Positions 1 to 64,000 of a stretch of 64,000 nucleotides of DNA are shown one piece after another. This stretch comes from an uncultured Acidobacteriota bacterium (lineage in GTDB: Bacteria > Acidobacteriota > Thermoanaerobaculia > Multivoradales > UBA5704). Every line of letters starts with the position of its first letter. Positions within the stretch are counted from its first letter, which is position 1. The notes beneath the pieces are model-generated. The model worked only from the letters and a program-made list of their open reading frames with translations, was not told the origin of the DNA and did no database searches. The position numbers and the translations under genes were made by a program. The DNA is taken from the NCBI GenBank assembly GCA_963755825.1, contig CAVWLA010000003.1, positions 1,088,940 through 1,152,939 on the forward strand, given 5' to 3'.

Positions 1-597
1 GGCCGAGAGCCAGGTGAGGATGAGCGGCACCCGCTTGGTGAAGCGATAGTTGAGGAAGGTGCCGGCGCAGACGAGGATGAGCGGCAGCAGCCAGTCGCCG
101 GTGGGATGGAGGTTCTCGGTGAACATGTAGGGCATCGAGATGCCCACCCAGTGGAAGCAGAGAAGGGTGACCGCGATGCCGAAGTTCGAGGGGTTGAGGA
201 AGTGGCGATAGCGGCCGCCGACCTTGAGGCGGAAGACGTACTTCGAGGCGATGGCGACGGCGGCGCCGAAGGCGACCGGCAGGAAGCGTGCGTTGGTGTA
301 GAGGAGCATGCCGACGGCGAGCGCGGTGATGTGGGCGGGGAGGAGGAACTCGACGAAGCCCTTGAAGCCGCCGTCCAGGAAGCGCGGCCGGCGCCCCTCC
401 CGCCAGGCCTCCGCCGACTCGAGGGTCAGCTCGGTCAAATAGGCCGCGGCGAGGGCGACCAGCGGGTGCGCATAGGCCTGCTCGAAGCCGAAGAGGGTGT
501 GACCCAGCACGTTGAAGACCGTGATGGCGGTGGCGAAGCGCCACAGCGCGGCCAGGCGCATGTCCTTCCTGGGAACCTCTGTCTGGATACGCTCCAT
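1..597 (-). CDS. Integral membrane protein, 5' part only; the gene runs off the window start. Possibly UnbU-like, the membrane partner of DUF1702/UnbV proteins.
   Basis: Reverse-strand ORF starts at the ATG whose complement is at 595-597, immediately after the stop of the FG-GAP gene at 600. My translation (MERIQTEVPRKDMRLAALWRFATAITVFNVLGHTLFGFEQAYAHPLVALAAAYL...) is hydrophobic with multiple predicted TM segments. It is not in the ORF track because there is no stop inside the window. Confidence 0.5.
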   Translation of the reverse strand, partial: MERIQTEVPRKDMRLAALWRFATAITVFNVLGHTLFGFEQAYAHPLVALAAAYLTELTLESAEAWREGRRPRFLDGGFKGFVEFLLPAHITALAVGMLLYTNARFLPVAFGAAVAIASKYVFRLKVGGRYRHFLNPSNFGIAVTLLCFHWVGISMPYMFTENLHPTGDWLLPLILVCAGTFLNYRFTKRVPLILTWLSA

Positions 598-599
598 GA

Positions 600-2576
600 T
601 CAACCCTCTCTTCCTTCCTGACCGAGCACCAGCGTGTGCCAGCCGGGCGCGAGGTCGAGCGTCAGATGGTGTACGGCGCCCCGGTCGTCCCGCCAGTGCA
701 CCTCGACGGGGACCTTCGCGGCGCGCAGGTGGCCGAGGCCGAACTGGAGGTCCGGGCTGCGCTTGCCGGAGTGGCCGTTGCCGCCGTCCACCTCGCCGAC
801 CAGGCGGCGGCCGTCCGGCAGGCGGACGTAGGCGGTGGCGCCGATGGCCGGGCGGCTGGGCGGGTCGTTGGCCGGGGTTCCGGCGTGCTCCTCGGTGACG
901 GCGACCTCGCGGCCGCCGACCGGCAACCGCAGGTGGAGGCCGACGAACGCCCCGGTGTTGGGGCTCGTATTGTGGAAGAAGTAGGACGAGTCCCACTGAT
1001 TGGCGACGGCGAAGTCCAGACGGCCGTCGCCATCGACGTCGGCGGTGGCGATGCCGCGGCTGACATGCTTCTCGTCCAGCCCCGCGATGTCGCCGGCGAG
1101 GTCGAAGTACCGCCCGCTCGCCGAGCGCACGAAGAAGGGGCAGCGCACGTGGCCGCTCAGGTCGTCGCCGGGGCGGAAGCGCGGCCAGCTCTGCGGGTTG
1201 TGGAGCGCGCGGTCGTTGGCCATGGCGAGCTCCTGCAGCTCCGGCCAGCGATCGACCGTGCCGCGCACGAAGCCGGTCGCCTGCAGGGCCTCGAGCACGC
1301 CGTCGTTGTTGAAATCGGCCAGGCGCGCCTCCCAGGAGAAGGCGCTGCGCGACAGGCCGAGGTCCTCGCTCTCATCGACGTAGGGGGCGATCCCCTGGCG
1401 CATCTTGCCCTGCTCGCCGGTGCTCAGGTAGGCGAAGTGGCTCTCCTCGAGGGCGAACTCGTTGGCGATGTTGCTCACGTAGATGTCGAGGATGCCGTCG
1501 CCGTTCAGGTCGCCGAAGTCCACTCCCATGCCCTTGAAGGAGTCGTGCCCCACCACCTTGGAGGTCGGGCTGGTGAGGGTCTTCCGCCCCTCGAGACGGG
1601 CGAACTCCAGATGGCCGGGGCGCGAGCGGTTGTGGAGCAGGCGGTCGGGGCCGAAGTCGTTGGCGATGTAGAGCTCGGGGAGCAGGTCGCCGTCGAGGTC
1701 GGCGGCGCCGATCGCCAGGCTCCAGCCGCGCGCCACCTCGCTGTCGAACACCCCCTTCGCCTCGTCGTAGCGCACCGTCGGCTCCCAGCCGGAGGTGCCG
1801 CCGTGGCCGAGGAAGATGTGCTTGAGGCCGCCGTTGTAGGCGCGCGACATGGAGTCCTGCATCTGCTCGGGATGGCGGCTGTCGGCGTCGATGACGCGGG
1901 CGCCGTCCTGGAAGTAGTTGCCGAAGACGAGATCGACGTGGCCGTCGCCGTCGAAGTCGGCCTGGGTGCCGACCGAGGTGTTCCAGAGATCCGGCCGCGG
2001 CAGCAGCTCGACGGCGCGGAACTGGTCCGCCGCCGGGGGTCCCTGCAGCCGGCCGCCGGGGAGAGTGCGGCGCAAGAAGAGGACCGGCGAGCGCCCCCAG
2101 TAGTAGACGAGGAGATCCTCGGCGCCGTCCTCGTTGAAGTCGCCGGCCATGCAGCCGGTGGGGGCCATGGTCTTGACGTCGTAGGGCAGCGGCGCGGCGT
2201 CGAGGACGAAGGGGGCATAGCGGTTGCCGGTGCCGGGAACCGGCGCCACCAGGACCTTGTCGACGCGCGGATCGACGATGCAGGCGTCGTTCGGCAGACC
2301 GTCGCCGTCGACGTCGCTGAGCGAGACCGCGGCGCCGATGGCCGACACCCACGAGGCGAGCTGGTAGAAGCTGGGATTGACCGCGCGGACGTTGCGCCCC
2401 TGTCCGCCGGGCAGCTCGGGCAGCATGGCGCGCTCGAAGCGGAAGCCCGCGGCGAGCGTCTCCCGCTCGGCCGTCGGCAGCGACGGCAGGCGCGCGAAAC
2501 CATAGAGCACGGTGACGATCACGATCGCCAGGAGCAGGGTGAGATTCTTCGCCAGGAAGCCCTCGATCGCCTTCAT
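600..2576 (-). CDS. FG-GAP / ASPIC-UnbV family repeat protein (CRTAC1-like beta-propeller with a C-terminal UnbV_ASPIC-like domain), N-terminal membrane anchor
   Basis: ORF 600..2984 trimmed to the internal Met (MKAIEGFLAKNLTLLLAIVIVTVLYGF = signal/TM). It carries repeated FG-GAP-like DxDGDG motifs (SDVDGDGLPN, ADFDGDGHVDLV, ADLDGDLLPELYIAND, GDLNGDGILDIYV, ADVDGDGRLDFAVAN). The 136 aa upstream of that Met in the ORF are Arg/Gly-rich junk. Confidence 0.8.
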   Translation of the reverse strand: MKAIEGFLAKNLTLLLAIVIVTVLYGFARLPSLPTAERETLAAGFRFERAMLPELPGGQGRNVRAVNPSFYQLASWVSAIGAAVSLSDVDGDGLPNDACIVDPRVDKVLVAPVPGTGNRYAPFVLDAAPLPYDVKTMAPTGCMAGDFNEDGAEDLLVYYWGRSPVLFLRRTLPGGRLQGPPAADQFRAVELLPRPDLWNTSVGTQADFDGDGHVDLVFGNYFQDGARVIDADSRHPEQMQDSMSRAYNGGLKHIFLGHGGTSGWEPTVRYDEAKGVFDSEVARGWSLAIGAADLDGDLLPELYIANDFGPDRLLHNRSRPGHLEFARLEGRKTLTSPTSKVVGHDSFKGMGVDFGDLNGDGILDIYVSNIANEFALEESHFAYLSTGEQGKMRQGIAPYVDESEDLGLSRSAFSWEARLADFNNDGVLEALQATGFVRGTVDRWPELQELAMANDRALHNPQSWPRFRPGDDLSGHVRCPFFVRSASGRYFDLAGDIAGLDEKHVSRGIATADVDGDGRLDFAVANQWDSSYFFHNTSPNTGAFVGLHLRLPVGGREVAVTEEHAGTPANDPPSRPAIGATAYVRLPDGRRLVGEVDGGNGHSGKRSPDLQFGLGHLRAAKVPVEVHWRDDRGAVHHLTLDLAPGWHTLVLGQEGREG

Positions 2577-3535
2577 ACGCTCACCTCGGTGGGGACGAAT
2601 GCCGACTGGATTCGGCGCCGCCAGATCTCGTAGACCGGCACGCCAGGTTGCTGCGGTTCGGAAGGCAGGTCGCGGCCCGCGGCGCGGGCGATCTCGGCGC
2701 AGGCGGCGGCCGATCGCCCGGTGAGGGCGGCGCAGACCATCTCGGTCTCCGGCGTCGGAATGCCGGCGAGGACCCTCGCCTCGGCGGCGAAGGCGACGCC
2801 CTGCGCCAGGTTTGCCGGGAAGGGCGCCGCCTCGCGGGCGAGCGCCTCGATCACCGGGCGGTCGACACCGGCGGCGTAGCAGGAGGCGAGGCCGACGCCG
2901 CTCCACAGGTCGGCGCGGCGCTCCGCCGGGAAGGTCGCGACCGTCCGCGCGATGCGCTCGGGCTCCGCCCCCTCGACGAACCACAGGCAGCGGCCGAGGC
3001 CTTGGTCGAAGGCGCTGCGCTCGTAGCCCTGGAAACGCCGCGGCACGTTCCTTCCGTCGACCGCATCGGCGGGATGGAAGAAGCCTTGGTGGAAGCCATA
3101 GCCGTCGATGGCGAGCATCCAGAGGACCGGCGCCAGCGCCTGGTCGTAGGGATCGAGGAAGCTGGCGGGCAGCCTCGCCATCGCCCAGCCGAGGCCGACG
3201 AGAGACATGTAGATGTGATTCGCCGCGGGGCCGGCGATGAACCGGCGCAGCCGATCGCGGCGCAGCAGGCTGAGACCGTCGAGGAGGGCGAGCGCCATGG
3301 CCGCGCCCTCGTAGGCGAAACCGCGAAAGTCGGGAGAGAGCTGATCGAGCTGCGCGCCGAGGCTGGCGAGATCGGCGGGGTCGTCGAGCGCGGCGTGATA
3401 GCCCTCGAGGAGCGAAGAGCCGATCCGCTCCACCCGCGCCCGGAAGGCGGGGCTGCCGCCGCGAAAGCCGCGCCTCGTGTAGGAGACTTCCTGGGGCGGG
3501 ACCCTGAGAGCGATCTTGAGCAGCTGCCGTTTCAC
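2573..3535 (-). CDS. DUF1702-like protein (enediyne-cluster 'UnbL'-type conserved protein of unknown function)
   Basis: 320-aa ORF with a 4-nt overlap (ATGA) onto the FG-GAP start, so the two are translationally coupled. It is soluble and Ala/Leu-rich. The family assignment is from memory of DUF1702 sequences, not a search. Confidence 0.5.
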   Translation of the reverse strand: MKRQLLKIALRVPPQEVSYTRRGFRGGSPAFRARVERIGSSLLEGYHAALDDPADLASLGAQLDQLSPDFRGFAYEGAAMALALLDGLSLLRRDRLRRFIAGPAANHIYMSLVGLGWAMARLPASFLDPYDQALAPVLWMLAIDGYGFHQGFFHPADAVDGRNVPRRFQGYERSAFDQGLGRCLWFVEGAEPERIARTVATFPAERRADLWSGVGLASCYAAGVDRPVIEALAREAAPFPANLAQGVAFAAEARVLAGIPTPETEMVCAALTGRSAAACAEIARAAGRDLPSEPQQPGVPVYEIWRRRIQSAFVPTEVSV

Positions 3536-3577
3536 CGGAGAGCCCGTCCTCGGCTGCCGCGTCGCAGCTGGGAAGAA

Positions 3578-3617
3578 CCCCCGCTTCCCACCACCGAGGC
3601 GGTGGGAAGCGGGGGGG
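3578..3617 (-). terminator. GC-rich hairpin (13-bp stem CCCGCTTCCCACC / GGTGGGAAGCGGG) about 40 nt downstream of the stop of the 3658..4575 gene; candidate intrinsic terminator
   Basis: The inverted repeat is read directly from the sequence. There is no clear U-tract, which is common in high-GC genomes. Confidence 0.3.
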
Positions 3618-3657
3618 AGGGTGAACGAAAGATCAGAGAGCTTACGACAGAGCCAGC

Positions 3658-4575
3658 TTAGTGATTGGCGGCCACTCTGTAGGAGTTGTCGGACAGCGGG
3701 ACGTGGCGAACCACCTCGCGGAAGTCGACAACACCGTTCTGCAGGACCGCGACCGCGCGGCCATTCGACATCAGGCGCACCGCTTCGGCCGTGATCGAGG
3801 CACGGTGACCGACCGGCGGGATGGTGTCGACGAGCGAGTACCAGAACACCTTGTGCTCGGTCTTCATGTTGAGGTTGAGGTTCGGCATATTGACCGCGAC
3901 GTTGACCGGCGTGGAGCAGTTCTGCATCACCGCGTCGGGGTCAGCCTGGTCGATCGGCTTGGCAGGCGCCTTGGTCTTCGTGGACGACTCGTCCTTGGAG
4001 ACGGGCGACTTCACGTTGTCCTGCTTGCGCGAGCCGATCTTGCCCGGGGCCGCGTCGTTCTTCTCCAGCTTCGCCATCAGCGCGCCGGTGACGAGCTCCG
4101 GGATCTGAATGCGACCGACCTGCCCGTAGGAAGGACGGTCCTTGTCGAGAGCCACGGTGACCGGGCCGAACAGCTTGCTGTCACCACGGAGATCCATGGC
4201 GACGAACTCGGTGTCCAGAACCGCCGTGCCCCACTTGAGCTCCTTCTCGCCCTCGGCCAGATACGGCTGGCCGTGACGAACCGCGATCCAGCCCGAGAGC
4301 TCGACCGTGTCGGTGCCGATACCGTCCACCGAGTAGGTCTCATGGAGCTTCGCCCGCATCACGTCGACACCCGCATTGGGCAGCTCGTACGGACGGATCG
4401 CCACCGGCTGCATCTCGGCGAGGCCCCGCATGCCCATGTGGTTCATGTCGTTGATCACCGAGGCGACCTTCTGCTGATCGGCCGCCGAGTGATCGGCGGA
4501 CGCCGCCGCCAAAGAAACCCAAGCCGCTACACAACCTACGACCACCAACAACGACAACAGCACACGCTTACTCAT
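3658..4575 (-). CDS. Secreted hypothetical protein (signal peptide MSKRVLLSLLVVVGCVAAWVSLAAASA); noticeably lower GC than its neighbours
   Basis: 305-aa ORF with a clean N-terminal signal peptide and no motif I recognise. Codon usage is AT-richer (e.g. atgagtaagcgtgtgctgttgtcgttgttg). It is followed by the hairpin at 3578-3617. Confidence 0.6.
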   Translation of the reverse strand: MSKRVLLSLLVVVGCVAAWVSLAAASADHSAADQQKVASVINDMNHMGMRGLAEMQPVAIRPYELPNAGVDVMRAKLHETYSVDGIGTDTVELSGWIAVRHGQPYLAEGEKELKWGTAVLDTEFVAMDLRGDSKLFGPVTVALDKDRPSYGQVGRIQIPELVTGALMAKLEKNDAAPGKIGSRKQDNVKSPVSKDESSTKTKAPAKPIDQADPDAVMQNCSTPVNVAVNMPNLNLNMKTEHKVFWYSLVDTIPPVGHRASITAEAVRLMSNGRAVAVLQNGVVDFREVVRHVPLSDNSYRVAANH

Positions 4576-5016
4576 AGGATCTCCCTTCCTTCGGGGAAGA
4601 GGTTACCGTGAGACATTTGCCGGGGCCACAGGCGACGGAAATGCCTCACGACACGGATGGAAACAGACACACTTCTGGAAGGCGAAGCTCCGACTGCTCT
4701 CTCACTCTCGTCACCCTCCCAACACGGTCAGGCGTCTTGGTTTCTTGCGACGGAGTATAGCACGCAGAGGGGCCCGTCAAGGGGGCGTCAAATTCATGGA
4801 AGTCACTTTAAGGGTTGAAGATGCGGTCAAGTGACGGTGTGCTCCGACGCTTGACCCGAAGGGTCGCCGGACGTATCATCACGGCCGATTTTCCAGGCTC
4901 CGGAACGGCTCGCAAAGCTGGCGCTCGAGAGGGGGCGAGGCACCTCTCGACGCGCGGCGAAAGGACTCGGGACCGCTGGGCTCGAATCCGCACGACGACG
5001 CCGGTCGAAGCCGCTG
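4576..5016. promoter_or_regulatory. About 440-bp AT-richer divergent intergenic region between the secreted-protein gene (minus) and the ACP/KS operon (plus); likely holds promoters for both
   Basis: No ORF with coding character is present. GC is clearly lower than in flanking coding DNA. I could not identify a convincing -35/-10 pair. Confidence 0.3.
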
Positions 5017-5286
5017 ATGTCGCTAGGATCGGGGCAGGAGAGGAGTGGTGTGGAAAAGAACGGGCTGGCGGGAAAATTGCGCGAAAGGTTGGCTCTGCTT
5101 CTGGAGATCGATCCCTCGGCCATCGCCGACGAGCATCCCTTCGCCGACCTCGGCGTCGACTCGATGATGCGCCTCGAGCTGGTGGCCCTGGTCGAGCAGC
5201 ACGTGGGAGAGGAGATCCCGGAGCGGGACCTGCCCACGATGCAGACGATCGGCGAGGTGATGCGCTACGTCGAGCTCCGTGGCTGA
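5017..5286 (+). CDS. Acyl carrier protein (phosphopantetheine attachment site DLGVDSM). The true start may be GTG 5050, preceded by GGAGAGGAG.
   Basis: The DLGVDSMMRLEL motif equals the ACP Dxx(D)SL helix-II serine motif. Size is 78-89 aa. It is immediately followed by the KS gene. Confidence 0.8.
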   Translation: MSLGSGQERSGVEKNGLAGKLRERLALLLEIDPSAIADEHPFADLGVDSMMRLELVALVEQHVGEEIPERDLPTMQTIGEVMRYVELRG

Positions 5287-6469
5287 GCCGGCGGCCGTCG
5301 CCGTCACCGGCTTCGGAGTCGTCTCCTCGATCGGGGTTGGAGCGGAGAGCTTCTGGGAGGCGGTGCAGGAGGGGCGGACCTCGGCGCGGCCGGTCAGCTC
5401 CTTCGCCACCGCCGGGCTGCGCAATCATTACGGCTGTGAGATCGACGAGTCGCTGCTCGCCGGCGCCGCCCATGCGGCACCGGCCGAGCTGCCGCGCGCC
5501 AGCCGGCTGGCGGCGACCGCGGCGTTGGAGGCGCTCGGCTCGGCCGGCCTCGAGCCCGCCGACGTCGACGGGCTCTACGTCGGCACCACCATGGGCGACC
5601 TCGCCGCCGTCGAGAGCTATCTCGGCCGCGAGGGCACCGCCGCCGGCCGCGAGGCGATCGCCGCGACGCTGGGGGTGCACTTCGGCGAGCGCATCGCGCG
5701 CGCCGTCGGCGTCCAAGGATCCACCCTCACCATCGCCACCTCCTGCTCCGCCGGCAACATCGCCATCTGCCGCGCCGCCGACCTGATCGCCGGCGGCGCC
5801 AAGACGCGGCTCCTCGCCGGCGGCGCCGACGCCTTCTCGTTCCTCGCCTTCATCGGCTTCTCGCGCATGCGCGCCATGGCGCCCGAGCGCTGCACGCCCT
5901 TCGCCGCCGAGCGGCGGGGGATGCTGCTCGGCGAGGGGGCGGCCTTCGTCGTCCTCGAGTCGCTCGCCGCGGCGCGCCGGCGCGGCGCCGCGGTGCATGC
6001 CGTCGTCCTCGGCTACGGCCTCTCCTGCGACGCCCACCACATCGCGACGCCGGAGACCAGCGGCCGCGGCGCCGCGGCCGCCATGACCCGCGCCCTCGAG
6101 CGCTCCGGCCTCGCCCCCGCCGACGTCGACTACGTGAGCGCGCACGGCACCGGCACGCCGGCCAACGATCTCGCCGAGTCGCGCGCCTGCCACGCCGTCT
6201 TCGGCGACCGGCTGCCCTACATCAGCTCGCTCAAGGCCCTCGTCGGCCACTCCCTCGGCGCCGCCAGCGCGCTCGAGGCGGTGGCCTCGGTGATGAGCCT
6301 CCGCGACCAGCGGCTGATCCCCGCCTGGCACCTCGATGCGGTGGACCCCGCCTGCGACGTGCCGCTGCCGCTGCCGGGGAGCGCCGACCTCGGCCGGCCG
6401 ATCGAGGTGATCCTCTCCAACGCCTTCGCCTTCGGGGGAAACAACTCGTGCCTGGCCCTGCGGCGCTGA
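5279..6469 (+). CDS. Beta-ketoacyl-ACP synthase (KS-alpha-like, condensing enzyme)
   Basis: The Cys-His-His triad is present: active-site Cys in IATSCSAGNIAI, His in SAHGTGTP, His in LVGHSLGAAS. It starts at GTG and overlaps the ACP stop. Confidence 0.9.
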   Translation: MAEPAAVAVTGFGVVSSIGVGAESFWEAVQEGRTSARPVSSFATAGLRNHYGCEIDESLLAGAAHAAPAELPRASRLAATAALEALGSAGLEPADVDGLYVGTTMGDLAAVESYLGREGTAAGREAIAATLGVHFGERIARAVGVQGSTLTIATSCSAGNIAICRAADLIAGGAKTRLLAGGADAFSFLAFIGFSRMRAMAPERCTPFAAERRGMLLGEGAAFVVLESLAAARRRGAAVHAVVLGYGLSCDAHHIATPETSGRGAAAAMTRALERSGLAPADVDYVSAHGTGTPANDLAESRACHAVFGDRLPYISSLKALVGHSLGAASALEAVASVMSLRDQRLIPAWHLDAVDPACDVPLPLPGSADLGRPIEVILSNAFAFGGNNSCLALRR

Positions 6470-7446
6470 CGACGTCGCCGCCCGCCGGCCGCTCGTCCAC
6501 CCAGGCGTGGCCGTCGCACGTCGTGGTGACCGGCTTCGGCGCCGCCCTGGAAGGCGAGCTGCCGGTGCCGCCGGCGCTGGCGGACCTGGTGACCCGGCTG
6601 CCGGTCGCCGGCATGGACCGCTCGATCGTCGACCGCTCGCCGGCCGCCGCGGCGCTCATCGCCGCCATCGCCCGTGCCATCGCCCACCCGCGCGCCGGCC
6701 GCCTGCCGCCGCCCGAGGAGCGGGCGATCGTCGTCGGCACCGGCGCGGCGGCGCTCAACGAGGTCATCTGCTTCCTGAACGAGACCCTGGAGGTCGGCCC
6801 CAACCTGGTCAACCCCGGCCTCTTCCCGTTCACCGTCATCAACGCCGCGGCCGGCATCGCCGCCATCGAGCACTGCTTTCGGGGACCCAACCTGACGCTC
6901 AGCAACGGCGGCACCTCGGCGCTCGAAGCGATCGCCTACGCGGCCGATCTGGTCGCCTCCGGGCAGGCCACGGTGGCGCTCGCCGGCGGTTTCGAGGGCT
7001 TGAGCGCGCGCGTCGGCGAGGCCCTCGCCCGCACCGGCCCGCCGGTCTCCATCGCCGCGGTGTGGATGGTGACCACCCGCGAGCACGCCGCGGCGATGGG
7101 CGGCCTCCCCGCGGCGCGCATCCTCGCCTTCGGCGCCGGCGAATGGCCGGAGCTCGAGCCGGCCGCGGCGGCGGCGGAGATGGCGCGGACGGTGGTGGCA
7201 GCGGCCTCGGCGCTCGCCGGCGGCGCCGGCGCGGCGCCGCTCCTCGCCGCGGCCAGCCCCGAGCTCGGCCTCCTCGCCCTCATCGGCGCCGTCGAGCGGC
7301 TGGCGAGCGGCGAGCTGTCGGCAGAGCAGTCCGGAGCGCGGTCCGAAGATCAGCCGGCCCACCTCCTGCCGGTGGTCGCCGCCGGAGAGTCCCGCGGCAG
7401 CGCGGCGGCCCTGGCGCTGGCGCCGGCCGGAAGCGGGCGGCCGTGA
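6448..7446 (+). CDS. KS-like protein lacking the active-site Cys (chain-length-factor / KS-beta-like partner)
   Basis: It has a thiolase-fold N-terminus (HVVVTGFGAAL). At the position of the KS Cys it reads LSNGGTSALEAI, so Cys is replaced by Gly. It overlaps the KS gene by 22 nt and the DH gene by 4 nt. Confidence 0.75.
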   Translation: MPGPAALTTSPPAGRSSTQAWPSHVVVTGFGAALEGELPVPPALADLVTRLPVAGMDRSIVDRSPAAAALIAAIARAIAHPRAGRLPPPEERAIVVGTGAAALNEVICFLNETLEVGPNLVNPGLFPFTVINAAAGIAAIEHCFRGPNLTLSNGGTSALEAIAYAADLVASGQATVALAGGFEGLSARVGEALARTGPPVSIAAVWMVTTREHAAAMGGLPAARILAFGAGEWPELEPAAAAAEMARTVVAAASALAGGAGAAPLLAAASPELGLLALIGAVERLASGELSAEQSGARSEDQPAHLLPVVAAGESRGSAAALALAPAGSGRP

Positions 7447-7895
7447 CCGGCCGCGAGCTCATCGCGCTCCTGCCGCATCGGCCGCCCATGCTGCTGCTCG
7501 AGGATGCCGAGACGGAGGGCGACCGCGCTCTCGTCGCCCACCAGACGATCGCCGCCGAGAGCCCCTTCCTGGCCGGCCACTTCCCGGATTTCCCGGTCTG
7601 GCCCGGCGCCCTCCTCCTCGAGGCGATGGCGCAGACCACGGCGATCTACCTCCTCAGCACCCGCGACGGCCTCCGCGAGGGCGAGGTCCCGGTGCTCGGC
7701 GCCGTCGACTGCCGCTTTCTCCACCCGGTCTTCCCCGGCGACCGCATCGAATATCGCTCCGAGCTGGTGCGCCGCATCGGCGACCTCGGGCTCTTCCAGG
7801 TGACCGCGAGCCGCGGCGGCGAGGTGGTGGCGCGCGGGCGATTTTCGGCCGGACTCACCCAGCGCTCCGGTCTGACCGCTAAGATCTCGCCGTAG
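7443..7895 (+). CDS. 3-hydroxyacyl-ACP dehydratase, FabZ/FabA-like hotdog fold
   Basis: LPHRPPMLLLED...AGHFPDFPVWPGALLLEAMAQT matches the FabZ catalytic-His motif. GTG start overlaps the CLF stop (GTGA). Confidence 0.85.
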   Translation: MTGRELIALLPHRPPMLLLEDAETEGDRALVAHQTIAAESPFLAGHFPDFPVWPGALLLEAMAQTTAIYLLSTRDGLREGEVPVLGAVDCRFLHPVFPGDRIEYRSELVRRIGDLGLFQVTASRGGEVVARGRFSAGLTQRSGLTAKISP

Positions 7896-8642
7896 ATGCT
7901 CTTCAGCGGACAGCGGGCCCTGGTGGTCGGCGCCAGCGGCGCCATCGGTCGCGCCGTCGCCGAGGATCTCCTCGCCCAGGGCTGCGACGTCGCCCTCACC
8001 TTCCACCGCCACAGCGACCTCTCGGCGCAGCTCGTCGCCCAGGCCGAGACGCTCGGCCGGCGCTGTTTCGCCTACGCCCTCGACGTGCGCGATCCCGCCG
8101 CCGTCGCCGCGATCTGCCAGCGCGCCGCCGACGACCTCGGCGCGCCGCCCTCGCTCCTCGTCAACACCGCCGGCATCCTCCGCGACCGGCCGCTCGGCCA
8201 GCTCGAGCCGGACGACTGGCGCGACGTCCTGGAGACCAACCTCTTCGGCGCCTTCTACCTGATCCGCCAGGTGGCGCCCTTCATGATGCATCACGGCGGC
8301 GGCCGGATCGTCAGCGTCGCCTCGGTCTCCGGGCTCTTCGGCCAGCCGGGGCAGGCGAACTACGCGGCGTCCAAGGGCGGCGTCATCGCCATGACCCGCG
8401 CCCTGGCGCGCGAGCTGGGGCCGCTCGGCATCACCGTCAACGCGGTGGCGCCGGGCCTCGTCGACACCGAGATGACCTCGTCGCTCTCGGCGGTCGTCAA
8501 GCGCCAGTTCCTGCAGCGCATCCCGCTGCGCCGCTTCGCCACCCCGGCGGACATCGTGCCGGTGGTGCGCCTGCTGCTCTCCGCCGAGGCGAGCTACATC
8601 ACCGGCCAGGTGCTGGTGGTCGACGGCGGCCTGACCTGCTGA
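7896..8642 (+). CDS. 3-oxoacyl-ACP reductase (FabG-like SDR)
   Basis: Rossmann motif GASGAIGRAV, NAG motif, catalytic YAASKGG (YxxxK). 248 aa. Confidence 0.9.
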   Translation: MLFSGQRALVVGASGAIGRAVAEDLLAQGCDVALTFHRHSDLSAQLVAQAETLGRRCFAYALDVRDPAAVAAICQRAADDLGAPPSLLVNTAGILRDRPLGQLEPDDWRDVLETNLFGAFYLIRQVAPFMMHHGGGRIVSVASVSGLFGQPGQANYAASKGGVIAMTRALARELGPLGITVNAVAPGLVDTEMTSSLSAVVKRQFLQRIPLRRFATPADIVPVVRLLLSAEASYITGQVLVVDGGLTC

Positions 8643-8656
8643 CGGCGCCGGCGGCC

Positions 8657-9958
8657 ATGGAACGACGCGTCGCCATCACCGGCATCGGCATGCTGAACGC
8701 CGCCGGCGCCGGCATCGATGCCATCTGGGAGCGGCTGCGCAGCGATCCGCCGCGGCCGGTGGAGTTCGCCGGAGCGCCGCCCACCGAGGGCATCCGCTTC
8801 CCCGTCTACCGGGCGGTCGACTACCGCCTCGCCGAGCTGCCGGTGCCGGCGCGCTGCCGGCGCTGGCTGGCCGAGGAGGGGCTCGAGCACCTCGTCGACC
8901 TCCGCCACCTGATCGGCGCCACGGCTCTCGCCCTCGACGACGCCGGCCTCGCCCCCCACCACGGCGGGGAGGAGCCGCCGGTCGCCGTCGTCGTCGCCGA
9001 CGAGAGCCCGGGATTCGACGCCCTCAGCCAGGCCCTCTTCGAGCTCGGACTCGAGGCGCCGGTGCCTGCCGAGCCGGCGGCGCGCTACGCTCATCTCGCG
9101 GGCCACTTCTTCCAGCTCAACAGCTTCCTCCTCCCCCACTACCTCGCCCGCGCCTTCGGTTTCGAGGGGCTGTCGCTGTTCGTCAACTCCGCCTGCACCT
9201 CGGGCTTGAACGCCCTCGAGATCGCGGCGCAGGAGATCCGCTCCGGCCGCTCGCTCGTCGCCCTCGCCGCCGCCGCCGACGATCCGCTCTCCGCCGCCAA
9301 GTTCCTCTGGTTCCACTCGCTCGGGCTCTACTCGACGGCGGGGACCCTGCGCCCGTTCGACGCCGAGCCGGCCGGCACGGTGTTCGGCGACGGCGGCGCC
9401 GCTCTCGTCCTCGAGGACCTGGAGAGCGCCCGCCGCCGCGGCGCGCGGATCTACGGCGAGCTCCTCGGCTGCGGCTTCGCGCAGGACGGCTGGAAGATCA
9501 CCGTGCCGCAGCCGACGCGCGCCCTCGCCGCCAAGGCGATCGAGCGGGCGCTCGCCGCCGGCCGGGTCGAGGCGGCGGCGGTCGATCTGGTCGTTCCCCA
9601 CGGCGTCGGCACCGCCGCCTCGGACGGCTACGAGGCGCTCGTCCTCCACCAGATCTTCGCGCCGCTGCCGCGCTGGCCGGCGGTGACCGCCTTCAAGCCG
9701 ATGATCGGTCACAACCTGGGCGGCGCCGCGCTGATGGAGATCGGCCTTCTGCTGGCGGCGATGTGGCACGGCTCCATCCCGCCGACCCTCGGTCACCGGC
9801 TGCCGCCGAAACGCCACCCGCTGCCGCTCGTCACCCGCTGGACGGAGCGGAGCGTCGAGCTGGCGGTCAAGCTCACCTGCGGCTTCGCCGGCTACTTCGG
9901 CGCCGCGGTCTTCCGGCGCCACGGCGGCGGCGCCGGCCAGGGAGCGGAATCGCCATGA
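8657..9958 (+). CDS. Beta-ketoacyl-ACP synthase (second KS)
   Basis: VAITGIGMLNAAG start, active-site Cys in NSACTSGLNALE, His in VPHGVGTAASD, His in MIGHNLGGAALME. Confidence 0.9.
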   Translation: MERRVAITGIGMLNAAGAGIDAIWERLRSDPPRPVEFAGAPPTEGIRFPVYRAVDYRLAELPVPARCRRWLAEEGLEHLVDLRHLIGATALALDDAGLAPHHGGEEPPVAVVVADESPGFDALSQALFELGLEAPVPAEPAARYAHLAGHFFQLNSFLLPHYLARAFGFEGLSLFVNSACTSGLNALEIAAQEIRSGRSLVALAAAADDPLSAAKFLWFHSLGLYSTAGTLRPFDAEPAGTVFGDGGAALVLEDLESARRRGARIYGELLGCGFAQDGWKITVPQPTRALAAKAIERALAAGRVEAAAVDLVVPHGVGTAASDGYEALVLHQIFAPLPRWPAVTAFKPMIGHNLGGAALMEIGLLLAAMWHGSIPPTLGHRLPPKRHPLPLVTRWTERSVELAVKLTCGFAGYFGAAVFRRHGGGAGQGAESP

Positions 9959-11103
9959 GAGACGCTGACAATCCGGTCGACCGGCTGATCGACGCGAGCT
10001 ACCTCGAGACCTCGCGGCGGGCGACGGACTACGTCGCCGCGCTGAGCGTCGGCATCCTCCGCGAGCTGGGGCTCTGGAACGCCGCGGACCTCGAGCAGCC
10101 GCGCACGGCGGGCGAGTGGATGACCGCGCTCGCCGTCGTCGAGGAGCTCGGCATCGCCTTCGCCTGGCTGCTCGAGGAGGGTCGGCGCCTCGGCGCCCTG
10201 GGCGTCGCGCCCGGCGGCGGCTCGCAGGCGCCGGCCGGGCCGCTCTACGCGCCCGCCGCGCCGGCGGTCGCCGAGGAGATCGTCGGCGGCCTGGCGGCGC
10301 TCCGCGACCGGGCGATCGGCTCGGGCTCGTCGCTCGAGATGTTCGACTACGTCGCCTCGCGCTACGTCGACTTCCTGCGCGGCCAGCGCTCGGGAAACGC
10401 CATCCTCTACAAGGGTGCGGCCCTCGAGGTGACCTGCCGCTACTACTCGGCGGCCAACCCGCTCTACGACGTCCACAACCAGCTCGGCTGGCTGGGCGTC
10501 GAGGCGGCCCTCGCCCGGCTCGGGCGCCCGGCGCGCCTGCTCGAGGTGGGCGCCGGCACCGGCGGCGCCACCGAGGCGGTGCTGCGCGGCCTGGCGGCGG
10601 GCGCGCCCGCCGCGGGCGGCAGCCTCGTCGTCACCGACATCTCTCCCTCGTTCGCGCTCGGCACCGTCGAGCGCCTGGCGAGCGGCGGCGCGCTGCCGAT
10701 CCCCCTCGAGCACCGCAAGCTCGACTTCACCCGCCCGCCGCTCGAGCAGGGCGTGGCGCCCGGCAGCGTCGACGTGATCCTGGCGGTCAACGCCCTCCAC
10801 AACGCCGGCGATCCCGTCGCCGCGCTCGCCAACCTGCGCTCCTACCTGGCGCCCGACGGCTCTCTGGTCGTCTCCGAGTCGATCTGCGACCCCGGCGCCC
10901 ACGTGCACCAGGAGTTCGTCTTCAACCTGCTGCCGTACGCCCCGCGCGGCCGCTTCCGCGCCGAGCCGCCGACCTCGCGCTTCCTCTCCGCCGCGGCGTG
11001 GGGAGAGATCCTCGGCGAGGCAGGGTACGGCGGCGAGGTGCGGCGCAACGGCGAGGGGCCGCAGCTGGCGCTCCTCGCCATCGCGCGGCCCGGCGGCCTC
11101 TGA
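9955..11103 (+). CDS. Class I SAM-dependent methyltransferase
   Basis: Motif I LLEVGAGTGGATEAV and motif II VDVILAVNALH. ATG at 9955 overlaps the KS2 stop (ATGA). The ORF-track start at 9763 would overlap KS2 extensively, so I trimmed it. Confidence 0.8.
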   Translation: MRDADNPVDRLIDASYLETSRRATDYVAALSVGILRELGLWNAADLEQPRTAGEWMTALAVVEELGIAFAWLLEEGRRLGALGVAPGGGSQAPAGPLYAPAAPAVAEEIVGGLAALRDRAIGSGSSLEMFDYVASRYVDFLRGQRSGNAILYKGAALEVTCRYYSAANPLYDVHNQLGWLGVEAALARLGRPARLLEVGAGTGGATEAVLRGLAAGAPAAGGSLVVTDISPSFALGTVERLASGGALPIPLEHRKLDFTRPPLEQGVAPGSVDVILAVNALHNAGDPVAALANLRSYLAPDGSLVVSESICDPGAHVHQEFVFNLLPYAPRGRFRAEPPTSRFLSAAAWGEILGEAGYGGEVRRNGEGPQLALLAIARPGGL

Positions 11104-11106
11104 CCG

Positions 11107-11127
11107 CGGATCGAGCGGCCGCCGCTC
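11107..11127. terminator. Palindrome GAGCGGCCGCCGCTC in the 22-bp gap between the convergent methyltransferase and LolA-like genes; candidate bidirectional terminator
   Basis: Inverted repeat read from the sequence. It overlaps the LolA-like stop codon. Confidence 0.25.
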
Positions 11128-12019
11128 AGGGGCCGCTGCGCACCAGGAGACCGCTCGCGACCCACGCGGTCCAGCGGTCGGCGACCGTCGGCAGCATGGC
11201 GGGCTCGAAGAGCTGTGGCCCGATGGCGGCGGGCAGCGCGCCGATGTCCCTCAAGGTGAGCACCGAGGAGCGGCCGCCGGCGAGGAGCATGGTCATCCTG
11301 AGCGGCGTCCACGACGTCCCCACCTGCCTGAACGCATCGATGCGGAGCTGCTTCTCGGGCGCTCCCGCCGCCTGGCGGAAGAAGTCGGCGCCGAGGATGA
11401 GCTGGCGGTCGGCGCTGAGGTAATAGCGAACGCGGGACCAGGCGGTGCTCTCGGCGACCGCCGGCGTCGCCGGCACGGCGTCGACCATCCACACCTCGCG
11501 GCCGCGCAGCAGGGTCTTCCCCGCCAGCGTCAGGCGGCGGCCGGCGGCCAGGCGCCAGCGCAGGTCGGTGTAGCTGAAGTCGGACCCCAGGAGCCCCTCC
11601 TCGAAGCGGCCCGGGGTGATCGTCAGCACCTGCCGGAGGCCGACCGGGAGGCGCATGTAGAGGGTCATGCCGGTCGGCACTTTCGGGTCCTCGTCGAGCA
11701 GATAGCTGGTGCCGCGCAGGCCGGCGGGCTGCTCGAGCACCACCAGGGAGCGCAGCTGATCGCCGATCGGGCGCCAGAAGTGGAGCACCGTGAAGGTGCG
11801 GGTGACCGTCGCGCCCGACTTGAGCTCGAGGTAGACCCGCCGCCAGCCGGGGCTGCCGAAGTCGCGGGCGTTGTAGGCGCGGACGAGCCCCGCGGCGTCC
11901 GCGGCGGCTGCCGGGGGAACGGCGGCGGTGGCGGCACGGGCTGCGGCGGCCGTCACCTCGGAACGGGTTCCGGCGACCGCCGCCAGCGCCAGCAGGGCGG
12001 CGAGGCATCTGGCTCTCAT
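11126..12019 (-). CDS. LolA-like outer-membrane lipoprotein carrier/sorting protein (signal peptide)
   Basis: 297 aa with N-terminal signal MRARCLAALLALAAVAG and a predicted beta-rich mature protein. It sits directly downstream of, and overlaps, the MMPL exporter gene, which is the LolA+MMPL pairing typical of aryl-polyene type clusters. The fold assignment comes from that context and my recollection of the family. Confidence 0.55.
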   Translation of the reverse strand: MRARCLAALLALAAVAGTRSEVTAAAARAATAAVPPAAAADAAGLVRAYNARDFGSPGWRRVYLELKSGATVTRTFTVLHFWRPIGDQLRSLVVLEQPAGLRGTSYLLDEDPKVPTGMTLYMRLPVGLRQVLTITPGRFEEGLLGSDFSYTDLRWRLAAGRRLTLAGKTLLRGREVWMVDAVPATPAVAESTAWSRVRYYLSADRQLILGADFFRQAAGAPEKQLRIDAFRQVGTSWTPLRMTMLLAGGRSSVLTLRDIGALPAAIGPQLFEPAMLPTVADRWTAWVASGLLVRSGP

Positions 12020-14328
12020 GGGTTCTCCCGGCGCAGGAAGGCGCAGCTCGGCACGACGAGGAGGGTGAGCGCCGCGCAGAGCGCCATGGCGAAGCAGACC
12101 AGGATGCCGAGCTCGCGGTTGGGCGGCACCACCGAGAAGCAGAGGACGGAGAAGCCGCTGACGATGGCGATCGTGCTGGCGAGGATCGCCGGCCCGGTCA
12201 TCACGTAGGCCTCGAGCATCGCCTCCCCGTCGCTCTTCGCCCGGCGGCGGACCTGGTATTGGGCCACCAGGTGGATGGCATAGTCGATGCCGATGCCGAG
12301 CGCGATGCTGGCGAACATCGAGTTCGCCGTGCCCAGCGGCACGCCGAGCGCCGCCAGGGTCCCCAGCACCAGCAGCACGCTCACCGCCACCGGCAGCACC
12401 GACATCAGCGCCGCGCGCAGCGAGCGGAAGAGGGCGAGCGTCAGCAGCAGGTCGAAGGCGAGGGCGAAGCCGATCGAGCGCGCCTGCCCGACCACCAGCG
12501 AGCGCACCGCCAGGTAGCCGATCCAGCCGTCGCCGAACGGCACCACGTGGGCGCCCTCGCCGAGCACCTGCTGCGCCGAGCGCTCGGCGAGCTCGAGCAC
12601 CTCGCGGATGCGCGAGTAGTTGGCGCCGCGGACGAAGACCAGCAGGTGGGCGTAGCGCGCCTCGCCGTCGAGCCGGCGGGCGCTGGAGAGCCGCATCGCC
12701 GAGCTGATGAGCACCACCGCCTGCTCGATCTCCTGCTGCGACAGCGAGCGCGTCCCCTGCTTGAGCTCGCGCCGGTAGGTCCGATAGTCGACGCGGGAGA
12801 GCGCCGCGGCGACGCGCACGACGTCGCCATACGGGCTCATCGTGGCGCCCACCCAGGGGCTGGCGGCCAGCCGGTCCTCGATCTCGCCGATCCCCCGGAG
12901 CGCTCCCGGCGCCAGGAAGCCGTCGCGGCCGCCGCTGTCGATCATCAGGTCGAGGGTGTTGGTGCCGGCGAGCAGCCGGTTGATGGCGCGATCCCCCCGC
13001 ACCGTCTCGCTCGCGGCGGGGAGGTTCCCCACCCAGTTGTCCTCGATCTTCAGGCGGGTGACGGCGAGGGCGAGCGCCGGGAGGGCGAAGAGGGCGACGG
13101 CGGCGAGCGCTCTCCCCGCCCCGCCGCCCGCCAGCCGCCGCGCGAACGACTCGAGGCCGCGCTCGGCGACGCGGGTGAACGGGCTGTCGCCGGGCTTCAG
13201 CTGGGGATCGATGAGCACCAGGAGGGCGGGGAGGAGGGTGAAGGTGAAGACCACCGAGAAGAAGACCGAGAGCGCGCCGTAGGTGCCGAAGATGCGCTGC
13301 GGCTCGAGCTTCACCACCGCCAGCGAGAGCAGCCCGGCGAGGGTCGCCGCCGCGGTGACGCGGATGGCCGGGATGACGAAGGAGAAGGCGACCAGGGCGG
13401 TCTCCGCCACCGGCCTCTGCGGTTGGCGGCGCGACTCGACGCAGAAGCGGTTGAGCGCGTAGACGTCGTCGGTGACGCCGATGACGATGAGGATGACCGG
13501 CAGAGTCAGAGTGGTGATGAAGACCGACTCGCCGCGGAGCCCCATCAGACCGAGCGTCCAGAGCAGGCTGACGCCGACCTCGATGAGCGAGGCGAGCGGC
13601 GGGATGGGATGCGCGAGGACGAGGCTCATCACCACGATGAGGACGACGATGACGATGGGGACCAGCCAGGCGAGGTCGTGCGCCGAGGTCACCCCGAGGG
13701 CCGCCTGCGCCATCACCGTGCCGCTCGAATAGAGGGGGAGGCCGCGGCGGCGATAGCGCGCCACCAGGCGGTCGATGCGAAGCCCGAGCTCGGCGCGGTC
13801 GGCCGCCGGCTCGACCTCGGCGTAGATGGCCGCCGCCCGCCCGTCGCGGGTCACCAGGATGCCGTCGTCGAGGCCGGTTTCGGCGGTCTCCCGCCGCAGC
13901 TGCCGCGCCATCCGCTCGTCGGCGGCGGCGCCGCGGGCGAGGAGCGCGCGCAGGTCGAGGTTGTCGCCCTCGAGCGAGAAGTGAGGCACGGTGGCGAGGC
14001 TGCTCACCGACTCCGGCAGGATCCCCTCGGTGGCGGCGAGGTCGCGGCTCAGCTCCTGCACCAGCCGCAGGGCGTCCGGCGTGAAGATCCCGCGGCCGCC
14101 GCCGGCTCCCCCGCCGTCGATACCGAGGACGACGACGTCGTTGAGGCCGAAGCGGCGCGCGGCGGAGTCGCTGGCGCGCATCTCGGGGGCGCCCTGCGGG
14201 ATGAGCGCGCGGGCGTCGAGCCGCAGGCGGACGCGGGGGATCGCGCAGCAGGCGAGGACCGTCAACAGCGCGGCGATGGCGACGATCAGCCGCGGATGGC
14301 GGACCGAGAAACGGAGGAGAAAGTGCAT
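12016..14328 (-). CDS. MMPL-family RND exporter (lipid/pigment exporter, ApeM/HpnN-like)
   Basis: Trimmed from the 1402-aa ORF to Met MHFLLRFSVRHPRLIVAIAALLTVL. It has two 6-TM bundles separated by periplasmic loops and ends ...VVPSCAFLRRENP. About 770 aa. Confidence 0.85.
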   Translation of the reverse strand: MHFLLRFSVRHPRLIVAIAALLTVLACCAIPRVRLRLDARALIPQGAPEMRASDSAARRFGLNDVVVLGIDGGGAGGGRGIFTPDALRLVQELSRDLAATEGILPESVSSLATVPHFSLEGDNLDLRALLARGAAADERMARQLRRETAETGLDDGILVTRDGRAAAIYAEVEPAADRAELGLRIDRLVARYRRRGLPLYSSGTVMAQAALGVTSAHDLAWLVPIVIVVLIVVMSLVLAHPIPPLASLIEVGVSLLWTLGLMGLRGESVFITTLTLPVILIVIGVTDDVYALNRFCVESRRQPQRPVAETALVAFSFVIPAIRVTAAATLAGLLSLAVVKLEPQRIFGTYGALSVFFSVVFTFTLLPALLVLIDPQLKPGDSPFTRVAERGLESFARRLAGGGAGRALAAVALFALPALALAVTRLKIEDNWVGNLPAASETVRGDRAINRLLAGTNTLDLMIDSGGRDGFLAPGALRGIGEIEDRLAASPWVGATMSPYGDVVRVAAALSRVDYRTYRRELKQGTRSLSQQEIEQAVVLISSAMRLSSARRLDGEARYAHLLVFVRGANYSRIREVLELAERSAQQVLGEGAHVVPFGDGWIGYLAVRSLVVGQARSIGFALAFDLLLTLALFRSLRAALMSVLPVAVSVLLVLGTLAALGVPLGTANSMFASIALGIGIDYAIHLVAQYQVRRRAKSDGEAMLEAYVMTGPAILASTIAIVSGFSVLCFSVVPPNRELGILVCFAMALCAALTLLVVPSCAFLRRENP

Positions 14329-14372
14329 CGAGAGGAGGGCCTCAGGCGGCGGGCGCTCCGGGAGGACAGCCG

Positions 14373-16256
14373 CTAACGCCGCTTGCCGCCGTGGGCGTCG
14401 GCCGCGGCTGGTGCCGCCGGTGCCGGCGGTATCGGCGCGGCCGGCGGAACCGCCAGCGCGCGCTGGGCCTTGGCGACGGCGTCCTCGGCGTAGGCCTCGC
14501 GGACGTTGAGCAGCTCGAAGGAGAGGTAGCGGTCTCCCTCGGCGCTCGCCGTCCAGCCGCGGTAGACCGGCGGCACCCGGAACATGAACTCCGGCCAGAA
14601 GCGCTCGGGCCCGACCTCGCGCCCGGCGACCTTGAAGTTGGGATCGATCTTGCCGTCGCCGTCGAGATCGGTGGGCAGCGTGTCGGGCTGGTAGAGGATC
14701 AGCGAGCGCAGGAACGCCTGCACGTCCTCGCGATCGGCCGCCGACGCCGCGGCGTACCGCTGCTGGGATTGCGCGGCCTCGCCGCCGTGGCGGCGGATGA
14801 CGTCGTCGAGGGAGGGGCTCTGGCCGTCGTGCCCGTAGGGGGCGCTGGAGCCGGCGCCCCACAGCGCCAGGGTGCGGAAGCGCTTGGTGACGAAGAGCTT
14901 GCCGTCGCGGTAGTCGTACTCCCAGAAGCGCTCGCCGAGGTCGTGATGGCGCAGGTCGGTGAAGACGTTGTCGACGGTGAAGCCGCCGCGCTTCGGCACC
15001 ACCAGCGTGCGGCCGTCCGCTCCCGGCACCTCGCGGGTGAGCGAGCGCATCGTCCCCTCGAGACGGCGGGCGGAATCGTTCCACGCCACGTGGAGGTCGA
15101 AGAAGCGGCGGTCGCCGGGCATGCCGGAGCGCTCGTCGGCGGGCAGGATGTCCCAGCGCGCGGTATGGCAGGAGGTGCAGGCCATGGCGTCCATCAGCCG
15201 GCGGCCGTGCTGGGTGCCGGCGGTCTGCGGCCCCACCGCCGGCGCCGGGTGGTTCATCAGGTACCACTCGAGGAGGTCGAGCTCGCCCTCGCCGATCTTG
15301 CCCCGCTGGTCCTTGTCCTTCAGCGCGGCGGGGTCGCCGGTGAGGAAGATCTCGGACTGCAGCGACCCGGCGTTGCTCCTCTTGCCCCAGTCGAGCAGCC
15401 AGAAGCCGGCGGGCGTGTGGGCGACGGGGACGTCGATGAGGATGCCGTTGATGGTGTTGAAGACGCCGATCGAGAACGAGCGCATAGAGGGGAACTGGTG
15501 GTCGCCCGCCGAGGTCGCGAAGGCGCCGATCTCCAAGTCGTAGCCGACGATGCCGGGCGTCGTCAGGCGGGCCACCTTGCCGTCCGGGGCCCGCTTCACC
15601 CGCTCGCCGTGGGCGCCCACCATCCGCACGATGAAGATGGGGTTCAAGTCGGGAAGGCCGTCGCCGTTGAGGTCGTCGAGCGGGCCGAAGTCGACCGTCA
15701 CGCCGGGCGACGACTCGATCACCGCGCGGCGCCCCTTGGTCTCGGCGGGGTAATCGAGGAAGCCGTTGTGGTTGGTGTCGTAGGCGTCGAGGATCTGCTG
15801 CCGGATCTGCAGACCGATGGTCTCGATCAGGCCGTCGCCGAAGAGGTGGGGGGCGTTGCGCCCCGGGCCCACCGGGATGGCGACGTCGCCGCCGGCTCCG
15901 GGGCTGGCGAAGGGGAGGTTGTGGCACATGCCGCAGGAGGTCGACGAGGTCGCCTCGGGCCGCTTGGGCAGCGAGCGCATGGCGCCGTCCTCGGCCCCCC
16001 ACTCGCGGAAGAAGTACCAGCGGCCGAGCTGATAGGTGAGCCAGGGGTCGTGCTGCTGGAGGTCCATCGAAGTGCCCGGCGCGCCCGGCGTCGACGAGTG
16101 CAGGACGCGCATCCGCGGCGTGCGGAGCGAGATGCCGCTGGGATCGTCGGGGCGGACGGAGAGCTGGGCGCCGGCGCGCACCGAGAGCGCCACCAGGGGG
16201 ACCAGCAGCAGCAGCAGGCTCCAACGCAAGGGCCGGTTATTGAGCGCTCGGCGCAT
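14373..16256 (-). CDS. Di-heme c-type cytochrome, DUF1111 / 'di-haem oxidoreductase, putative peroxidase'-like, secreted, with EF-hand-like Ca-binding loops
   Basis: Signal peptide. Two CxxCH motifs (CGMCHNL and CTSCHTARW). DxNxNG / DxDGDG loops (DTNHNGFLDYPAE, DDLNGDGLPDLN, DLDGDGKIDPN). 627 aa. Confidence 0.6.
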   Translation of the reverse strand: MRRALNNRPLRWSLLLLLVPLVALSVRAGAQLSVRPDDPSGISLRTPRMRVLHSSTPGAPGTSMDLQQHDPWLTYQLGRWYFFREWGAEDGAMRSLPKRPEATSSTSCGMCHNLPFASPGAGGDVAIPVGPGRNAPHLFGDGLIETIGLQIRQQILDAYDTNHNGFLDYPAETKGRRAVIESSPGVTVDFGPLDDLNGDGLPDLNPIFIVRMVGAHGERVKRAPDGKVARLTTPGIVGYDLEIGAFATSAGDHQFPSMRSFSIGVFNTINGILIDVPVAHTPAGFWLLDWGKRSNAGSLQSEIFLTGDPAALKDKDQRGKIGEGELDLLEWYLMNHPAPAVGPQTAGTQHGRRLMDAMACTSCHTARWDILPADERSGMPGDRRFFDLHVAWNDSARRLEGTMRSLTREVPGADGRTLVVPKRGGFTVDNVFTDLRHHDLGERFWEYDYRDGKLFVTKRFRTLALWGAGSSAPYGHDGQSPSLDDVIRRHGGEAAQSQQRYAAASAADREDVQAFLRSLILYQPDTLPTDLDGDGKIDPNFKVAGREVGPERFWPEFMFRVPPVYRGWTASAEGDRYLSFELLNVREAYAEDAVAKAQRALAVPPAAPIPPAPAAPAAADAHGGKRR

Positions 16257-18195
16257 GGCTCGCCACCGTCTCCTTCTTGGGCAGCCCGCCGAGCACGTCG
16301 GGAAAGCCGTCGTGATCGGCGTCCGCTCGATAGGGCAGGTTGAGGCCGAAGGCCTCGGGGATGTTGGTGATCACCTGCAGCAGCCTGGCGTGGCCGCGCG
16401 GATCGGTGACCGTCGCCAGATAGCGGTAGACCGGCGGATGCTTGAACAGGAAGTGGGCGTCGAAGCGCTCGTAGCCGACGCTCTGGCCGGCGACCTTGAA
16501 GTCGTCGGCGATCTTGCCGTCGCCGTCGATGTCGGCGGGGATCTCGGTCGTCGGATAGAGCACCAGCGAGCGCAGGTACTCGAGCAGCAGCTCGCGCTTC
16601 GCCTCCGGCAGGGCGCGATAGGCGGCGGCCTCCGCCTCGGCGCTGCCGCCGTGCGCCCAGATCGCGGTGTCCAAGGTGGCGAAGTTGCCGCCGTGACCGT
16701 ACGGCCCCGTGCTGCCGGCGCCCCACAGCGGCGCCGTGCGGTGCTCGCGCTGCAGGGTGCCGTCGAAGCGGCGCTCGAAGAAGGCCGGCCCGATGTCCCA
16801 GTGCTTGAAGTCGCTGTAGACCCGCGGCACGGCGGCGGCGGCGCCGCTCGGCGACAGATCGCCCTTGGCGGAGCGCTTCCACAGCCGCTCGAGCGAGCCG
16901 ACGATCTCGGTCGAGCCGTCCGCGGCGACCCGGCTGTGGGTCGCCAGGTGGAAGAGGCGGCGGTCGCCGCTGAAGCCGAGCTTGTCGTCGCGCGCCTCGA
17001 CGCGCCAGCTCTCGACGTGGCAGCGGGTGCAGCCGATCTCGGTCAGCACGGCGCGGCCCTCTTCGCTGTGCGCCGTCGGCCGCACCGTCGGCGGCGGGGT
17101 GTGCAGGATGTAGAACTCGATGGCGTCGAGATCGCCCTCGGTGAGCTCGCTGACGACGCCGTCGTGGTCGGGATCGTCGAGCGAGATGCCGCCCGCCGTG
17201 CGCCGCAGGCCGGGATCGACCGAGCCGCCGAAGTCGTACTGCTGGGCGCCGTTCAGCGACACCCGGGCGCGGCCGCCGTAGCCGCTCGGCCCGCCGTTGG
17301 CGTTCTGCTGCGTCGGATCGTGGGCCTGGAGGCCCATGTGGACGTCGGCGGCGGTGGCGTAGAACTCGCGCACCGTCGCCGCCTCGCCGCCCTGCGAGAT
17401 GCGGCGCTCGCCGACCCGCCGGTAGCCGCGGCCCCAGCCGAAGGGCTCCATGGCGAAATCGAACGCCGCCACCCGCGGATCGTCGAGGCCGACGGCGTCC
17501 TTGATCACCTTGCCGGCGCTGTCGACGTACCAGAGGCGGAAGACGGTGTTGAGGCGCGGCACGCCGTCGGCGCCGGGCGCCAGATCGCCGTAGTCGATCG
17601 CCGGGGCGTCCGGGCGCGGCCGGATGAGCGCCGGCATCGCCGCCTTCACCTCGGCGCGGTCGATGACGCCGTTGTGGTTGGTGTCGTATTGATTCATCAG
17701 CATCGTGCGCACCTGCGCGCCGAGCATCTCGACCAGGCCGGCGCCGTAGAAGTGCGTCGTGTTGCGCCCGAAGCCGCTGGTCGAGGCGATGGTCTGGCCG
17801 GAGGAGGGCTCGCTGTAGACGCTCGAGTGGCACATGCCGCAGCTGGCGGCGTGGTTGCGCGCGAAGCGCGCCCCGCCGTGCACCAGCCCCTGCGTCGGCT
17901 CGGCGTAGAGCGGCACGTCGAGGGCGCCGATGCGGCCGTAGACGCCGTGCTTGAGCTCGAACTGGCGGTTCACCAGGTCGCGGCCGGTCTGGTACAGCAG
18001 GAAGGGGTCGTGCGCCCGCAGATCCGCCGTGGCGCCGCGCTTGGCGGTGTCGGTGGAGGAGACGAGATGGATCAGCGGATAGGGGATCGCCGTGCCGGTC
18101 GGATCGCTCGCGTTCTCCGCGACCTGAGCCCACACCGCGGCGACAGATCCGAGGAGCAGAACCGCGAAGAGACCTTTGCCGACCTCGCCTGCCAT
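16237..18195 (-). CDS. Di-heme c-type cytochrome, paralog of the previous gene (DUF1111-like)
   Basis: CGMCHSS and CTRCHVESW heme-binding motifs, DTNHNGVIDRAE and DIDGDGKIADD loops, signal peptide MAGEVGKGLFAVLLLGSVAAVWAQV. Its stop overlaps the start of the downstream paralog by about 20 nt. Confidence 0.6.
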   Translation of the reverse strand: MAGEVGKGLFAVLLLGSVAAVWAQVAENASDPTGTAIPYPLIHLVSSTDTAKRGATADLRAHDPFLLYQTGRDLVNRQFELKHGVYGRIGALDVPLYAEPTQGLVHGGARFARNHAASCGMCHSSVYSEPSSGQTIASTSGFGRNTTHFYGAGLVEMLGAQVRTMLMNQYDTNHNGVIDRAEVKAAMPALIRPRPDAPAIDYGDLAPGADGVPRLNTVFRLWYVDSAGKVIKDAVGLDDPRVAAFDFAMEPFGWGRGYRRVGERRISQGGEAATVREFYATAADVHMGLQAHDPTQQNANGGPSGYGGRARVSLNGAQQYDFGGSVDPGLRRTAGGISLDDPDHDGVVSELTEGDLDAIEFYILHTPPPTVRPTAHSEEGRAVLTEIGCTRCHVESWRVEARDDKLGFSGDRRLFHLATHSRVAADGSTEIVGSLERLWKRSAKGDLSPSGAAAAVPRVYSDFKHWDIGPAFFERRFDGTLQREHRTAPLWGAGSTGPYGHGGNFATLDTAIWAHGGSAEAEAAAYRALPEAKRELLLEYLRSLVLYPTTEIPADIDGDGKIADDFKVAGQSVGYERFDAHFLFKHPPVYRYLATVTDPRGHARLLQVITNIPEAFGLNLPYRADADHDGFPDVLGGLPKKETVASHAPSAQ

Positions 18196-18495
18196 TCCGG
18201 TTGTCCAGCCCACCGCTCGCCGAACGTGATGCCGCGAAAAAGGGTTAGCTTTGGCCGCGAAGTATTCCACGCTGGTGGGTGACCGTCAACCGCGCCGGCG
18301 CCTCGCTCGACGCTTGAGGCTCGTCGCAAATGTGGGTCCGGTGCGCCGCCCGCACCATTGCGCATGGACGTAGCGTGTGCGCAAGCTGCGGCGGCCCGCC
18401 GGAGCCTTCTCCAGGGCCCCGCCGCCGCGGCCGCGGCGTGCTACCATTGAGCGCAACTGGCGACCAGCAAGAACTTCCGGAGATTTAGAATCGTC

Positions 18496-20757
18496 ATGTC
18501 TCCTCGCCCTGCCGTGCCCGCTCCGACCTCACCCTCCCGAGGCGCTCTCGGAATCGCCCTCGCCCTCGTCGTCGGCGCCGCCGGCGCCGGCCTGGCGCGC
18601 GCCGACTGGCCGTCCTGGCGCGGGCCGCGGCAGGACGGCGTCGCCGCCGATCAGAACCTGATCTCGAGCTGGTCGCCGGCGGGCAAGAACCTGGCGTGGC
18701 GGGCCGACCTCGTCGGCCGCTCGACGCCGGTAGTCTTCGCCGGCCGGGTGTGCGCCACCGGCCGCGCCGGCAGCGGCCTCGACCGCCAGGAGACGGTCGC
18801 CTGCTTCGACGCCGCGAGCGGCAAGAAGCTGTGGGAGCGCCGGCTCGACATCTATCTCACCGCGGTGCCGTTCAGCCGCGTCGGCTGGGGGAACCTGGCG
18901 GCCGATCCGGAGAGCGGCGACATCTACGACCTGGGCGTCGGCGGCCTCCTCGTCTGCTTCAGCCGCGACGGCGACATCCGCTGGTGGCGGTCGTTGACCG
19001 AGGAGTTCGGCCTGATCTCCGGCGTCGGCGGCCGCACCCACTCGCCGCTGGTCGACGAGAACCGCCTCATCGTCAGCTTCGTCAGCATCGGCTGGGGCGA
19101 CCAGGGGCCGCCGCGCCACCGCACCTACGCCTTCGACAAGAAGAGCGGCGAGCTGCTGTGGGTCGCGGCGCCCGGCGAGCTGCCGCAGGACTTCAACACC
19201 CAGACGACACCGGTGGCGGCGGTCATCGGCGGCCAGCGCCTGCTCATCGAGGGCGAAGCCGACGGCTGGGTGCACGCCATCCAGGCGCGCACCGGCGAGC
19301 GGGTCTGGCGCTACCACCTGAGCAAGGGAGCCCTCAACAACACCGTCACCGTGCACGGCGACGAGATCTTCGCCAGCCACGGCGAGGAGAACTTCGACAG
19401 CGGCGCGCAGGGGCGCGTGGTGGCGATCGACGGCCGCGGCAGCGGCGACGTCACCAAGACGCACGAAACCTGGCGCAACGACGACGTGGTGGCGAGCTTC
19501 TCGACCCCGCTCTACCACGACGGCCTGCTCTACCTGGTCGACAACTCCTCGAGCCTCGCCTGCCTCGACGCGGCGAGCGGCAAGATCCTGTGGCGGAAGA
19601 AGATCGGCCGCATCGGCAAGGCCTCGCCGGTGTGGGGCGACGGCAAGCTCTACGTGCCGGAGGCGACCGGCACCTTCACCATCCTCAAGCCCAGCCGCAG
19701 CGGCGCCGAGGTGCTCGACCGCGAGGAGATCCGCCTCGCCGACGGCAGCCGCCCGGCCGAGATCTACTTCTCGCCGGCGATCGCCTACGGCCGCATCTTC
19801 CTGTCGACCGAGGGCGGCCTGTTCAGCCTCGGCGACCGCGCGGCCGGCCTGCGCCCCGACGCCGAGCCGTCGGCCGGCTACCCCGCCGAGAGCGCCGAGA
19901 CGCCGGCGAGCGCCGGCCCCCCGGCCGTCCTCCACGTCGAGCCGGCGGAGGTGATGATCCACCCCGGCGACTCGGTGCGCTTCCGGCTCGCCGCCTTTGA
20001 CGCTCACGGCCGCGCCCTGCCGGCGCCGGCGAGCGCCGCCTGGACCCTCCGCGGCCTCGCCGGCACGGTCGCCGCCGACGGCACCTTCGCCGCCACCCCC
20101 GGCCGCGCCTTCTCGACCGGAGCGGTCGCCGCCGCGGCGGGCGGCCTGCAGGCGGTCGCCCGCGTCCGCGTCGTCCCCGACCTCCCCTGGCAGGAGGACT
20201 TCGAGTCGATCGCGCCCGGCCAGGCGCCCGCCGGCTGGGTCGGCGCGCCCGGCAAGTTCGCCGTCCAGGCGACCGCCGACGGCAAGGTGCTGGTCAAGCC
20301 GCCGGCGCAGCGCGGCCTCGATCGCTCGAACCTCTACATCGGGCAGCCGACGCTGCACGACTACACCGTCGCCGCCGATCTCCTCGGCACCCAGGCGCCC
20401 GAGAAGGCCGTGCCGCGGCCGGACATGGGCCTCATCGCGAGCGGCTACGTCCTCGACCTGCAGGGCATCCACCAGCGCCTGCAGGTGCGCGCCTGGGACA
20501 CCGAGCTGCGGCTGATGGAGCAGACCGATTTTCCCTGGGACGCCAACACCTGGTACACCATGAAGCTCGCGGTCGACACCCGCGGCAAGGAGGGGCTCAT
20601 CCGCGCCAAGGTCTGGCGCCGCGGCGAGCCCGAGCCCGCCGCCTGGACGCTCACCGCCCACGATCCGCACCCGGTGCGCCAGGGCAGCCCCGGGCTCTAC
20701 GGCTACTCGCCGGCCGAGATCCGCTTCGACAACCTGAAAGTGACGGCCAACCCGTGA
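18496..20757 (+). CDS. Secreted PQQ-like beta-propeller repeat protein (BamB-like) with a roughly 300-aa C-terminal non-propeller domain
   Basis: Signal peptide, N-terminal ADWPSWRGPRQDG, repeated 'tgk.lW' blades (ASGKKLWERRL, KSGELLWVAA, RTGERVWRYH, ASGKILWRKK). The C-terminal ~300 aa are Ala-rich and non-repetitive. Confidence 0.8.
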   Translation: MSPRPAVPAPTSPSRGALGIALALVVGAAGAGLARADWPSWRGPRQDGVAADQNLISSWSPAGKNLAWRADLVGRSTPVVFAGRVCATGRAGSGLDRQETVACFDAASGKKLWERRLDIYLTAVPFSRVGWGNLAADPESGDIYDLGVGGLLVCFSRDGDIRWWRSLTEEFGLISGVGGRTHSPLVDENRLIVSFVSIGWGDQGPPRHRTYAFDKKSGELLWVAAPGELPQDFNTQTTPVAAVIGGQRLLIEGEADGWVHAIQARTGERVWRYHLSKGALNNTVTVHGDEIFASHGEENFDSGAQGRVVAIDGRGSGDVTKTHETWRNDDVVASFSTPLYHDGLLYLVDNSSSLACLDAASGKILWRKKIGRIGKASPVWGDGKLYVPEATGTFTILKPSRSGAEVLDREEIRLADGSRPAEIYFSPAIAYGRIFLSTEGGLFSLGDRAAGLRPDAEPSAGYPAESAETPASAGPPAVLHVEPAEVMIHPGDSVRFRLAAFDAHGRALPAPASAAWTLRGLAGTVAADGTFAATPGRAFSTGAVAAAAGGLQAVARVRVVPDLPWQEDFESIAPGQAPAGWVGAPGKFAVQATADGKVLVKPPAQRGLDRSNLYIGQPTLHDYTVAADLLGTQAPEKAVPRPDMGLIASGYVLDLQGIHQRLQVRAWDTELRLMEQTDFPWDANTWYTMKLAVDTRGKEGLIRAKVWRRGEPEPAAWTLTAHDPHPVRQGSPGLYGYSPAEIRFDNLKVTANP

Positions 20758-22226
20758 CGACGAGGCCGCGAGCCGCGCTCCTCCTCTCCCTCCTGCTGGC
20801 GGCGGCGAGCGCCGCCGCCGGCGATCCGCCCGCCGACCACGGAATGTTCGGCGGCACCCCATCCCGCAACATGGCGTCGGACGAGAAGGGGCTCCCCACC
20901 CGCTTCGACCCGGCGACGGGCTTGAACATCAAGTGGGCGGTGGACCTCGGCTCGCAGAGCTACGGCGGCCCGGTGGTCGCCGGCGGCAAGGTCTTCGTGG
21001 GCACCAACAACGAGGGGCACAAGAACCCCAAGATCGTCGGCGATCGCGGCGTCATCATGGCCTTCGACGCCGCCGACGGCCGCTTCCTCTGGCAGGCCAC
21101 CCACGACAAGCTGAGCGCCGGCAAGGTCAACGACTGGCCGCTGCAGGGCATCTGCTCGACGCCGGCGATCGAGGGCGACCGCCTCTACTACGTCTCCAAC
21201 CGCGACGAGCTGATCTGCGCCGACACCGAGGGCTTCCGCGACGGCAAGAACGACGGTCCCTTCACCGCCGAGACCGACGCCGGCGAGACCGGCGCCGACT
21301 TCATCTGGAAGCTCGACCTCATCAGCACCTTCCACGTCTATCCCCACAACCAGTCGGCGAGCAGCCCGCTGGTGATCGGCGACCTCGTCTACATCGTCAC
21401 CGGCAACGGCGTCGACGAGGGGCACATCAACGTCCCGTCGCCCCAGGCGCCGAGCTTCATCGCCGTCGACAAGGCGACCGGCAAGGTGGCATGGACGAGC
21501 GCGCTGCCCGGCGAGCACATCCTCCACGGCCAGTGGTCGAGCCCGTCGTACGGCGTCCTCGACGGCCGGCCGCAGGTGCTCTTCGGCGGCGGCGACGGCT
21601 GGCTCTACGCCCTCGAGCCGAAGACCGGCAAGCTGCTCTGGAAGTTCAACTGCAATCCCAAGGACGCCGTCTACACGATCGGTCCCGGCTCGACCAAAAA
21701 CAACATCATGGCGATGCCGGTCATCCTGGGCGACATGGTCTACATCGCGGTCGGCGAGGACCCCGAGCACGGCGAGGGGATCGGCCACCTCTGGGCGCTG
21801 CGCCCGCGCGGCCTCGGCGACCTCACCGACAAGGCGGTGGTCTGGCATCGCGACGGCGAGGCGTTCCATCGCAGCCTGTCGACGGTCGCCGTCGCCGACG
21901 GCCTGCTCTTCACCGCCGACTTCTCCGGCTATGTCTACTGCCTCGACGCCGCCACCGGCCAGCTCTATTGGATCTACAACTCCTTCGGCGCCATCTGGGG
22001 CTCGCCGATGGTCGCCGACGGCAAGGTCTACATCGGCAACGAGGACGGCGACGTCGCCGTGCTGCGCGCGGCGCGCAAGCTCGAGGTGCTCCACAAAGTC
22101 AACATGGGGAGCGCCGTCTACAGCACCGTGGTGGCGAAGAAGGGCGTCCTCTACATCACCGCGCGGTCGAAGCTCTTCGCCATCGCCGAGGGGATCCCGG
22201 CGCACCCCGCGGCTCCGCCGCACTAG
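20754..22226 (+). CDS. Secreted PQQ-like beta-propeller repeat protein (BamB-like); paralog of the gene at 49929
   Basis: Signal peptide, GGKVFVGTNNEG, repeated blades (ADGRFLWQA, ATGKVAWTS, KTGKLLWKF, ATGQLYWIY). ATGA overlap with the upstream gene. Confidence 0.8.
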   Translation: MTTRPRAALLLSLLLAAASAAAGDPPADHGMFGGTPSRNMASDEKGLPTRFDPATGLNIKWAVDLGSQSYGGPVVAGGKVFVGTNNEGHKNPKIVGDRGVIMAFDAADGRFLWQATHDKLSAGKVNDWPLQGICSTPAIEGDRLYYVSNRDELICADTEGFRDGKNDGPFTAETDAGETGADFIWKLDLISTFHVYPHNQSASSPLVIGDLVYIVTGNGVDEGHINVPSPQAPSFIAVDKATGKVAWTSALPGEHILHGQWSSPSYGVLDGRPQVLFGGGDGWLYALEPKTGKLLWKFNCNPKDAVYTIGPGSTKNNIMAMPVILGDMVYIAVGEDPEHGEGIGHLWALRPRGLGDLTDKAVVWHRDGEAFHRSLSTVAVADGLLFTADFSGYVYCLDAATGQLYWIYNSFGAIWGSPMVADGKVYIGNEDGDVAVLRAARKLEVLHKVNMGSAVYSTVVAKKGVLYITARSKLFAIAEGIPAHPAAPPH

Positions 22227-22257
22227 CGGCCTGCACCGGATCGATCCGCGGAGCACC

Positions 22258-23406
22258 TTGGCCGACGCGCGCTTTGAGCCCGAGGGCAGCTGGCGGTCGG
22301 AGCTCGGCGGCATCGAGATCGTCTTCGGCGCCGGCGCCGTCGATCGCCTCGGCGCTCTGGCGCGAGAGGTCGGCGGCCGTCGCGTCCTCCTGGTGACCGA
22401 TCCCGGCCTCCGCGCCGCCGGCCATGCCGACCGCGCCGCCGCGGCGATCGCCGCCCACGATTTCGAGGTTTCGATCTTCGACCGGGTGGGCGAGAACCCG
22501 ACCACCGACGAGGTCGACGATGGGCGCGCCGCCGCCGCCGCGCTGCGGCCCGATCTCCTCGTCGCGCTCGGCGGCGGCAGCGCCATGGACTGCGCCAAGG
22601 GGATCAATCTCCTGCTCACCAACGGCGGCCGCATGGCGGACTACCGCGGCCTCGGCCGCGCGGCGAAGCCGCTGCTGCCGGCGATCGGCGTGCCGACCAC
22701 CGCCGGCACCGGCAGCGAGGCGCAGTCGTTCGCCCTCATCTCCGACGCCACGACGCACGAGAAGATGGCCTGCGGCGACCGCCAGGCACGCTTTCGGCTG
22801 GTCGTCCTCGACCCCGAGCTGGCGGCCTCCGCGCCGCCTCGCGTGCGCGCCGCCGCCGGGCTCGACGCGCTCTCGCACGCCGTCGAGAGCCACGTCTGCC
22901 GGCGCGCCAATCCGATCTCCCGCCTGCTCTCGCGCCACGCCTGGCGGCTCCTCGCCGACAACCTGGAGGCGACCTGGCGCGACCCTGCCGCGGCCGATCT
23001 CGAAGCGCTCGGCGCCGCGCTCCTCGGCGCCCACCTCGCCGGTGCCGCGGTCGAGCTCTCGATGCTCGGCGCCGCGCACGCCGGCGCCAACCCGCTCACC
23101 GCGCGTTACGGCATCGCGCACGGCATCGCGGTAGCCCTGCTCTTGCCTCATGTGGTACGTTTCAACGGCTCTTTTCACGAGGCGCTCTACATGGATCTCG
23201 CGGGTCAGTCAGCACCGGACATCGCACACCGGATCGAGCAGCTTCGAGCCTCGGCAGGCCTCCCCGAACGACTCCGCGACGTCGCTGTAGCAAGCGCTGC
23301 GCTGGCTGAAATGGCCGGCGACGCGGCGCGCCAGTGGACCGCATCCTTCAATCCGCGGCCGGTCTCGCCGGCCGATCTGTTACAGATTTATGAGCAAGCT
23401 TTTTAG
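22258..23406 (+). CDS. Iron-containing (group III) alcohol dehydrogenase family protein
   Basis: Fe-ADH GGGSxxD motif LVALGGGSAMDCAKG and His-rich metal site (LDALSHAVESH ... HGIAHGIAVALL). TTG start inferred (382 aa); there is no in-frame ATG upstream of the motif. Confidence 0.75.
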   Translation: MADARFEPEGSWRSELGGIEIVFGAGAVDRLGALAREVGGRRVLLVTDPGLRAAGHADRAAAAIAAHDFEVSIFDRVGENPTTDEVDDGRAAAAALRPDLLVALGGGSAMDCAKGINLLLTNGGRMADYRGLGRAAKPLLPAIGVPTTAGTGSEAQSFALISDATTHEKMACGDRQARFRLVVLDPELAASAPPRVRAAAGLDALSHAVESHVCRRANPISRLLSRHAWRLLADNLEATWRDPAAADLEALGAALLGAHLAGAAVELSMLGAAHAGANPLTARYGIAHGIAVALLLPHVVRFNGSFHEALYMDLAGQSAPDIAHRIEQLRASAGLPERLRDVAVASAALAEMAGDAARQWTASFNPRPVSPADLLQIYEQAF

Positions 23407-23507
23407 ACGCTCATGCGCCGGGATCCCTTGCCGTGTATCGCTTTCGCCGAGGCCGGCGGCTGGCCCGCCGCCAGTCGACGCCGGCGCTCCGAGAACGGAG
23501 TGGATGT

Positions 23508-24846
23508 ATGACTGAGCCGTCCCTCCAGCCCGCCAACCTGCCGCCGCCGATCGAGCCCGCCACCGTCGGCAGCCTGTTCGTCGCCAACTATCCGCCCTTC
23601 TCGTTCTGGGATTCGGCGGCGCTGCCGGAGATCCATGCGGCGCTCGCCAGCGCCGCCCGCCCGGATGTGCCTCTGGGCCTATACCTTCATATTCCATTCT
23701 GTCGCAAGCGCTGCAAGTTCTGCTACTTCCGGGTCTTCACCGAGATGGACGCGGCGCGCATCGAACCGTTATCTCGACGCCGTCGTGCGCGAGGTCGAGG
23801 CCTACGCCGCGCTGCCGGCGACCGGCGCGCGGCCGCTCCGCTTCGTCTACTTCGGCGGCGGCACGCCGTCGCTGCTCTCCGTCCACCAGCTCAACGGCCT
23901 CTTCAACCGCCTGCGCCGGGTGATGCCGTGGGACGGCGCCGAGGAGATCACCTTCGAGTGCGAGCCCGGCACCCTGACCGAGCCGAAGGTCAAGGCGATC
24001 CGCGCCATGGGCATCACCAGGCTCTCGCTCGGGGTGGAGAACTTCAACGACGCCATCCTCAAGGAGAACGGCCGCGCCCATCTCTCGGCCGAGATCTACC
24101 GCGTCATGCCATGGATCCAGGCGGCCGGCTTCGACCAGCTCAACATCGACCTCATCGCGGGGATGGTCGGCGAGACCTGGGAGACCTGGAAGGAGAGCGT
24201 GCAGCGGGCGATCGACCTGGGGCCGGACAGCGTCACCATCTACCAGCTCGAGCTCCCCTACAACACGGTCTTCTCGCAGAGCCTGCTCAAGGACGCCGCG
24301 GCGCTGCCGGTCGCCGACTGGGAGACCAAGCGCGCCTGGCACCAGCACGCCTTCGAGCAGCTCGCCGGCGCCGGCTACGCGATGTCGAGCGCCTACACCA
24401 TGGTGCGCAAGGACAGGCCCTGCCGCTTCGTCTACCGCGACTCGGTCTGGCACGGCTGCGACCTGCTGGGCGTCGGGCTGTCGTCGTTCTCGCACGTCAA
24501 CGGCACCCACTTCCAGAACGTCGCGTCGTGGAACGGCTACCTCGACGAGGTGGAGGCCGGGCGGCTGCCGCTCGACCGCGGCTGCCTGCCGAGCGTCTAC
24601 GAGCGGATGACGCGGGAGATGATCCTGCAGCTCAAGATGGGCCGCCTCGACGCCGCCTACTTCCGCTCCAAGTTCGGCGTCGACGTGCTCGCCGACTTCG
24701 CGCCCGCCTGGGAGCGCCTCGAGCGCGAGGGGATGCTGGAGATGCGCGGCGCCGGCGCCGAGCTCACCCGCACCGGGCTGCTGCGCGTCGACATGCTTCT
24801 CCCCGAGTTCTACGACGAGCGCTATCGCAACGCGCGCTACACCTGA
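23508..24846 (+). pseudogene. HemN/HemW-like radical SAM enzyme (oxygen-independent coproporphyrinogen-III oxidase family) interrupted by a 1-nt frameshift near 23764
   Basis: The N-terminus sits in one frame: LYLHIPFCRKRCKFCYF (CX3CX2C) ...EMDAARIE up to about 23765. The rest sits in a second frame: NRYLDAVVREVE..., FVYFGGGTPSLLS. Both halves are HemN-like, and the switch lies within 23763-23766. Confidence 0.7.
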
Positions 24847-24868
24847 TCGCCGGCCGGGAACCGAAGCG

Positions 24869-26167
24869 GTGTCGCCTGCGTCCAGTCTCCGATCCCCGGC
24901 GCCGCGGCGTTCGCCGAGGTGGTACCGGAGCGCCCTCGCGACGCTCCTCGCCGCCGGGACGCTCTCCGCGGCGCTCGCCCGCGCCGCCGACTGGCCGCAG
25001 TTCCGCGGCCCGCGGCGCGATGGCATCTCGAGCGAGACGCCGCTCCTCAAGAGCTGGCCGGAGAGCGGACCGCGGGTGCTCTGGAAGGTGCCGCTCGGCG
25101 AGGGCTTCTCCCACCTGACCGTCGTCGGCGACCGCCTCTACACCCTCTACGGGAGCGGCGGCGACGAGCTGCTCGCCGGCTTCGACGCCGCCACCGGCCG
25201 CCGCCTGTGGGCGACGCGGCTCGACGCCAAGCTCGACAACGATCAGGGCAACGGTCCGCGCGCCACCCCCACCTACGACGGCGGCCTGCTCTTCGCGCTC
25301 GGCGCCAAGGGCCGCCTGCTGGCGGCCGACGCCGCCACCGGCAGGACGGTCTGGCAGCACGACCTGGCGCGCGAGTTCGAGGCGCAGAGCCCGACCTGGG
25401 GCATCTCCAGCTCGCCGCTCGTCGAGGAGAAGCTGCTGCTCGTCGCCGTCGGCGGCACTCACGGCCGCTCGCTGATGGCCTTCGACAAGCGGGACGGCCG
25501 CGTCGCCTGGGCGGCGCAGGACGACCCGGCGGGCTACGCCGCCCCCATCGCCTTCACCGCCGCCAACCACCGGCAGGCCGTCTTCCTCACCGCCAAGTCG
25601 CTCCTCGCGGTGGCGCCCGGCGACGGCCGGCTGCTCTGGCGGACCCCCTGGGAAACCTCGCTCGACGCCAACGCCGCGACGCCGATCTTCCTCGCCCCCG
25701 ACCGCGTCTTCGTCTCCTCGGGATTCGACACCGGCGCCGCGGTCTTCCGGCTGCGCAGCGATGCCGCGGGCGGCGTCGCCCTCGAGACGGTGTGGAAGAG
25801 CCGCGTGCTGAAGAACCAGTTCAGCTCGTCGGTCCTCGACGGCGACTTCCTCTACGGCTTCGACAACGGCACCCTGAAGTGCGTCGACGCCCGCACCGGC
25901 GCCGAGAGGTGGAAGCAGCGCGGGCTGGGGATCGGCTCGCTGATCCTCGCCGACGGCGTCCTGGTGATCCTCTCCGACAGCGGCCGCCTGGTGCTCGCCG
26001 ACGTCACCCCCGAGAGCTACGTCGAGCGCGCCAGCTTCCAGGCGATGAGCGGGCGCTGCTGGACGGCGCCGAGCCTCGCCGACGGCGTCCTCTACCTGCG
26101 CAACGAGAGCATCATGCTGGCGCTCTCGCTGCGCCCTTCTCCCAAGGGAGATCCCAAGGGTGCTTGA
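24869..26167 (+). CDS. Secreted PQQ-like beta-propeller repeat protein (BamB-like); paralog of the gene at 47244
   Basis: ADWPQFRGPRRDG N-terminus and blades (ATGRRLWATR, ATGRTVWQHD, RDGRVAWAAQ, GDGRLLWRTPW, RTGAERWKQR). Confidence 0.8.
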   Translation: MSPASSLRSPAPRRSPRWYRSALATLLAAGTLSAALARAADWPQFRGPRRDGISSETPLLKSWPESGPRVLWKVPLGEGFSHLTVVGDRLYTLYGSGGDELLAGFDAATGRRLWATRLDAKLDNDQGNGPRATPTYDGGLLFALGAKGRLLAADAATGRTVWQHDLAREFEAQSPTWGISSSPLVEEKLLLVAVGGTHGRSLMAFDKRDGRVAWAAQDDPAGYAAPIAFTAANHRQAVFLTAKSLLAVAPGDGRLLWRTPWETSLDANAATPIFLAPDRVFVSSGFDTGAAVFRLRSDAAGGVALETVWKSRVLKNQFSSSVLDGDFLYGFDNGTLKCVDARTGAERWKQRGLGIGSLILADGVLVILSDSGRLVLADVTPESYVERASFQAMSGRCWTAPSLADGVLYLRNESIMLALSLRPSPKGDPKGA

Positions 26168-28316
26168 ACGCCGTGTCATCGCCGCCGTCGCCGTGCTTCT
26201 GCTCTGCCTGGGCCTGCCGGCAGCCGCCCAGACGCCGCCTGCCGCGGCGCCGGCACCGCCCGCCGACGAGAAGCCTCCGCTGACGCGCACCCACGAGACC
26301 CTCGACGTCGAAGGCGCGCCGCTCTTCGTTCCCGAGGTCAACACCGTGGCGACCAAGCTGCCGCTCTCGACCCTGAAGACGCCGGCGAGCGTCAGCGTCG
26401 TCACCGCGCCGCTCATCGAGCGGCAGGACGACCGCGTGCTTGGCGATGCTCTCGCGAACGTCAGCGGCGTCAACCCGCAGACCGAGAGCGGCGTCGCCGA
26501 CTACTTCATCCTCCGCGGCTTCGACTCCGAGTCGAGCGGTCTCGTCCTCACCGACGGCGCCCCCGAGCCCGAGGTCACCTTCTACCAGCTCTACAATGTC
26601 GACCGCGTCGAGGTGCTGCGCGGACCGGCGAGCTTCCTCTACGGCGGCAACCCGCTCGCCGGCGCCGTCGACCTGGTGAGCAAGCAGCCCCTCCCCTACG
26701 ATTCGGTGGGGGCGAGCGTCTCGGCCGGCAGCTTCGGGACGAACGAGGGCAAGGCGGACGTCAACTGGAGCAGCCCGAACGACACCGTCGGCCTGCGCGT
26801 GAACGCGCTCTGGGAGACGACGGACGGCTATCGCGACGGCCGCGGCGGCAAGGTGCACGGCGCCAACCCCACACTGGTCTGGCGCCCCGACGGCGAGGAC
26901 ACGGTGACGGTCAGCGCCGAGCGTCTCGACAGCCACTTCAAACCGGATGCCGGCCTGCCCATCCTGCTCGACGGCCAGGTGGCGCCGGTGCCGCTCACCC
27001 GCTCGTACCAGTCGCCCTTCGACACCTCCGACCAGGCGATCGACCGGGCGACCGTCGACTGGCAGCGCAGGTCCGGCGACCTCACCCTCGAGAACAAGCT
27101 CTACTACCGCGGCCTCGACTGGCGCTCGGACGGCACTCTCCTCACCGGCGCCTTCCCCGACCAGACCGGTACCGTCCAGGTGTCGCGCGCGCTGACCCTT
27201 CTCGACGACCGCCAGAAGTTCTGGGGCGACCGCTTCGAGGCGATCTCCGAGCTCGCGACCGGCAGCGTCCACCACCGCCTGCAGACCGGCCTCGAGATCG
27301 CCGGCCGCGACGACGTCTTCACCCTCGACGTCGGCGCGCTGCCGTCGATCAGCCTGCTGGCGCCGGTCGAGACCGCCCAGCAGCCGGTCTTCCTCATCCC
27401 CGGGCAGTCCTCGGCCGGCGACTCGCGGACGCGGATCGTCGCCCCCTACGCGCTCGACCACCTCACCCTTTCGCCGCGCTTCGAGCTCCTCCTCGGCGCC
27501 CGCTTCGACCACTCCGACTACCGAGACCGCGTCTCCGACACCTCGCGCAGCGACTCCCAGCTGTCGCCGTTCGTCGGCGCCGTCTACTCGCTCGGGAAGA
27601 ACGTGTCGCTCTACGCCAACGCCGGCCGCGGCTTCGCCCCGCCGTCGACCCGCGTCGTCGGACCGCAGCGCGCCGAGACCGGCAGCCAGGCCGAGGTGGG
27701 CGCCAAGGGCGAATTCCTCGGCGGCCGCCTGCGCGCCCAGCTGGCGCTCTACGACCTCGACCGGCGCAACATCGCCATCCCCGACGCGAACGGCATCACG
27801 GCGCAGGTCGGCAGCCAGCGCTCGCGCGGCGTCGAGCTCGAGGTCACCGCCGAGCCCCTGCCCGGCCTCTTCGCCCTCCTCATTTACGCCTACGACGACG
27901 CCGTCCTCACCCGCTTCGACGAGAGCGTCCTCGTCGGCTTCTTCCCGCCGACCTTCGCCACCGTCGACCGCACGGGCAACGCGCCCCCGCTCGCCCCCGC
28001 CCACCTCGGCACCCTCTGGCTCAGCCACCCCTTGCCGCGCGGCTTCGAGATCGGCCTCGGCGCCCACTACGCCTCGCGCCAGTTCATCGCCGCCGACAAC
28101 GCCTTCGCCATCCCCAGCGCGCTGACGGCGGAGGCGGCCCTCTCCTACACGGCGCGGCGCTTCAAGCTGCACGTCAACGCCAAGAACCTGACCGACGTCC
28201 GTACCTACACCCGCGGCTTCGGCTCCAGCTCGGTCATCCCGGCGAGCGGCTTCGCCATCTACTCCGGGATCGACTTCCGCTGGGACGCCCCCGCTTCTCG
28301 CAGCGCTGGAAGGTAG
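26160..28316 (+). CDS. TonB-dependent outer-membrane receptor
   Basis: Signal peptide, then a plug domain (VSVVTAPLIERQDDRVLGDALANVSGV, VEVLRGPASFLYGGN), followed by a long beta-barrel with alternating hydrophobic pattern. 718 aa. Confidence 0.8.
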   Translation: MLERRVIAAVAVLLLCLGLPAAAQTPPAAAPAPPADEKPPLTRTHETLDVEGAPLFVPEVNTVATKLPLSTLKTPASVSVVTAPLIERQDDRVLGDALANVSGVNPQTESGVADYFILRGFDSESSGLVLTDGAPEPEVTFYQLYNVDRVEVLRGPASFLYGGNPLAGAVDLVSKQPLPYDSVGASVSAGSFGTNEGKADVNWSSPNDTVGLRVNALWETTDGYRDGRGGKVHGANPTLVWRPDGEDTVTVSAERLDSHFKPDAGLPILLDGQVAPVPLTRSYQSPFDTSDQAIDRATVDWQRRSGDLTLENKLYYRGLDWRSDGTLLTGAFPDQTGTVQVSRALTLLDDRQKFWGDRFEAISELATGSVHHRLQTGLEIAGRDDVFTLDVGALPSISLLAPVETAQQPVFLIPGQSSAGDSRTRIVAPYALDHLTLSPRFELLLGARFDHSDYRDRVSDTSRSDSQLSPFVGAVYSLGKNVSLYANAGRGFAPPSTRVVGPQRAETGSQAEVGAKGEFLGGRLRAQLALYDLDRRNIAIPDANGITAQVGSQRSRGVELEVTAEPLPGLFALLIYAYDDAVLTRFDESVLVGFFPPTFATVDRTGNAPPLAPAHLGTLWLSHPLPRGFEIGLGAHYASRQFIAADNAFAIPSALTAEAALSYTARRFKLHVNAKNLTDVRTYTRGFGSSSVIPASGFAIYSGIDFRWDAPASRSAGR

Positions 28317-28320
28317 AGCC

Positions 28321-29592
28321 ATGCAGACAGAGGACTACGACGTCATCGTCATGGGCGGCGGCCCGGCCGGAGCCACCGCCGCCACCCTGGTCGCCGCCGG
28401 CGGCGCCCGTGTCGCGTTGATCGAGCGGCTGCCGGAGACCGGCTTCAAGATTGGCGAGTCGCTGATGCCGGAGAGCTACGAGACGTTCCGGCGCCTCGGC
28501 GTGCTCGACCGCCTCGGCGCCAGCTCCTTCCCGCGCAAGCACAGCGTGCAGTTCTTCTCCCCCGGCGGCCGCGCCTCGGCGCCGTTCTACTTCCGCGAGA
28601 CCGACGACAGCGAGGCCGCCGTCACCTGGCAGGTCACACGGCAGGAGTTCGACCGCCTGCTGCTCGACAACGCCCGCGATCACGGCGTCGACGTGCGCCA
28701 GGGCGCCATGGTGCGCGACGTGCTGTTCGAGGGCGACCGCGCCGTCGGCCTGCTGGCCGAGCTGCCCGGGGAGGGGGTGCGCGAGCTGCGCTGCCGCGTC
28801 GTCGTCGACGCCACCGGCCAGCGGGCGATCATCGGCCGCCGCCTGGGCCTCCTGCGCGGCGATCCGCAGCTGCGCAAGGCGGCGATCTTCACCCACTTCA
28901 AGGGCGCCCTCCGCGACCCGGGGATCGACGAGGGGGCCACCCTGGTGATCCACACCGACCACCAGGACTCGTGGTTCTGGTACATCCCCCTCGCCAACGA
29001 CATCGTGAGCGTCGGCGTGGTGGGGGCGATCGACTACCTGGTCCAGGGCCGCGCGGCCAATCCGCAGCAGGTCTTCGAGGAGGAGGTGGCGCGCTGCACC
29101 GCCCTGCAGCCGCGGCTGGCGGGGGCGACGCAGGCGATGGAGTTCCGCGCTCTGCGCGACTTCTCCTATCGCGCCGCGCAGGCGGCCGGCGACGGCTGGG
29201 TGCTGGTCGGCGACGCCTACCAGTTCCTCGACCCGATCTACTCGTCGGGCGTGCTGATCGCCCTCAACTCGGGCGAGGCGGCGGCCGACTCGATCCTCGC
29301 GGCGCTCGCCGCCGGCGACTGCTCCGCCGCCCGGCTGCGCACCTTCGAGCCGCGTCTGGTGGCCGGGATCGACGCCATCCGCCGGCTGGTCTACGCCTTC
29401 TACGACCCCAGCTTCCGCTTTTCGAAGTTCCTCCGCCGCTTCCCGCAGTACCGGCTCGACGTCATCAGCATCCTCCGCGGCAGCGTCTTCGGCAAGGACT
29501 TCCGCGGCCTGCTGGCCGCTCTCGACGAGGCCGCCCCGGCGCCGGAGGACGTCTTCGCGGCGGATCGATTCGGCGGGGAAATGCCGGCTTGA
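28321..29592 (+). CDS. Flavin-dependent halogenase-like protein (FAD-binding GxGxxG plus WxWxIP motif)
   Basis: N-terminal DVIVMGGGPAGATAA FAD-binding motif. KIGESLMP contains a Lys candidate for the catalytic residue. DSWFWYIPL is the WxWxIP motif diagnostic of flavin-dependent halogenases versus monooxygenases. Confidence 0.7.
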   Translation: MQTEDYDVIVMGGGPAGATAATLVAAGGARVALIERLPETGFKIGESLMPESYETFRRLGVLDRLGASSFPRKHSVQFFSPGGRASAPFYFRETDDSEAAVTWQVTRQEFDRLLLDNARDHGVDVRQGAMVRDVLFEGDRAVGLLAELPGEGVRELRCRVVVDATGQRAIIGRRLGLLRGDPQLRKAAIFTHFKGALRDPGIDEGATLVIHTDHQDSWFWYIPLANDIVSVGVVGAIDYLVQGRAANPQQVFEEEVARCTALQPRLAGATQAMEFRALRDFSYRAAQAAGDGWVLVGDAYQFLDPIYSSGVLIALNSGEAAADSILAALAAGDCSAARLRTFEPRLVAGIDAIRRLVYAFYDPSFRFSKFLRRFPQYRLDVISILRGSVFGKDFRGLLAALDEAAPAPEDVFAADRFGGEMPA

Positions 29593-30899
29593 GGATCGCA
29601 TTCGTCTCGGCCGGCGCCGCCAACATGTACTGCGGCAGCTGTCTGAACGACAACACCCTGGTCGCCGCGCTGCAGCGCCTCGGCCACGACGCGGTGCTGC
29701 TGCCGACCTACACCCGCCTGCGCACCGACGAGCCCGACGTCTCCGAGAAGCGCGTCTTCTTCGGCGCCCTGAACGTCTACCTGAAACAGGTGGCGCCCTT
29801 CCTCCGCCGCGGCCCCGCCCTCCTCGAGTGGCTGCTCGACCGCCCGGCGCTGCTGGCGCTCGTCGCCCGCCTCGGCTCCTCGACCGACCCCGCGCAGCTC
29901 GGCGCCCTCACCCTCTCCGTCCTGCGCGGCGAGGAGGGGCACCAGGAGCGCGAGATCGAGAAGCTGGTCGCCTGGCTCCGCGACGCCTTCCGGCCCGACA
30001 TCGTGCACCTGACCAATTCCATGTTCGCCGGCTTCGCCCGCCGCCTGAAGCAGGCGCTCGGCGTCCCCGTCGTCTGCTCGCTGCAGGGCGAGGAGCTCTT
30101 CCTCGAGAGCCTGCCGGCGCCGGTGCGCGCCGAGACCCTCGCCGTCCTCGCCGAGCGGGTGCAGGACATCGACCTCTTCTTCGCCCCCAGCCGCGCCTAT
30201 GCCGACTTCATGGCCGCCTACCTCGGCGTCGAGCGGCGGCGGATCGCGGTCGTCCCCCTCGGCCTCCACCTCGACGGCTACGGCGAGCGGCGGACGGCGG
30301 ACGCCGCCGGAGAACCTCTCGTCATCGGCTACCTCGCCCGCATCGCGCCGGAGAAGGGTCTCCACCTCCTCGTCGAGGCCTTCGCCGCGGTGGCGAAGGC
30401 GCTCGGGCCCGGCGGCGTGCGGCTCGACATCGCGGGCTACCTGCCGCCGCTCCATCGCCGCTACCTGGCAGGGGTCCAACAGCGGATCGCGGAGCTGGGC
30501 TTGAGCGGCAGCGTCCGCTACCTCGGCGAGGTCAGCCGCGAGGAGAAGATCCGCTTCCTCGGCTCGCTCGACGTGCTCTCGGTGCCCACCGCCTTCCGCG
30601 AGCCGAAGGGGCGCTACGTGCTCGAGGCGCTGGCGGCCGGAACACCGGTGGTGGTGCCTCGGCACGGCTCGCTTCCCGAGCTGATCGAGGAGACCGGCGG
30701 CGGCCTGCTCTTCGAGCCGGGCTCGACCGACGACCTCGCGAGGACGCTCCTCGCGCTGCTCGGCAACCCACTGCTGCGGGAGCAGCTGCGGCGCGCCGGC
30801 CGCGAGGCGGTGGCGAGGAAATACAGCGATCGAGCCGCCGCGCTCGCCACCCTCGCCGGCTACGAAGCCTGCCTCGGGCGGGCGCGCCACGTGGCATGA
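29589..30899 (+). CDS. Glycosyltransferase family 4 (GT-B, retaining)
   Basis: EX7E region FREPKGRYVLEALAAGTPVV. TTG start overlaps the halogenase stop. 436 aa. Confidence 0.8.
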   Translation: MRIAFVSAGAANMYCGSCLNDNTLVAALQRLGHDAVLLPTYTRLRTDEPDVSEKRVFFGALNVYLKQVAPFLRRGPALLEWLLDRPALLALVARLGSSTDPAQLGALTLSVLRGEEGHQEREIEKLVAWLRDAFRPDIVHLTNSMFAGFARRLKQALGVPVVCSLQGEELFLESLPAPVRAETLAVLAERVQDIDLFFAPSRAYADFMAAYLGVERRRIAVVPLGLHLDGYGERRTADAAGEPLVIGYLARIAPEKGLHLLVEAFAAVAKALGPGGVRLDIAGYLPPLHRRYLAGVQQRIAELGLSGSVRYLGEVSREEKIRFLGSLDVLSVPTAFREPKGRYVLEALAAGTPVVVPRHGSLPELIEETGGGLLFEPGSTDDLARTLLALLGNPLLREQLRRAGREAVARKYSDRAAALATLAGYEACLGRARHVA

Positions 30900-31615
30900 G
30901 CGAGCCCGGCGACACCGAGCCCTCGCGCGGGGCGGCCGCCGCGAGCGGCCTCGTGGCGCGGGAGGTCACCAAGAGCTTCGCCTTCGGCGATCGGGAGATC
31001 GCGGTCCTCCGCGGCATTTCCCTGGCACTCGCGCCGGCCGAGTCGCTCGCCATCCTCGGTCCCTCCGGCTCGGGCAAGAGCACCCTCCTCCACATCCTGG
31101 GGACGCTCGAGCGCCCCACCTCCGGGCGGGTGTCGCTCGCCGGGCAGGACCTCGGCTCGCTGCGCGAGCCGGAGCTCGCCCGCTTCCGCAACCAGCGGAT
31201 CGGCCTCGTCTTCCAGGACCACCACCTGCTCCCCCAGCACTCGGTGCTCGAGAACGTGCTGCTGCCGACGCTCGCCTTCCATCGCGGCTGGCGCGAGGCT
31301 CGGCCGCGCGCCGTCGAGCTCCTCCAGCGGGTCGGCCTCGGCGATCGGCTGCATCACCGGCCGGCCGAGCTCTCGGGAGGCGAGCGGCAGCGGGCGGCGA
31401 TCGCCCGCGCCCTCCTCCACCGCCCCGCTCTCCTCCTCTGCGACGAGCCGACGGGCAGCCTCGACCACGCCGCCGCCGAGGCGGTGATCGACCTCCTGCA
31501 CGAGCTTCGCCGCGAGGAGGGCGCCATCCTCGTCGCCGCCACCCACAGCCTCGAGCTCGCCGCCCGCTTCGGGCGCCGTGCGACCCTGCGTGACGGGCTG
31601 TGCTTCGCAGCCTGA
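30896..31615 (+). CDS. ABC transporter ATP-binding protein (LolD/MacB-type)
   Basis: Walker A GPSGSGKST, signature LSGGERQR, Walker B LLLCDEPTGSLD, H-loop ATHS. ATGA overlap with the GT4 gene. Confidence 0.9.
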   Translation: MSEPGDTEPSRGAAAASGLVAREVTKSFAFGDREIAVLRGISLALAPAESLAILGPSGSGKSTLLHILGTLERPTSGRVSLAGQDLGSLREPELARFRNQRIGLVFQDHHLLPQHSVLENVLLPTLAFHRGWREARPRAVELLQRVGLGDRLHHRPAELSGGERQRAAIARALLHRPALLLCDEPTGSLDHAAAEAVIDLLHELRREEGAILVAATHSLELAARFGRRATLRDGLCFAA

Positions 31616-34600
31616 GGCATTTCTGGGCGCTCCATCTCGCCGTCGTCCTGGCGGCTGCCGTCGCTGGCACCGTCGTCACCGGCTCGCTGGTGGTCGGCGA
31701 CTCGGTGCACGGCAGCCTGCGCGCCCTCTTCCTCGACCGCCTCGGCGCCACCGAGTCGGCCGTGGTGGCGGCGCGTCCCTTCCGCGCCGCCCTCGCCGCG
31801 GAGGTGGCGCGCCACCTGCCGAAGAGCGCCACCGTCGCGCCGATCCTCCTGCTGCCGGGGAGCGCCGCGCGTGCCGCCGCCGGCCCGCCCGATGCCGCCC
31901 CGCCGGTGCGGGCGACGGTCGTCGGCTACGACGAGCGCTTCGCGGCCCTCTATCCAGCAGAGGCGCTCGGGAAGCGAGCCGCGGGCGATCGCGGTCCTGA
32001 ACCCGGACCCGCTGGCAAGCCGGAGATTCGCTTCCCGCCGGTCCTCATCAACCGGACGCTCGCCGGCGCCGTCGGCGCGGCGACCGGCGACGACCTCCTG
32101 CTCACTTTCGAGCAGCCGTCGACCATCCCGCGCGACGCCCTCCTCGGCCACAAAGACAGCGAGAGCGTCGTCGCCAGCGGCCGCTTCACCGTCGCCGCCA
32201 TCCTCCCCGACCGCGGCGCCGGCGGCTTTGGGCTGGCGATCGGCCAGGCGATCCCGGCCAACGTCTTCGTGCCTCTTGGCACCCTGCAGCGGCGGACCGG
32301 CCTCGCCGGCCAGGCCAACGTCCTCCTCGTCGCGGCGGGCGCCGGCCGGGGCGCCGTGCGGCAGGCCATCCGCCGGAGCGTCGACCTCGCCGATCTCGGC
32401 CTCGCCCTGCGGCCGGCGCCCGAGCCCGGCGCCGCCGCGCTCGTCCTCGACAGCCGCGACTTCTTCCTGCCGGCGGCGGCGGAGAGCGCCGCGGCGGCGG
32501 CCGCGGCGGCGCTCCACGCCCGCGCCGAGCGGGTCTTCACCTATCTGGCGACCGCGCTCCGGGCGCACGGGCGCCTGGCGCCGTACTCGATGGTCGCCGC
32601 GATCGACCCGCTGCCGCCGCTGCCCCCGCTGCCCATGCTGCCGACGCTGCCAGCCGCCGGCGGGCTGCGCACGGCCGCGGGCGCGCCTCTGCCTCCCCTC
32701 GCCGGCGGCGAGATCGTCCTCGACGCCTGGGCCGCCGAGGCGCTCCAAGCCGTCCCCGGCGACGCGGTCGAGATGCGCTGGCTCCTCGCCGAGCCGGCTT
32801 CCGCCGGCCAGCCGTCGGCGTCGGCCGGCGCGAGCTTCCGCCTGCGCGGCATCGCGGCGATGGACGGCCTCGCCGCCGACCGCACCCTGACCCCGGCCCT
32901 CCCCGGCATCGACGCGGCGCCCGACATCGCCTCCTGGTCGGCCCCCTTCCCCATCGACCTCCACCTCGTCGGCCCGCGGGACGAGGCCTACTGGCACCGC
33001 TACGGCGCCACCCCCAAGGCGTTCGTGCCGCTGTCGACCGGGCGCCGGCTGTGGAGCAGCCGCTTCGGCGACCTCACCTCGGTGCGCATCGCCTTCCCCT
33101 CGCCGGCGGCGGCGAGCGCTCTCGCCGAGCCGCTCCGCCGCGATCTCCTCGCCCGCCTGCCGCTCGCCCCCTTCGGCTTCGAGCCGCGGGAGATCCGCGC
33201 CGAGGGGCTCAGCGCCGCCGACGCGGGGACCGACTTCACCTCGCTCTTCCTCGGCTTCAGCTCGTTCCTCATCGCCGCCGCGGTCCTCTTGACCGGCCTG
33301 GTCTTCTCCCTCGGCCTCGAGCGGCGGCGGCGGGAGATCGGCCTCCTCCTCGCGCTCGGCTTCCCGCTCGCCCGCGTCCGCCGCCGCTTCCTCGCCGAGG
33401 GCGCGGCGCTCGCCGCGCTCGGCGCCCTCGCCGGCCTCGCCGGCGCCTGCGGCTTCGCGGCCCTCCAGATGCGCGGCCTCGGCCTCTGGTGGCGGCCGGC
33501 GGTGGGCACCCCCTACCTCCGCCTCGTCGTCCAGCCGGCGACCCTCGCCGCCGGCTTCCTCGCCAGCGTCGGGGTGGTGCTCGTCGCCATCGTCGCCGGC
33601 GTGCGGCGGGCCGGCAGGCTCCCGGCGACGGCGCTCCTCGCCGGTGCCACGGGCCGCGGCGGCCCGCTCGCCGGAGCCGGCCGCGGCAGCCGCGGTCGCC
33701 CCGGCCGCGGCCTCCTCCTCGCCTTCTGGGGCAGCGCCGCCACCGGCCTCGCCCTCGCCGGCTGGCTCGCCGCGATCCGCTCGACCGGCCGGCCGCAGCC
33801 GGGGCTCGCCTTCGGCCTCGGCGCCTGCCTCCTCGCCGCCGGCGCCAGCGGCTTCGCCGTAGCCTGCCGGCGGGCGGGCAACCGGGAGTCGGAGCGCGGC
33901 GGCCTCGCCGCTCTCGCCCTCCGCGACACCGCCGCCGCGCCGGGCCGCGGGGTGCTCTCGATCGGCCTCGTCGCCTGCGCCTGCTTCGCCCTGGTGATGG
34001 TCGCCGCCAACCGGCGCGAAGAGCGCCAGCGGCCGGACTGGGCCGGCTTCACTCTCCTCGCCGAGTCGCAGGTGCCGCTCTATCAGGACCTCGGCAGCCC
34101 CGCCGGCCGCGAGGCGCTGGGGATCCCGCCGCAGGCCGAGGCCCTGCTCGCGGCGAGCTCGATCGTCGGCCTGCGCGAGGTGGCGGGGGACGACGCCAGC
34201 TGCCTCAATCTCTACCTGCCGCGCCGGCCGCGCCTGCTGGGGCTGCCGCCGGCCCTCCTCGCCCGGCGGGACGTCGCCTTCGCCGGCGCGCTGGGACCGC
34301 CGCCCGGCTCCCTGACGCTACTTCTTGGCGATGAGCGTGACGGGGCGCTGCCGGCGGTCGGCGACGAGCAGTCGGTGCGCTGGATCCTCCACCACGGCCT
34401 CGGCGACGAGATCCCCCTGGACGGCGCCGCGGGGCGGCGCCTGCGCCTCGTCGGGCTCCTCGCCGGCAGCCCGCTCCAGGGGGCGCTGCTGGTCTCCGAG
34501 CGCAACCTCCTGCGCGCCTTCCCCGCCCTCGGCGGGCGCCGGGTGTTCCTCCTCCGCCCGCCGCGCGGGCGCGAGCGGGAGGTCTCCCGCATCCTCACCG

Positions 34601-35055
34601 CGGCGCTCGGCGACCTCGGCTTCGCGGTGACGCCGATCGCCGAGCGATTGGCGCTCTTCCACGACGTCGAGAGCACCTACCTCGCCATCTTCCAGGCGCT
34701 GGGGAGCCTCGGCCTCCTCCTCGGCACGCTCGGCCTCGGCATCGAGCTGGTGCGCAGCGCTGTCGCGCGGCGCGGCGAGCTCGCCATCCTCCGCGCCTTC
34801 GGCTTCGGCCGCCGGCGCCTGGCGGCGCTCCTGCTGCTCGAGAACGGCCTCCTGCTGGCGGCCGGATTGGCGCTCGGCACCGGCGCCGGCCTCCTCGCCG
34901 CGGCGCTCGGCGGCGGCGAGCCCGGACCGTTCCCCTGGGGGCCGCTCGCCGCCACCCTCGGCGGCATCTTCGCCTGCGGCCTGGCGGCCTGCGCCGCCGC
35001 CGTCTGGACCGCCGTCGGCGGCCCGCTCGCCGCCCTCCTCAAGGCCGAGGCGTGA
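31600..35055 (+). CDS. ABC transporter permease with two FtsX-like domains (fused LolC/E- or MacB-like), 1151 aa
   Basis: N-terminal TM plus a large extracytoplasmic region, then a 3-4 TM FtsX bundle, twice. Arg-rich cytoplasmic loops. 16-nt overlap with the ATPase gene. Confidence 0.75.
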   Translation: MLRSLRHFWALHLAVVLAAAVAGTVVTGSLVVGDSVHGSLRALFLDRLGATESAVVAARPFRAALAAEVARHLPKSATVAPILLLPGSAARAAAGPPDAAPPVRATVVGYDERFAALYPAEALGKRAAGDRGPEPGPAGKPEIRFPPVLINRTLAGAVGAATGDDLLLTFEQPSTIPRDALLGHKDSESVVASGRFTVAAILPDRGAGGFGLAIGQAIPANVFVPLGTLQRRTGLAGQANVLLVAAGAGRGAVRQAIRRSVDLADLGLALRPAPEPGAAALVLDSRDFFLPAAAESAAAAAAAALHARAERVFTYLATALRAHGRLAPYSMVAAIDPLPPLPPLPMLPTLPAAGGLRTAAGAPLPPLAGGEIVLDAWAAEALQAVPGDAVEMRWLLAEPASAGQPSASAGASFRLRGIAAMDGLAADRTLTPALPGIDAAPDIASWSAPFPIDLHLVGPRDEAYWHRYGATPKAFVPLSTGRRLWSSRFGDLTSVRIAFPSPAAASALAEPLRRDLLARLPLAPFGFEPREIRAEGLSAADAGTDFTSLFLGFSSFLIAAAVLLTGLVFSLGLERRRREIGLLLALGFPLARVRRRFLAEGAALAALGALAGLAGACGFAALQMRGLGLWWRPAVGTPYLRLVVQPATLAAGFLASVGVVLVAIVAGVRRAGRLPATALLAGATGRGGPLAGAGRGSRGRPGRGLLLAFWGSAATGLALAGWLAAIRSTGRPQPGLAFGLGACLLAAGASGFAVACRRAGNRESERGGLAALALRDTAAAPGRGVLSIGLVACACFALVMVAANRREERQRPDWAGFTLLAESQVPLYQDLGSPAGREALGIPPQAEALLAASSIVGLREVAGDDASCLNLYLPRRPRLLGLPPALLARRDVAFAGALGPPPGSLTLLLGDERDGALPAVGDEQSVRWILHHGLGDEIPLDGAAGRRLRLVGLLAGSPLQGALLVSERNLLRAFPALGGRRVFLLRPPRGREREVSRILTAALGDLGFAVTPIAERLALFHDVESTYLAIFQALGSLGLLLGTLGLGIELVRSAVARRGELAILRAFGFGRRRLAALLLLENGLLLAAGLALGTGAGLLAAALGGGEPGPFPWGPLAATLGGIFACGLAACAAAVWTAVGGPLAALLKAEA

Positions 35056-35198
35056 GGCGAAAATTGACATACAATCGCAACGTTCACCGTGCTCTGTAGG
35101 GTCCGATGCGCGAACCTCGGGAGGCAGGAATCTCCGCCGCGGGGAGACCGCTGTCTCGCGCATCCAACAGCTTTCCGACGAGCGAAAGGGGATTGGCC

Positions 35199-35747
35199 AT
35201 GAAGCGGATCTTGATCGGATCTCTGCTGTCGGCAGTCGCGTTGTTCCTGTGGGGGTTCGTGTACTGGAACGTGCTGCCGTTCCGCAACTCCATCTACCAG
35301 TCGGTGCCGACCGAGGCGAGCGTCCTGCCGCAGCTCTCGGCCGCCATCCCGCACAGCGGCGTCTACCTGCTCCCCAACGTGGCGAACACCCCCAACGAGG
35401 CGGAGCTCAACAAGCTCTACAGCGCCGGGCCGATCGCCGAGATCATCTTCCTCAAGCACGGCGCGGAGCCCTTCAGCCCGTACATGTTCGTCCACGGCTT
35501 CCTCCACATGTTCATCGCCGCGTTCCTCATGGGGATCCTCCTCTCGCTCGCCCTCCCCGCCCTCGCCACCTACATGGACCGCGTCAAGGCGGTGGTCATC
35601 GCCGGGCTCGCCGGCAGCTTCTTCGCGCACCTGGGCGACCCCATCTGGTTCCACCACCCGTGGAACATGCACATCCTCCATTTCGTCTACGACCTCACCT
35701 GCTGGATCCTGGTCGGCCTCATCCTCTCGAGGTTCGTACGGAACTGA
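35199..35747 (+). CDS. Small integral membrane protein, unknown function
   Basis: 182 aa with 4 predicted TM segments and RBS AAAGGGGATTGG upstream of the ATG. GC is lower than neighbours. Confidence 0.5.
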
Positions 35748-37168
35748 CGCACCCAACGGAGCCAGGCCCTGCCCGGGCGTTCGTCTCGGCGCTCGCGGCG
35801 CTCCTCCTCGTCGCCGGCGCCGCGGCCGCCGGCGGCGACAACTGGCCGTCATTCCGCGGCGCCGACGCCTCGGGCGTCGGCCAGGGTCCGGCGCCCACCA
35901 CCTGGAAGGTCGACAGCTCGCTCCACGTCAAATGGAAGGCGACGATCCCCGGGCTCGGCCATTCGAGCCCGGTGGTCTGGGGCGACCGCGTCTTCGTCAC
36001 CACCGCGATCACCAGCGCGAAGGAGGTCGAGTTCCTCCATGGCCTGACCGGCGAGCTGCATTCCGCCGACGACGTCTCGCCGCAGTCGTGGCGCGTCGAG
36101 TGCCTCGACAAGCGGACCGGCAAGGTGCTCTGGGAGAGAGTGCTCCATGAAGGGGTGCCGCGCAGCAAGCGCCACAAGCGCAACAGCTACGCGACGCCGA
36201 CGCCGGCGACCGACGGCCGACACCTCGTCGTCTCGCTGGGCTCCGAGGGGCTCTACGGGCTCGACCTCGACGGCAAGGTGCTGTGGACGCAGGACATCGG
36301 GACGATGAACGTCGGCTTCTACGCCGACACCAGCCTGCAGTGGGGGGTGGGGAGCTCGCCGATCCTCTACCGCAACCTGGTGATCGTGCAGGCCGACCTC
36401 GACCGCGGCTCGTTCCTCGCCGCCTACGACGTCGAGACCGGCAGGCAGGTGTGGAAGGTCGCCCGCGACGAGCACCAGTCGTGGAGCACGCCGACGGTCT
36501 ACGAGGGCGCGCCGCGCGACGAGCTGATCACCCTCGCGCCGCTCCACGCCCGCGGCTACGACCCCAGGACCGGCAGGGAGCTCTGGAGCCTGGGCTGGAA
36601 CATGGACATCATCCAGTCGACGCCGGTGGTCGCCGGCGGCCTCATCTACTTCACCAGCGGCAAGGGCCCGCGGCAGCCGATCGTCGCGCTGAAGCCGGGG
36701 GCGAGCGACGACATCACCCAGCAGCCCGACAAGCCCGCCGACCCGCACATCGTGTGGAGCAAGGACCGCTGGGGGCCGATCACCACCAGCCCGATCGTCT
36801 ACGGCGACTACCTCTACGCCCTCACCGACCAGGGCGTGCTGCGCTGCTTCGACGCCAAGACCGGCGAGCTGCTCTACACCCAGCGCATCCCCGACGAGTT
36901 CCTCGCCTCGCCGGTGGCGGCGGACGGCAAGCTCTTCCTGACCTCGGAGAACGGCGACGTCTACGTCGTCCGTGCCGGTCCCAAGTACGAGCAGCTGGCG
37001 ATGAACCCGATGGGCGAGACCTGCCTGCCGACGCCGGCCATCTCGGACGGCATCCTCATCATCCGCACCCAGCACTTCCTCTACGGCATCGAAGAGCCCC
37101 CCGCGGCTCCGGTACCGCCGGCGGCTTCGGCAGCCGCCGCAGCTCCCGTCCAGCCGTCCAGCCGATAG
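35660..37168 (+). CDS. Secreted PQQ-like beta-propeller repeat protein (BamB-like). Start is uncertain (GTG 35660 or CTG 35744); there is no ATG/GTG/TTG near the signal peptide.
   Basis: Signal-like [28 protein letters not shown], blades ([49 protein letters not shown]). Either start overlaps the upstream membrane-protein gene. Confidence 0.65.
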
Positions 37169-37195
37169 CCGCGCCGAGCCCCGGCGCCGGCGCCG

Positions 37196-38953
37196 TCAGG
37201 GCTTCGCCGGCGGCAGGCGATAGATGGCGAGGCGCGGGCCCGGGCGCTCGAGGCGAGAGAGGAACGTCGCCGGCCCGTAGGTGTGGTCGAAGATGCGCGG
37301 CAGGACGAATCCCGGCGGCCCCGGCGAGATGGCGAAGACCCGCGTCGCGTCGCGGTCGAGCGAGCGGTAGAAGTCGGTCTTGGCGCGATCCTCGGCGGGA
37401 TCGAGCAGGCGCGAATCCGCGGTGAGGCTGTTGGTGACGATGTACTCGACCCCCTGATCGGCGTAGTCCTGCACCGTCGGCGTGCCGGCCGAGGGTCCGA
37501 AGCTCTGCGCCTTCTCGCTCAGCCCGTAGGGGCCGATCAGGCGGACCTTGTAGGTGCGCCGCGAGAAGGGCACCGGCGCCGCGGCGGTGGCGAGCTGGGG
37601 GCTGAACCACCACGACTCGAGGAGGACTGTCGAGCCGTCCGGCACGTTCTCCTCGATCCACCGCTTGGCGACGGTGCGGGTGTCCTCGCGCTCGAGGAGG
37701 CGGTCGTGGAGGATCAGGCTGTAGGCGGGCTGCGCCACGGCGGCGATGGCCGCCAGCGACAGCGCCGCCGCGAGCGGCCGGCCGCGGAGCCCGAGGCGGG
37801 AGAAGACGGCCCACAGGAGCGCCGCCGCCGCCAGCAGCAGGAACGGCACGGTGCCGAGGATGTAGCGCGCGAAGTACATGTTGCCCGGCTTCAGGAGGAA
37901 GCCGACGTAGAGCACCGGAAAGCAGATCATGAGGCAGACCGGGCGCGCCCGGCGCTCGACGAAGACGAGCACCACCCCGGCGAGCGCCAGCGCGGTCAGC
38001 AGCCATCCCAGCCCCCAGCCGAGCGACACCAGGTAGAAGCGCCAGGGCGGCCCGTCGTCCAGGCGCAGGCGGTCCATGCCGCCGCGGGCGCCGAGCTCCG
38101 CGGCATACTTCCAGAAGGCGAAGGTCGCCTTGGTGTGCAGCACCACCTGCGGCGAGGTGACGAGGAAGACGACCGTGGCGAGGGCGTAGGCGGCGATGAG
38201 CTTGGGATCGAAGAGGGCGCGGAGCCAGCCGCGCCGCGCCGGCGGGCGCTCCCCGTCACCGATCACGCCGCCGTCTCCCCGATCGTCGACCTCGGGGAAG
38301 AGGTGGAAGAGGAGGAGGAGGACGAAGATCGGCCAGGAGAGCTGCTTGGTGGGGAGGGCGAGGCCGGCGAAGAGGCCGGCCCACAGATACGGCTTCACGC
38401 TGCCGCTCGGCGACAGGCGGCTGCAGAAGTATGCCGCCATGACGATGAGGAAATCCGACATCGCGTCCGGCACGCCGTAGTGCGAGCTCCGCGCGTGGAG
38501 GAAGCAGAAGGCGAGGAGGAAGGCCGCCGTCAGGCCGACGGTCTGGTTCCACAGGCGCCGGCCGAGCAGGAAGAGGGGGACGACCGTCGCCGCGCCGAGG
38601 AGAGCGCTGGCGGTGCGCCCGAGGACCTGGAAGCTCATCGCCGAGCCGAGCGCCGCCGCGACGGCCGGCGACAGCGGCAGCGCGTCGACCAGGGGAGCCG
38701 CGAGGTGGAGCAGCTTCTGCAGCGCCAGAACGAGGATCTGGAAGGGGCCGAAGTGGGGATGGATCTTCGCCCAGGTGAAGCTCGCGGTGGCGCGGTAGAG
38801 CGCCTCGTCGACGTGGTAGTTGTAAGGGAGGCCGAAGGTGATCCCCCACAGCCGCACCCAGAGCGCGGCCGCGGCGATCAGCGCCAGCAAGATCCAGGCG
38901 CGGCGGGCCGATGCGGCCGCGGAGCGCTCGTCCAAGTTCCTCTCGACGTTCAT
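37196..38953 (-). CDS. GT-C fold membrane glycosyltransferase (family 39, ArnT/PMT-like)
   Basis: About 11 TM segments. Early periplasmic loop YNYHVDEALY (DE-type motif). Soluble C-terminal domain. 585 aa. Confidence 0.65.
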   Translation of the reverse strand: MNVERNLDERSAAASARRAWILLALIAAAALWVRLWGITFGLPYNYHVDEALYRATASFTWAKIHPHFGPFQILVLALQKLLHLAAPLVDALPLSPAVAAALGSAMSFQVLGRTASALLGAATVVPLFLLGRRLWNQTVGLTAAFLLAFCFLHARSSHYGVPDAMSDFLIVMAAYFCSRLSPSGSVKPYLWAGLFAGLALPTKQLSWPIFVLLLLFHLFPEVDDRGDGGVIGDGERPPARRGWLRALFDPKLIAAYALATVVFLVTSPQVVLHTKATFAFWKYAAELGARGGMDRLRLDDGPPWRFYLVSLGWGLGWLLTALALAGVVLVFVERRARPVCLMICFPVLYVGFLLKPGNMYFARYILGTVPFLLLAAAALLWAVFSRLGLRGRPLAAALSLAAIAAVAQPAYSLILHDRLLEREDTRTVAKRWIEENVPDGSTVLLESWWFSPQLATAAAPVPFSRRTYKVRLIGPYGLSEKAQSFGPSAGTPTVQDYADQGVEYIVTNSLTADSRLLDPAEDRAKTDFYRSLDRDATRVFAISPGPPGFVLPRIFDHTYGPATFLSRLERPGPRLAIYRLPPAKP

Positions 38954-39038
38954 CGATTCATCGCGGTGAGCACTCCGCCCCCCGAGCTCCTCCCCGGAAT
39001 CCCGATCGAGATCGCCGGCCGGCGGCCCGAGTCGGGCC

Positions 39039-40436
39039 TCAAGCGCCGGCGTAGCCGAGAGCCCGGAGCTTATCGCGGAGGTCGGGCGAGAGCGGCCGGC
39101 CGGCGCGGCCCTCGACGTGGCCTGCCAGCCAGCGGTCGAGCACCTGCCGCAGGCCGCTCGCGACCTGCCGCTCGCGCTCGGCGACGTTCCTCGTCTCTCC
39201 TGGATCGGCGGCCAGATCGTACAGCTCCAGGTAGTCCTTGGCGAGGCCCGGGTAGACGATGAGCTTCCAGCGCCGCGAGCGCACGGAGTGGACGAGACGT
39301 TTCTCGTTCAAGCGATAGCCGCGATCGAGGGTCGCCGCGTTCTCGGCGCGGGCGCTGGCGAAGACGAAGGTGTGGAGCGGCTCCGTGCCGCCGGCGAGGG
39401 CGGGGACGAGCGAGCGCCCCTGCGGCCGCAGAGCGGCCGGCTTCGGCACCCGCAGGACCTCGAAGAACGTCGGCAGGAGGTCGACCGTCTCGACCGCCTG
39501 GCGCACCCGGCGCGGCGGCGCCTGGGGGATCGAGAGCAGGAGCGGAATGCGCAGCTGCTCGTCGAAGAGCTCGGCGCCGTGATCGAGCACGCGGTAGCGC
39601 TCGCCGAGCGTCTCGCCGTGATCGGCGAGGACGGCGACGACGGTGGTGTCGAGGTCGATCTGGCGCAGCAGCCGGGCGACCATGGTGTCCTCGTAGCGGA
39701 TCAGCGAGTCGTAGAGCGCCACGTAGTCGTTGAGATGCGTCAGCGGCTGCCCGGCGCGCGCGATCTTCTGGTAGCCGGGGATGTTGGTCAGCTCGCGGCC
39801 CGGCGTCGGCTCGTCGAAGAGGTGCTTGTAGGGCCGCGGCGAGACGTAGGGCCCGTGCGCGTCATAGAGGTGGACGAAGAGGAAGAAGCGGTCGCCCGGG
39901 GAGAGCGCGGCGAGCCAGCGGACCGCCTTGCCGGTCGCCACCGTACCCCGGTTGCGCATCCCCTCGACCTTGTCGTCGTAGATCTCGAAGCCGCGCCGCA
40001 GGCCGCAGAGCTCGTTCTCCAGCGTCACGCCGCTGACGAAGGCGGCGGTCTTGAAGCCCCGCCGCCGCAGCACCTCGGCGAGCGTCGGCTTGTCGGCGGG
40101 GAGGAGGTCGCCGTTCTGCTGCACGCCATGGAAGGGCGGATAGAGGCCGGTCAGCATCGAGGCGTGCGACGGGCCGGTGTTGGTCTGCTGCGCGAAGGCG
40201 TTGGTGAAGACGACCGAGCGGCCGGCGAGCTCGTCGAGCGTCGGCGAGGTCGCCTTCGCATAGCGGCCGAAGCCCAGGTGATCGCGGCGGACGGTGTCGA
40301 GGGTGATGAGCACCAGCCCGCGCGGCGCCGGCCGCTCGCAGGCGAGGAGGGCGACGGCGAGGGCGGCGAGAGCGGTCAGAGCCGCGAGGGCGATCAGCCT
40401 CGACGGCCGCGCGGGGCCGCGAGGGAGCTGGCTCAT
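39039..40436 (-). CDS. Sulfatase-fold (alkaline-phosphatase superfamily) enzyme with a Thr at the nucleophile position, so a phospho-transferase/hydrolase rather than a formylglycine sulfatase
   Basis: Metal-binding N-terminus LITLDTVRRDHLG. Nucleophile region QTNTGPSHASMLTGLYP aligns to the sulfatase C-x-P-S-R-x-x-x-LTG motif with Cys replaced by Thr and Arg by His. Signal/anchor at the N-terminus. Confidence 0.75.
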   Translation of the reverse strand: MSQLPRGPARPSRLIALAALTALAALAVALLACERPAPRGLVLITLDTVRRDHLGFGRYAKATSPTLDELAGRSVVFTNAFAQQTNTGPSHASMLTGLYPPFHGVQQNGDLLPADKPTLAEVLRRRGFKTAAFVSGVTLENELCGLRRGFEIYDDKVEGMRNRGTVATGKAVRWLAALSPGDRFFLFVHLYDAHGPYVSPRPYKHLFDEPTPGRELTNIPGYQKIARAGQPLTHLNDYVALYDSLIRYEDTMVARLLRQIDLDTTVVAVLADHGETLGERYRVLDHGAELFDEQLRIPLLLSIPQAPPRRVRQAVETVDLLPTFFEVLRVPKPAALRPQGRSLVPALAGGTEPLHTFVFASARAENAATLDRGYRLNEKRLVHSVRSRRWKLIVYPGLAKDYLELYDLAADPGETRNVAERERQVASGLRQVLDRWLAGHVEGRAGRPLSPDLRDKLRALGYAGA

Positions 40437-42094
40437 GGCCGCTCGCGGGTGTAGAGGACGGTGGGCCGCAGCTGGTAGCCGACGAGGGGGAGGAAGACGT
40501 CGTCGGCAGCGTCGTAGCGGGGCTGGTCCTCCCCCAGGCGGACGCCCCAGCGCGAGCCGCGGTCGAGGAAGCTGCGCTTCCCCGCCGGCGGCCGCGGCGA
40601 CCGGTAGTCGAGCCGGCTCGGCGTGTAGTCCTTGAGGTCGTCGCCGAACCAGGCGGGATCGGCCCAGTCCTCCTGCGCGAAGATGATGGCGGCGAAGCGG
40701 TCGGCGCGGACGGCCGCCTTCATCTCGCCGAGCAGCGCCCGCCCGAGCTTCTTGTCCTTGCCGCGCATGACGTCGTAGGTGGCGACCGAGTGAGCGTAGA
40801 TTTCCTTGCCGGCGAAGCCGGCGAGGTAGCCGAATTCGGGAAGCAGGACAGCGCCCTGAGTTGCCTTGATCCTTCGCACGAGCCGGTCGCCGGCCTCCCG
40901 ATCCGCTGATGATGGAATCTGTAAGCGCGGATCATAGAAAAGAAGTGCCGACTGCGCAATACAGACGAGGTAGAGCACCACCTCCAGCCCTCTCCTCCAG
41001 CCCGCCCCGCCGCCGTCCTCGCGCGCCGCGCGGAGGCGGCGCGTCCACTCGCCGACCGCGAGGCCGAAGAGGATCGCGAAGTAGGCGAACGAGGGGAGGA
41101 GGGCGTTCAAGAAACCGCCGATCTTCCGCCGGCCGAGATAGGCCGCGCCCACCATGCCGAGCCCGAGGAGCGCATAGAAGAGAAGATCGCGGCGCCGCGT
41201 GCGGCGGAGCAGAGCGAGGAGATAGACGACGCCGATCGGCACCGCGATCCACAGCGGCTTGAGCACGTCGGCCGAGAGGAAGCGGAGCGGCGAGAGGCGC
41301 GAGAACGGCAGCTCGGCCGGGAGGTCGAAGACGTAGTAGTGGAACCAGCCGTGGTGCAGCCGGTCGAGGAGCAGCGTGGCGAGGGCGGCCGCGGAGAGGA
41401 GGGCGCCGGTAAAGCGGAGCGACCAGGCAGGCCGCTCGACGGCGCTGGCGATGGCGAGCGGCGCCATCATGCCGAGAGCCGTCTGCTTGGTGAGGTACGA
41501 GAGGGTGAGGAGGAGGGCCGCCGCCACCGCGGCGCGGTTGCCGCGGCCGAAGCGGACGAGGTAGATGGCGGCGAGGAGGAGGAGGAGGAAGAGCGAGTCG
41601 ATGCGGGCGAGGTCGAGCCACGAGCCGCTGGCGCGGAAGGTGGCGGCGAAGAGCGCCGCGGCGAGGAACCCCGCCTCGGCGCTCTCCGTCTCCCGCTTGA
41701 CGAAGAGAAAGAGCAACGCGAAGCAGCCGAGCGAGCTGGCGAACGACACCAGGCGGAGCGGCAGGAAGCCGTCGCCCAGGAGCCAGGCGGCGGCGGCGCT
41801 GACGTAGAAGTAGAGCGGCGGATAGGTGTAGGGGGTGAAGATGTACGACGGCCGCGCGTAGAGGAGGTGGCCGCCGAGGATCCAGCGGACGTGATGGAGC
41901 GAGCCGCCCTCCATCCACTCGAGGTGATACGGGTAGCCCAAACGGAGGAGGGCGACCGCCAGGTAGAGCCCGATCGATACGGCGCCGGCCACCAGCGCGA
42001 GAGTGCGCAGGAGCCTCGCCAGGCCGCCGGCGAGCTTGCCGCCGGCCGCCTCCTCCATCGCAACCGCGGTCGGGCGACTCGACACCTCGGCCAT
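40433..42094 (-). CDS. GT-C-like polytopic membrane glycosyltransferase (ArnT/PMT-like), second copy
   Basis: About 11 TM segments, first-loop motif HLEWMEGGSL, soluble C-terminal domain. ATGA overlap with the sulfatase-like gene. Confidence 0.6.
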   Translation of the reverse strand: MAEVSSRPTAVAMEEAAGGKLAGGLARLLRTLALVAGAVSIGLYLAVALLRLGYPYHLEWMEGGSLHHVRWILGGHLLYARPSYIFTPYTYPPLYFYVSAAAAWLLGDGFLPLRLVSFASSLGCFALLFLFVKRETESAEAGFLAAALFAATFRASGSWLDLARIDSLFLLLLLAAIYLVRFGRGNRAAVAAALLLTLSYLTKQTALGMMAPLAIASAVERPAWSLRFTGALLSAAALATLLLDRLHHGWFHYYVFDLPAELPFSRLSPLRFLSADVLKPLWIAVPIGVVYLLALLRRTRRRDLLFYALLGLGMVGAAYLGRRKIGGFLNALLPSFAYFAILFGLAVGEWTRRLRAAREDGGGAGWRRGLEVVLYLVCIAQSALLFYDPRLQIPSSADREAGDRLVRRIKATQGAVLLPEFGYLAGFAGKEIYAHSVATYDVMRGKDKKLGRALLGEMKAAVRADRFAAIIFAQEDWADPAWFGDDLKDYTPSRLDYRSPRPPAGKRSFLDRGSRWGVRLGEDQPRYDAADDVFLPLVGYQLRPTVLYTRERP

Positions 42095-42106
42095 CTCCGG
42101 CGCGCC

Positions 42107-44548
42107 CTAGCGGATCGCCTCGACCGGGTCGACCCGCGTTGCCCGGCGGGCGGGCAGATAGCCGGCCACCAGGGTGACGGCGATCAGCCCCGCCGAGACC
42201 GCCACGAAGGTCGCCACGTCGAGCCGGCTGACGCCGAAGAGGAGGCTGTTCAAGAAACGCGTCAGGGCGAGCGCGGCGGCGAGCCCGACGACGACCCCGG
42301 TCAGCACGAGGAGGAGGATGGTCTTGAGAACCATCCACAGCACGTCGCCGCCCTGCGCCCCGAGCGCCATGCGGATGCCGATCTCCGCCGTCCGCTGGTT
42401 GACCGAGTAGGAGATGACGCCGTAGACGCCGACCCCGGCGAGGATGAGCGCGATGACCGCGAAGGCGGTGAGCAGCCAGGTGCTCAGGCGCCGCTGCACC
42501 ACGGTGTCCTGCATGATCTCGTTGAGCGTCCGCACCTTGCCGAGAGCGAGGTTGGGGTCGAGCTCGCGCACCTGGCGGCGGACCGCGGCCGAGAGGCTGG
42601 CTGGATGGTCGGCGCGGAGGACCACCGAGGCCCAGCGCCAGGTCGCCTGGTAGTTGGCGAAGTAGAGCTCGGGCGGGGCGTCGACGTCGAGCCCCGAGTG
42701 CCGCACGTCGCCGACCACGCCGACGATCTCGCGGGTGCCGGTGGCGAGCTGGCCGGCCGGGCCGAAGTCGATGTCGAAGGTGAGCCGCTGGCCGAGCGGG
42801 TTCTGGCCCGGGAAGAAATGGCGCGCCAGGGCGTCGTTGACGAGCACCACGCCGGGCGCCTTGGCGTCGTCGCGCACGGTGAAGGCGCGGCCGCGGAGGA
42901 CGGGGATGCCCATGGTCGCGAAGTAGCCCGGCGTCACCGCCTGCACGGAGACCTCCTCGGGCGGCACGCCGGCCTTGGCGGGCGGCCGGCCGACGACGGT
43001 GAACGAGGTCGTGCCGTCGTAGCTGGTGAGCGGCAGGAACCAGGTCGAGCCCACCGACCGCACGCCGGGGAGCGCCGCGTACCGCGCCTCGAGATCCTTC
43101 ATGAAGGCGACCGTCTTCACCGGGTTCTCGTAGGCCGCCTGGGGCATCATCTGGACGTCGACGGTGAGCACCTCCTCGGGCTTGCGGAACCCGGGGTCGA
43201 CATCGAGGAGGCCGTGGAGGCTGCGGATGAGGAGGCCGGCGCCGATGAAGAGCGCGAGAGCGACCGCCACCTGGGCGACGACCGTCGCCTGCTGCAGCGC
43301 GTGGCTCGCCCGCGTCGTCCGCCGGCCGCCGCTGCGCATCGCGTCGGTGAGCTCGGCCCGCGAGCCGCGGAGGGCGGGGATGAGGCCGAAGAGCACGGCC
43401 GTCAGCAGGCAGATGAGGAGGGTGAAGCCGACGACGCCGCCGTCGAGGCTGACCTTGGCGAGCTGCGGCAGGTTGCCCTCGAGGAGCGGGGTGAGCGCGT
43501 GGACGCCCCAGTAGGCGAGCACCAGGCCGCAGGCGCCGGAGATGAGCGACAGCACCAGGCTCTCGATCAGCAGCTGGCGGATGAGGTGGCCGCGCTCGGC
43601 GCCCAGGGCGAGGCGGAGGGCGACCTCGCCGCGCCGCTCGACCGAGCGGGACAGCAGCAGGTTCGAGATGTTGGCGCAGGCGATGAGGAGGACCAGGCCG
43701 ACGGCGGCCCAGAGCACGAGGAGGGCGAGGCGGAACTTGCCGACCAGCGAGTCCTGCAGCTTGACGACCCAGGTGCCGCGGCCCTTGCTGGTGTCGGGAT
43801 AGAGCTCCTCGAAGCGGTGGGTGATGCTGTTCAGGTTCTGCTGGGCGACCTCGACCGAGACGCCGGGCTTCAGGCGGGCGATCGAGCGCAGCAGGCTGAA
43901 GTTCCGCTGCCAGTCCTTGGCCACCATGCCGAGCGGCTTCCAGAGCGCCGTCTGGTCCGGATAGTCGAAGCCCGGCGGCATGACGCCGATGATGACGTAC
44001 TGCTTGCCGTCGAGCCGCAGGGTCTTGCCGAGGATCCTGGGGTCCTTGCCGTAGCGCTCCTGCCAGAGCCCGTAGCCGAGGATCGCCACCTTGTCGTGGT
44101 CCGGGTTGTCCTCCTCGTGCAGGAAGTCGCGGCCGAGCATCGGCTTGACCCCCAGCATCTTGAAGAGCTCCGCCGAGACGCCGGAGGCGCGGACGCGGAT
44201 CGGCTCGGGGTCGCCCTCGAGCGTCGGCTTGTACGGTCCGAGGCCGGCGAGGGCCTCGAAGACCCGGTTCTGTGCCCGCAGATCCATCAGGTTGGGCACC
44301 GACACCTGCATCAGGCCCGGCGGCGCCGAGCCGCCCTGCGGCGACGGGGTGGTGCTCGTCAGGTCGCGCTCCCAGACCATCACCAGGCGGTCGGGGTCCT
44401 TGAACGGCGGCGGCCGCAGCAGGGTGCCGTGGATGAAGCTGTAGACGGCGCTGTTGGCGCCGATGGCGAGCGTCAGGCTGAGGATGGCGACCGCGCTCGA
44501 GCCGGGCGACGCCAGGAGCCTGCGGAGAGCGTAGCGAACGTCATGCAT
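42107..44548 (-). CDS. ADOP-family ABC permease (duplicated FtsX domains, MacB-like)
   Basis: The N-terminus MHDVRYALRRLLASPGSSAVAILSLTLAIGANSAVYSFIHGTLLRPPPFKDPDRLVMVW matches the characteristic ADOP signature. Two FtsX 4-TM bundles. 813 aa. No adjacent ATPase. Confidence 0.8.
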   Translation of the reverse strand: MHDVRYALRRLLASPGSSAVAILSLTLAIGANSAVYSFIHGTLLRPPPFKDPDRLVMVWERDLTSTTPSPQGGSAPPGLMQVSVPNLMDLRAQNRVFEALAGLGPYKPTLEGDPEPIRVRASGVSAELFKMLGVKPMLGRDFLHEEDNPDHDKVAILGYGLWQERYGKDPRILGKTLRLDGKQYVIIGVMPPGFDYPDQTALWKPLGMVAKDWQRNFSLLRSIARLKPGVSVEVAQQNLNSITHRFEELYPDTSKGRGTWVVKLQDSLVGKFRLALLVLWAAVGLVLLIACANISNLLLSRSVERRGEVALRLALGAERGHLIRQLLIESLVLSLISGACGLVLAYWGVHALTPLLEGNLPQLAKVSLDGGVVGFTLLICLLTAVLFGLIPALRGSRAELTDAMRSGGRRTTRASHALQQATVVAQVAVALALFIGAGLLIRSLHGLLDVDPGFRKPEEVLTVDVQMMPQAAYENPVKTVAFMKDLEARYAALPGVRSVGSTWFLPLTSYDGTTSFTVVGRPPAKAGVPPEEVSVQAVTPGYFATMGIPVLRGRAFTVRDDAKAPGVVLVNDALARHFFPGQNPLGQRLTFDIDFGPAGQLATGTREIVGVVGDVRHSGLDVDAPPELYFANYQATWRWASVVLRADHPASLSAAVRRQVRELDPNLALGKVRTLNEIMQDTVVQRRLSTWLLTAFAVIALILAGVGVYGVISYSVNQRTAEIGIRMALGAQGGDVLWMVLKTILLLVLTGVVVGLAAALALTRFLNSLLFGVSRLDVATFVAVSAGLIAVTLVAGYLPARRATRVDPVEAIR

Positions 44549-44589
44549 CGACTGCCTCGATTCTTAGGGTGCGCCGCGTCGTTTCGATC

Positions 44590-46311
44590 TCAGCCGCCGT
44601 TGGCCGGCGCCTGCCGCCGGCGGTAGACGGCGGCCTGGTACCCCCGCTGGCCCAGCTCGGGTGTCCAGCTCGAGGTCTCGAGCACCCAGGGTCCCGGCTG
44701 CTCGCTCGCCTTGACCAGGGCGACCATCTCGTAGGCCGCCTCGATGGCGCCGCCGTACTGCTTCCACTGGGCGAGCGTCGGCCGGCCGCGGGGATCGAGG
44801 AGGACGAAGACCAGATAGTCCGGACGGCGGCCGAGGACGTAGCCCATGTCGAACTTCTCGTGGCCCGCCATCCCCTTGCCGAGCGGCATCGCGAGGTGCG
44901 CGATGTGGGCGTCGGTCAGCCCCAGCATGTCGATCGTCGGCCGCTGTGAATAGAACGGAATGCGCCCCACCGCGCCGACCGCGACGACCGCCTCGGGCGG
45001 GCTCTCGGCACGGAGCCAGCGGCCGAGCTCGGTCCAGCTCTCGTTGATGAGCGAGACGTACTTGAGATCGTCCGCCTTCCGCGGCCAGGAGAAGACGAGC
45101 GCCAGGGCGACGAGGACGGCGAGCCCGGCGCCCGCGATCGCCCGCCGCGAGCTCGGCGGCGAAAGGGCGGCGAGCGCGCGCACGCCCTCCGCGGCGAGCA
45201 GCAGGACGAAGGGGAGCGCCGGCAACAGGAAGCGCGGCCCGAAGAAGAAGCCGAAGTCGCCGCCGACGCCGACGATGTAGACGCCGAGAGCGATCACCAG
45301 CGCGACCGGCAGCAGCCAGCGGCGGTCGCGGCGGATGCCGGCGATGGCGCCGATCAGGGCGAGGACGAGCGGCGCGCCGAGCGCGGTGTCGTGGACGCTG
45401 GCGCGCAGGTAGGTCCAGCCGCGCAGGAGGAGCGCGCGGTTGAAGCCGCCGCCGCCGGCCTTGGCGTAGAAGGTGTTGGGGAGGAGATCGCCGTAGTACG
45501 CGAACCGCCAGATGAAGTACGGCGCGGCGACGGCGAGGAAGCCGGCGGCGAGCCAGCCCGCCGTCGCCAGCCGCCCGCGCACATGGCGGGAGCCGCCGCC
45601 CTCCTCCCCGCTCGCCTGGCTCTTCTGGCTCTGGCGGCCGGCGCCGCCGACCGCGAGCTCGCAGAGGACGACGAGGCCGAAGAAGATGGCCCCCTCCGGC
45701 CGCGTCAGGCTGGCGAGGGCGAGGACCAGGCCGGCGACCAGCGGCGGCCGGGCCTCGAGATAGAGGTAGACCCCCAGCGTGGCGAGGAAGACGAAGAGCG
45801 GCGTCTCCATGCCGGAGACGACGTAGCGCGCCTGGGCGCCGATGGCGGCGAAGAGGAGAGGGGCGATCGCCACCAGGACGCCCTCGCCGGCGGTGCTGGC
45901 GGCTTCGGCAGCATCGGCGAACAGCCGGCGGCCGAGGAGGACGAGGAGGACCAGGGTGCCGGCGGTGGCCAGGAAGGCGAGGACGGTCGACGCCGCCGGC
46001 ATTCCCACCCCCAGCCGTTGCGCGGCGGCGAGGAGGACCGTCCACAGGAAGTTGGTGTAGCCCTCCACCCGCTCGCCGGCGTTGAAGACGAGGCCGAGGC
46101 CGCGGGCGAGATTGGCCGCGTAGCGGAAGGAGATGAAGGCGTCGTCGATGAGCAGCCAGGGGCCGAGCTGCACGGCGAGGAGGAGGACGCGGACGGTGAG
46201 CAGGACGGTCGACAGAGCGAGGCAGAGGCCGTCCGTCCGCGACCAGCCGGCGAGGCCCGGAGCGCCGGCCGGCCGGCGTTCCACCTCCGTCATCGGCAGA
46301 GATTCCTGCAC
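44590..46311 (-). CDS. Polytopic membrane protein, putative GT-C-like glycosyltransferase (third copy in this operon)
   Basis: More than 10 TM segments, early motif [15 protein letters not shown], soluble C-terminal domain. 573 aa. Confidence 0.45.
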
Positions 46312-46527
46312 CGCGGCCGGTCCTCCATTATTCTCCTAAACGCCTGCAAGGCTTCATTTTTGAGCCCGCGGATCATAGCATCCGCACCCTCCCGATTTGA
46401 CTTCCTGACTCTTCGCAATTACGCTCTACCTACCGCGAATTGACTTGGATTCGGAGATCGCGCCCGGCCGGGGCGATCTCGTTCACGACAGCCCGCCGGA
46501 TCGGTCCGGCACACAAGGAGATCTGTC

Positions 46528-47091
46528 ATGCGGAAGAGTGCTCTGTTGCAGGGAGTGATCGTGTTGTCGGCAGTCCTCGCGCTGGCGTCGCCGGCGTTCT
46601 CGGCGCAGAAGGCGTCGGGGGGCGGCAAGAGCCGGGCGGCGGTGCGGGCCTTCGCCCAGACCACGTTCGACACCCTCAAGTCGCTCGAGGGGGATTGGCA
46701 GGGGAAGGCGTACGGCGACGACAAACCGCCGGTCATCCTGCGCTACAAGGTGACCCAGCAGGGGACGGTGGTGATGGAGACCTTCGCCCCCGGCACCAAG
46801 GCCGAGATGATCACCATGTACCACATGAACGACGACAAGCTGGTGCTGACGCACTACTGCGCCGCGGGCAACCAGCCGAACATGACGATGAGCCCGGCGC
46901 GCTCGAAGGCGGGGAACATCTCCTTCGCCTACGCCGGCGCCTCCAACCTGCTGCCCTCGACCGATACCTACATGCACAACGGCAGCATTCACGTCATCGA
47001 CGCCGACCACCTGGAGACCAACTGGACGACCTACAAGGCGGGCAAGCTCCTCGACTCCCAGAAGGTCGCCTTCGAGCGCGTCAAGCAGTAG
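46528..47091 (+). CDS. Small secreted hypothetical protein (signal peptide; lower GC)
   Basis: MRKSALLQGVIVLSAVLALASPAFSA signal peptide and a 160-aa beta-rich mature region. No motif recognised. Confidence 0.55.
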   Translation: MRKSALLQGVIVLSAVLALASPAFSAQKASGGGKSRAAVRAFAQTTFDTLKSLEGDWQGKAYGDDKPPVILRYKVTQQGTVVMETFAPGTKAEMITMYHMNDDKLVLTHYCAAGNQPNMTMSPARSKAGNISFAYAGASNLLPSTDTYMHNGSIHVIDADHLETNWTTYKAGKLLDSQKVAFERVKQ

Positions 47092-47140
47092 GAGAGTTGG
47101 CGGCGGATTCGCCCCACGAGACGGGGCGATCGCCTGGCGA

Positions 47141-47193
47141 GATCATCCTGAGCGCAGCTTCCGGTCGAGATCCTTCGCTGCGCTCAGGATGAC
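47141..47193. repeat. Short palindromic element CATCCTGAGCGCAGC...GCTGCGCTCAGGATG, same family as the 117-bp palindrome at 61488
   Basis: The inverted repeat is read from the sequence and shares the core GATCCTTCGCTGCGCTCAGGATGAC with the 61.5-kb element. Confidence 0.6.
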
Positions 47194-47243
47194 CATTCCC
47201 TCGGCCTCGCGGGACGGAACCGCCGTGGGCAGCCCTCTCAGTC

Positions 47244-48548
47244 TCAGTGCGGGCGAGGAGTCGCCGCCGGCGCGCGCAGATCGAGGGCGACCATGGCGTC
47301 CTCGTTGCGCAGATAGAGGCGGCCGCCGGAGAGGGTCGGCGCCGTCCAGGACTTGCCCGTCAGCACCTGCGCCCGCGCCTGCTCGCGGTAGGCCGCGGGG
47401 GTCGGCTCGACGAGCAGCAGGGCGCCGGCGTCGGAGAGGACGATGAGGTGTCCGTCGGCGAGGATCAGCGAGCCCTGGCCGAGGCCGCGCTGCTTCCACT
47501 TCTCCTCGCCGGTGTTGACGTCGACGCACTTGAAGGTGGCGTTGTCGAAGCCGTAGAGGTAGCCGCCGGCGAGCAGCGACGAGCTGAACTGGTTCTTCAT
47601 CACCCGGCTCCGCCACACCTCCTCGGTCTCCAGGCGCGGGCCGCGGGCCCTGATCCGGTAGACCGCGGCGCCGGTGTCGTAGCCCGAGGAGACGTAGACC
47701 CGGTCGGGCGGCACGAAGATCGGCGTCGAGGCGTTGACGTCGAAGGTGGTCTGCCAGGGCACCCGCCAGAGCAGCCGGCCATCGGACGGCGCCACCGCCG
47801 CCAGCGAGGAGGCGGTGAGGAAGACCACCTGGCGCACGCCGGCCGCGGTGAGCGCGATCGGCGCCGCGTAGCTGGGGCGGTCGTCGAGCGAGGTCCAGGC
47901 CAGCCGCCCGCTCTTCTTGTCGAAGGCGGCGATCGTCCGGTTGCCGTTGCCGCCGGCCTCGACGAGGAGGAGCTCGCCCTCGACCAGGGGCGAGGTGGCG
48001 ATCCCCCAGTTCGGCGACTCCGCACCGATCTCCTGGCGCAGGTCGTGGCGCCACACCTCGCGGCCGCTCTTGGCGTCGAGCGCGTAGAGCTTGCCCTGCG
48101 AGCTCCAGGCGTAGACCATGCCGCCGTCGACGGTCGGCGTCGAGCGCGGCCCGTTCCCCATGTCGTTCATCAGCATGTCGCCGGCGCGGAAGTGCCAGAG
48201 CGTCCTGCCGGTGACGGCGTCCAGGCAGAGCAGGATCTCGTCCCGCCCCCGGCCCACCAGGGTGTAGAGGCGCCCGTCGGCGACGGCGATGTGGGAGTAG
48301 CCCTCGCCGGCGGGGACGCGCCAGACGACCGGCGGTCCGGCGGCCGGCCAGCTCTTGAGCAGCCCGGTCTCGGCCGAGACGCCGTCCCGATGGAGGCCGC
48401 GGAACTGCGGCCAGTCGGCCGCCCAGACGGCACCGAGCGCGCCCGCGCCGAGCGTACAGAGGACGACGAGAGCCGAGAACGCACCGGCGGCGGGACGCGG
48501 CCGGCGAGGTGATGCGGACCGTACGCTCCGTCGCGCCATGGCACTCAT
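47244..48548 (-). CDS. Secreted PQQ-like beta-propeller repeat protein (BamB-like); paralog of the gene at 24869
   Basis: Trimmed from the 853-aa ORF to MSAMARRSVRS... The signal peptide is followed by ADWPQFRGLHRDG, and the protein is roughly 55-60% identical by eye to the 24869 gene. Confidence 0.8.
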   Translation of the reverse strand: MSAMARRSVRSASPRRPRPAAGAFSALVVLCTLGAGALGAVWAADWPQFRGLHRDGVSAETGLLKSWPAAGPPVVWRVPAGEGYSHIAVADGRLYTLVGRGRDEILLCLDAVTGRTLWHFRAGDMLMNDMGNGPRSTPTVDGGMVYAWSSQGKLYALDAKSGREVWRHDLRQEIGAESPNWGIATSPLVEGELLLVEAGGNGNRTIAAFDKKSGRLAWTSLDDRPSYAAPIALTAAGVRQVVFLTASSLAAVAPSDGRLLWRVPWQTTFDVNASTPIFVPPDRVYVSSGYDTGAAVYRIRARGPRLETEEVWRSRVMKNQFSSSLLAGGYLYGFDNATFKCVDVNTGEEKWKQRGLGQGSLILADGHLIVLSDAGALLLVEPTPAAYREQARAQVLTGKSWTAPTLSGGRLYLRNEDAMVALDLRAPAATPRPH

Positions 48549-48571
48549 TCCTCTCTCCTCGCGACCGCCGC

Positions 48572-49750
48572 CTAGGGGCGCGGCGCGGCGAAACAGTAGA
48601 GCAGGCCGTCGGTGGTGCCGAGGACGAGCTTGCCGTCCGCATAGGCGGGAGAGGCCTCGATCGGCGTCCCCGTCGAGAACTGCCAGACGGGGTTGCCGGT
48701 GGCGCTGTCGAGCGCCAGGACCTCGCCGCCCTTGGTCGCCACCAGCACCCGCTCGCCGACCAGGACCGGTGAGGAATCTACCACCGTGCGCGAGGCGAAG
48801 CTCCAGCGGCTGGCGCCGGTGCGCGGGTCGAGCCCGTGCACTTCCTTGTCGCGGCCGCCGACGACGAGGATCTTGGCATCGACCGCGGCCGAGGAGTAGA
48901 ACGGCAGCTTGCGGGCCGGGTTCTCGTAGCGCCAGAGGACCTTGCCGGTCGCCAGGTCGATCGCCAGCTCCTGGTTCTCGAAGGTGCCGAGGTAGATCCT
49001 GCCGTCGGCGACCGCCGGGCTCGCCCCTATGTAGCCGCCGAGCTGGACCTTCCACACCGGCGCGCCGCCGCGCGCCTTGAAGCGCCGCAGGTAGCCGTCG
49101 CAGCCGGCGACGATCACCGCGTCGCCGGCGACCGCCGGGCTGGCGTGCACGTAGCCCTCGGTCGTCGCCTTCCAGCGCGGCTGCCCGGTCTCCGGCGACA
49201 GGCAGTAGAGGGTCTGGTCGTAGGAGCCGAAGAGCACACAGCCGGGGGCGAAATTGGCCGACGAGGTGATGCCGGCGCCGGCATGGAAGGTCCAGCGGCG
49301 CTTGCCGCTCGCCGCCTCGACGGCATGGAAGACGCCGGTCTCGTCGCCGAAGTAGACGACGCCGCCGGCGACCGCCGGCGACGACTTGATCTCGCCCTCC
49401 GCCTTGTACTTCCAGCGCAGGGCGCCGCTCGCCAGGTCGACGGCGTAGAGCTCGCCGTCGAGCCCGCCGACGTAGACCGTGCCGGCGGCGATGGCGGCGG
49501 TCGAGGCGATGCCCTCGCCGACGCGGAAGGTCCACAGCGGCTGGAGATTCGCCGGCAGCTCGCCGGCGGCGCGGCCGGTGAGAGCGGCGTCGCCGCGGAA
49601 GCTCGCCCAGCCGCCTGCCGCCGCCGGGCGCGCCGCCGGCGCCGCCGCTCCCAGCGCCGCCGAGATCCCGACGACGAGAGCGGCGAGAGCGGCGAGGAGG
49701 CCGCGACCTCTCCGCCTGGTGGCGAGCCGTTCGCTTGAAAGGTGGCGCAT
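48572..49750 (-). CDS. Secreted PQQ-repeat beta-propeller protein
   Basis: Trimmed to MRHLSSERL... Signal peptide, then classic PQQ repeats (LYAVDLASGALRWKY, FHAVEAASGKRRWTF, LYCLSPETGQPRWKA, LAIDLATGKVLWRY, LALDSATGNPVWQF). 23-nt gap to the downstream paralog. Confidence 0.8.
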   Translation of the reverse strand: MRHLSSERLATRRRGRGLLAALAALVVGISAALGAAAPAARPAAAGGWASFRGDAALTGRAAGELPANLQPLWTFRVGEGIASTAAIAAGTVYVGGLDGELYAVDLASGALRWKYKAEGEIKSSPAVAGGVVYFGDETGVFHAVEAASGKRRWTFHAGAGITSSANFAPGCVLFGSYDQTLYCLSPETGQPRWKATTEGYVHASPAVAGDAVIVAGCDGYLRRFKARGGAPVWKVQLGGYIGASPAVADGRIYLGTFENQELAIDLATGKVLWRYENPARKLPFYSSAAVDAKILVVGGRDKEVHGLDPRTGASRWSFASRTVVDSSPVLVGERVLVATKGGEVLALDSATGNPVWQFSTGTPIEASPAYADGKLVLGTTDGLLYCFAAPRP

Positions 49751-49928
49751 GCGCTGTGGCGAGCTCCTCGGCGGCGAGATCGCACGCCTCGGAGCCCGTA
49801 CGCAACTATACCCATGCAGGGGCCACTCATGGCGCGCGGCGTGCCATCCGGCCGCCGCGCGGGCATCGAGCCAAGGGGCCGGATGGTATGCTCCGCGCGC
49901 CATTTCTCGACCAACTCGTGGTGCCGGC

Positions 49929-51335
49929 ATGAACCCGTTCCTGCGCTCGATCTCCGTCGCGCTGCTGGCGCTCCTCGCCGCCCCTGCCTCGCCGCAGGGC
50001 GCCGACTGGCCGATGTGGGGCGGCACGCCGCGGCGCAACATGGTCTCCGCGGCGACCGGCCTGCCGACCGCCTGGAACGTGGAGACGAATCAGGGCATCC
50101 GCTGGCGCGCCGCGCTCGGCTCGGAGACCAACGGCTCGCCGGTCGTCGCCGGCGGCAAGGTCTTCGTCGGCACCAACAACAACCATCCGCGCAATGCCGC
50201 GATCGCCGGCGACCGCTCGGTCCTCATGGCCTTCCGCGCCGCCGACGGCGGGTTCCTCTGGCAGGCGGTCTCCGACAAGCTGACCGCCAATCGCGACTGG
50301 CCGCTCTCCGGCATCTGCTCGTCGCCGCTGGTCGAGGGCAATCGCCTCTACTACATGACCAACCGCGCCGAGCTCGTCGCCCTCGACACCGAGGGCTTCC
50401 TCGACCACACGAACGACGGCCCCTTCACCGCCGAGAGCCGCACCGGGCCGACCGACGCCGACGTCGTCTGGAAGCTCGACATGGCGGCCGAGCTCGGCGT
50501 CGTGCCGCACTACCAGGCGGCGAGCTCGCCCGCCGTGTGGGGCGACCTGCTCTTCGTCAACACCTCGAACGGCATCGGCGAGAAGGGTGCGGTCGCCAAC
50601 CCCCGCGCGCCGAGCTTCGTGGCGGTCAACAAGAAGACCGGCAGGGTGGTGTGGTCCGACGCCTCCCCCGCCGCGGCGATCCAGGACGGCCAGTGGTCGT
50701 CGCCGGCGGTGAGCGTCGTCGGCGGCGTCGCCCAGGCCCTCTTCGCCGGCGGCGACGGCTGGCTCTACAGCTTCGAGGCGGCGACCGGCAAGCCGCTGTG
50801 GAAGCTCGACGCCAACGCCGGCGCCGCGCCCGACGCCCGCGGCTTCTTCGTCTCGACGCCGGTCTTCGACGGCGACCGCGTCTACGTCGGCCTCGGCCAG
50901 GACCCGCAGGAGGGTCCCAAGCCGGGCCGCTTCTTCGCCATCGATGCCCGCCAGCGCGGCGACATCACGAAGACCGGCGTCCTCTGGCGCTACGACAAGC
51001 TGAGCCGCACGATCTCGACCGCCGCCGCCGCCGACGGCCTGGTCTACATCGCCGACTTCCGCGGCATCCTCCACTGCCTGGCGGCCGACACCGGCCTGCC
51101 GCTGTGGACCTACGACACCTACGCCGCGGTCTGGGGCTCGCCCCTCCTCGCCGACGGCAAGGTCTACGTGGCGAACGAGGACGGCGACGTCACCATCCTC
51201 GCCGCCGGGCGGACGCTCAGGAAGATCGCCCAGATCCAGATGGGGCACGCCGTCTACACCACCCCGGTGCCGGCCGGCGGCACCCTCTACATCGCCACCA
51301 AGCAGGAGCTGGTGGCGGTCGGCGCCGGCAAATGA
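49929..51335 (+). CDS. Secreted PQQ-like beta-propeller repeat protein (BamB-like); paralog of the gene at 20754
   Basis: Trimmed to MNPFLRSISVALLALLAAPASPQGADWPMWGG. GGKVFVGTNNNHPRN and blades (ADGGFLWQA, KTGRVVWSD, ATGKPLWKL, DTGLPLWTY). Confidence 0.8.
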   Translation: MNPFLRSISVALLALLAAPASPQGADWPMWGGTPRRNMVSAATGLPTAWNVETNQGIRWRAALGSETNGSPVVAGGKVFVGTNNNHPRNAAIAGDRSVLMAFRAADGGFLWQAVSDKLTANRDWPLSGICSSPLVEGNRLYYMTNRAELVALDTEGFLDHTNDGPFTAESRTGPTDADVVWKLDMAAELGVVPHYQAASSPAVWGDLLFVNTSNGIGEKGAVANPRAPSFVAVNKKTGRVVWSDASPAAAIQDGQWSSPAVSVVGGVAQALFAGGDGWLYSFEAATGKPLWKLDANAGAAPDARGFFVSTPVFDGDRVYVGLGQDPQEGPKPGRFFAIDARQRGDITKTGVLWRYDKLSRTISTAAAADGLVYIADFRGILHCLAADTGLPLWTYDTYAAVWGSPLLADGKVYVANEDGDVTILAAGRTLRKIAQIQMGHAVYTTPVPAGGTLYIATKQELVAVGAGK

Positions 51336-52078
51336 GCGTGGAGACTCCCGCTTCGAAGCTGCCCTCGATCCTCGTCCCCTGCCTCAACGAGGCGGAGTGC
51401 ATCGAGAGCGTGCTGCGCGCCGTGCCCGCCGAGTACGCCGCCGGCGTGCTGGTGATCGACGGCGGCTCGACCGACGGCACGGTCGAGAAGGTCCGCGGCC
51501 TCGGCTTCCGCGTCATCCGCCAGCCCGGCCGCGGCCTCGGCCGGGCGGTGGTGGCGGGGATCGAGGGCACCGCCGGCCCGGTCATCGTCACCATCGACGC
51601 CGACGGCTCGCACGACGCCGCCGACATCCCGCGCCTGCTCGCCAAGATCGACGAGGGCTACGACCTGGTGATCGCCTCGCGCTACTCCGACGGCCCCGAG
51701 GACGCCGGCATGTTCAGCCCGCGCCGGCGCTCGACCTCGGCCGACGACACGCCGATCCGCGAGTTCGGCAACCGCGCCTTCACCTGGCTCTGCCGGGTGC
51801 TCTTCGGCGTCCCGGCGCACGACACTCTCAACGGCTTCAAGGCCTTCCGGCGGCCGCTCTTCGACACCGTCAAGATCGAGCAGCCCGGCCAGGAGTACGA
51901 CATCGAGGTCCTCCTCAAGGCCCACCTCGCCGGCTTCCGCATCGGCGAAGTGCCGATCGTCGAGCACCTGCGTCTGGCGGGAGACTCCAAGCTGAGCGTC
52001 CCCTACCACGGCGCCCGCATCCTCTGGGTGATCCTCCGCGAGCGGATGACGAGCCTCGGCCGGCGTCGGCCGAGGTAG
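51332..52078 (+). CDS. GT2 polyprenyl-phosphate sugar transferase (DPM1/ArnC-like)
   Basis: GT-A fold: ILVPCLNEAECIE, VIDGGSTDGT, DADGSHD (DxD). ATGA overlap with the preceding beta-propeller gene. 248 aa. Confidence 0.8.
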   Translation: MSVETPASKLPSILVPCLNEAECIESVLRAVPAEYAAGVLVIDGGSTDGTVEKVRGLGFRVIRQPGRGLGRAVVAGIEGTAGPVIVTIDADGSHDAADIPRLLAKIDEGYDLVIASRYSDGPEDAGMFSPRRRSTSADDTPIREFGNRAFTWLCRVLFGVPAHDTLNGFKAFRRPLFDTVKIEQPGQEYDIEVLLKAHLAGFRIGEVPIVEHLRLAGDSKLSVPYHGARILWVILRERMTSLGRRRPR

Positions 52079-52113
52079 GCCGTTCGGCCAGGCGCGCGAA
52101 AGCTTGCCGGCCC

Positions 52114-52890
52114 TCAGCCCGGCCGCGCGGCGAAGTCGAGCTCGGACTTGTCGGCGGGGACCTCGAAGCGATAGCTGACCACCGTCTTCGGCGAGCAGGC
52201 TTCGGTCGATGCCGTCGGCACCTCGAAACGCTCCGGGATCGCCACCGGCACGCCGAAGTGGGTTCCCTGGATTCCCCACAGCAGGTCGTACTTGAGGATG
52301 TCGAGGTCGAGCTGGCGGCCGGCGAAGCGGCTGGCGAGGGGGCGGAGCGCTCGCGCCGTGGCCTCCACCAGCGGCAGGTAGAGGCCCCACGGCAGGCGGT
52401 TGGCGACGGCGGTGGCGAGGCGGGCGCACCAGCCCTGCTCGCGGAGGAAGAGGACGAGGACGCTGCCGCCCGGCCGGGTGACGCGGACGAGCTCGGCGAG
52501 CGCCGCGCGCACCTGGCCGGCGTCGAGGTACATCATGGTGCCCAGGCAGAGCGCGACGTCGAAGGACGAGTCGGCGAAGGCCGAGAGGTCGGCGATGTCC
52601 CCCTGGCGGAAGGCGAGCCCGGCATCGCCGCCGGCGCGCTCGCGCGCCCGCTCGACGCAGGCGCCGCTCAGGTCGACGCCGACCACCCGCCGCGCTCCCC
52701 GCCGGCGGAGCGCCAGCGAGTAGTCGCCCACCCGGCAGCCGGCGTCGAGGATCTCCCGGCCGGCGAGCTCGCCGCCGGGGACGCCGGGAAAATAATGCTC
52801 CAGCAGACGGTCGGTGGCGGCGTCGGGGAGCGAGTGGCCGCGGGTGTGATCGAAGACGCGGCCGATGTCCTTGGGCACGGGCGGAGCCAC
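52114..52890 (-). CDS. Class I SAM-dependent methyltransferase
   Basis: Motif I ILDAGCRVGDYSLAL, acidic loop VVGVDLS, motif II FDVALCLGTMMYL. Confidence 0.75.
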   Translation of the reverse strand: MAPPVPKDIGRVFDHTRGHSLPDAATDRLLEHYFPGVPGGELAGREILDAGCRVGDYSLALRRRGARRVVGVDLSGACVERARERAGGDAGLAFRQGDIADLSAFADSSFDVALCLGTMMYLDAGQVRAALAELVRVTRPGGSVLVLFLREQGWCARLATAVANRLPWGLYLPLVEATARALRPLASRFAGRQLDLDILKYDLLWGIQGTHFGVPVAIPERFEVPTASTEACSPKTVVSYRFEVPADKSELDFAARPG

Positions 52891-53029
52891 CTCGAACGGA
52901 CGGGCGATGGAAGCTGGTTCGGGACCGGCCGGAAGGATAGCATTGCGCTCCGTCCGCCGCCGATGATAGCCTCCAAGATCTTGAAAGCAAGTTAGTTATC
53001 TACTTCTGCGCGATCTCCCCGAAGCGCTC

Positions 53030-54031
53030 ATGCCCGCCAAGATCCTGGTCACCGGTGCCGACGGGTTCATCGGCTCTCACCTCACCGAGGAGCTGGTGCG
53101 GCGCGGCCACGACGTGCGCGCCTTCGTGCTCTACAACTCGTTCGGCTCGTGGGGCTGGCTGGACGCGTCGCCGCCGGAGATCCGCGGGCAGCTGGAGGTC
53201 GTCGCCGGCGACATCCGCGACCCCCACGGCGTCCGCCGCGCCATGCACGGCTGCAGCCGCGTGCTCCACCTCGCGGCGCTCATCGCCATCCCCTTCTCCT
53301 ACCATTCGCCGGATAGTTACGTCGACACCAACGTCAAGGGGACTCTCAACGTCGTGCAGGCGGCGCGCGACCTCGGCGTCGAGCGCGTCGTCCAGACCTC
53401 GACCAGCGAGGTCTACGGCACGGCGCGCTTCGTGCCGATCAGCGAGGAGCACCCGCTCCACGGCCAGTCGCCCTACGCGGCGACGAAGATCGGCGCCGAT
53501 CAGCTCGCCATGTCGTTCCACGCCTCCTTCGAGCTGCCGGTCGTCGTCGTCCGCCCGTTCAACACCTACGGCCCCCGCCAGTCGGCGCGCGCCGTCATCC
53601 CGACGATCATCACCCAGGTGGCGAGCGGCCGCCGGCGCATCCGCTTGGGCGCCCTGGCGCCGACGCGCGACTTCACCTACGTCAGCGACCTCGCGAGCGG
53701 CTTCATCGCCGCCCTCGACGCCCCCGGCGCCGTCGGCGAGGTGATCAACCTGGGCAGCGGCTTCGAGATCTCGATCGGCGACACCGCCGAGCTGATCGGC
53801 CGGGCGATGGGCGTCGATATCGAGGTGGAGACCGACGGCGAGCGCCTGCGCCCCGACCGCTCCGAGGTGCAGCGCCTGTGGGCGGACACCTGCAAAGCCC
53901 GCCGGCTGCTCGGCTGGGAGCCCGCCCACGGCGGCCGCGAGGGCTTCGAGCGCGGCCTGCGGGAGACCGCGGCCTGGTTCGTCCGCCCGGAGAACCTCGC
54001 CCGCTACAAGGCCGATCTCTACAATGTCTGA
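53030..54031 (+). CDS. NAD-dependent nucleotide-sugar epimerase/dehydratase (extended SDR; 4,6-dehydratase or decarboxylase type)
   Basis: ILVTGADGFIGSHL Rossmann motif, catalytic S..YAATK, and an RPFNTYGPRQ-type motif. Confidence 0.85.
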   Translation: MPAKILVTGADGFIGSHLTEELVRRGHDVRAFVLYNSFGSWGWLDASPPEIRGQLEVVAGDIRDPHGVRRAMHGCSRVLHLAALIAIPFSYHSPDSYVDTNVKGTLNVVQAARDLGVERVVQTSTSEVYGTARFVPISEEHPLHGQSPYAATKIGADQLAMSFHASFELPVVVVRPFNTYGPRQSARAVIPTIITQVASGRRRIRLGALAPTRDFTYVSDLASGFIAALDAPGAVGEVINLGSGFEISIGDTAELIGRAMGVDIEVETDGERLRPDRSEVQRLWADTCKARRLLGWEPAHGGREGFERGLRETAAWFVRPENLARYKADLYNV

Positions 54032-54055
54032 GGCGCCGATGTCCGCGGTCCGACC

Positions 54056-55288
54056 ATGAGCGGCGGGCTCGACATCGACCTCGTCGTCGGCACCATCCTG
54101 GCGGTGATCGGGAAGCCCGCCGGCGGCGACAGCGCCGAGCGCGTGCCGCTGCACGAGCCGCTCCTCGCCGGCAACGAGTGGCGCTACCTGCGCGAGTGCC
54201 TCGACACCAACTGGGTCTCCTCCGAAGGCCCCTTCGTCGACCGCTTCGAGCGCGATCTCGAGCGCTTCACCGGCGCTCCCCACGCCGTCGCCGCCGTCAA
54301 CGGCACCGCCGCGCTCCACCTCGCCCTCCTCCTCGCCGGCGTCGCGCCGGGCGACGAGGTGCTGATCCCCGCCCTCACCTTCGTCGCCACCGCCAACGCG
54401 GTCTCCTACTGCGGCGCCGTGCCGCACCTGGTCGACAGCGAGGAGACGACGCTGGGGCTCGATCCGGCGAAGCTGGCTGCATACCTCGAAGAGATCGCCG
54501 GCGTCGAGACCACCGCCGAGGGCACGGTCGCCGTCAACCGCGCGACCGGCCGGCGCCTGCGCGCCGTGGTGCCGATGCACACCTTCGGCTTCGCCATGGA
54601 TCTCGACCCCCTGGCCGAGGTCTGCGCGCGCTACGGCATCGTCCTCGTCGAGGATGCCGCCGAGTCGCTCGGCACCTGGTACAAGGGCCGCCACACGGGG
54701 ACGATCGGCCGCGTCGCGGCGCTCAGCTTCAACGGCAACAAGATCGTCACCACGGGCGGCGGCGGCGCCGTGCTCACCGCCGACCCCGAGCTCGCCCGGC
54801 TCGGCAAGCACCTCTCGACGACCGCCAAGCTGCCGCACCGCTGGGCCTACGTCCACGACCGCATCGGCTACAACTACCGGATGCCCAACCTCAACGCCGC
54901 CCTCGGCTGCGCCCAGCTCGAGCGCCTGCCGGAGATGCTGGCGCAGAAGCGCGCCCTGGCGGCGCGATACCAGTCGGCCTTCGAAGCCGTCCCCGGCGTC
55001 CGCTTCGCCACCGAGCCGGCCTTCTCGCACAGCAACTACTGGCTCTGCGCCCTCCTTCTCGACGAGGACGGCGACGACGCCGACATCGGCGGCGTCGCCG
55101 CCCGCCGCGACGCCCTCCTCGCCGCCGCCGACGCCGCCGGCATCGGCGCCCGGCCGCCCTGGACGCCGATGCACAAGCTCGCCATGTTCGCCGGATGTCC
55201 GCGCATGGACCTCGCCGTCGCCGAGAGCCTGGCGGCGCGGACGATCAACCTGCCGAGCAGCGCCCGGCTCGGGTCGGCCAAGGGCTGA
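54056..55288 (+). CDS. DegT/DnrJ/EryC1/StrS-family PLP-dependent nucleotide-sugar aminotransferase
   Basis: Lys-containing motif ALSFNGNKIVTTGGGGAV and typical fold-type-I features. 410 aa. Confidence 0.9.
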   Translation: MSGGLDIDLVVGTILAVIGKPAGGDSAERVPLHEPLLAGNEWRYLRECLDTNWVSSEGPFVDRFERDLERFTGAPHAVAAVNGTAALHLALLLAGVAPGDEVLIPALTFVATANAVSYCGAVPHLVDSEETTLGLDPAKLAAYLEEIAGVETTAEGTVAVNRATGRRLRAVVPMHTFGFAMDLDPLAEVCARYGIVLVEDAAESLGTWYKGRHTGTIGRVAALSFNGNKIVTTGGGGAVLTADPELARLGKHLSTTAKLPHRWAYVHDRIGYNYRMPNLNAALGCAQLERLPEMLAQKRALAARYQSAFEAVPGVRFATEPAFSHSNYWLCALLLDEDGDDADIGGVAARRDALLAAADAAGIGARPPWTPMHKLAMFAGCPRMDLAVAESLAARTINLPSSARLGSAKG

Positions 55289-55298
55289 GGCGGCCGCC

Positions 55299-56513
55299 AT
55301 GTCGACGACACCCGGCCTCGAGGCCGAGCGGCCGGGCGCGGCGCGGAGTCGGCGGCGGATCTGCGTCGCGACCGGCAGCCGAGCCGACTACGGGCTCCTC
55401 CGCTATCTGCTGGAGGACATCCGCGACGACCCGCGCCTCGAGCTGCAGGTCGTCGCCACCGGCACCCACCTGTCCCCCGAGTTCGGCCTCACCTACCGGG
55501 CGATCGAGGAGGACGGCTTCGCGATCGACGCCAAGGTCGAGATGCTCTTGTCGAGCGACACGCCGGTCGGCATCGCCAAGTCGATCGGCCTCGCGACGAT
55601 CGGCTTCGCCGACGCCCTCGACCGCCTGCGGCCGGACGTCCTGGTCGTCCTCGGCGACCGCTTCGAGACGCTCGCCGCCGCGCAGGCGGCGATGGTGGCC
55701 GGCATTCCGATCGCGCACATCCAGGGCGGCGAGCTGACCGAGGGGCTGATCGACGAGGCCATCCGCCACGCCGTCACCAAGATGGCCCACCTCCACTTCG
55801 TCTCCGCCGAGCCCTATCGCGAGCGGGTGATCCAGCTCGGCGAAGCGCCCGAGCGGGTGCTGACCGTCGGCGCCACCAACCTCGATGCCCGCGGACGCTT
55901 TCCGCTCCTCGACCGGCCGGCCCTGGAGCGCGAGCTCGGCCTCGCGCTCGGCGAGCCCACCTTTCTCATCACCTACCACTCGGTCACCCTCGGCGGCCGC
56001 CGGCCGGAGCGGGCGGTCGAGAGCCTCCTCGCCGCCCTCGACCGTTTCCCCGCGGCGACGCTCGTCTTCACCGGCCACAACGCCGATGCCGGCGGCCGCG
56101 CCATCGGCGGCGCCGTCGCCGAATACTGCCGGCGGCACGCCGGGAGAGCGCGCTTCTTCGTCTCGCTCGGCCAGCGCCGCTACTGGAGCGTCCTCGCCCA
56201 GGCCGACGTCGTCATCGGCAACTCGTCGAGCGGCCTCATCGAGGCGCCCGCCGTGGGCAAGCCGACGGTCAACCTCGGCGACCGCCAGCGCGGCCGGCTG
56301 CGCGGCGCCTCGGTGATCGACTGCGAGGAGTCGGCGGCGGCGATCGAGGCGGCGATCCGCCGGGCGCTGTCGCCGGCCTTCCACGCATCGCTCGCCGGGC
56401 AGGCGTCGCCCTACGGCGAGGGCGGTGCCGCGCCGCGCATCAAGGAGGCGCTCGCCACCGCCGATCTCGACGGCATCCTCCTCAAGCGGTTCCACGACCT
56501 GCCGAGAGCCTGA
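55299..56513 (+). CDS. UDP-N-acetylglucosamine 2-epimerase (hydrolysing), NeuC/LegG-like
   Basis: ICVATGSRADYGLL...VLGDRFETLAAAQAAMVAGIPIAHIQGGELTEGLIDEAIRHAVTKMAHLHF is the characteristic non-hydrolysing/hydrolysing 2-epimerase core. Confidence 0.8.
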   Translation: MSTTPGLEAERPGAARSRRRICVATGSRADYGLLRYLLEDIRDDPRLELQVVATGTHLSPEFGLTYRAIEEDGFAIDAKVEMLLSSDTPVGIAKSIGLATIGFADALDRLRPDVLVVLGDRFETLAAAQAAMVAGIPIAHIQGGELTEGLIDEAIRHAVTKMAHLHFVSAEPYRERVIQLGEAPERVLTVGATNLDARGRFPLLDRPALERELGLALGEPTFLITYHSVTLGGRRPERAVESLLAALDRFPAATLVFTGHNADAGGRAIGGAVAEYCRRHAGRARFFVSLGQRRYWSVLAQADVVIGNSSSGLIEAPAVGKPTVNLGDRQRGRLRGASVIDCEESAAAIEAAIRRALSPAFHASLAGQASPYGEGGAAPRIKEALATADLDGILLKRFHDLPRA

Positions 56514-57412
56514 TGCGCATCGCCTTCATCGGCTGCGTCGACTTCAGCCACGCCGCGCTCTCCCGCCTCCTCGAGCTGCCCGCCGCCGAGGTGGTGGGGA
56601 TCGCCACCCGCGAGCGCTCGCCGTTCAACGCCGACTTCCGCTCGCTGGCGCCGATCGCCGCGGCGGCGGGCGTCCCCTGCCTGCTGGTGCGCGGCAACGA
56701 CCAGGCTCCGCTGGCGCGCTGGCTGCGCGAGATCCGCGCCGAGGTCGTCTACTGCTTCGGCTGGTCGTACCTCCTCCACCCCGAGGTGCTCGCCGTGCCG
56801 CCGCTCGGCGGCGTCGGCTGGCACCCGGCGGCGCTGCCGCGCAACCGCGGCCGCCATCCGGTCATCTGGGCCCTCGCCCTCGGCCTCCAGGAGACGGCAT
56901 CGACCTTCTTCTTCCTCGACGCGGGGGCCGACTCGGGCGACATCCTGAGCCAGGTGCGGGTGCCGATCCGCGAGGAGGACGACGCCGCGAGCCTGCTCGC
57001 CCGGCTGACCGCGATCGCCCTCGGCCAGATCGAGAGCTTCACGCCGCAGCTCGCCGCCGGCAGCTTCCCACGCGCGCCGCAGGATGCCGCCGGCGCCACC
57101 TCCTGGCGCAGGCGCGGCGCCGCCGACGGCGCCATCGATTGGCGGATGTCGGCGCGCTCGATCCACAACCTGGTGCGCGCCCTCACCCGGCCCTACGTCG
57201 GGGCGCACTGCCTGCTGGCCGGACACCCGGCCAAGGTCTGGAGGACCGCCATCGTGGAATCCCTGCAGGGCAACCCCGTGCCGATCGACGCCGAGCCCGG
57301 CAAGGTCCTCGCCATCCTCGACGGCCGGCCGGTCGTCCGCTGCGGCGAGGGCGCCATCGCCATCGTCGACCACGAGCTCGCGGCGCTGCCCGAGCCGGGG
57401 AGCTACCTGTGA
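56513..57412 (+). CDS. Formyltransferase-family protein (sugar N-formyltransferase / ArnA-N-like)
   Basis: Fmt/PurN-fold motifs: GVGWHPAALPRNRGRHP (the HxSLLPxxRG equivalent) and a conserved Asp downstream. 1-nt overlap with the upstream stop. Confidence 0.8.
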   Translation: MRIAFIGCVDFSHAALSRLLELPAAEVVGIATRERSPFNADFRSLAPIAAAAGVPCLLVRGNDQAPLARWLREIRAEVVYCFGWSYLLHPEVLAVPPLGGVGWHPAALPRNRGRHPVIWALALGLQETASTFFFLDAGADSGDILSQVRVPIREEDDAASLLARLTAIALGQIESFTPQLAAGSFPRAPQDAAGATSWRRRGAADGAIDWRMSARSIHNLVRALTRPYVGAHCLLAGHPAKVWRTAIVESLQGNPVPIDAEPGKVLAILDGRPVVRCGEGAIAIVDHELAALPEPGSYL

Positions 57413-58074
57413 CCGCGGTGCTGGTTGTCGCCCCGCACGCCGACGACGAGACGCTCGGCTGCGGCGGCACGCTGTTGCGCCACGTCGCCCAAGGCGACGC
57501 CGTCCACTGGCTGGTGCTGACCGCGCCGGCGCCGGTGCTGGAACCTGAAGCCGCCGCGGGCCGCGCCGCCGTGGACCTCGACGCGGTGGCCGCCGCCTAC
57601 GGCTTCGCCGAGGTCGCCTGCCTGCACCTGCCGGACGCCGGGCTCGACACCGTGCCGCGCGCCGAGCTGGTCGCGAGGGTGGGCGAGATGGTGCGGCGGA
57701 TCGAGCCGGAGGTCGTCTACCTCCCCTACCGCAGCGACGCCCACAGCGACCACCGCTTCGCCTTCGACGCCGTGGCCGCCTGTGGCAAGTGGTTCCGCTA
57801 CCGCTCCGTCCGCCGGCTGCTGGTCTACGAGACGCCCTCCGAGACCGATTTCGGGCTCGACCCCGACCGCCTGGGGTTCCGCCCCAACGTCTTCGTCGAC
57901 ATCACCCCCCACCTCGAGCGCAAGCTCGCGATCCTCCGCTTCTACTCGAGCGAGATGGGGATTCATCCGTTCCCGCGCAGCGAGGCCGCCATCCGCGCCC
58001 TCGCCGTGCTGCGCGGCGCCGCCGCCGGCTGCGACGCCGCGGAGTCCTTCCTGCTCCTCAAGGAGATCCGCTGA
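57409..58074 (+). CDS. PIG-L / LmbE-family N-deacetylase
   Basis: VVAPHADDETLGCGGTL Zn-binding signature and the downstream His motif DAHSDHR. GTG start with GTGA overlap. Confidence 0.8.
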   Translation: MTAVLVVAPHADDETLGCGGTLLRHVAQGDAVHWLVLTAPAPVLEPEAAAGRAAVDLDAVAAAYGFAEVACLHLPDAGLDTVPRAELVARVGEMVRRIEPEVVYLPYRSDAHSDHRFAFDAVAACGKWFRYRSVRRLLVYETPSETDFGLDPDRLGFRPNVFVDITPHLERKLAILRFYSSEMGIHPFPRSEAAIRALAVLRGAAAGCDAAESFLLLKEIR

Positions 58075-58132
58075 GGCGGCCGCGGTCTCTCGGCGGCCGG
58101 GGCGGCCGCGCGGCCGCCCCGGCGTCAGGACG

Positions 58133-58633
58133 TCAGTGTGCCGCCGGGGTGGCGGGATAGCTGACCAGGTAGAACTGGTTGCCGTAGAGATCCTTGAACA
58201 TCGCCTGGGTGCCGTAGAACTGCTTGCCGGGCATCTGAGTGAAGACGACGCCGCGCGCCTTGAGAGTCTGGTACGACCGCTCGCAGTCGTCGGTCGCGAA
58301 GACCCAGGCGGTGCTCTTGCCGACCATCCCCTCCTGGCCCTTCTCCGCCTTCTCGAGGACGATCTCGGGATCGCCCTTCCCCGGCGGCACCAGGGTCAGC
58401 CAGCGGAAGCCGCCGGAGGAGATGTCCACCTTCTTCTCGAGGCCGAGCTTCTCGGTGTACCACTTGAGCGCCTCGTCCTGATCCTTGACCAGGATCACGA
58501 CGGAGGAGATCCCGGTGATGGCGGGAGCCGCCGTGTCGGCGCCGACCGGCGCCGACAGCATCGGGAGCAGCGGGAGCAGCATGGCGCCGACGAGGAGCAG
58601 GCTCAGCGGGAAGCGCGAGGACGTGCGTCGCAT
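58133..58633 (-). CDS. Secreted VOC-family (glyoxalase/bleomycin-resistance fold) protein; lower GC
   Basis: Signal peptide. Paired beta-alpha-beta-beta-beta modules (ISSVVILVKDQDEALKWYTEKLGL ... STAWVFATDDCERSYQTLKARGV). Confidence 0.65.
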   Translation of the reverse strand: MRRTSSRFPLSLLLVGAMLLPLLPMLSAPVGADTAAPAITGISSVVILVKDQDEALKWYTEKLGLEKKVDISSGGFRWLTLVPPGKGDPEIVLEKAEKGQEGMVGKSTAWVFATDDCERSYQTLKARGVVFTQMPGKQFYGTQAMFKDLYGNQFYLVSYPATPAAH

Positions 58634-58789
58634 GGAGTTCTCCTAAAAGTCGAGAAGGCCGTCAAAGGAATCAACGGGACGATTCCGGGTACAAGTACAG
58701 GAGCGCGTGGGGACCTGTCAAGGGATGTCGAGCCAGGCCAGGATACGGCACAATGAAGTGGGTCAGCGGATACAGAAAGCTCACTCCAG

Positions 58790-60658
58790 GTGAGCGGGAG
58801 ACGACCGATGGTGAAGGGATCGCGCAGGGGTTGGATCATGCTGTCGCTGCTGCTCTTGGCGCTCGGCCGGCCGCCGGCGCCGGCCGCGGCCGATGAGAGA
58901 TCGGCGGAGGGATCGGAGGCCGCCGCGGCCAAGCCGGCCGCGATCGACCTCGTCTGGGGCTTGAAGATCCCGCTGCGCGACGGCGTCGTCCTCAACGGCA
59001 CGGTGTACAAGCCGGCGGGGCAGACCGAGCCGCTCCCCGTCGTCTTCACCCTCACCCCCTACATCGCCGACAACTACCACGAGCGCGGCCTCTACTTCGC
59101 CCGCCACGGCTACGTTTTCGTGCTCGTCGACGCGCGCGGCCGCGGCAGCTCGGGCGGGCGCTTCAACCCCTTCGCCCAGGAGTCCCAGGACGGCTACGAC
59201 GTCGTCGAGTTCCTCGCCCGCCAGCCGTGGGCGAACGGCAAGGTCGCCATGTGGGGCGGCTCGTACGCGGGCTACGACCAGTGGGCGACGCTCAAGGCGG
59301 CACCGCCCCACCTCGCGACCATCGTGCCGACCGCGTCGGTGCACCCCGGGCTCGACTTCCCCGACTTCGGCGGCATCCCGGTGAGCTACACCATCCAGTG
59401 GCTCACCTTCACCTCCGGCGCGACCGACAACCGCAACCTCTTCGGCGAGTCCTCCTTCTGGACGCAGAAGTTTCTCGACCTCTACCGCCGCCAGGCCCGC
59501 TTCGACGGGCTCGACCGCCTGGTCGGCAATCCCAGCCCGATCTTCCAGGAGTGGCTCGCCCACCCCGCCTACGACGCCTACTGGCAGGCGATGGCGCCGA
59601 CCGTGGAGGAGTACCGGCGGGTGACGGCGCCCATCCTCACCATCACCGGCCACTACGATGCCGACCAGGCCGGGGCGCTCTCCTTCTACCGCGAGCACAT
59701 GCGCTACGGCGACCCCGCCGTGCGCGACCGGCACTTCCTCGTCATCGGGCCGTGGGATCACGCCGGCACCCGCACGCCGACCAAGTCGGTGGGCGGCGTC
59801 GAGTTCGGCGCCGCGAGCGTCATCGACATGAACCGGCTGCACCGCGAGTGGTACGACTGGACGCTCAAGGGCGGCGCACGGCCGGAGCTGCTGAAGAAGC
59901 GCGTCGCCTACTACGTCACCGGCGCCGGGGCGGAGAGGTGGAAGTACGCCGACGACCTCGCCGCGGTGGCCGCCGAGCGCCGCCTCCTCTACCTATCCGC
60001 TCCGCCGGGAGCGGCGACGCCGGCGAGCGCCGCCGCCGCGAGCCAGGGGAGCGACGTCTTCCGCTCGGGGGCGCTCGCCGCGGAGCGCCGGCCGTCGCCG
60101 CCGGAGCGCTGGGTCTACGATCCGCGCGACGTCCGCCCCGGCGAGCTCGACGAGCGGGACAATCCCGACTTCCTGACCGACCAGACGGCGGCGCTCCACC
60201 TCTACGGCGCCGGCGTCGTCTACCACTCGGAGCCCTTCGCCGAGGCGACCGAGATCGCCGGCGGCGTCAAGCTCTCCGCCTGGCTGGCGCTCGACGTGCC
60301 GGACACCGACCTCGCGGCGAGCCTCTACGAGATCCTCCCCGACGGCTCGAGCGTGCAGCTCGCGGCCGACCAGCTCCGCGCCCGCTTCCGCGCCTCACGC
60401 GAGCGCGAGACGCCGGTCCGTGCGGGGGCGATCGAGCGCTACGACTTCGACCATTTCACCTGGTTCGCCCGCCGCATCGCCAAGGGCAGCCGCCTGCGCC
60501 TGGTCCTGCAGTCGCTCAACACCAGCCAGGTCGAGAAGAACTACGGCAGCGGCAAGGCGGTGGCGAGCGAGTCCGGCGCCGACGCCCACCCCGCCCACAT
60601 CACCCTCTACCACGACGCCGAGCATCCGAGCGCCCTGGAGCTGCCGATCGGGCGGTGA
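58790..60658 (+). CDS. CocE/NonD-family alpha/beta hydrolase (S15 X-Pro dipeptidyl-peptidase-like), secreted
   Basis: Signal peptide, nucleophile elbow MWGGSYAGY (GxSxG), and a C-terminal galactose-binding-like domain. 622 aa. Confidence 0.8.
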   Translation: MSGRRPMVKGSRRGWIMLSLLLLALGRPPAPAAADERSAEGSEAAAAKPAAIDLVWGLKIPLRDGVVLNGTVYKPAGQTEPLPVVFTLTPYIADNYHERGLYFARHGYVFVLVDARGRGSSGGRFNPFAQESQDGYDVVEFLARQPWANGKVAMWGGSYAGYDQWATLKAAPPHLATIVPTASVHPGLDFPDFGGIPVSYTIQWLTFTSGATDNRNLFGESSFWTQKFLDLYRRQARFDGLDRLVGNPSPIFQEWLAHPAYDAYWQAMAPTVEEYRRVTAPILTITGHYDADQAGALSFYREHMRYGDPAVRDRHFLVIGPWDHAGTRTPTKSVGGVEFGAASVIDMNRLHREWYDWTLKGGARPELLKKRVAYYVTGAGAERWKYADDLAAVAAERRLLYLSAPPGAATPASAAAASQGSDVFRSGALAAERRPSPPERWVYDPRDVRPGELDERDNPDFLTDQTAALHLYGAGVVYHSEPFAEATEIAGGVKLSAWLALDVPDTDLAASLYEILPDGSSVQLAADQLRARFRASRERETPVRAGAIERYDFDHFTWFARRIAKGSRLRLVLQSLNTSQVEKNYGSGKAVASESGADAHPAHITLYHDAEHPSALELPIGR

Positions 60659-60686
60659 GGTCTCCCGGCGGCCGTTCTCCAGGCGG

Positions 60687-61418
60687 CTAGCGAGAATCCG
60701 GCACCGCGGCCTGCTGCGGGTAGTGGATCGGCTCCTCGGGGTCGCGGTGCCAGTCGTACTCGGCGCCGATGGCTGCCGTTTCGGCGATGGCGCGGCCGGC
60801 GAGGCGCTTGACGAGATAGAACGCCATGTCGGTGCCGGCGGAGACGCCGGCGGAGGTGACATAGCGGCCGGCGTCGACCCAGCGCGCGACGTTGTCCCAC
60901 TGAACCCGCGGACCGAAGCTGGTGACCCACGCGAAGGCCTCGTGATTCGTCGCCGCCGGCCTGCCGTCGAGGAGCCCGGCGGCCGCGAGGACGGCGGCGC
61001 CGGTGCAGACGGAGGTCATCACCGCCACCCGCTCGTCCATCGCCCGCACCCACTCGAGAAGCGCCTTTCGCCCCTGCGCGGGCTCGTCGGCGAGGAGCGC
61101 GCGGGTGCCGATCCCCCCCGGGATCATCAACAGGTCGATCGTCTGCTCGAGCGCCTCGTCGCGCCAACAGTCCGGCGCCACCCGCGGACCGTTGGCGCTC
61201 TCGACCGGCGCCGGCGTCGATTCCCCCGCCTCCGCCCTCCGTTGGTTGGAGATGAGCGCCACCTCGAACGGGTACGGCGGAGCGCTCGCGTAGCTCGTGC
61301 CGATGAAGCGAGAGATGCTGAACGCCTCGACGAACCCCCATACGTCGAGCGGCTCGAAGCCGTCGAAGACGAGGATGCCGATGCGCAGCGTGCGGGGGAA
61401 ACGATCCGTGTCACTCAT
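60687..61418 (-). CDS. DJ-1/PfpI-family protein (class I glutamine-amidotransferase-like fold)
   Basis: Nucleophile elbow MTSVCTGAAVLA and IPGGIG motif. 243 aa. Confidence 0.8.
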   Translation of the reverse strand: MSDTDRFPRTLRIGILVFDGFEPLDVWGFVEAFSISRFIGTSYASAPPYPFEVALISNQRRAEAGESTPAPVESANGPRVAPDCWRDEALEQTIDLLMIPGGIGTRALLADEPAQGRKALLEWVRAMDERVAVMTSVCTGAAVLAAAGLLDGRPAATNHEAFAWVTSFGPRVQWDNVARWVDAGRYVTSAGVSAGTDMAFYLVKRLAGRAIAETAAIGAEYDWHRDPEEPIHYPQQAAVPDSR

Positions 61419-61487
61419 GGGCTACCTCCGGGTTGTCGGGTACGGCGGGTACGGCGGGCGCCGCTTGGCGTATCGATGCTCGTTCGA

Positions 61488-61604
61488 GCTGTCATCCTGA
61501 GCGAAGCGAAGGATCCGGGGGGAGGGAATGCTCCAAATAGCTGGCCTTATTGCGTTTAGATCCTTCCCCCCGCCCGGATCCTTCGCTGCGCTCAGGATGA
61601 CAGC
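61488..61604. repeat. 117-bp near-perfect palindromic (MITE-like) element: two ~40-bp arms around a ~35-bp loop
   Basis: Left arm GCTGTCATCCTGAGCGAAGCGAAGGATCCGGGGGGAGGGAA. Right arm TTCCCCCCGCCCGGATCCTTCGCTGCGCTCAGGATGACAGC. A truncated relative is at 47141-47193. Confidence 0.65.
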
Positions 61605-61658
61605 CTGGAACACTTCGCGAGAGAGCACCGCCACCGCCGATCCAGCCGTACAGCCCGC

Positions 61659-61910
61659 CTAAACTCCTCGCCGCATGCCGCGGCAGCCAGTTTAGGGCGC
61701 GGAAACTCCTCGCCGCGCGACGCGGCAGCCAGTTTCCATCACCTAAACTCCCCGCCGCGCGGCGCGGCAGCCAGTTTCCGTCGCCTAAACTCCTCGCCGC
61801 GTGCCGCGGCAGCCAGTTTTCATCACCGAAACTACCCGCCGCGCGACGCGGCAGAGAGTTTCCGTCGCCGAAACTCCTCGCCGCGCACCCGGGCGGCCAG
61901 TTTCCATCGC
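61659..61910. repeat. Tandem array of six ~42-bp units, each carrying a GCCGCG-N3-CGCGGC palindrome flanked by AAACT...AGTTT
   Basis: Units start at about 61659, 61703, 61743, 61785, 61827 and 61869. Consensus CTAAACTCCTCGCCGCGNGNCGCGGCAGCCAGTTTCCRTCRC. The units are contiguous with no unique spacers. Confidence 0.7.
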
Positions 61911-62036
61911 CGCCCCAGCTCCGCAGATTGCCCGCTCAGGCCGACAAGTCGCCGCGCCTCTCGGCCTTTCACCCGGCGCGCTCGCCCGGCGGCACGGCGT
62001 CGCCGCCGGGCGATGGTGAAGGCCCCCGCGCGCGGC

Positions 62037-63092
62037 CTAGAGACCGAGCTCGGCGGCGGCGAGGGCGGTGCCCTCGACGCGGGCGCGGATCTTCGCGAAG
62101 GCGACGTCCCGCGAGGTCGAGGTGTCGTCCGCGAAGGGGGAGAAGCCGCAGTCATCGGTCGTGCCGAGGCGGTCGAGCGGGATGAACTCCGCCGCCTCGA
62201 GGACGCGGTCGCGCACCTCCTCCGCCGTCTCGACGCGCGGCGAGAGGGGATCGATCACCCCCACGAACACCCGCTGGCCCGGCCGCGCGCAGTCGCGGAT
62301 CACCCCCAGGGACCGGCGGCGGTCCGCCTCGCTCGCCAGCTGGATGTAGAAGTTGCCCGCCTCGAGGCTGAAGAGCGCCGGGAGGAGCTCGGCGTAGTCA
62401 ACGTCGGCGCTGTGGGTCGAGTCGTGGTCGCCGCCGGGGCAGGTGTGGACGCCCAGCCGCCCGCGCTCCTCCGCCGAGAAGCGGGCGAGCACCTGGTTGT
62501 TGAGGTCGACCATGCTGCGGAGCAGCCCGCCGCTGGGGTCGAGCTTGTAGGTGAGCCGCCCCTCGGTGAAGTCGATCTGCACCGCGTGGGCGCCGCGGTC
62601 GAGGCAGGAGCGGATGTCCGCCGCCGCCTCGTCGATCAGGTCGGCGATGAACTCCTCGCGCGGGTAGCCGTCGATCCCGTCCTGCGGATAGAGGAGCGAG
62701 AGGGCCGAGGCCGAGATGACCGCCTGCTTGAGCGGCCGGTCGGTCAGCCGCCGCGCCGCGTCGAGGTACGAGCCGGCGCGCGTCACGTAGCGGAACGGCC
62801 CCGCCGTCAGGCGCGGCAGCTGGCGGGTGTGGCCGTCGGCGAAGGGGATCACGGCGCCGTCGGGCGCCAGGTTCGCGGCGCCATGGACGGGATAGGTCGC
62901 GAAGCTCGGCTTGGTCTGCTCGCCGTCGCTCAAAACCGGTGAGCCGGTCGCCGCAAAGCGCTCGAGGGTGTCGCGGAGCGCCGCCTCATAGAGCGCGGCG
63001 AGCGCCTCCGGGGCGAGCGTCGAGTCGCCCATCGCGGCGATCAGGCTCGCCGGCCGCGGGATGCTGCCGACGGGTTCGGTGGGAATGGGCAT
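62037..63092 (-). CDS. Cobalamin-independent methionine-synthase (MetE) C-terminal-domain-like / UroD-fold protein
   Basis: Trimmed to MPIPTEPVGSIPRP with RBS GAGGAG. Zn-binding-type residues in HTCPGGDHDS and DDCGFSPF resemble the MetE C-terminal His/Cys/Glu/Cys site. 351 aa. Confidence 0.65.
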   Translation of the reverse strand: MPIPTEPVGSIPRPASLIAAMGDSTLAPEALAALYEAALRDTLERFAATGSPVLSDGEQTKPSFATYPVHGAANLAPDGAVIPFADGHTRQLPRLTAGPFRYVTRAGSYLDAARRLTDRPLKQAVISASALSLLYPQDGIDGYPREEFIADLIDEAAADIRSCLDRGAHAVQIDFTEGRLTYKLDPSGGLLRSMVDLNNQVLARFSAEERGRLGVHTCPGGDHDSTHSADVDYAELLPALFSLEAGNFYIQLASEADRRRSLGVIRDCARPGQRVFVGVIDPLSPRVETAEEVRDRVLEAAEFIPLDRLGTTDDCGFSPFADDTSTSRDVAFAKIRARVEGTALAAAELGL

Positions 63093-63240
63093 GGGGATCT
63101 GCTCCTCGGTCGCTGGGTTCGCCAGAATCTTATCCCCGACGCAGCCGATCCGGGAGCGACTCCGGGCGCTCTTGGCCCCGGAATTGCTCTCACAGGTCGT
63201 GTTGGTCGACACGGACCCCTTGAGAGTGAGAGGAGGCGCG

Positions 63241-63639
63241 ATGAGCCATGCGGCGAAGGGAGCGTTCGAGGTCAAGGGTTGGGACGAGAAGCCCTACGAG
63301 GAGATCGAAGGCGGGGCCAAGCTCACCCGCGCCGCGGTGACCCAGACCTTCCACGGCGACATCGACGGCGAGGGGAAGGTCGAGTATCTGATGGCGCACC
63401 GCGCCGACAAGACGGCCGACTTCGTCGGCCTGCTGCGTGTCGTCGGCAGCCTCGGCGGCCGCGCCGGGAGCTTCGTCCTGCAGATCACCGGCACCTTCGA
63501 CGGCAAGACGGCCAAGGGCTCCTGGTGGGCGGTGAACGGCGCGGGGACCGGAGACCTTCAGGGCCTCCGTGGGAAGGGCGATTTCGCCGCGCCGCACGGG
63601 CCGAACGGCACCTATACGCTCGACTACGAGGTCGGCTGA
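63241..63639 (+). CDS. Small hypothetical protein (DUF3224-like beta-barrel)
   Basis: 132 aa, RBS GAGAGGAGG upstream of the ATG, no signal peptide. The family guess is by recollection only. Confidence 0.45.
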   Translation: MSHAAKGAFEVKGWDEKPYEEIEGGAKLTRAAVTQTFHGDIDGEGKVEYLMAHRADKTADFVGLLRVVGSLGGRAGSFVLQITGTFDGKTAKGSWWAVNGAGTGDLQGLRGKGDFAAPHGPNGTYTLDYEVG

Positions 63640-63675
63640 ACGCGGGCGACGCGCCGCGGCCCGACGGTCGTTCGG

Positions 63676-63957
63676 TCAGTTGGACCGGCGGCGTGACGGC
63701 GACGGGAGCGGCGCGGGCTCCCAGGTGACGTCGAACTCGCCGTCCTTCCCGAAGAGATTGCGGCCGTGGATCTCGAGGACGCCGTCGGCGCGCAGCTCGC
63801 CCTCGTGGCTGCCCCAGACTCGCAGCCAGCTGGCGTCTCCCCAGTCCTCCTTGAGCACGCCGGCGGTGTATTTGTAGACGCCGAGATAGTGCCCCTCGTG
63901 GAGCAGGCCGACGCCCTGCCAGTACGGGGTCTCGACCAGCAGGACGCCGTCTTTCAA
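63676..63957 (-). CDS. Hypothetical protein, 3' part; probably the C-terminus of a longer minus-strand gene starting beyond the window end
   Basis: ORF with coding-like composition ending at 63676. There are only 43 nt to the window edge upstream, so the true start is unresolved. Confidence 0.3.
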   Translation of the reverse strand: MKDGVLLVETPYWQGVGLLHEGHYLGVYKYTAGVLKEDWGDASWLRVWGSHEGELRADGVLEIHGRNLFGKDGEFDVTWEPAPLPSPSRRRSN

Positions 63958-64000
63958 TCGGGTAACGAGCAGGCGGAGGACGGCGACGCCGTTGATCCGG

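Follow-up and report, generated by a model that had tools for sequence, protein, structure and literature searches.

In actinomycete cassettes, the E3/E4/E5 set of proteins converts the polyene made by the enediyne polyketide synthase (PKSE) to polyynes. UnbL, UnbV and UnbU are reportedly the proteins that were later named E3, E4 and E5, and the five-gene cassette is said to yield an iodoheptaene, a diiodotetrayne and pentaynes. The cassette consists of E3/E4/E5/E/E10 (PMC5181780, PMC4480864), and E3, E4 and E5 have been described as 'three unique enediyne biosynthesis proteins' which work with the PKSE and its thioesterase (PMC10760148). The dynemicin cluster also encodes DynF, a lipid-binding protein that was found with bound palmitate and is proposed to bind a heptaene, the polyene precursor; early steps cannot proceed without its orthologue Sgd15 (PMC8725005).

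The window, i.e. the entire 64-kb stretch of DNA analyzed here, begins with four minus-strand genes, which from position 4575 to 1 encode a DUF6073 (DynF-like) protein, UnbL/E3, UnbV/E4 and UnbU/E5. These make up a single operon that continues past the left edge of the window. A sequence-only reading had described the last three genes as a translationally coupled UnbL/UnbV/UnbU trio; profile matches, gene junctions and the names of UnbU/E5 homologues bear this out, and it had overlooked the fourth member. Coupling was checked on the open reading frames and junctions: the ATG of E4 overlaps the stop codon of E3 (ATGA), and E5 starts 2 nt past the stop of E4 (TGAtcATG).

The unbL/E3 gene (2573-3535, minus strand) encodes a soluble all-alpha repeat protein of 320 residues with no hydrophobic segment. 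As had been suggested, it belongs to DUF1702; the match covers the full profile (PF08012, E=4.5e-101), and the protein has the conserved residue in each of the 48 columns that are invariant in an alignment of 25 family sequences. A PDB fold search with its AlphaFold model (pLDDT 94) returned nothing similar (best E=0.38, TM 0.24). The unbV/E4 gene (600-2576, minus strand; 658 residues) encodes an FG-GAP/ASPIC beta-propeller that matches FG-GAP_3 (PF13517, 8e-25), FG-GAP (PF01839, 3e-17) and UnbV_ASPIC (PF07593, 4e-11; 43 bits, cut-off 23.4). Its single N-terminal hydrophobic anchor (residues 12-30) predicts a membrane-anchored propeller that faces the periplasm.

Only the N-terminal 199 of the 313 residues of unbU/E5, a polytopic membrane protein with at least seven hydrophobic segments, are encoded in the window (1-597, minus strand); the rest lies to its left. 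The fragment is 100% identical to a 313-residue protein (P0123) on the window's own 3,077,836-bp contig, which runs at least 342 nt beyond the left edge at unbU. The fragment gave no Pfam or NCBIfam match above cut-off. The homologues of P0123 are named 'enediyne biosynthesis protein UnbU' (NCBI) or 'E5' (JGI) in their sources, and the window's E5 shares 45-75% identity with the genes that occupy this position in over 100 cassettes. Hence the membrane protein is UnbU and not an unrelated transporter.

The first gene of the unit (3658-4575, minus strand) encodes a beta-barrel protein with a match to PF19550 (DUF6073, E=2e-24). It resembles DynF from Micromonospora chersina (PDB 6ubl) in profile and predicted fold: its predicted structure matches 6ubl_A in Foldseek with E=3e-12, a probability of 1.00 and a TM of 0.74 on the target, and the family profile matches the DynF sequence with E=1.9e-13. 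Identity, however, is only 18%. DynF, a chain of 211 residues, was produced in soluble form in E. coli, whereas the window protein has a disordered insert of ~45 residues (175-212) and a signal-like N-terminal segment (residues 5-23), so that it is probably periplasmic. The modeled fold suggests that it is probably an exported lipid/polyene-binding protein. In three related loci (L083, L085 and L086) its gene also lies directly upstream of the DUF1702 gene.

An intergenic region (4576-5016) separates the Unb operon from a divergent type-II synthase operon. It holds a sigma-70-like site (4851-4879, plus strand, 10/12 matches) upstream of the acyl carrier protein (ACP) gene, and no terminator-like sites were found in 1-5400. 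The type-II ketosynthase (KS)/chain length factor (CLF) system that had been noted next to the trio is indeed there and occupies 5017-11103 on the plus strand. It starts with the ACP (5017-5286; PP-binding, 5e-15), which is 77%, 71% and 55% identical to those of L083, L084 and L086. The KS (5279-6469; 79% identity to L083, 68% to L086) has the Cys-His-His set of an enzyme that is likely active, while its CLF-like inactive partner (6448-7446) has Gly in place of Cys, lacks both His and has a short C-terminus. These are followed by a FabA/FabZ-like dehydratase (7443-7895; Pfam/NCBIfam profiles), a FabG-like ketoreductase (7896-8642), a second Cys-His-His ketosynthase with a divergent N-terminus (8657-9958) and a SAM-dependent methyltransferase (9955-11103; Methyltransf_12, Methyltransf_23 and Methyltransf_11). 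The ketoreductase matches 3-oxoacyl-ACP reductase models and, below cut-off, the FlxB flexirubin SDR; it is 75% identical to that of L083.

Next to this operon, on the minus strand, lie genes for a LolA-like periplasmic lipid carrier (11126-12019; PF17131, 1.5e-19) and an MMPL/RND-type lipid exporter (12016-14328; profile matches). The start of the former overlaps the stop of the latter, and a longer reading frame of the LolA-like gene has a signal-like N-terminus. LolA-like homologues adjoin PKSE-type cassettes in L110, L140, L142 and L161. Of the 109 PKSE-type loci, 14 have an MMPL homologue; in L016 (591 bits) and L035, for example, it lies immediately upstream of E3. The order in L110 is E3-E4-E5-PKSE-DUF6073-LolA-MMPL. 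From these comparisons the export module appears to accompany the cassette whichever synthase is present. Two paralogous DHOR-type di-haem oxidoreductases (14373-18135, minus strand) may also belong to the system, their membership being uncertain; L170 has a 74-75% identical pair near DUF6073 and two UnbV paralogues, and in L084 a copy with 63-64% identity lies 3.5 kb from unbU.

In a canonical cassette (L016), E3-E4-E5 are followed by a KS-AT-ACP-KR-DH protein of 1936 residues and a 4HBT_2 thioesterase of 147 residues. Among 120 assessable related loci, 109 have a PKSE-type KS directly after E5; it starts within ~1.5 kb of the E5 start and usually overlaps the E5 stop or lies no more than 30 nt from it. 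The 64-kb window contains no PKSE and no E10 thioesterase, and a tblastn search with the 1936-aa PKSE and the thioesterase found only the two discrete KS genes (28% identity); the slot downstream of unbU lies outside the window. The sequence-only reading had also claimed that the E3/E4/E5/E10 companions of the PKSE are absent. This is right for E10 and wrong for E3/E4/E5, and was self-contradictory because UnbL/UnbV/UnbU are E3/E4/E5. Nor can the window by itself establish that the PKSE is absent, since the window edge truncates unbU and a PKSE follows this gene so often.

With the contig continuing at the cut gene, the locus could be an ordinary E3-E4-E5-PKSE-E10 cassette whose PKSE begins immediately beyond the left edge, with an unrelated type-II operon as its neighbor. 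The phylogeny of the Unb proteins makes this quite improbable. In the E5 tree the window falls with L083-L088, L167 and L168, and in the E4 tree with L083-L086 and L167, each at 100/100 bootstrap. All six assessable loci of this clade are without a PKSE after unbU, compared to 5 of 114 outside it (Fisher p=1.3e-7, a test that, like the one below, treats loci as independent although clade members are phylogenetically related); they contain no E10 either. The gene after E5 is a methyltransferase in L084, a UDP-glucose dehydrogenase in L085 and L086, and lies on the other strand in L167 and L168. In L083, the nearest relative (78% identity in E4, 75% in E5), two UnbV paralogues occupy the slot and the flanking genes are as in the window. 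That no PKSE follows unbU in this genome is inferred from these relatives; one elsewhere on the 3.08-Mb contig could act in trans.

The proposed neighborhood survey revealed a second feature of the clade: 4 of its 7 loci have type-II genes (ACP, KS, CLF, DH, KR) no more than 10 kb away, compared to 0 of 109 PKSE-type loci (p=4.9e-6). In L083, ACP-KS-CLF-DH-KR diverges from DUF6073-E3-E4-E5, which repeats the window layout at 64-80% identity; in L084 the ACP is directly divergent from E4; in L086, ACP-KS-CLF lies 8 kb downstream. Unb genes without a PKSE and beside type-II genes thus represent an existing clade and an existing linkage. E3 and DUF6073 are missing from L084 and L167, so the conserved core is E4-E5 only.

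The linkage could nevertheless be a coincidence of synteny, with E4-E5 (and, where present, E3 and the DynF-like protein) serving another envelope lipid or glycolipid or a distant PKSE, and the type-II operon making an independent aryl-polyene-like pigment. The members of the clade are rather closely related, and their loci share synteny with a large part of the window, including homologues of many of its genes as far as 58 kb away; part of the proximity may therefore reflect common ancestry rather than selection. L167 and L168 carry E4-E5 with no KS within reach. Genes for the cell envelope and its glycans abound in the clade neighborhoods (UDP-glucose dehydrogenase, epimerases, MacB/FtsX, PMT_2, sulfatase, formyltransferase), in keeping with a function that has nothing to do with polyketides. 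LolA and MMPL by themselves are standard parts of aryl polyene (APE) clusters. Against this, the linkage persists through four layouts (window, L083, L084, L086), in L084 even after the loss of E3 and DUF6073, and is seen in none of the 109 PKSE-type loci; DynF-like, LolA and MMPL genes also follow the PKSE in L110. Moreover, the sole known role of all four Unb/DynF proteins is the processing of a synthase-made polyene (PMC10760148, PMC8725005). We regard a coincidence as possible but rather unlikely.

Alternatively, the Unb genes could be decaying, non-functional leftovers since the loss of the PKSE, as the absence of E3 and DUF6073 from some clade loci might suggest. To examine conservation, positions at least 95% conserved among PKSE-linked proteins were scored for retention in the window's clade. 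E3 kept fewer of them (55/70) than E4 (160/172, 93%) or E5 (85/93, 91%); the window E3, however, retains every invariant family column. The reading frames are intact, coupled and of coding type (GC3 0.89-0.95), and the E4-E5 pair is held in relatives which have diverged to 62-78% identity. Decay is therefore very improbable, and the retained residues suggest that E3/E4/E5 activity is probably kept in the clade.

On balance we favor, with somewhat better than even confidence, an offshoot of the enediyne cassette that does not depend on a PKSE; in it, a type-II synthase supplies the polyene and the LolA-like and MMPL proteins export the product. The PKSE and the E10 thioesterase would have been lost from the cassette in the window's lineage (probably Acidobacteriota, possibly Thermoanaerobaculia), and the divergent highly reducing type-II synthase (ACP, KS/CLF, DH, KR, second KS, methyltransferase) would replace the PKSE as polyene supplier. 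The ACP-bound polyene would pass to E3 in the cytoplasm and to E5, the RnfD-like membrane protein, and would undergo oxidative tailoring with the periplasmic propeller E4, either at the inner membrane or across it. The exported DynF-like barrel may hold the hydrophobic chain, and the lipid product would reach the outer membrane by way of the LolA-like carrier and the MMPL pump. The substrate, chemistry, topology and destination of the product in this scheme are all presumed, including a conversion of polyene to alkyne-bearing envelope lipid. The general lipid or polyene-handling role suggested earlier holds in part: independence from a PKSE and lipid/polyene handling are supported by the clade and the DynF-like protein, but 'general' is not, because the family is overwhelmingly PKSE-linked and the window falls in one derived clade. 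Elsewhere the four genes are known solely for assisting enediyne PKSEs; here and in the closest relatives they stand beside a different, multi-protein synthase of polyene type. Such a system would offer a simpler setting for finding the function of the poorly understood E3/E4/E5 and DynF-like helpers.

Compared with known systems, E5 shows a weak sign of distant relationship to RnfD/NqrB. Many E5 homologues match PF03116 (the canonical E5 of L016 with 38 bits, cut-off 27.7), and the E5 family profile aligns FYMVSDPSTTP, with its conserved SDPSTTP motif, to FFIATDPVTSP (TDPVTSP) of RnfD 8ahx_D, albeit weakly (E=0.06). However, the match of the window E5 is very weak (TIGR01946, 19 bits, cut-off 207), and no other Rnf/Nqr subunits are nearby.

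The KS and CLF resemble highly reducing type-II heterodimers, by sequence similarity only: ahead of FabF, they best match the chains of 9s5h (KS to B, E=1.8e-81; CLF to partner chain C, 2.5e-15) and then 6kxd (KS to A, 4.4e-67; CLF to partner chain B, 2.3e-11). We take 6kxd to be the polyene-forming ishigamide Iga11/Iga12 pair. The synthase is best read as polyene-type and aryl-polyene-like. With the parts list reported for APE clusters of Gram-negative bacteria it appears to share the ACP, KS and CLF-like protein, second KS, FabZ-like dehydratase, FabG-like ketoreductase and methyltransferase, as well as the LolA-like carrier and MMPL exporter; the L083 orthologue of the dehydratase (80% identical) has ApeI-like and ApeP-like Pfam matches. 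It differs in that 4.6-14.3 kb holds no AMP-binding/ApeH-like aryl-starter enzyme, thioesterase, acyltransferase or glycosyltransferase, and NCBIfam gave no family-level match above cut-off. We know of no Unb or DynF genes in APE clusters.

The closest system remains the enediyne 'warhead' cassette E3/E4/E5/E/E10 (UNBL/UNBV/UNBU/PKSE/TEBC) of actinomycetes, which in PKSE-type form also occurs in Acidobacteriota, Planctomycetota, Cyanobacteria and other phyla. The window shares its E3 (DUF1702), E4 (anchored FG-GAP/UnbV_ASPIC) and E5 in the same order and translationally coupled, with most family-conserved residues kept in its clade. It differs, together with the six assessable relatives, in having neither the PKSE nor the E10 hotdog thioesterase; instead a discrete type-II synthase lies alongside, and the setting is a Gram-negative cell envelope.

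The window has a G+C content of about 72%, and its coding frames are marked by GC3 values of at least 0.9. Near the left edge it carries four consecutive genes on the minus strand. The first (3658-4575) encodes a DUF6073 protein of 305 aa (Pfam PF19550, E = 2e-24). The second (2573-3535) encodes a 320-aa protein that matches the whole DUF1702 profile (PF08012, E = 4.5e-101); with 338 bits, against a cut-off of 25, its residues 4-313 align to positions 4-319 of the 319 in the profile. The third (600-2576) encodes a 658-aa FG-GAP/UnbV_ASPIC propeller with a single anchor, a hydrophobic N-terminal segment at residues 12-30; PF13517, PF01839 and PF07593 all score above their cut-offs. The stop codon of the DUF1702 gene overlaps the start of the propeller gene (ATGA), and 2 nt separate the propeller stop from the ATG of the fourth gene, which starts at 597 and continues past window position 1. 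The 199-aa fragment of this membrane protein in the window matched no Pfam or NCBIfam model. A protein database search returned an identical full-length protein of 313 aa on the same 3.08-Mb contig. The protein has at least seven hydrophobic segments, its homologues bear source names such as 'enediyne biosynthesis protein UnbU' or 'E5', and it is 45-75% identical to the product of the gene at the E5 position in more than 100 loci. These names, together with the Pfam matches of the second and third proteins, confirm the sequence-only reading, which had identified the three genes as UnbL, UnbV and UnbU: ORF 2573..3535 is a member of DUF1702, and the membrane protein is not an unrelated transporter. 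We take UNBL, UNBV and UNBU to be the older names of E3, E4 and E5 used by Zazopoulos et al. in 2003; the Pfam name UnbV_ASPIC agrees with UnbV being E4.

The Unb reading frames are intact, coupled and coding-like. An alignment of 25 E3 sequences, which includes the one from the window, has 48 invariant columns. AlphaFold predicts E3 to be an all-alpha repeat protein (pLDDT 94, pTM 0.92). Since no meaningful sequence or fold match to it was found in the PDB (best Foldseek E = 0.38), this confident model provides no mechanistic lead. None of the trio proteins, and none of the proteins of the neighboring type-II synthase, reached a curated NCBIfam cut-off. A literature search on DUF1702 and UnbL/V/U found nothing informative.

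By definition, an enediyne PKS cassette consists of E3/E4/E5/E/E10 (PMC5181780, PMC4480864), where E is the iterative type-I synthase (PKSE) and E10 a companion thioesterase. A survey that used each gene as the sole query recovered essentially identical sets of clusters (PMC4480864), and enediyne-type KS domains are widespread beyond Actinobacteria, with products that are not known (PMC10308959). Our scan with a DUF1702 alignment, which covered one genome per GTDB species, detected at least 80 loci in Acidobacteriota, Planctomycetota, Cyanobacteria, Verrucomicrobiota, Bacteroidota and Proteobacteria; the best among the matches listed was 53% identical. The usual order in these loci is E3, E4, E5 and then an ORF of 1900-2000 aa that begins with a KS domain and overlaps E5 or lies a few bases off. 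In L016, a canonical five-gene cassette, the ORF after E5 has the domains KS-AT-ACP-KR-DH, and the gene for a 147-aa 4HBT_2 thioesterase comes next. A scan of JGI metagenomes with an E5 alignment returned chiefly PKSE-type cassettes.

Deviating cassette layouts were seen in L001/L082 (Multivoradales), L003, L010, L039, L046 and L063. Some of them have a PKSE-type gene directly after or before the DUF1702 gene with no intervening E4/E5; MMPL genes and a UnbV-like gene on the opposite strand are often present, and in one genome of this group about 20 kb lie between two copies of DUF1702. In Schlesneria and Pirellula (L077, L079, L069), E3-E4-E5 trios without an adjacent PKSE form a second group, unrelated to the window's clade described below. 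Downstream of unbU, L079 has genes for a 326-aa protein resembling 4HBT_2 thioesterases and for an AraC regulator; a transposase gene and a gene for a discrete FabF-like KS are close by.

No PKSE (KS-AT-ACP-KR-DH-PPTase, about 1900 aa) is present within the 64-kb window, and the position after E5 falls beyond its left edge. Because unbU is cut at position 1, and most loci of the DUF1702 scan have a PKSE-type ORF right after E5, a PKSE could simply lie just outside the window. This hypothesis was overturned by the closest relatives and by bootstrapped trees. The nearest E5 homologues on readable contigs are 68-75% identical over the 199-aa fragment. One of these loci, L083, carries KR-DH-CLF-KS-ACP on one strand (75, 80, 64, 79 and 77% identical to the window), plus GT87 and beta-propeller genes, and DUF6073-DUF1702-UnbV-UnbU on the other (65, 67, 78 and 75%); two more UnbV paralogues, and no PKSE, lie downstream of UnbU. 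In L084 an ACP gene is directly divergent from UnbV-UnbU, and a methyltransferase gene comes after UnbU. L085 and L086 have DUF6073-DUF1702-UnbV-UnbU, followed by genes for a UDP-glucose dehydrogenase, an epimerase, a MacB-type permease and a glyoxalase; L086 also has ACP-KS-CLF 8 kb further downstream. L167 and L168 contain UnbV-UnbU alone.

We analyzed E5 and E4 separately in neighbor-joining trees with 100 bootstraps. The E5 tree groups the window with L083-L088, L167 and L168 at 100/100, and the E4 tree groups it with L083-L086 and L167 at 100/100. Only two contigs of this clade, both short, came from the JGI scan. Among 120 assessable loci the PKSE is missing after E5 in 6/6 from the clade versus 5/114 others, where 109 are PKSE-bearing (Fisher p = 1.3e-7, relatedness ignored). 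Type-II genes are within reach in 4/7 clade loci, window included, versus 0/109 PKSE-type loci (Fisher p = 4.9e-6, relatedness ignored); by disregarding kinship both tests overstate the independence of the loci. In both the window and the clade loci, discrete KS genes were the only matches to bona fide PKSE and E10 queries, and the E10-type thioesterase of L016 had no match in either. Given these negative searches and the clade relatives without a PKSE, it is very improbable that one sits immediately left of position 1; a PKSE may be present elsewhere in the genome. The claim that the trio occurs without an enediyne PKS is thus supported by the loci of its relatives, whereas for this genome the absence is inferred, as the DNA after unbU is outside the window. 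The related statement that the E3/E4/E5/E10 companions are absent contradicts itself: E3 to E5 are there, and only E and E10 are missing. When positions with at least 95% conservation in PKSE-linked proteins were scored across the window's clade, 55 of 70 were kept in E3, 160 of 172 in E4 and 85 of 93 in E5.

An additional pair of UnbV-like propellers (about 570 and 770 aa, about 30% identical to E4) is conserved in L083 (10951-15005), where it follows unbU, and in L170 (11010-15046), where it follows DUF6073. Such a pair may also be present immediately beyond the window's left edge.

The DUF6073 family is small, with 256 proteins at E ≤1e-3. Its gene precedes DUF1702 in the window, L083, L085 and L086; the few PKSE-type loci that contain it have it after the PKSE. 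The window protein has a signal-like N-terminus. Among solved structures, one match to its AlphaFold model (pLDDT 81) stands out by a wide margin, namely 6ubl_A, which is the lipid-binding protein DynF from the dynemicin cluster (Foldseek E = 3e-12, probability 1.00, TM 0.52 for the query and 0.74 for the target). The family profile also aligns to the DynF sequence in two stretches (E = 1.9e-13). DynF is an eight-stranded barrel that was crystallized with palmitate and is proposed to bind a polyene precursor; early steps require its orthologue, Sgd15 (PMC8725005). Directly upstream of E3, where the window's clade has DUF6073, two PKSE-type cassettes (L037, 9225-9950; L070, 9001-9777) each encode a protein of roughly 250 aa with a PEP-CTERM sorting motif; neither protein matches the DUF6073 profile.

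A 441-nt intergenic region with one sigma-70-like site (4851-4879) separates the Unb genes from a divergent operon (5017 to 11103). Its first gene encodes an ACP. The operon also encodes a KS with Cys-His-His, a CLF-like partner in which Gly replaces Cys, the His residues are missing and the C-terminus is short, a FabZ-like dehydratase, a FabG-like reductase, a second KS and a methyltransferase. Among solved structures, KS and CLF find their best matches in the two respective chains of the 9s5h and 6kxd heterodimers, and FabF ranks lower. With an ACP, an active-type KS, a CLF-like partner, DH and KR, the neighbors are indeed the type-II KS/CLF system that had been proposed. The methyltransferase gene is followed on the minus strand by a gene for a LolA-like protein, coupled to one for an MMPL/RND exporter. 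In the PKSE-type locus L110 the DUF6073 gene after the PKSE is likewise followed by LolA-like and MMPL genes, and MMPL homologues occur in 14/109 PKSE-type loci, e.g. directly upstream of E3 in L016 and L035. The LolA/MMPL export pair therefore accompanies the Unb proteins whichever synthase is there.

Beyond the exporter, on the minus strand, two DHOR-type di-haem oxidoreductase genes lie in tandem (14373-18135), one with an EF-hand-like motif. L170 has a 74-75% identical pair near DUF6073 and two UnbV paralogues, and L084 a 63-64% identical copy 3.5 kb from unbU. Seven PQQ_2 (BamB-like) beta-propeller paralogues are scattered over 18514-22226, 24869-26167, 35972-37168 and 47244-51335, with homologues inside the Unb neighborhoods of L083, L086 and L170. 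A HemN-like radical SAM gene (23785-24846) and a flavin-dependent halogenase-like gene (28321-29592) have a TonB-dependent receptor gene between them. Intermediates of enediyne cassettes have been reported to be iodinated, and the halogenase-like gene, 25 kb from the trio, may be of interest in this respect. The gene for a 1151-aa FtsX-permease-domain protein (31600-35055), directly after an ABC ATPase gene, lies in the stretch with the window's maximum of G+C (79%). A gene set for formylated/aminated sugars (37196-42094 and 51332-58074) resembles the Arn lipid A modification pathway; it includes genes for GT2, methyltransferase, 4,6-dehydratase/epimerase, DegT aminotransferase, UDP-GlcNAc 2-epimerase, formyltransferase and PIG-L deacetylase, and at 37-42 kb it has a sulfatase gene and a pair of genes for PMT_2 (ArnT-like) transferases. 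Several genes of this set have homologues that adjoin UnbV-UnbU or DUF6073 in L167, L168 and L170.

Profile scores suggest that E5 is distantly related to RnfD/NqrB, a kinship that looks solid for the family and weak for the window protein: the E5 of L016 reaches 38 bits with PF03116 (cut-off 27.7), and P0123, the full-length form of the window's E5, has no precomputed Pfam match and scores 19 bits with TIGR01946 (cut-off 207). Flavinylation sites follow the pattern Dxx(s/t)gA(T/S). The SDPSTTP of E5 was considered as such a site and rejected; it does not fit the pattern and aligns with another conserved RnfD motif, and no flavinylation motif was identified in E5.

These data establish a four-gene Unb/DynF-like operon, a PKSE-less clade, its recurrent linkage with a highly reducing type-II synthase and the LolA/MMPL companions. 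They partly support the interpretation given in the sequence-only reading, whose core idea, that the trio works without a PKSE in lipid or polyene handling, holds. We regard the arrangement as a variant of the known cassette, in which an enediyne accessory set was probably re-partnered with a type-II synthase. Gui et al. are said to have found in 2024 that the E3/E4/E5 set turns a heptaene-type chain into polyynes. In the window, an ACP-bound conjugated polyene from the type-II synthase would stand in for the PKSE product, and E3 in the cytoplasm, E5 in the membrane and E4 in the periplasm might tailor it oxidatively, just as they do in enediyne cassettes. The DynF-like barrel would chaperone the chain, and LolA and MMPL would bring the lipid to the outer membrane. 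Since the surroundings of the Unb loci are rich in envelope-glycan genes, an envelope role of the Unb genes that is unrelated to the type-II product stays a serious rival. It is also favored by the occurrence of E4-E5 without any KS in two loci (L167, L168) and by the kinship of the clade loci, with which large parts of the window are syntenic; we consider this rival a real, though not the probable, explanation.

E3/E4/E5 and a DynF-like carrier may be a synthase-agnostic machine that turns any ACP-delivered conjugated polyene into polyyne or ene-yne chains, and that was re-plumbed in this lineage of Acidobacteriota from a type-I PKSE to an aryl-polyene-like type-II synthase for an outer-membrane polyyne-type lipid. 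We offer this tentatively and think it rather unlikely. If true, enediyne-cassette chemistry would for the first time have a type-II route, and a toolkit thought to serve antibiotics only would gain a Gram-negative envelope function. We found no description of this Unb plus type-II arrangement in the searchable literature, and no publication that links aryl-polyene or type-II systems with enediyne genes. No part of enediyne biosynthesis is less well understood than E3, E4 and E5, which are regarded as a signature of the five-gene cassette and serve as probes for it. The PKSE-less clade would show that they are not bound to one synthase. It would also offer discrete enzymes and a free-standing ACP for dissecting their substrates and chemistry, which is hard with a 1900-residue self-phosphopantetheinylating PKSE. 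Their LolA-like/MMPL company, which recurs with and without a PKSE, suggests that the cassette has an envelope-lipid role in Acidobacteriota, Planctomycetota and other phyla without a known product (PMC10308959). For genome mining it follows that E3/E4/E5 matches alone do not mark an enediyne cluster.

The DUF6073 protein is likened to DynF by sequence and predicted fold, a long hydrophobic chain in the barrel being shown for DynF only. The window can also be compared with aryl polyene (APE) clusters. A non-exhaustive domain search of the genes between 4.6 and 14.3 kb found no ApeH-like adenylating enzyme, ammonia lyase or chorismate-derived starter domain, and no thioesterase, acyltransferase or glycosyltransferase domain; a GT1 gene is 15 kb away. 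On this search the window differs from APE clusters by the absence of these functions and resembles them in its type-II ACP, KS/CLF, KR and DH, its LolA-like carrier and its MMPL exporter. Judged by this list of parts, it encodes what appears to be an aryl-polyene-like type-II system without any aryl-starter enzyme.

Follow-up and report, generated by a model that had tools for sequence, protein, structure and literature searches.

A type II set of discrete polyketide enzymes with enediyne-type E3/E4/E5 neighbours in an uncultured acidobacterium

To which family of pathways does a set of stand-alone polyketide enzymes belong when it is encoded beside lipid-export-type genes in an acidobacterial genome, and what might it make? 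In the window, by which we mean the whole 64-kb stretch of DNA analysed here, a sequence-only reading had described an ACP-KS-CLF-DH-KR-KS-MT gene set next to a LolA/MMPL pair, and all of these genes are present, with order and coordinates essentially as claimed. Their placement in a ~70% GC, probably acidobacterial background is borne out by a GC content of 72% and by the nearest relatives, which are Thermoanaerobaculia/Acidobacteriota MAGs. The polyketide synthase (PKS) genes and a candidate promoter are located as follows:

4851-4879, plus strand: sigma-70-like promoter match (TTGACC-17-TATCAT, 10/12 positions; consensus match only)
5017-5286, plus strand: ACP (PP-binding, E=5e-15; DSM serine motif; below all AcpP equivalog cut-offs)
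5279-6469, plus strand: KS1, active ketosynthase (ketoacyl-synt N and C domains; Cys156-His289-Lys319-His324 intact)
6448-7446, plus strand: CLF-like inactive KS partner (partial ketoacyl-synt N match only)
7443-7895, plus strand: DH, FabZ-like 3-hydroxyacyl-ACP dehydratase (FabA/FabZ-like domain, E=1e-18)
7896-8642, plus strand: KR, FabG-like ketoreductase, SDR (adh_short_C2, E=1e-59)
8657-9958, plus strand: KS2, second active ketosynthase (Cys-His-His-Lys intact; N-terminal part divergent)
9955-11103, plus strand: MT, discrete PKS-type C-methyltransferase (N-terminal helical part and Methyltransf_12)

Since these genes overlap or nearly abut, ACP-KS1-CLF-DH-KR-KS2-MT (5017-11103) can be regarded as one operon; KS1 and the CLF-like gene overlap by 22 nt, and the ATG of MT overlaps the stop codon of KS2. 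The promoter match lies 5' of the ACP gene, inside a 441-bp divergent intergenic region, with 0.1 matches expected from shuffles. All operon genes lie in frames with a GC3 of 0.93-0.97 and have strong Pfam/NCBIfam matches. Comparison of catalytic residues reveals that in the CLF-like protein the Cys has become Gly, both His are gone and the length is cut to 332 aa. PDB matches of the MT comprise 7dmb_A and the C-MT domains of LovB, CurJ and PksCT, and its LEVGAGTGG motif, NALH histidine and VVSE glutamate align with those of the latter three. No FabD, FabH, FabI or enoyl reductase accompanies the PKS operon, and the AMP-ligase, ammonia-lyase/chorismatase, acyltransferase and thioesterase that had been described as missing from the operon were found neither there nor across the 64-kb window.

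A divergent minus-strand operon (1-4575), which was overlooked by the sequence-only reading, is the most informative part of the locus:

1-597, minus strand: E5/UnbU-like integral membrane protein, RnfD/NqrB-like (N-terminal 199/313 aa; gene cut by the window start)
600-2576, minus strand: E4/UnbV-like FG-GAP beta-propeller (FG-GAP_3, 8e-25; C-terminal UnbV_ASPIC, 4e-11)
2573-3535, minus strand: E3/UnbL-like, DUF1702 (E=4.5e-101; signal peptide absent)
3658-4575, minus strand: DUF6073 secreted protein or lipoprotein (Pfam DUF6073, 2e-24; first gene of the operon)

The E5 fragment is 100% identical to a full-length protein (P0241), and homologues that share 70-75% identity with it carry the name 'enediyne biosynthesis protein UnbU' (NCBI) or 'E5' (JGI); E3 homologues bear the source name 'enediyne biosynthesis protein E3'. 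In an Acidobacteria MAG (L086), E3-E4-E5 is followed by PKSE, a 1980-aa KS-AT-ACP-KR-DH-PPTase protein, then by a 4HBT thioesterase and an MMPL gene, and this gene order is that of the canonical enediyne cassette (PMC5181780). With the L086 triad, in which the gene at the E5 position matches PF03116, the E3, E4 and E5 of the window share 54%, 58% and 65% identity, respectively. E4 is 63% identical to its counterparts in loci L001 and L005, carries an N-terminal membrane anchor (start codon checked) and is presumably periplasmic. DUF6073 orthologues adjoin the PKS operon in L001, L005 and L169, with two copies in L169. To our knowledge, enediyne E3/E4/E5 have gone without an assigned function for twenty years; E3 is modelled by AF2 as a helical repeat that lacks any enzyme-like structural neighbour, and the model thus offers no chemical clue.

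The association of these genes with the PKS set is recurrent, as KS1/CLF/KS2/KR/ACP sets interleaved with E3/E4/E5 occur in four divergent lineages of at least three phyla (Acidobacteriota, Bacteroidota and Bacillota), with differing gene orders. L001 and L005 have divergent operons, as in the window, while L004 has one overlapping operon, x-E4-E5-ACP-KS1-CLF-DH-KR-KS2-MT-E3, and a Bacteroidetes MAG (L003) has x-E4-E5-ACP-KS1-CLF-DH-KR-KS2-MT; E3 was not found in the examined sequence of L003 and L005. The order is ACP-KS1-CLF-KR-KS2...E3...E4-E5 in L121 and L125 and, in two cultured bacteria, KS1-E5-E5-CLF-KS2-KR-ACP-E3-E4 (Brevibacillus humidisoli, L171) and MT...KS1-CLF-KS2-KR-ACP-E3-E4 (Marinicrinis sediminis, L030). 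Eight further KS1-family contigs are equal in size to contigs with E3 or E5 matches. No lineage with this type of cluster lacks KS2, tblastn detected no DH in the Firmicute versions, L121 or L125, and an enoyl reductase is absent from every related locus inspected. In L088, E3 occurs without any PKS nearby.

On the other side, the PKS operon converges with a minus-strand DHOR-DHOR-MMPL-LolA operon (11126-18195, copy 2 first), and a further module lies beyond it:

11126-12019, minus strand: LolA-like outer-membrane lipoprotein-sorting-type protein (PF17131, E=2e-19; signal peptide)
12016-14328, minus strand: MMPL/HAE3-type RND transporter (MMPL, Patched and sterol-sensing Pfam matches; start codon checked)
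14373-16256, minus strand: dihaem oxidoreductase copy 1, DHOR/DUF1111-type (PF06537, 2e-9; two CxxCH motifs; signal peptide)
16237-18195, minus strand: dihaem oxidoreductase copy 2 (PF06537, 9e-11)
26160-35747, plus strand: possibly associated module (Pfam matches and motifs)

The MMPL protein scores 152 bits with TIGR00921, under the cut-off, and resembles HpnN and HAE3 lipid exporters. The view of LolA/MMPL as a hallmark of the cluster is not supported, as this pair adjoins the PKS cassette only in the window, L001 and L170 (in the latter two, the LolA-like orthologue comes after the MT gene) and is absent beside the same cassette in L002, L003, L004 and L169, and it is E3/E4/E5 that recur as partners in different phyla. 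Both DHOR genes lay inside the range covered by the sequence-only reading and were left unnamed there. L002 and L005 have orthologues of copy 1 close to the cassette, and orthologues of copy 2 (64%) come right after E4-E5 in L005 and lie close to E5 in L001; the DHOR pair is part of the E4-E5 operon in L005, as against the MMPL-LolA operon in the window. Many envelope and sugar-modification genes surround the locus in the window. The module at 26160-35747 encodes a TonB-dependent receptor, a flavin-dependent halogenase-like enzyme (WFWYIP and KIGES motifs), a GT4 glycosyltransferase, an ABC ATPase, a 1151-aa FtsX permease and a 184-aa membrane protein, and we infer that it is possibly tied to the cluster. 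Five of its genes match, at 52-72% identity, a gene set in L088 whose last member is a DUF1702/E3 gene, and an orthologue of the 184-aa protein comes after E5 in L001.

Given the genes present, their catalytic residues and homologies, and a linkage that recurs across phyla, we lean towards a reading in which PKSE and the thioesterase are replaced by a type II PKS of the highly reducing kind, equipped with a discrete C-methyltransferase, that feeds E3/E4/E5. A stand-alone polyketide enzyme set at the place where the enediyne synthase normally sits would, judging from the sequences compared, be rare. To go by the enzyme set, the housekeeping FabD would load malonyl-ACP, and KS1-CLF, KR and DH would carry out repeated rounds of extension with no enoyl reduction, to yield a conjugated polyenoyl chain on the ACP, while KS2 and the C-MT may carry out a special methyl-branched condensation, as starter or final step. 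The gene linkage further suggests that the chain would pass to the cytoplasmic E3, the membrane protein E5 and the periplasmic E4, which in this lineage are apparently joined by two periplasmic dihaem oxidoreductases and DUF6073, and that these proteins could modify it by oxidation, either at the membrane or within the periplasm. A lipid-like product would then be taken to the outer membrane by MMPL and the LolA-like protein. The product is probably a polyunsaturated, methyl-branched envelope lipid.

The only ground for the term polyene is the absence of an enoyl reductase, and the housekeeping FabI could act in trans. Another point against the favoured reading is that the search of the window revealed no thioesterase or acyltransferase to release the chain. 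In a specialised envelope fatty-acid pathway, KS1-CLF, KS2 and the C-MT would make a methyl-branched, largely saturated chain with FabI as the reductase, destined for a lipid that MMPL and the LolA-like protein export to the outer membrane and that E3/E4/E5 handle or modify. We consider this rather unlikely, although the closest solved KS/CLF pair, the anammox amxFabF heterodimer, has been characterised as initiating fatty-acid synthesis (PDB 9s5h; bioRxiv 10.64898/2026.05.19.726425), and its treatment as a fatty-acid enzyme counts against a polyene. The FabZ-like DH, the FabG-like KR, the envelope and sugar-modification surroundings and the likeness of MMPL to HpnN/HAE3 exporters also agree with such a pathway, whereas the related loci lack an enoyl reductase, sister cassettes carry PKSE, a known polyene former, at the same position (PMC8341276), and the polyene-forming Iga11/Iga12 are the next-closest pair. 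That the locus is an aryl-polyene (APE), flexirubin or xanthomonadin-type cluster, in which KS/CLF together with the second KS would make an aryl-capped polyene, to be anchored in the outer membrane through the LolA-like protein and MMPL, is improbable. The part of this proposal that stands is the parallel in enzyme classes (ACP, KS/CLF, second KS, KR, DH, MT, MMPL and LolA-like, with no enoyl reductase) in a secondary type II system; the precomputed ApeI-like and ApeP-like Pfam matches of DH homologues and the adjoining LolA/MMPL in the window, L001 and L170 point the same way. Family membership is not supported. KS1 scores 157, 142 and 150 bits against ApeO (6qsp_A), AbApeO (7f28_B) and AbApeR (7f27_A), but 190-221 against ordinary FabF, 230 against Iga11 (6kxd_A) and 278 against amxFabF2 (9s5h_B), and KS2 scores 101 bits against AbApeR but ~120 against FabF. 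Furthermore, the KR lies below the FlxB cut-off (198 vs 340), one DH takes the place of the ApeI/ApeP pair, the 64 kb contain no AMP-ligase, TAL/chorismate-lyase-type starter enzyme, thioesterase, LPLAT or adjacent glycosyltransferase, and distant members lack LolA/MMPL while E3/E4/E5 recur.

A chance juxtaposition of independent PKS, E3/E4/E5 and DHOR-MMPL-LolA operons appears more doubtful still. It would accommodate the three separate transcription units of the window, the absence of E3/E4/E5 within 10 kb of the PKS cassette in L002 and L170, owing to which the synthase may work without them, and the thousands of E3-family matches in Acidobacteriota as against ~57 KS1-family clusters; yet the genes are interleaved in single operons in L004 and L171, with both E5 genes of L171 between KS1 and CLF, and the linkage spans Acidobacteriota, Bacteroidota and Bacillota in varied gene orders. 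As for a housekeeping type II fatty acid synthase, which the earlier reading had named as the case that would refute it, it is scarcely credible here. The top NCBIfam matches are indeed FabF, FabZ and FabG models, and the KR exceeds the cut-off of NF009466, a FabG subfamily model (235 bits vs 222), but both KSs stay under the FabF cut-offs (KS1 with 284 bits against 494 for TIGR03150), the DH scores are likewise too low, with 96.6 bits against 113 for FabZ (PRK00006), the ACP remains under the AcpP equivalog cut-offs, the CLF is catalytically dead, and FabD, FabH and FabI are absent. The KS1 family is rare and sporadic, with at least 50% identity to KS1 in just 2 of the 80 best loci listed from 185,579 species genomes (frequencies being lower bounds from a small sample), and relatives hold other FabF-like KSs at 43-45% identity. 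In a neighbour-joining tree, built without bootstrap support, the E3-E5-linked KS1s form a group that is separate from all other FabF-like KSs in the retrieved set, among them sequences from Thermoanaerobaculia and from anammox bacteria.

A type II PKS feeding E3/E4/E5 resembles several known systems in part. It shares with APE clusters (ApeO-ApeC, ApeR, ApeQ, ApeI/P, ApeE/F, ApeB, ApeM, LolA-like) a KS/CLF heterodimer plus second KS, the KR, DH, ACP and methyltransferase, the lack of an enoyl reductase and MMPL plus LolA-like outer-membrane export; unlike them, it has KSs that are not ApeO/ApeR orthologues and score higher with FabF, a single DH, an MT of the PKS C-MT type, no ApeH ligase, ApeK thioesterase, ApeD acyltransferase or ApeJ glycosyltransferase, and E3/E4/E5 as conserved partners. 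The ishigamide type II PKS (Iga10-Iga13/Iga16) likewise has discrete ACP, KR and DH and no enoyl reductase, and Iga11/Iga12 are the nearest characterised polyene-forming pair to KS1/CLF, but identity is only ~40%, the window-type CLF is much shorter (264-332 aa), and the window adds KS2 and the C-MT, couples to E3/E4/E5 and has a Gram-negative, acidobacterial host. The best solved-structure matches of KS1 and CLF are amxFabF2 and amxFabFmut of the ladderane-associated anammox FAS cluster (CLF: 60 bits with amxFabFmut, 9s5h_C, and 47 with Iga12, 6kxd_B), where, as in the window, a FabF-like active KS is encoded beside a catalytically dead paralogue; identity is again ~40%, the neighbouring genes differ, E3/E4/E5 were not detected in the anammox loci examined, and a PDB sequence search revealed no relation between the window MT and the anammox SAM methyltransferase. 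The sgc, cal and tnm clusters are examples of the enediyne minimal PKS cassette E3/E4/E5/E/E10. Like this cassette (UnbL/UnbV/UnbU, PKSE and thioesterase), the window has E3, E4 and E5 beside a synthase that comprises, as PKSE does, KS, ACP, KR and DH without an enoyl reductase. In contrast to it, PKSE and the E10 thioesterase are missing, no enediyne self-resistance genes were seen, and the synthase consists of discrete type II proteins that are FabF/FabZ/FabG-like and do not derive from the domains of PKSE. A dead CLF, a second KS and a C-methyltransferase come on top, and in this lineage the synthase is further linked to dihaem oxidoreductases, to DUF6073 and to MMPL and LolA-like proteins as an export pair.

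The main interest of the locus is the linkage of a dissociated, type II polyketide synthase (PKS) to the enediyne-cassette genes E3, E4 and E5, which lie in a divergent upstream operon that had been overlooked in the sequence-only reading, where 5017-18195 was taken for an aryl-polyene (APE), flexirubin or xanthomonadin cluster. Genes were called via third-position GC, the window having a GC content of 72% and many spurious open reading frames over the true genes. These calls and strong Pfam and NCBIfam matches bore out the genes listed in that reading, their order and their coordinates throughout. Rfam and tRNA searches detected no RNA features in the window. The relevant genes are:

1-597, minus strand: E5/UnbU, membrane protein, cut by the window edge
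600-2576, minus strand: E4/UnbV, FG-GAP propeller with UnbV_ASPIC (Pfam PF13517, PF07593)
2573-3535, minus strand: E3/UnbL, DUF1702 (Pfam PF08012, E=4.5e-101)
3658-4575, minus strand: DUF6073 protein, in the same divergent operon
5017-5286, plus strand: ACP (Pfam/NCBIfam)
5279-6469, plus strand: KS1 (Pfam/NCBIfam)
6448-7446, plus strand: CLF-like protein (Pfam/NCBIfam)
7443-7895, plus strand: FabZ-like DH (Pfam/NCBIfam)
7896-8642, plus strand: FabG-like KR (Pfam/NCBIfam)
8657-9958, plus strand: KS2 (Pfam/NCBIfam)
9955-11103, plus strand: methyltransferase, MT (Pfam/NCBIfam)
11126-12019, minus strand: LolA_like protein (Pfam PF17131)
12016-14328, minus strand: MMPL protein (Pfam)
14373-16256, minus strand: dihaem oxidoreductase (DHOR)
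16237-18195, minus strand: dihaem oxidoreductase (DHOR)

The genes from 5017 to 11103 form one plus-strand operon whose neighbouring members overlap or almost abut, and a minus-strand DHOR-DHOR-MMPL-LolA_like operon converges on it. In the divergent operon, E3 lacks a signal peptide, E5 is a membrane protein, and E4 is membrane-anchored and presumably periplasmic.

E3, E4 and E5 are conserved throughout the enediyne clusters, and the warhead cannot form without them. Homologues of the window E3 carry the JGI name 'enediyne biosynthesis protein E3', and those of E5 (70-75% identity) are named 'E5' or 'UnbU [Thermoanaerobaculia bacterium]'. In soil metagenomes, homologues of E3 and of E5 run to thousands overall. 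With the large iterative synthase PKSE (E) and its thioesterase E10, the three genes constitute the enediyne minimal PKS cassette, five genes common to all enediyne clusters (PMC5181780; PMC7692728). DUF1702 is itself labelled an enediyne biosynthesis protein (PMC7692728), and the roles of E3, E4 and E5 were described in 2024 as 'still uncertain' (PMC11069151).

A direct point of reference comes from the genomic contexts of DUF1702 homologues, which yielded the Acidobacteria MAG locus L086/L087. Here, DUF1702, UnbV, a 302-aa RnfD-like membrane protein, a 1980-aa PKS, a 4HBT thioesterase and an MMPL gene follow in this order. The 1980-aa protein contains KS, AT, ACP, KR, DH and PPTase domains, and the locus is E3-E4-E5-E-E10 with an exporter after it. 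Window and L086 proteins are 54% (E3), 58% (E4) and 65% (E5) identical, and the window proteins are equally close to L086 and to L001, the nearest type II relative of the window. Since E3, E4 and E5 are thus orthologous to those of the L086 cassette, the usual partners of PKSE adjoin a discrete type II synthase in the window, PKSE and E10 being absent: there is no type I PKS in the window (the sister loci, L085 and L086, do have PKSE), and hot-dog proteins are represented solely by the FabZ-like DH, with no 4HBT-type thioesterase. Canonical-type cassettes occur in uncultured Acidobacteria at L086/L087 10001-21020, and a PKSE-E3-E4 variant lies at L085 1-13643 on a 5.2-Mb contig.

The KS1 family is small, with about 57 clusters (at 90% identity) at least 48% identical to KS1 among 5.8 billion proteins; of the best 80 loci in 185,579 species genomes, only two belong to it. 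Scans of genomes and metagenomes with a KS1 alignment matched mostly FabF-like ketosynthases, and among the matches listed only L005, L006 and two short contigs belong to the KS1 family; these scans give rarity and an outgroup rather than a large co-occurrence sample, and the context sample is small. Within it, L001 has the PKS and E3/E4/E5 laid out as in the window. The Thermoanaerobaculia MAG locus L005 has an E4-E5-DHOR-DHOR-DUF6073 operon divergent from ACP-KS1-CLF, L004 is a single overlapping operon x-E4-E5-ACP-KS1-CLF-DH-KR-KS2-MT-E3, and the Bacteroidetes MAG locus L003/L006 reads x-E4-E5-ACP-KS1-CLF-DH-KR-KS2-MT. At L169, two DUF6073 genes and the PKS are followed by the contig end, and at L002 and L170 the PKS occurs without E3-E5 within 10 kb. 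Eight further KS1-family contigs are equal in size to contigs in the E3 match list (9969, 67147, 22818, 3234 and 3237 nt) or the E5 match list (92641, 26707 and 32122 nt).

More distant versions, with KS1 proteins of 40-44% identity, are likewise linked to E3/E4/E5. In Brevibacillus humidisoli (L171; CP087263.1, 1,603,051-1,624,229), the order is AraC-x-KS1-E5-E5-CLF-KS2-KR-ACP-E3-E4-AMP ligase, with both E5 genes between KS1 and CLF; in Marinicrinis sediminis KCTC 33676 (L030; NZ_JBHUMM010000043.1, 721,716-742,885), it is ...MT-AraC-x-KS1-CLF-KS2-KR-ACP-E3-E4, and the metagenome loci L121 and L125 have ACP-KS1-CLF-KR-KS2...E3...E4-E5. In a neighbour-joining tree (no bootstrap), the E3-E5-linked KS1 proteins cluster together, separate from the other retrieved FabF-like ketosynthases, Thermoanaerobaculia and anammox ones among them. 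That the linkage recurs in four divergent lineages of at least three phyla, with the gene order varying and the genes interleaved within operons, argues that the PKS and E3/E4/E5 form a functional unit.

Common to the two Firmicute versions are a PLP-dependent decarboxylase and an AMP-ligase. To these, L171 adds KAS III-like proteins together with a pre-ATP-grasp protein, and L030 an aminotransferase, a PhyH dioxygenase, a cupin and a further methyltransferase. These extra genes suggest that the end product in the cultured Firmicute strains is amino-acid-derived or amide-linked.

As for the synthase itself, alignment indicates that KS1 and KS2 retain Cys-His-His-Lys. The presumed partner of KS1, described from sequence alone as a 'Cys-less KS', indeed has Gly for Cys and lacks both His, and this holds in all homologues; it is truncated (332 aa in the window, 264-332 aa in relatives), and its gene overlaps that of KS1 by 22 nt. 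An active KS with an adjacent inactive KS-like CLF is a feature of highly reducing type II PKSs, and KS1 and CLF putatively form such a pair, with KS2 as a possible alternative partner of CLF. The discrete KS1 scores 127 bits with a type I PKS model versus 284 bits with FabF. In Acidobacteriota, numerous genes for FabF-like ketosynthases with 41-45% identity to KS1 have a second, divergent KS-like paralogue behind them (L022, L077, L016, L029, L044 and other loci, at about 10001-12400; compare amxFabF2/amxFabFmut of anammox bacteria), and KS/CLF-like heterodimers may be common in this phylum.

The MT is of the PKS C-methyltransferase type, its sole PDB relatives being 7dmb_A and the C-MT domains of LovB, CurJ, PksCT and DisA, with which its SAM motif LEVGAGTGG, the NALH histidine and a glutamate 26 residues on are aligned. 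An apparent KS2-MT fusion in L001 was rejected as evidence of coupling, the 819-aa gene being a sequencing or assembly frameshift with a tblastn frame jump at 14579/14581. On this 2.7-Mb contig, both the 'fusion' (13440-15899) and a missing or split ACP (9797-9962) are frameshift artefacts by tblastn, and gene calls from the assembly need care. Enoyl reductase, acyltransferase, PPTase and thioesterase genes are absent from the window cluster, and an ER-type gene is equally absent from L001-L005, L169 and L170; discrete ACP, KR and DH without an enoyl reductase characterize the type II polyene subgroup.

Tentatively, and with rather low confidence, we propose that the locus encodes a dissociated (type II) counterpart of the enediyne-warhead machinery, in which discrete ACP, KS-CLF, KR and DH together with an extra KS and a C-MT would supply a polyunsaturated chain, from which E3/E4/E5 would make a polyyne, an enediyne-like or an unprecedented scaffold. 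In the more general mechanism inferred for the locus, cytoplasmic KS1-CLF, KR and DH would iteratively turn malonyl-ACP into an acyl-ACP which, being left unreduced for want of an enoyl reductase, would be conjugated, its chain length and unsaturation being conjectural. PKSE makes the same kind of product (PMC8341276). KS2 and the translationally coupled C-MT would contribute a methyl-branched condensation step, after which E3, E5 and E4 would act on the chain. In the Thermoanaerobaculia lineage, the two periplasmic dihaem c-type oxidoreductases would join them; the DHOR pair lies within the E4-E5 operon in L005 and within the MMPL-LolA operon in the window. The product would reach the outer membrane via MMPL and the LolA-like protein, and in L086 the PKSE cassette likewise has an MMPL gene after it. 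The gene set concerned occurs in Acidobacteriota, Bacteroidota and cultured Bacillota, and the acidobacterial version may have gained the two dihaem oxidoreductases of the periplasm and, possibly, a flavin-dependent halogenase.

A flavin-dependent halogenase-like enzyme (28321-29592; motifs GxGxxG, KIGES and WFWYIP) is encoded at 26160-35055 together with a TonB-dependent receptor, a GT4 glycosyltransferase, an ABC ATPase and a 1151-aa FtsX permease. This set is 52-72% identical to that of metagenome locus L088 (1-11023), which ends in DUF1702/E3. A halogenase near E3-family genes is of note because a 2024 paper, going by its title, reportedly describes a diiodotetrayne intermediate in enediyne biosynthesis. 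A 184-aa membrane protein without a Pfam family (35193-35747) has an orthologue in L001 (46% identity, weak DUF1761 match) directly 3' of E5, so that parts of one system seem spread across 35 kb of the window. Genes for envelope sugar modification (37196-42094 and 51332-58074) encode two PMT_2 (ArnT-like) glycosyltransferases, a sulfatase, a GT2, an NDP-sugar dehydratase/epimerase, a DegT aminotransferase, a UDP-GlcNAc 2-epimerase, an ArnA-like formyltransferase and a PIG-L deacetylase. DegT-formyltransferase-PIG-L directly follow MMPL in L001, and hence, compared with L001, the window has about 35 kb inserted or rearranged. Also present are seven PQQ_2/BamB-like beta-propeller paralogues (18514-22226, 24869-26167, 35660-37168 and 47244-51335), some of them adjoining genes for an Fe-alcohol dehydrogenase (22258-23406) and a HemN-like radical SAM protein (23785-24846).

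E3/E4/E5 are treated in the accessible literature as partners of PKSE, whereas here they are repeatedly coupled to a wholly different, dissociated synthase. If the proposal is true, they are not tied to PKSE, and the small size and separability of type II proteins could be used to study their chemistry in tractable Firmicutes, two cultured non-actinomycete hosts, B. humidisoli and M. sediminis, being at hand. The coupling makes it testable which features of a carrier-bound substrate E3/E4/E5 need, and what they do. It also indicates a possibly widespread class of uncharacterised envelope-associated polyketide lipids: soil Acidobacteriota have thousands of E3/E5 homologues, and MMPL exporters adjoin some of the cassettes. 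In annotation, KS/CLF plus MMPL/LolA is by itself no ground for filing a cluster as aryl-polyene.

In comparison with known systems, the aryl-polyene reading is partly supported: it chose chemistry of the right class, but the wrong family, as ketosynthase orthology, the aryl starter, the thioesterase and acyltransferase, and the DH pair all fail. Against solved structures, KS1 scores highest with 9s5h_B (278 bits), followed by Iga11 (6kxd; 230) and FabFs (190-221), and reaches only 157 bits with XdApeO (6qsp_A) and 142 with AbApeO (7f28_B), APE ketosynthases whose PDB identities are taken from PMC8358021. CLF matches 9s5h_C (60 bits) and Iga12 (6kxd; 47), no ApeC chain being among its PDB matches, and the assignment of the pair to the ApeO/ApeC type is thus not upheld. 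Nor is the second KS of the ApeR (FabB-like) type; it is a divergent active KS that scores 136 bits with amxFabF2, about 120 with FabF, 101 with AbApeR (7f27_A) and 93 with PpApeR (4ewg). The KR obtains 197.8 bits with the flexirubin model FlxB (NF053542) versus a cut-off of 340 and does not qualify as FlxB/ApeQ-type. MMPL and LolA-like genes, regarded as a hallmark, do adjoin the PKS genes, but this adjacency is confined to the window, L001 and L170 and is not seen in L002, L003, L004 or L169. Counterparts of ApeK, ApeD and ApeJ for lipid anchoring (thioesterase, LPLAT, glycosyltransferase) are neither in nor beside the window operons, and glycosyltransferases appear only from 29.6 kb on, in other gene sets. 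Nor do the flanks supply the aryl-polyene complement, as Pfam searches of all called genes in the 64 kb detected no AMP-ligase, ammonia-lyase (TAL), chorismatase or other chorismate-utilising, thioesterase or fab genes.

Housekeeping type II fatty acid synthesis is not borne out: the KS, DH and ACP matches fall below the cut-offs (FabF 284 versus 494 bits, FabZ 97 versus 113, AcpP 33 versus 70), and no FabD, FabH or FabI is found in the 64 kb. A cispentacin-type (Amc) system was rejected, the AmcF, AmcG, AmcE and AmcB NCBIfam scores all being far under their cut-offs. We take 9s5h to be the anammox amxFabF2/amxFabFmut heterodimer because a Brocadia KS from locus L018 gives an 858-bit match to 9s5h_B, and judged by these scores the anammox pair is the putative closest solved structure for KS1/CLF. 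Membership in the ladderane cluster was nevertheless rejected, as KS1/CLF are only about 40% identical to that pair and the anammox loci retrieved showed no E3/E4/E5. In the open-access literature, no account was found of type II PKS genes being coupled to E3/E4/E5. The window system shares its working logic with APE or Iga-type highly reducing type II PKSs, and three of the five defining genes (E3, E4 and E5) with the enediyne cassette, without PKSE and E10. In a combination not described in the accessible literature, it is a version of the E3/E4/E5 cassette with a type II synthase.

Follow-up and report, generated by a model that had tools for sequence, protein, structure and literature searches.

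What do two secreted di-heme proteins do when their genes lie in tandem directly upstream of an MMPL exporter and a LolA-like carrier? This arrangement occurs in the 64,000-nucleotide stretch of an uncultured Acidobacteriota genome analysed here (the window). Our analysis indicates that the pair probably performs a hitherto undescribed step in the periplasm, the oxidation of a polyene lipid; a literature search found no paper describing a heme pair within polyene clusters of this kind.

A tandem pair of di-heme proteins

The upstream gene, DHOR-B, and the downstream gene, DHOR-A (hereafter B and A; Table 1), were recovered by an independent public gene call with identical 652-aa and 627-aa products, and both frames have a third-position GC of 0.93-0.94. 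The products are paralogues, 32% identical across ~600 residues (BLASTP, E = 3e-87), and both carry Sec-type signal peptides, read from the sequence, that lack a lipobox cysteine. Each protein has four cysteines, every one within its two CxxCH motifs. Of 112 homologous ORFs, 111 have two such motifs and the other is cut by a contig end. These results bear out an earlier, sequence-only reading of the locus, which had described two paralogous secreted proteins with exactly two CxxCH motifs each. That reading also put the overlap between the two genes at about 20 nt, which is correct, and the gap before the MMPL gene at 45 nt; the gap is indeed short, but one nucleotide less. The MMPL frame opens with the ATG at 14328, and translation from 14329 is out of frame and matches nothing in Pfam.

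The overlap suggests translational coupling, and among relatives the two genes overlap by 4-38 nt (L002, L003, L004, L005, L087) or are separated by a 19-nt gap (L001). A strong promoter or terminator between A and MMPL had been proposed as grounds for separating the genes, but neither a promoter-like nor a terminator-like site was found in this 44-nt spacer, and its RNA folds no better than shuffles (z = 0.2). A sigma-70-like promoter scan of positions 10900..18600 returned one match, where 0.2 were expected, and this sole match, by consensus only, lies 5' of the B start codon. The end of the MMPL gene shares 4 nt with the LolA-like gene. The sequence supports an operon that joins the A/B pair to the MMPL and LolA-like genes.

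Table 1. Coordinates of features in the window; residue numbers refer to the protein named.
Feature	Position	Strand	Details
Membrane protein, cut by window edge	1..573	minus	after UnbV gene, as in L086, L018, L021
FG-GAP + UnbV_ASPIC protein, enediyne E4/UnbV type	600..2594	minus
DUF1702 protein, enediyne E3/UnbL type	2573..3589	minus	PF08012 E = 5e-101
DUF6073, DynF-like secreted beta-barrel	3658..4575	minus	PF19550 E = 1.9e-24
Type II PKS operon, convergent	5074..11103	plus
LolA-like periplasmic carrier (PF17131 / TP_0789-like)	11126..12019	minus	297 aa; E = 1.9e-19
MMPL/RND-type inner-membrane exporter	12016..14328	minus	770 aa; PF03176 E = 5.9e-24
A-to-MMPL spacer	14329..14372	minus	44 nt; MMPL ATG 14328
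DHOR-A (downstream)	14373..16256	minus	627 aa; ORF
A signal peptide			ends ...SVRAGA, then Q; read from sequence
A heme motif 1, CGMCH (108-112)	15921..15935	minus	C108, C111, H112 invariant
A loop DTNHNGFLD (160-168)	15753..15779	minus	D160, N164, G165, D168 invariant
A loop DLNGDGLPD (195-203)	15648..15674	minus	P202 invariant; D195, D199 nearly invariant
A heme motif 2, CTSCH (360-364)	15165..15179	minus	C360, C363, H364 invariant
A MauG/bCCP-type PYGHDG (473-478) through H490	14787..14840	minus	H490 invariant
A loop DLDGDGKID (530-538)	14643..14669	minus	D530 invariant; G533, D534, G535 nearly invariant
B stop/A start overlap	16237..16256	minus	exactly 20 nt; TAA 16237-16239, ATG 16256
DHOR-B (upstream)	16237..18195	minus	652 aa; ATG at 18195; ORF and translation
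B signal peptide			MAGEVGKGLFAVLLLGSVAAVWA, then Q; read from sequence
B heme motif 1, CGMCH (119-123)	17827..17841	minus
B canonical 12-residue EF-hand loop (171-182)	17650..17685	minus	DTNHNGVIDRAE
B loop DPDHDG			residue 341
B heme motif 2, CTRCH (389-393)	17017..17031	minus
B PYGHGG (498-503) through H515	16651..16704	minus	H515 equivalent to A H490
B C-terminal loops	16288..16533	minus	DIDGDGKIADDF (555, DIDGDG); DADHDGFPDVLG (625, DADHDG)
Sigma-70-like promoter match, 5' of B ATG	18261..18289	minus	TTGACG-17-AATACT
Two divergent PQQ_2/BamB-like beta-propeller genes	18496..22226	plus
TonB-dependent receptor	26169..28316

Family placement and conserved residues

As the sequence-only reading had anticipated in proposing an HMM check, both proteins are relatives of the DHOR/DUF1111 family (PF06537), exceeding the Pfam cut-off of 22 with 41.6 bits (B, E = 7.7e-11) and 36.9 bits (A, E = 2e-9). 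The family was matched by all 37 aligned relatives, and among the 536 homologues found for A the NCBI name is "di-heme oxidoredictase family protein". The alignments of A and B cover profile positions 408-499 of 499 only (the C-terminal ~90), and known di-heme enzymes align with only the C-terminal fifth of the protein. Matches to PF21419 (RoxA-like_Cyt-c) were weak in 31 of the 37 members (best E = 5.6e-6), and PF03150 (CCP_MauG) was matched in just seven, with E at least 0.013. NCBIfam matches to MauG-like TIGR03981 (E = 3e-4) and MbnH TIGR04039 (E = 0.02) scored far under the family cut-offs (20 versus 340 bits), and PDB profile matches, several of them cytochrome c peroxidases, were weak (E at least 1e-3). 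An AF2 model of A (pLDDT 77.9, pTM 0.82) contains about 20 strands and extra beta-rich domains in a protein about twice the size of bCCP; Foldseek found no PDB neighbour for it (best E = 0.87), and the RoxA structure 4b2n was retrieved by neither profile nor Foldseek searches. By sequence, A and B fall in a small and divergent clade within the bCCP/MauG/RoxA (DHOR) superfamily. Within a tree of these proteins the A-type and B-type sequences form separate clades with parallel internal branching (for example, the window with L087, L022 with L023, L014 with L024, and L015 with L017), and the pairing of A with B is anciently inherited.

Profile alignment placed H490 of A on Met275 of Pseudomonas aeruginosa CCP 1eb7 (numbering counted from the printed alignment), a residue that we take to be the methionine of the His/Met heme ligation in bCCP, and H490 is a putative sixth ligand of the C-terminal heme. 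Conserved in A-type and B-type proteins and in singletons are the heme motifs, H490/H515, W368/W397, a DRRxF motif, W466/W491 and H476/H501; where A and the singletons agree, B has fixed changes of H438 to W, R489 to A, N113 to S and E556 to R. The calcium-binding-type loops reported earlier are present in both proteins and conserved across the family (A-loop residues were scored over 37 members, among which N162 of A is also nearly invariant), and B residues 166-188 match Pfam EF-hand_1 (E = 6.9e-6; 25.7 bits against a cut-off of 25.4).

Conserved linkage across genomes

Whether the cytochromes co-occur with MMPL and LolA in related genomes had been posed as a test, and the linkage proved to be conserved in four groups: Acidobacteriota, Myxococcota, Bacteroidota and Alphaproteobacteria. 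Among 21 related loci, found through protein A and in many cases from related Thermoanaerobaculia MAGs that are not independent samples, 20 contain the pair in B-to-A order, an order that is conserved along with stop and start codons that overlap or closely abut. Within 10 kb of the pair were genes for DUF6073 (19 of 21), LolA-like proteins (16) and MMPL proteins (15), whereas in a sister clade of single-copy relatives, searched with equal flank sizes, each of the three was found in 0 of 60. The linked genes remain together though their order differs among lineages, and in L002-L005 the LolA-like gene overlaps B by 4-8 nt. In the reverse direction, three of four contigs reached via DUF6073 have DHOR genes. 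The pair is not strictly obligate, since L006 has A alone and L086 only B. Its most constant partner is DUF6073, rather than MMPL.

Neighbouring genes

The DUF6073 protein is homologous to DynF, a barrel protein that binds lipid in enediyne pathways: its profile matched DynF in the PDB at E = 9.9e-14, and its structural model (pLDDT 81) matched 6ubl_A (DynF) by Foldseek (E = 4.8e-12, TM 0.74). DynF binds palmitate and has been proposed to bind the heptaene made by the PKSE; its orthologue, Sgd15, is indispensable at an early stage of its pathway (PMC8725005). The window copy lies ~10 kb from the pair, on the far side of a PKS operon encoding an ACP, KS, CLF-like protein, FabA-type dehydratase, KR, a further KS and a methyltransferase. 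The same type II operon adjoins the MMPL/LolA/DUF6073/DHOR genes in L086 and L008, and the L086 dehydratase orthologue matches ApeP/ApeI-like models. Other clusters, in Primorskyibacter, Tropicibacter and Pyxidicoccus, contain a PKSE and a DynE7-type thioesterase; the Primorskyibacter thioesterase beside the module matches DynE7, SgcE10 and CalE7 (E = 6e-42 to 3e-36).

Also present are a member of the DUF1702 family, drawn elsewhere as an "enediyne biosynthesis protein" (PMC7692728 Fig. 1), and an UnbV-type gene whose orthologues adjoin DHOR genes in L018, L021 and L086; L087 has an UnbV-type gene of more distant relationship, at 31% identity. The membrane protein at the window edge is 62% identical to the product of L086 13988-14995, has a weak RnfD-like match, and is possibly E5/UnbU-like. 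The MMPL protein also has Patched and sterol-sensing domains. PQQ_2-type propeller genes lie beside DHOR pairs in seven other loci and, wherever genes have been called (L003, L005, L006, L087), are Ank-PQQ_2 fusions. The sequence-only reading had framed the locus as aryl polyene (APE) or flexirubin export; its MMPL/LolA connection stands, but the frame is too narrow, with DUF6073 and the enediyne-type accessory genes falling outside it. Nine of 24 loci, window included, have DUF1702, UnbV or polyene-PKS genes within 10 kb. The other 15 have no PKS within 10 kb and are flanked by MacB/FtsX, AHSA1, M16 peptidase and propeller genes; in these the pair could act on a lipoprotein or on a different envelope lipid.

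Proposed function and alternatives

We give about an even chance to the proposal that A and B make up a di-heme c-type oxidoreductase of the periplasm, as its two subunits or as consecutive enzymes, and that they tailor a polyene-derived lipid by oxidation. Sec would export both proteins, and heme would be attached to them covalently in the periplasm; translational coupling would supply them in a fixed ratio, and they may form a heterocomplex. In each protein the C-terminal heme would be six-coordinate with His/His ligation (H364 and H490 in A) and transfer electrons or oxidising equivalents, and the N-terminal heme (C108/C111/H112) would be the reactive site. A, which shares its residue set with the single-copy relatives, is the likely catalytic subunit, and B would be a diverged partner. 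The substrate would be a product of the adjacent PKS, which is type II in the window; other genomes have a PKSE/thioesterase heptaene cassette in that role. The MMPL pump would extract the lipid, which would have two periplasmic carriers, the LolA-like protein and the DUF6073 barrel that resembles DynF. Using O2 or H2O2, the pair would oxidise the lipid either ahead of its delivery to the outer membrane or while that delivery is under way. Candidate reactions include oxygenation, C=C cleavage, dehydrogenation and coupling.

The pair might instead be protective, bCCP-like periplasmic peroxidases clearing H2O2 or lipid hydroperoxides and thereby shielding the oxidation-prone polyene lipid in export without modifying it. 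This would also explain the conserved linkage to a polyene pathway, and it fits the secreted location, the bCCP/MauG superfamily membership and a C-terminal motif that aligns to several cytochrome c peroxidases. We nevertheless consider it unlikely: the methionine ligand of the bCCP electron-entry heme is replaced by an invariant histidine, CCP_MauG matches are few and poor, and the loci show no recurring gene for an electron donor of the small cytochrome c or cupredoxin kind. The greater size and extra beta-rich domains also argue against it, and simple detoxification needs no two anciently diverged, co-inherited paralogues.

No better a prospect is protein modification in the manner of MauG or MbnH, in which the pair would oxidise residues of a secreted protein encoded nearby (DUF6073, UnbV, the LolA-like protein or a PQQ_2 propeller) to form a cofactor or cross-link. 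MauG and MbnH genes adjoin the genes of their protein substrates, and in most loci DUF6073 comes directly after A; the MauG-type PYxHxG motif and the weak NCBIfam likenesses point the same way, but the latter are those far below cut-off. Moreover, DUF6073 shares its conserved W96 ("GW") and C220 with actinobacterial DynF, a protein without a DHOR partner, which points to structural or ligand-binding roles for these residues rather than to modification targets.

A catabolic role, with the pair cleaving an external polyunsaturated polymer or lipid (polyisoprenoid or carotenoid) and neighbouring carriers importing the fragments, seems decidedly less probable. The ~70 kDa size, two hemes, weak PF21419 matches and a TonB-dependent receptor in the window recall RoxA and RoxB, themselves a synergistic paralogue pair (PMC6311187). 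However, the genes linked to the pair serve biosynthesis (PKS, thioesterase, methyltransferase) or encode MMPL-type exporters, and RoxA was absent from the profile and Foldseek results. RoxA is nearly without beta-sheet (PMC6311187), as opposed to the strand-rich A model, and its second histidine ligand lies 124 residues past the motif histidine (PMC6311187); the putative ligand in the pair lies 14 residues past it, at the bCCP position. The earlier suggestion of an unrelated peroxidase pair that hitch-hiked into the operon by chance, independent of its neighbours and favoured by nothing but the fact that heme proteins have not been described as taking part in aryl-polyene export, is contradicted by the cross-phylum linkage counts, the rearranged gene orders and the LolA-like/B overlaps, so we reject it as highly improbable and favour action on the exported lipid.

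Comparison with known systems

Like canonical DHOR/DUF1111 proteins ("di-haem oxidoreductase, putative peroxidase"), A and B score above the family cut-off, have two CxxCH motifs and are secreted. The canonical gene, however, lies in EfeO/imelysin-DUF1111-imelysin-DUF1513 iron-uptake operons, whereas the pair's partners are DUF6073, LolA-like, MMPL and polyene PKS genes, and duplication has given a conserved B/A pair, whose window members align at the C-terminal end of the profile only. With bCCP (1eb7) and MauG the pair shares two c-type hemes, a GRN-x-P motif after heme 1 and the C-terminal motif F-R-x-x-P-L-x-x-x-x-x-T-A-P-Y-x-H-x-G; it differs in its roughly twofold size, beta-rich and EF-hand-like segments and the invariant histidine in place of Met275. 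The RoxA/RoxB rubber oxygenases of Gram-negative rubber degraders are likewise secreted, ~70 kDa proteins that have a MauG-type motif in addition to two CxxCH motifs. Two histidines ligate their C-terminal heme, as predicted for A and B, and they are paralogues acting together on a polyunsaturated hydrocarbon chain (PMC6311187). A and B differ from them in the position of the second histidine, in the beta-rich predicted fold and in a context of biosynthesis and export rather than catabolism.

APE and flexirubin clusters share with the window an ACP, KS/CLF, FabA-type dehydratase, KR and methyltransferase beside MMPL and LolA-like genes. We know of no heme proteins or DynF, DUF1702 or UnbV homologues in APE clusters. 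The enediyne warhead set (PKSE, DynE7/SgcE10/CalE7 thioesterase, E3/UnbL [DUF1702], E4/UnbV, E5/UnbU and DynF/Sgd15) is represented in the window and related loci by DUF1702, UnbV and the DynF homologue, and in some relatives also by a PKSE-like PKS and a DynE7-type thioesterase. Described enediyne clusters, to our knowledge, lack di-heme cytochromes, MMPL and LolA-like genes, and our literature search found no paper on any of these in such clusters. The pair's hosts further differ in being Gram-negative and in having a DynF homologue with a signal peptide, and in the window a type II PKS takes the place of the PKSE.

Organization of the di-heme gene pair

The window has a GC content of about 72%, which produces long spurious open reading frames in every frame, and the real frames were picked by their third-position and second-position GC. 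The frames chosen in this way encode the di-heme proteins DHOR-A and DHOR-B, an MMPL protein and a LolA-like protein, and all four agree with the public gene calls. Alternative-frame ORFs of up to 1,402 aa at 12016..16224 (-) and elsewhere over 14373..18282, an overlapping ORF at 15827..18133 and long ORFs on the plus strand overlap the real genes, and were rejected as artefacts of the high GC because their translations are Arg/Pro-rich and do not have the GC3 pattern of coding sequence. A GTG at 18270 was also rejected as the DHOR-B start; it lies inside a promoter-like match, and the ATG at 18195 fits the public calls and the signal peptide.

The stop of DHOR-B and the start of DHOR-A overlap by 20 nt, in line with the figure of about 20 nt that a first, sequence-only reading of this DNA had reported. 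The gap that it described between DHOR-A and the MMPL gene is also present, though at 44 nt (14329..14372) rather than 45, as the MMPL ATG lies at 14328, one base from the implied position. The MMPL and LolA-like genes overlap by 4 nt. We looked in the 44-nt spacer for a promoter or terminator, which would have spoken against the proposal that the cytochromes are co-operonic with the export genes; neither a terminator-like nor a promoter-like site was found there, and RNA folding of the spacer was no better than that of shuffled sequences. Because the spacer is without such sites and a search of 10900..18600 gave a single sigma-70-like match, shortly before the DHOR-B ATG, the genes for DHOR-B, DHOR-A, MMPL and the LolA-like protein look like a single transcription unit.

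Coordinates of genes in and around the di-heme operon
Feature	Position	Strand	Basis
Membrane protein cut by window edge	within 1..3589	-	only weak RnfD-like match
FG-GAP + UnbV_ASPIC (E4 type)	600..2594	-	Pfam domains
DUF1702 (E3/UnbL type)	2573..3589	-	PF08012 E = 5e-101
DUF6073	3658..4575	-	
LolA-like gene	11126..12019	-	GC-pattern frame; 297 aa, same as public gene call
MMPL gene	12016..14328	-	GC-pattern frame; 770 aa, same as public gene call
DHOR-A	14373..16256	-	GC-pattern frame; 627 aa, same as public gene call
DHOR-B	16237..18195	-	GC-pattern frame; 652 aa, same as public gene call
PQQ_2/BamB-like propeller	18496..22226 (two genes)	+	
Radical SAM, HemN/HemW/ChuW-like	23728..24846	+	
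PQQ_2/BamB-like propeller	24932..26167	+	
Flavin-dependent halogenase	28303..29592	+	CmlS-like, E = 7e-51
GT1/GT4 glycosyltransferase	29556..30899	+	
PQQ_2/BamB-like propeller	about 35843..37090	+	
PQQ_2/BamB-like propeller	about 50001..51329	+	

DHOR-A and DHOR-B are secreted di-heme c-type proteins, each with a Sec-type signal peptide, no lipobox, and four cysteines that all fall within two CxxCH motifs. They are paralogues, as had been proposed, with 32% identity over about 600 residues (E = 3e-87). The calcium-binding-type loops noticed earlier are well supported: each protein has several D-x-[DN]-x-[DN]-G loops, one loop in DHOR-B clears the Pfam EF-hand_1 cut-off, and across 37 relatives the loop positions that matter most vary hardly or not at all. 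The sequence-only observation is thus borne out throughout.

Family placement

On profile scores both proteins are formal members of PF06537 (DHOR/DUF1111), the first of the families to which the sequence-only reading had pointed, with 36.9 bits for DHOR-A and 41.6 bits for DHOR-B against a gathering cut-off of 22, though no more than the final 92 of the 499 profile positions align. The profile was matched by all 37 relatives (best E = 6e-17), and the DHOR hallmark of two CxxCH heme c sites in a secreted protein is present in both paralogues. To our knowledge no reaction has been demonstrated for DHOR/DUF1111 proteins, and the sole role discussed for them is in iron-uptake operons. Canonical DUF1111 genes belong to EfeO/imelysin-DUF1513 operons of this kind, from which the A/B pair differs in context, duplication and architecture coverage; no EfeO, imelysin or DUF1513 gene was found among the 24 Pfam-scanned genes at 600..31615 of the window, or in the gene tables of ten other loci (L001-L006 and L086-L089). 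When 1.84 billion representatives were scanned exhaustively with HMMER, 68 clusters passed E <= 1e-30 and 2083 passed E <= 1e-3; the clade is small and nested in a larger family. Against PDB sequences the family profile matched only through its C-terminal motif (E >= 1e-3), in bacterial cytochrome c peroxidases (bCCPs), MauG, a "di-heme enzyme" and hydrazine synthase gamma.

In bCCPs the high-potential C-terminal heme is His/Met-ligated. The position of Met275 in the P. aeruginosa peroxidase 1eb7 (numbering counted from the printed alignment), which we take to be the methionine ligand of that heme, aligns with H490 of DHOR-A and H515 of DHOR-B. H490 is invariant across A-type, B-type and single-copy relatives, and because this invariant histidine stands on the Met275 position, the C-terminal heme of both proteins is predicted to be His/His-ligated. 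No significant match to the di-heme CCP/MauG proteins considered earlier emerged from the HMM comparison, in which PF03150 (CCP_MauG) was matched weakly by seven of 37 members (best E = 0.013). Since the methionine ligand is replaced and PF03150 gives no significant match, DHOR-A and DHOR-B are apparently not bCCPs, and we consider it unlikely that they act as a protective peroxidase, the function that the peroxidases among the PDB matches might bring to mind.

The MauG motif P-Y-x-H-x-G is present as PYGHDG in DHOR-A (473-478) and PYGHGG in DHOR-B (498-503). G475 is invariant and P473 and H476 are nearly invariant in the A-type alignment, and all three are conserved in both A-type and B-type proteins. 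This motif could suggest a MauG/MbnH-like enzyme that modifies a neighbouring protein. MauG has a Tyr sixth ligand and a dedicated protein substrate, and the NCBIfam scores were 19.7 bits for MauG-like TIGR03981 (cut-off 340) and 13.9 bits for MbnH TIGR04039 (cut-off 363); such a modifier seems improbable to us.

RoxA is a dioxygenase with F317 and W302 near its O2-binding N-terminal heme. A review of rubber oxygenases notes that expression of RoxA and of MauG in E. coli was unsuccessful. Like RoxA and RoxB, DHOR-A and DHOR-B are proteins of about 70 kDa that carry a MauG motif and two CxxCH motifs (PMC6311187 Table 1). A His/His C-terminal heme would also be common to them and RoxA, but the second histidine lies 14 residues past the motif histidine in the pair and 124 residues past it in RoxA (PMC6311187). 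PF21419 (RoxA-like_Cyt-c) was matched weakly by 31 of 37 relatives (best E = 5.6e-6), with no match to DHOR-A listed at E <= 1, and RoxA 4b2n was neither retrieved by the family profile search (E <= 10) nor present among the Foldseek hits. By these comparisons the two proteins are not demonstrable members of the RoxA or MauG families, and a RoxA-like catabolic pair is very unlikely.

An old duplication

A scan of one genome per species yielded 79 loci, and the window proteins were then used as tblastn queries against these. In a neighbour-joining tree built from 105 full-length relatives the proteins split three ways, into A-type proteins, B-type proteins and a sister clade of single-copy relatives. 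An A-type gene is almost always accompanied by a B-type gene, which lies immediately upstream of it, and because their subtrees branch in parallel the duplication is old and the pair is inherited as a unit. Translational coupling accompanies this ancient pairing: among the gene calls of relatives, five loci have a B-A overlap of 4-38 nt and one has a gap of 19 nt. The nearest orthologues of both proteins come from a JGI metagenome and from MAGs of Thermoanaerobaculia and other Acidobacteriota.

Kept in both paralogues are the two heme motifs, H490/H515, W368/W397, a DRRxF motif, W466/W491 and the PYGH motif. Substitutions fixed in B, at positions where A agrees with the single-copy clade, are H438 to W, R489 to A, N113 to S and E556 to R; in DHOR-B these residues are W466, A514, S124 and R581. 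We infer that DHOR-A may be the subunit nearer the ancestral enzyme, with DHOR-B a specialised partner.

The single-copy relatives are 34-43% identical to DHOR-A and were found in Planctomycetota, Nitrospirota, Obscuribacterales, Wallbacteria, Armatimonadota and others, as well as in Opitutales and Alcaligenaceae MAGs. In five of seven loci checked (L025, L051 with two copies, L062, L063 and L069) the lone DHOR gene, at about 10001, is immediately preceded by a DUF2330 gene, a second conserved and uncharacterised pairing.

A conserved genomic neighbourhood

Linkage was counted as homologues within 10 kb in 21 non-redundant loci found via DHOR-A, and with the same flank sizes in the single-copy clade (n = 60). 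DUF6073, a gene for a DynF-like secreted beta-barrel, was present in 19/21 A/B-pair loci, a LolA-like gene in 16/21 and MMPL in 15/21, against 0/60 single-copy loci for each, so the co-occurrence of the cytochromes with MMPL and LolA is kept across related genomes. Carriers include Thermoanaerobaculia, other Acidobacteriota, Pyrinomonadaceae, Bryobacteraceae, a Saprospiraceae MAG, Pyxidicoccus sp. MSG2, Primorskyibacter sp. 2E107 and Tropicibacter sp. S64. The commonest order, seen at most loci, is MMPL-LolA-B-A-DUF6073; in the window it is B-A-MMPL-LolA, in Pyxidicoccus B-A-SnoaL-DUF6073-GST-MMPL-LolA, and MMPL is divergent in L003 and downstream in L020. The LolA-like and B genes overlap by 4-8 nt in L002-L005, and the genes remain clustered despite these rearrangements. 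Approached in reverse, three of four long contigs reached via DUF6073 homologues carry DHOR genes. Because the partners are conserved across rearranged loci and reciprocally on those contigs, we reject the suggestion that the cytochromes are unrelated hitch-hikers in the operon, to which we give almost no credence.

Other genes were observed around the pair. Two PQQ_2/BamB-like propeller genes are transcribed divergently from the DHOR-B promoter region, and propellers recur beside DHOR pairs elsewhere, as Ank-PQQ_2 fusions (L003, L005, L006 and L087) or PQQ_2-type genes (L007, L013 and L024). The radical SAM gene between the window's propeller genes could conceivably serve heme handling for the neighbouring c-type cytochromes. 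After the propellers, at 26169..31615 (+), come a TonB-dependent receptor, the halogenase, the GT1/GT4 glycosyltransferase and an ABC ATPase. In several Thermoanaerobaculia loci (L002, L005, L011, L013 and L024) a MacB_PCD/FtsX permease and an AHSA1 (START-like) gene, at about 1400..4700, precede MMPL-LolA-B-A-DUF6073, and in several of these M16 peptidase pairs then follow, which suggests a more extensive locus concerned with the trafficking of envelope lipids or lipoproteins.

DynF homologues and polyketide synthases

We found no publication on the DUF6073 family. The AF2 model of the window protein (pLDDT 81) matched DynF (6ubl_A) in Foldseek with E = 4.8e-12 and TM 0.74, and the family profile matched the DynF sequence with E = 9.9e-14 (hmmsearch, PDB); DUF6073 is a secreted DynF homologue, and no other gene accompanies the di-heme pair so consistently. 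In the dynemicin pathway DynF is a barrel of eight strands whose crystal structure has palmitate in its interior; binding of the PKSE heptaene has been proposed for it, and its orthologue Sgd15 is indispensable for the first steps that follow the PKS (PMC8725005). The adjacent DUF1702 gene belongs to a family drawn as "enediyne biosynthesis protein" (PMC7692728). An E5/UnbU identity was not adopted for the membrane protein that follows UnbV, which matched nothing beyond a weak RnfD-like hit. The DUF1702/UnbV/membrane-protein trio is also found after DUF6073 in L086, and beside DHOR pairs in L018 and L021.

A type II PKS operon (ACP, KS, CLF-like, FabA-type dehydratase, KR, KS and methyltransferase) separates the DUF6073/DUF1702/UnbV genes from the B-A-MMPL-LolA operon. 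The same set of genes is found rearranged in L086 and partially in L008, L018 and L021. In Primorskyibacter, Tropicibacter and Pyxidicoccus the DUF6073-MMPL-LolA-B-A module directly adjoins a PKS of about 1,900 aa with the domains KS-AT-KR-DH, and after this PKS comes a thioesterase with matches to DynE7, SgcE10 and CalE7 at E = 6e-42 to 3e-36 (DynE7 6e-42). This cassette (L004/L022, with L004, from Primorskyibacter, at 1..2427; L023; and L001 at 20872..21824) is, judged by its sequences, an enediyne-type heptaene cassette, carried here by Rhodobacterales and by a myxobacterium. The L004 PKS fragment received no name specific to enediyne PKSs from NCBIfam, and its identity as a PKSE is based on domain order, size and the DynE7-type thioesterase. 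Linkage to polyene-PKS genes is frequent: polyene-PKS or E3/E4-type genes lie within 10 kb at nine of 24 loci, and the remainder, mostly Thermoanaerobaculia, have MacB/FtsX, AHSA1, M16 peptidases and Ank-PQQ_2 propellers as neighbours.

Proposed function and comparison with known systems

Of the two alternatives in the sequence-only reading, the one in which the exported lipid is oxidatively processed in the periplasm has the better support, and is unproven. We would give an even chance to the reading that DHOR-A and DHOR-B form a periplasmic heterocomplex that oxidatively tailors a polyene-derived lipid using O2 or H2O2. Each subunit would combine a His/His electron-transfer heme with a reactive N-terminal heme; the lipid, once MMPL had removed it from the inner membrane, would be carried by the LolA-like and DynF-like proteins. 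The reaction could be oxygenation, RoxA-like C=C cleavage, dehydrogenation or coupling, among which sequence has no power to choose. The halogenase and glycosyltransferase encoded nearby may tailor the same polyene lipid.

A more specific and tentative idea, which we regard as possible though rather doubtful, is that the pair supplies the periplasmic oxidase that is missing from a Gram-negative pathway related to those of enediynes, in which a c-type di-heme heterocomplex would take a conjugated polyene from the DynF-like barrel and O2/H2O2-driven desaturation, oxygenation or cyclisation would convert the linear polyene to a mature envelope lipid or a warhead-like product. If so, it would offer a first biochemical handle on the post-PKSE steps that involve E3, E4, E5 and DynF. 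If the pair acts on a polyene at all, this would be a new reaction class for the bCCP/MauG/RoxA superfamily, part of polyene-lipid maturation would be periplasmic, and Pyxidicoccus, Primorskyibacter and Tropicibacter would provide cultured Gram-negative systems for E3, E4 and DynF-type roles. The clade's context, a co-inherited di-heme pair tied to a polyene-binding DynF homologue and MMPL/LolA-like export, is testable; it gives the di-heme family a function that can be tested, and a possible entry point to post-PKS steps common to enediyne pathways.

In the literature searched we found no publication linking DUF1111/DHOR, DUF6073 or MMPL to such clusters, and what is new here is a known protein family in a previously undescribed, conserved genomic module. 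MMPL and LolA-like genes beside type II KS/CLF/DH/KR/ACP genes constitute an aryl-polyene (APE)-type export module. APE clusters also have genes for the aryl starter unit and for lipid anchoring (ligase, acyltransferase, glycosyltransferase), and in this respect only the GT1/GT4 gene and the halogenase were noticed. The window also holds an enediyne-type cassette of E3, E4 and a DynF/Sgd15-type barrel, but enediyne pathways use a PKSE whereas the window has a type II PKS instead; tblastn returned no PKSE with a DynE7/CalE7/SgcE10-type thioesterase in the 64-kb window. The cluster resembles APE clusters in its type II PKS and MMPL/LolA genes and enediyne clusters in its DUF1702, UnbV and DynF homologues, and it fits neither description fully.
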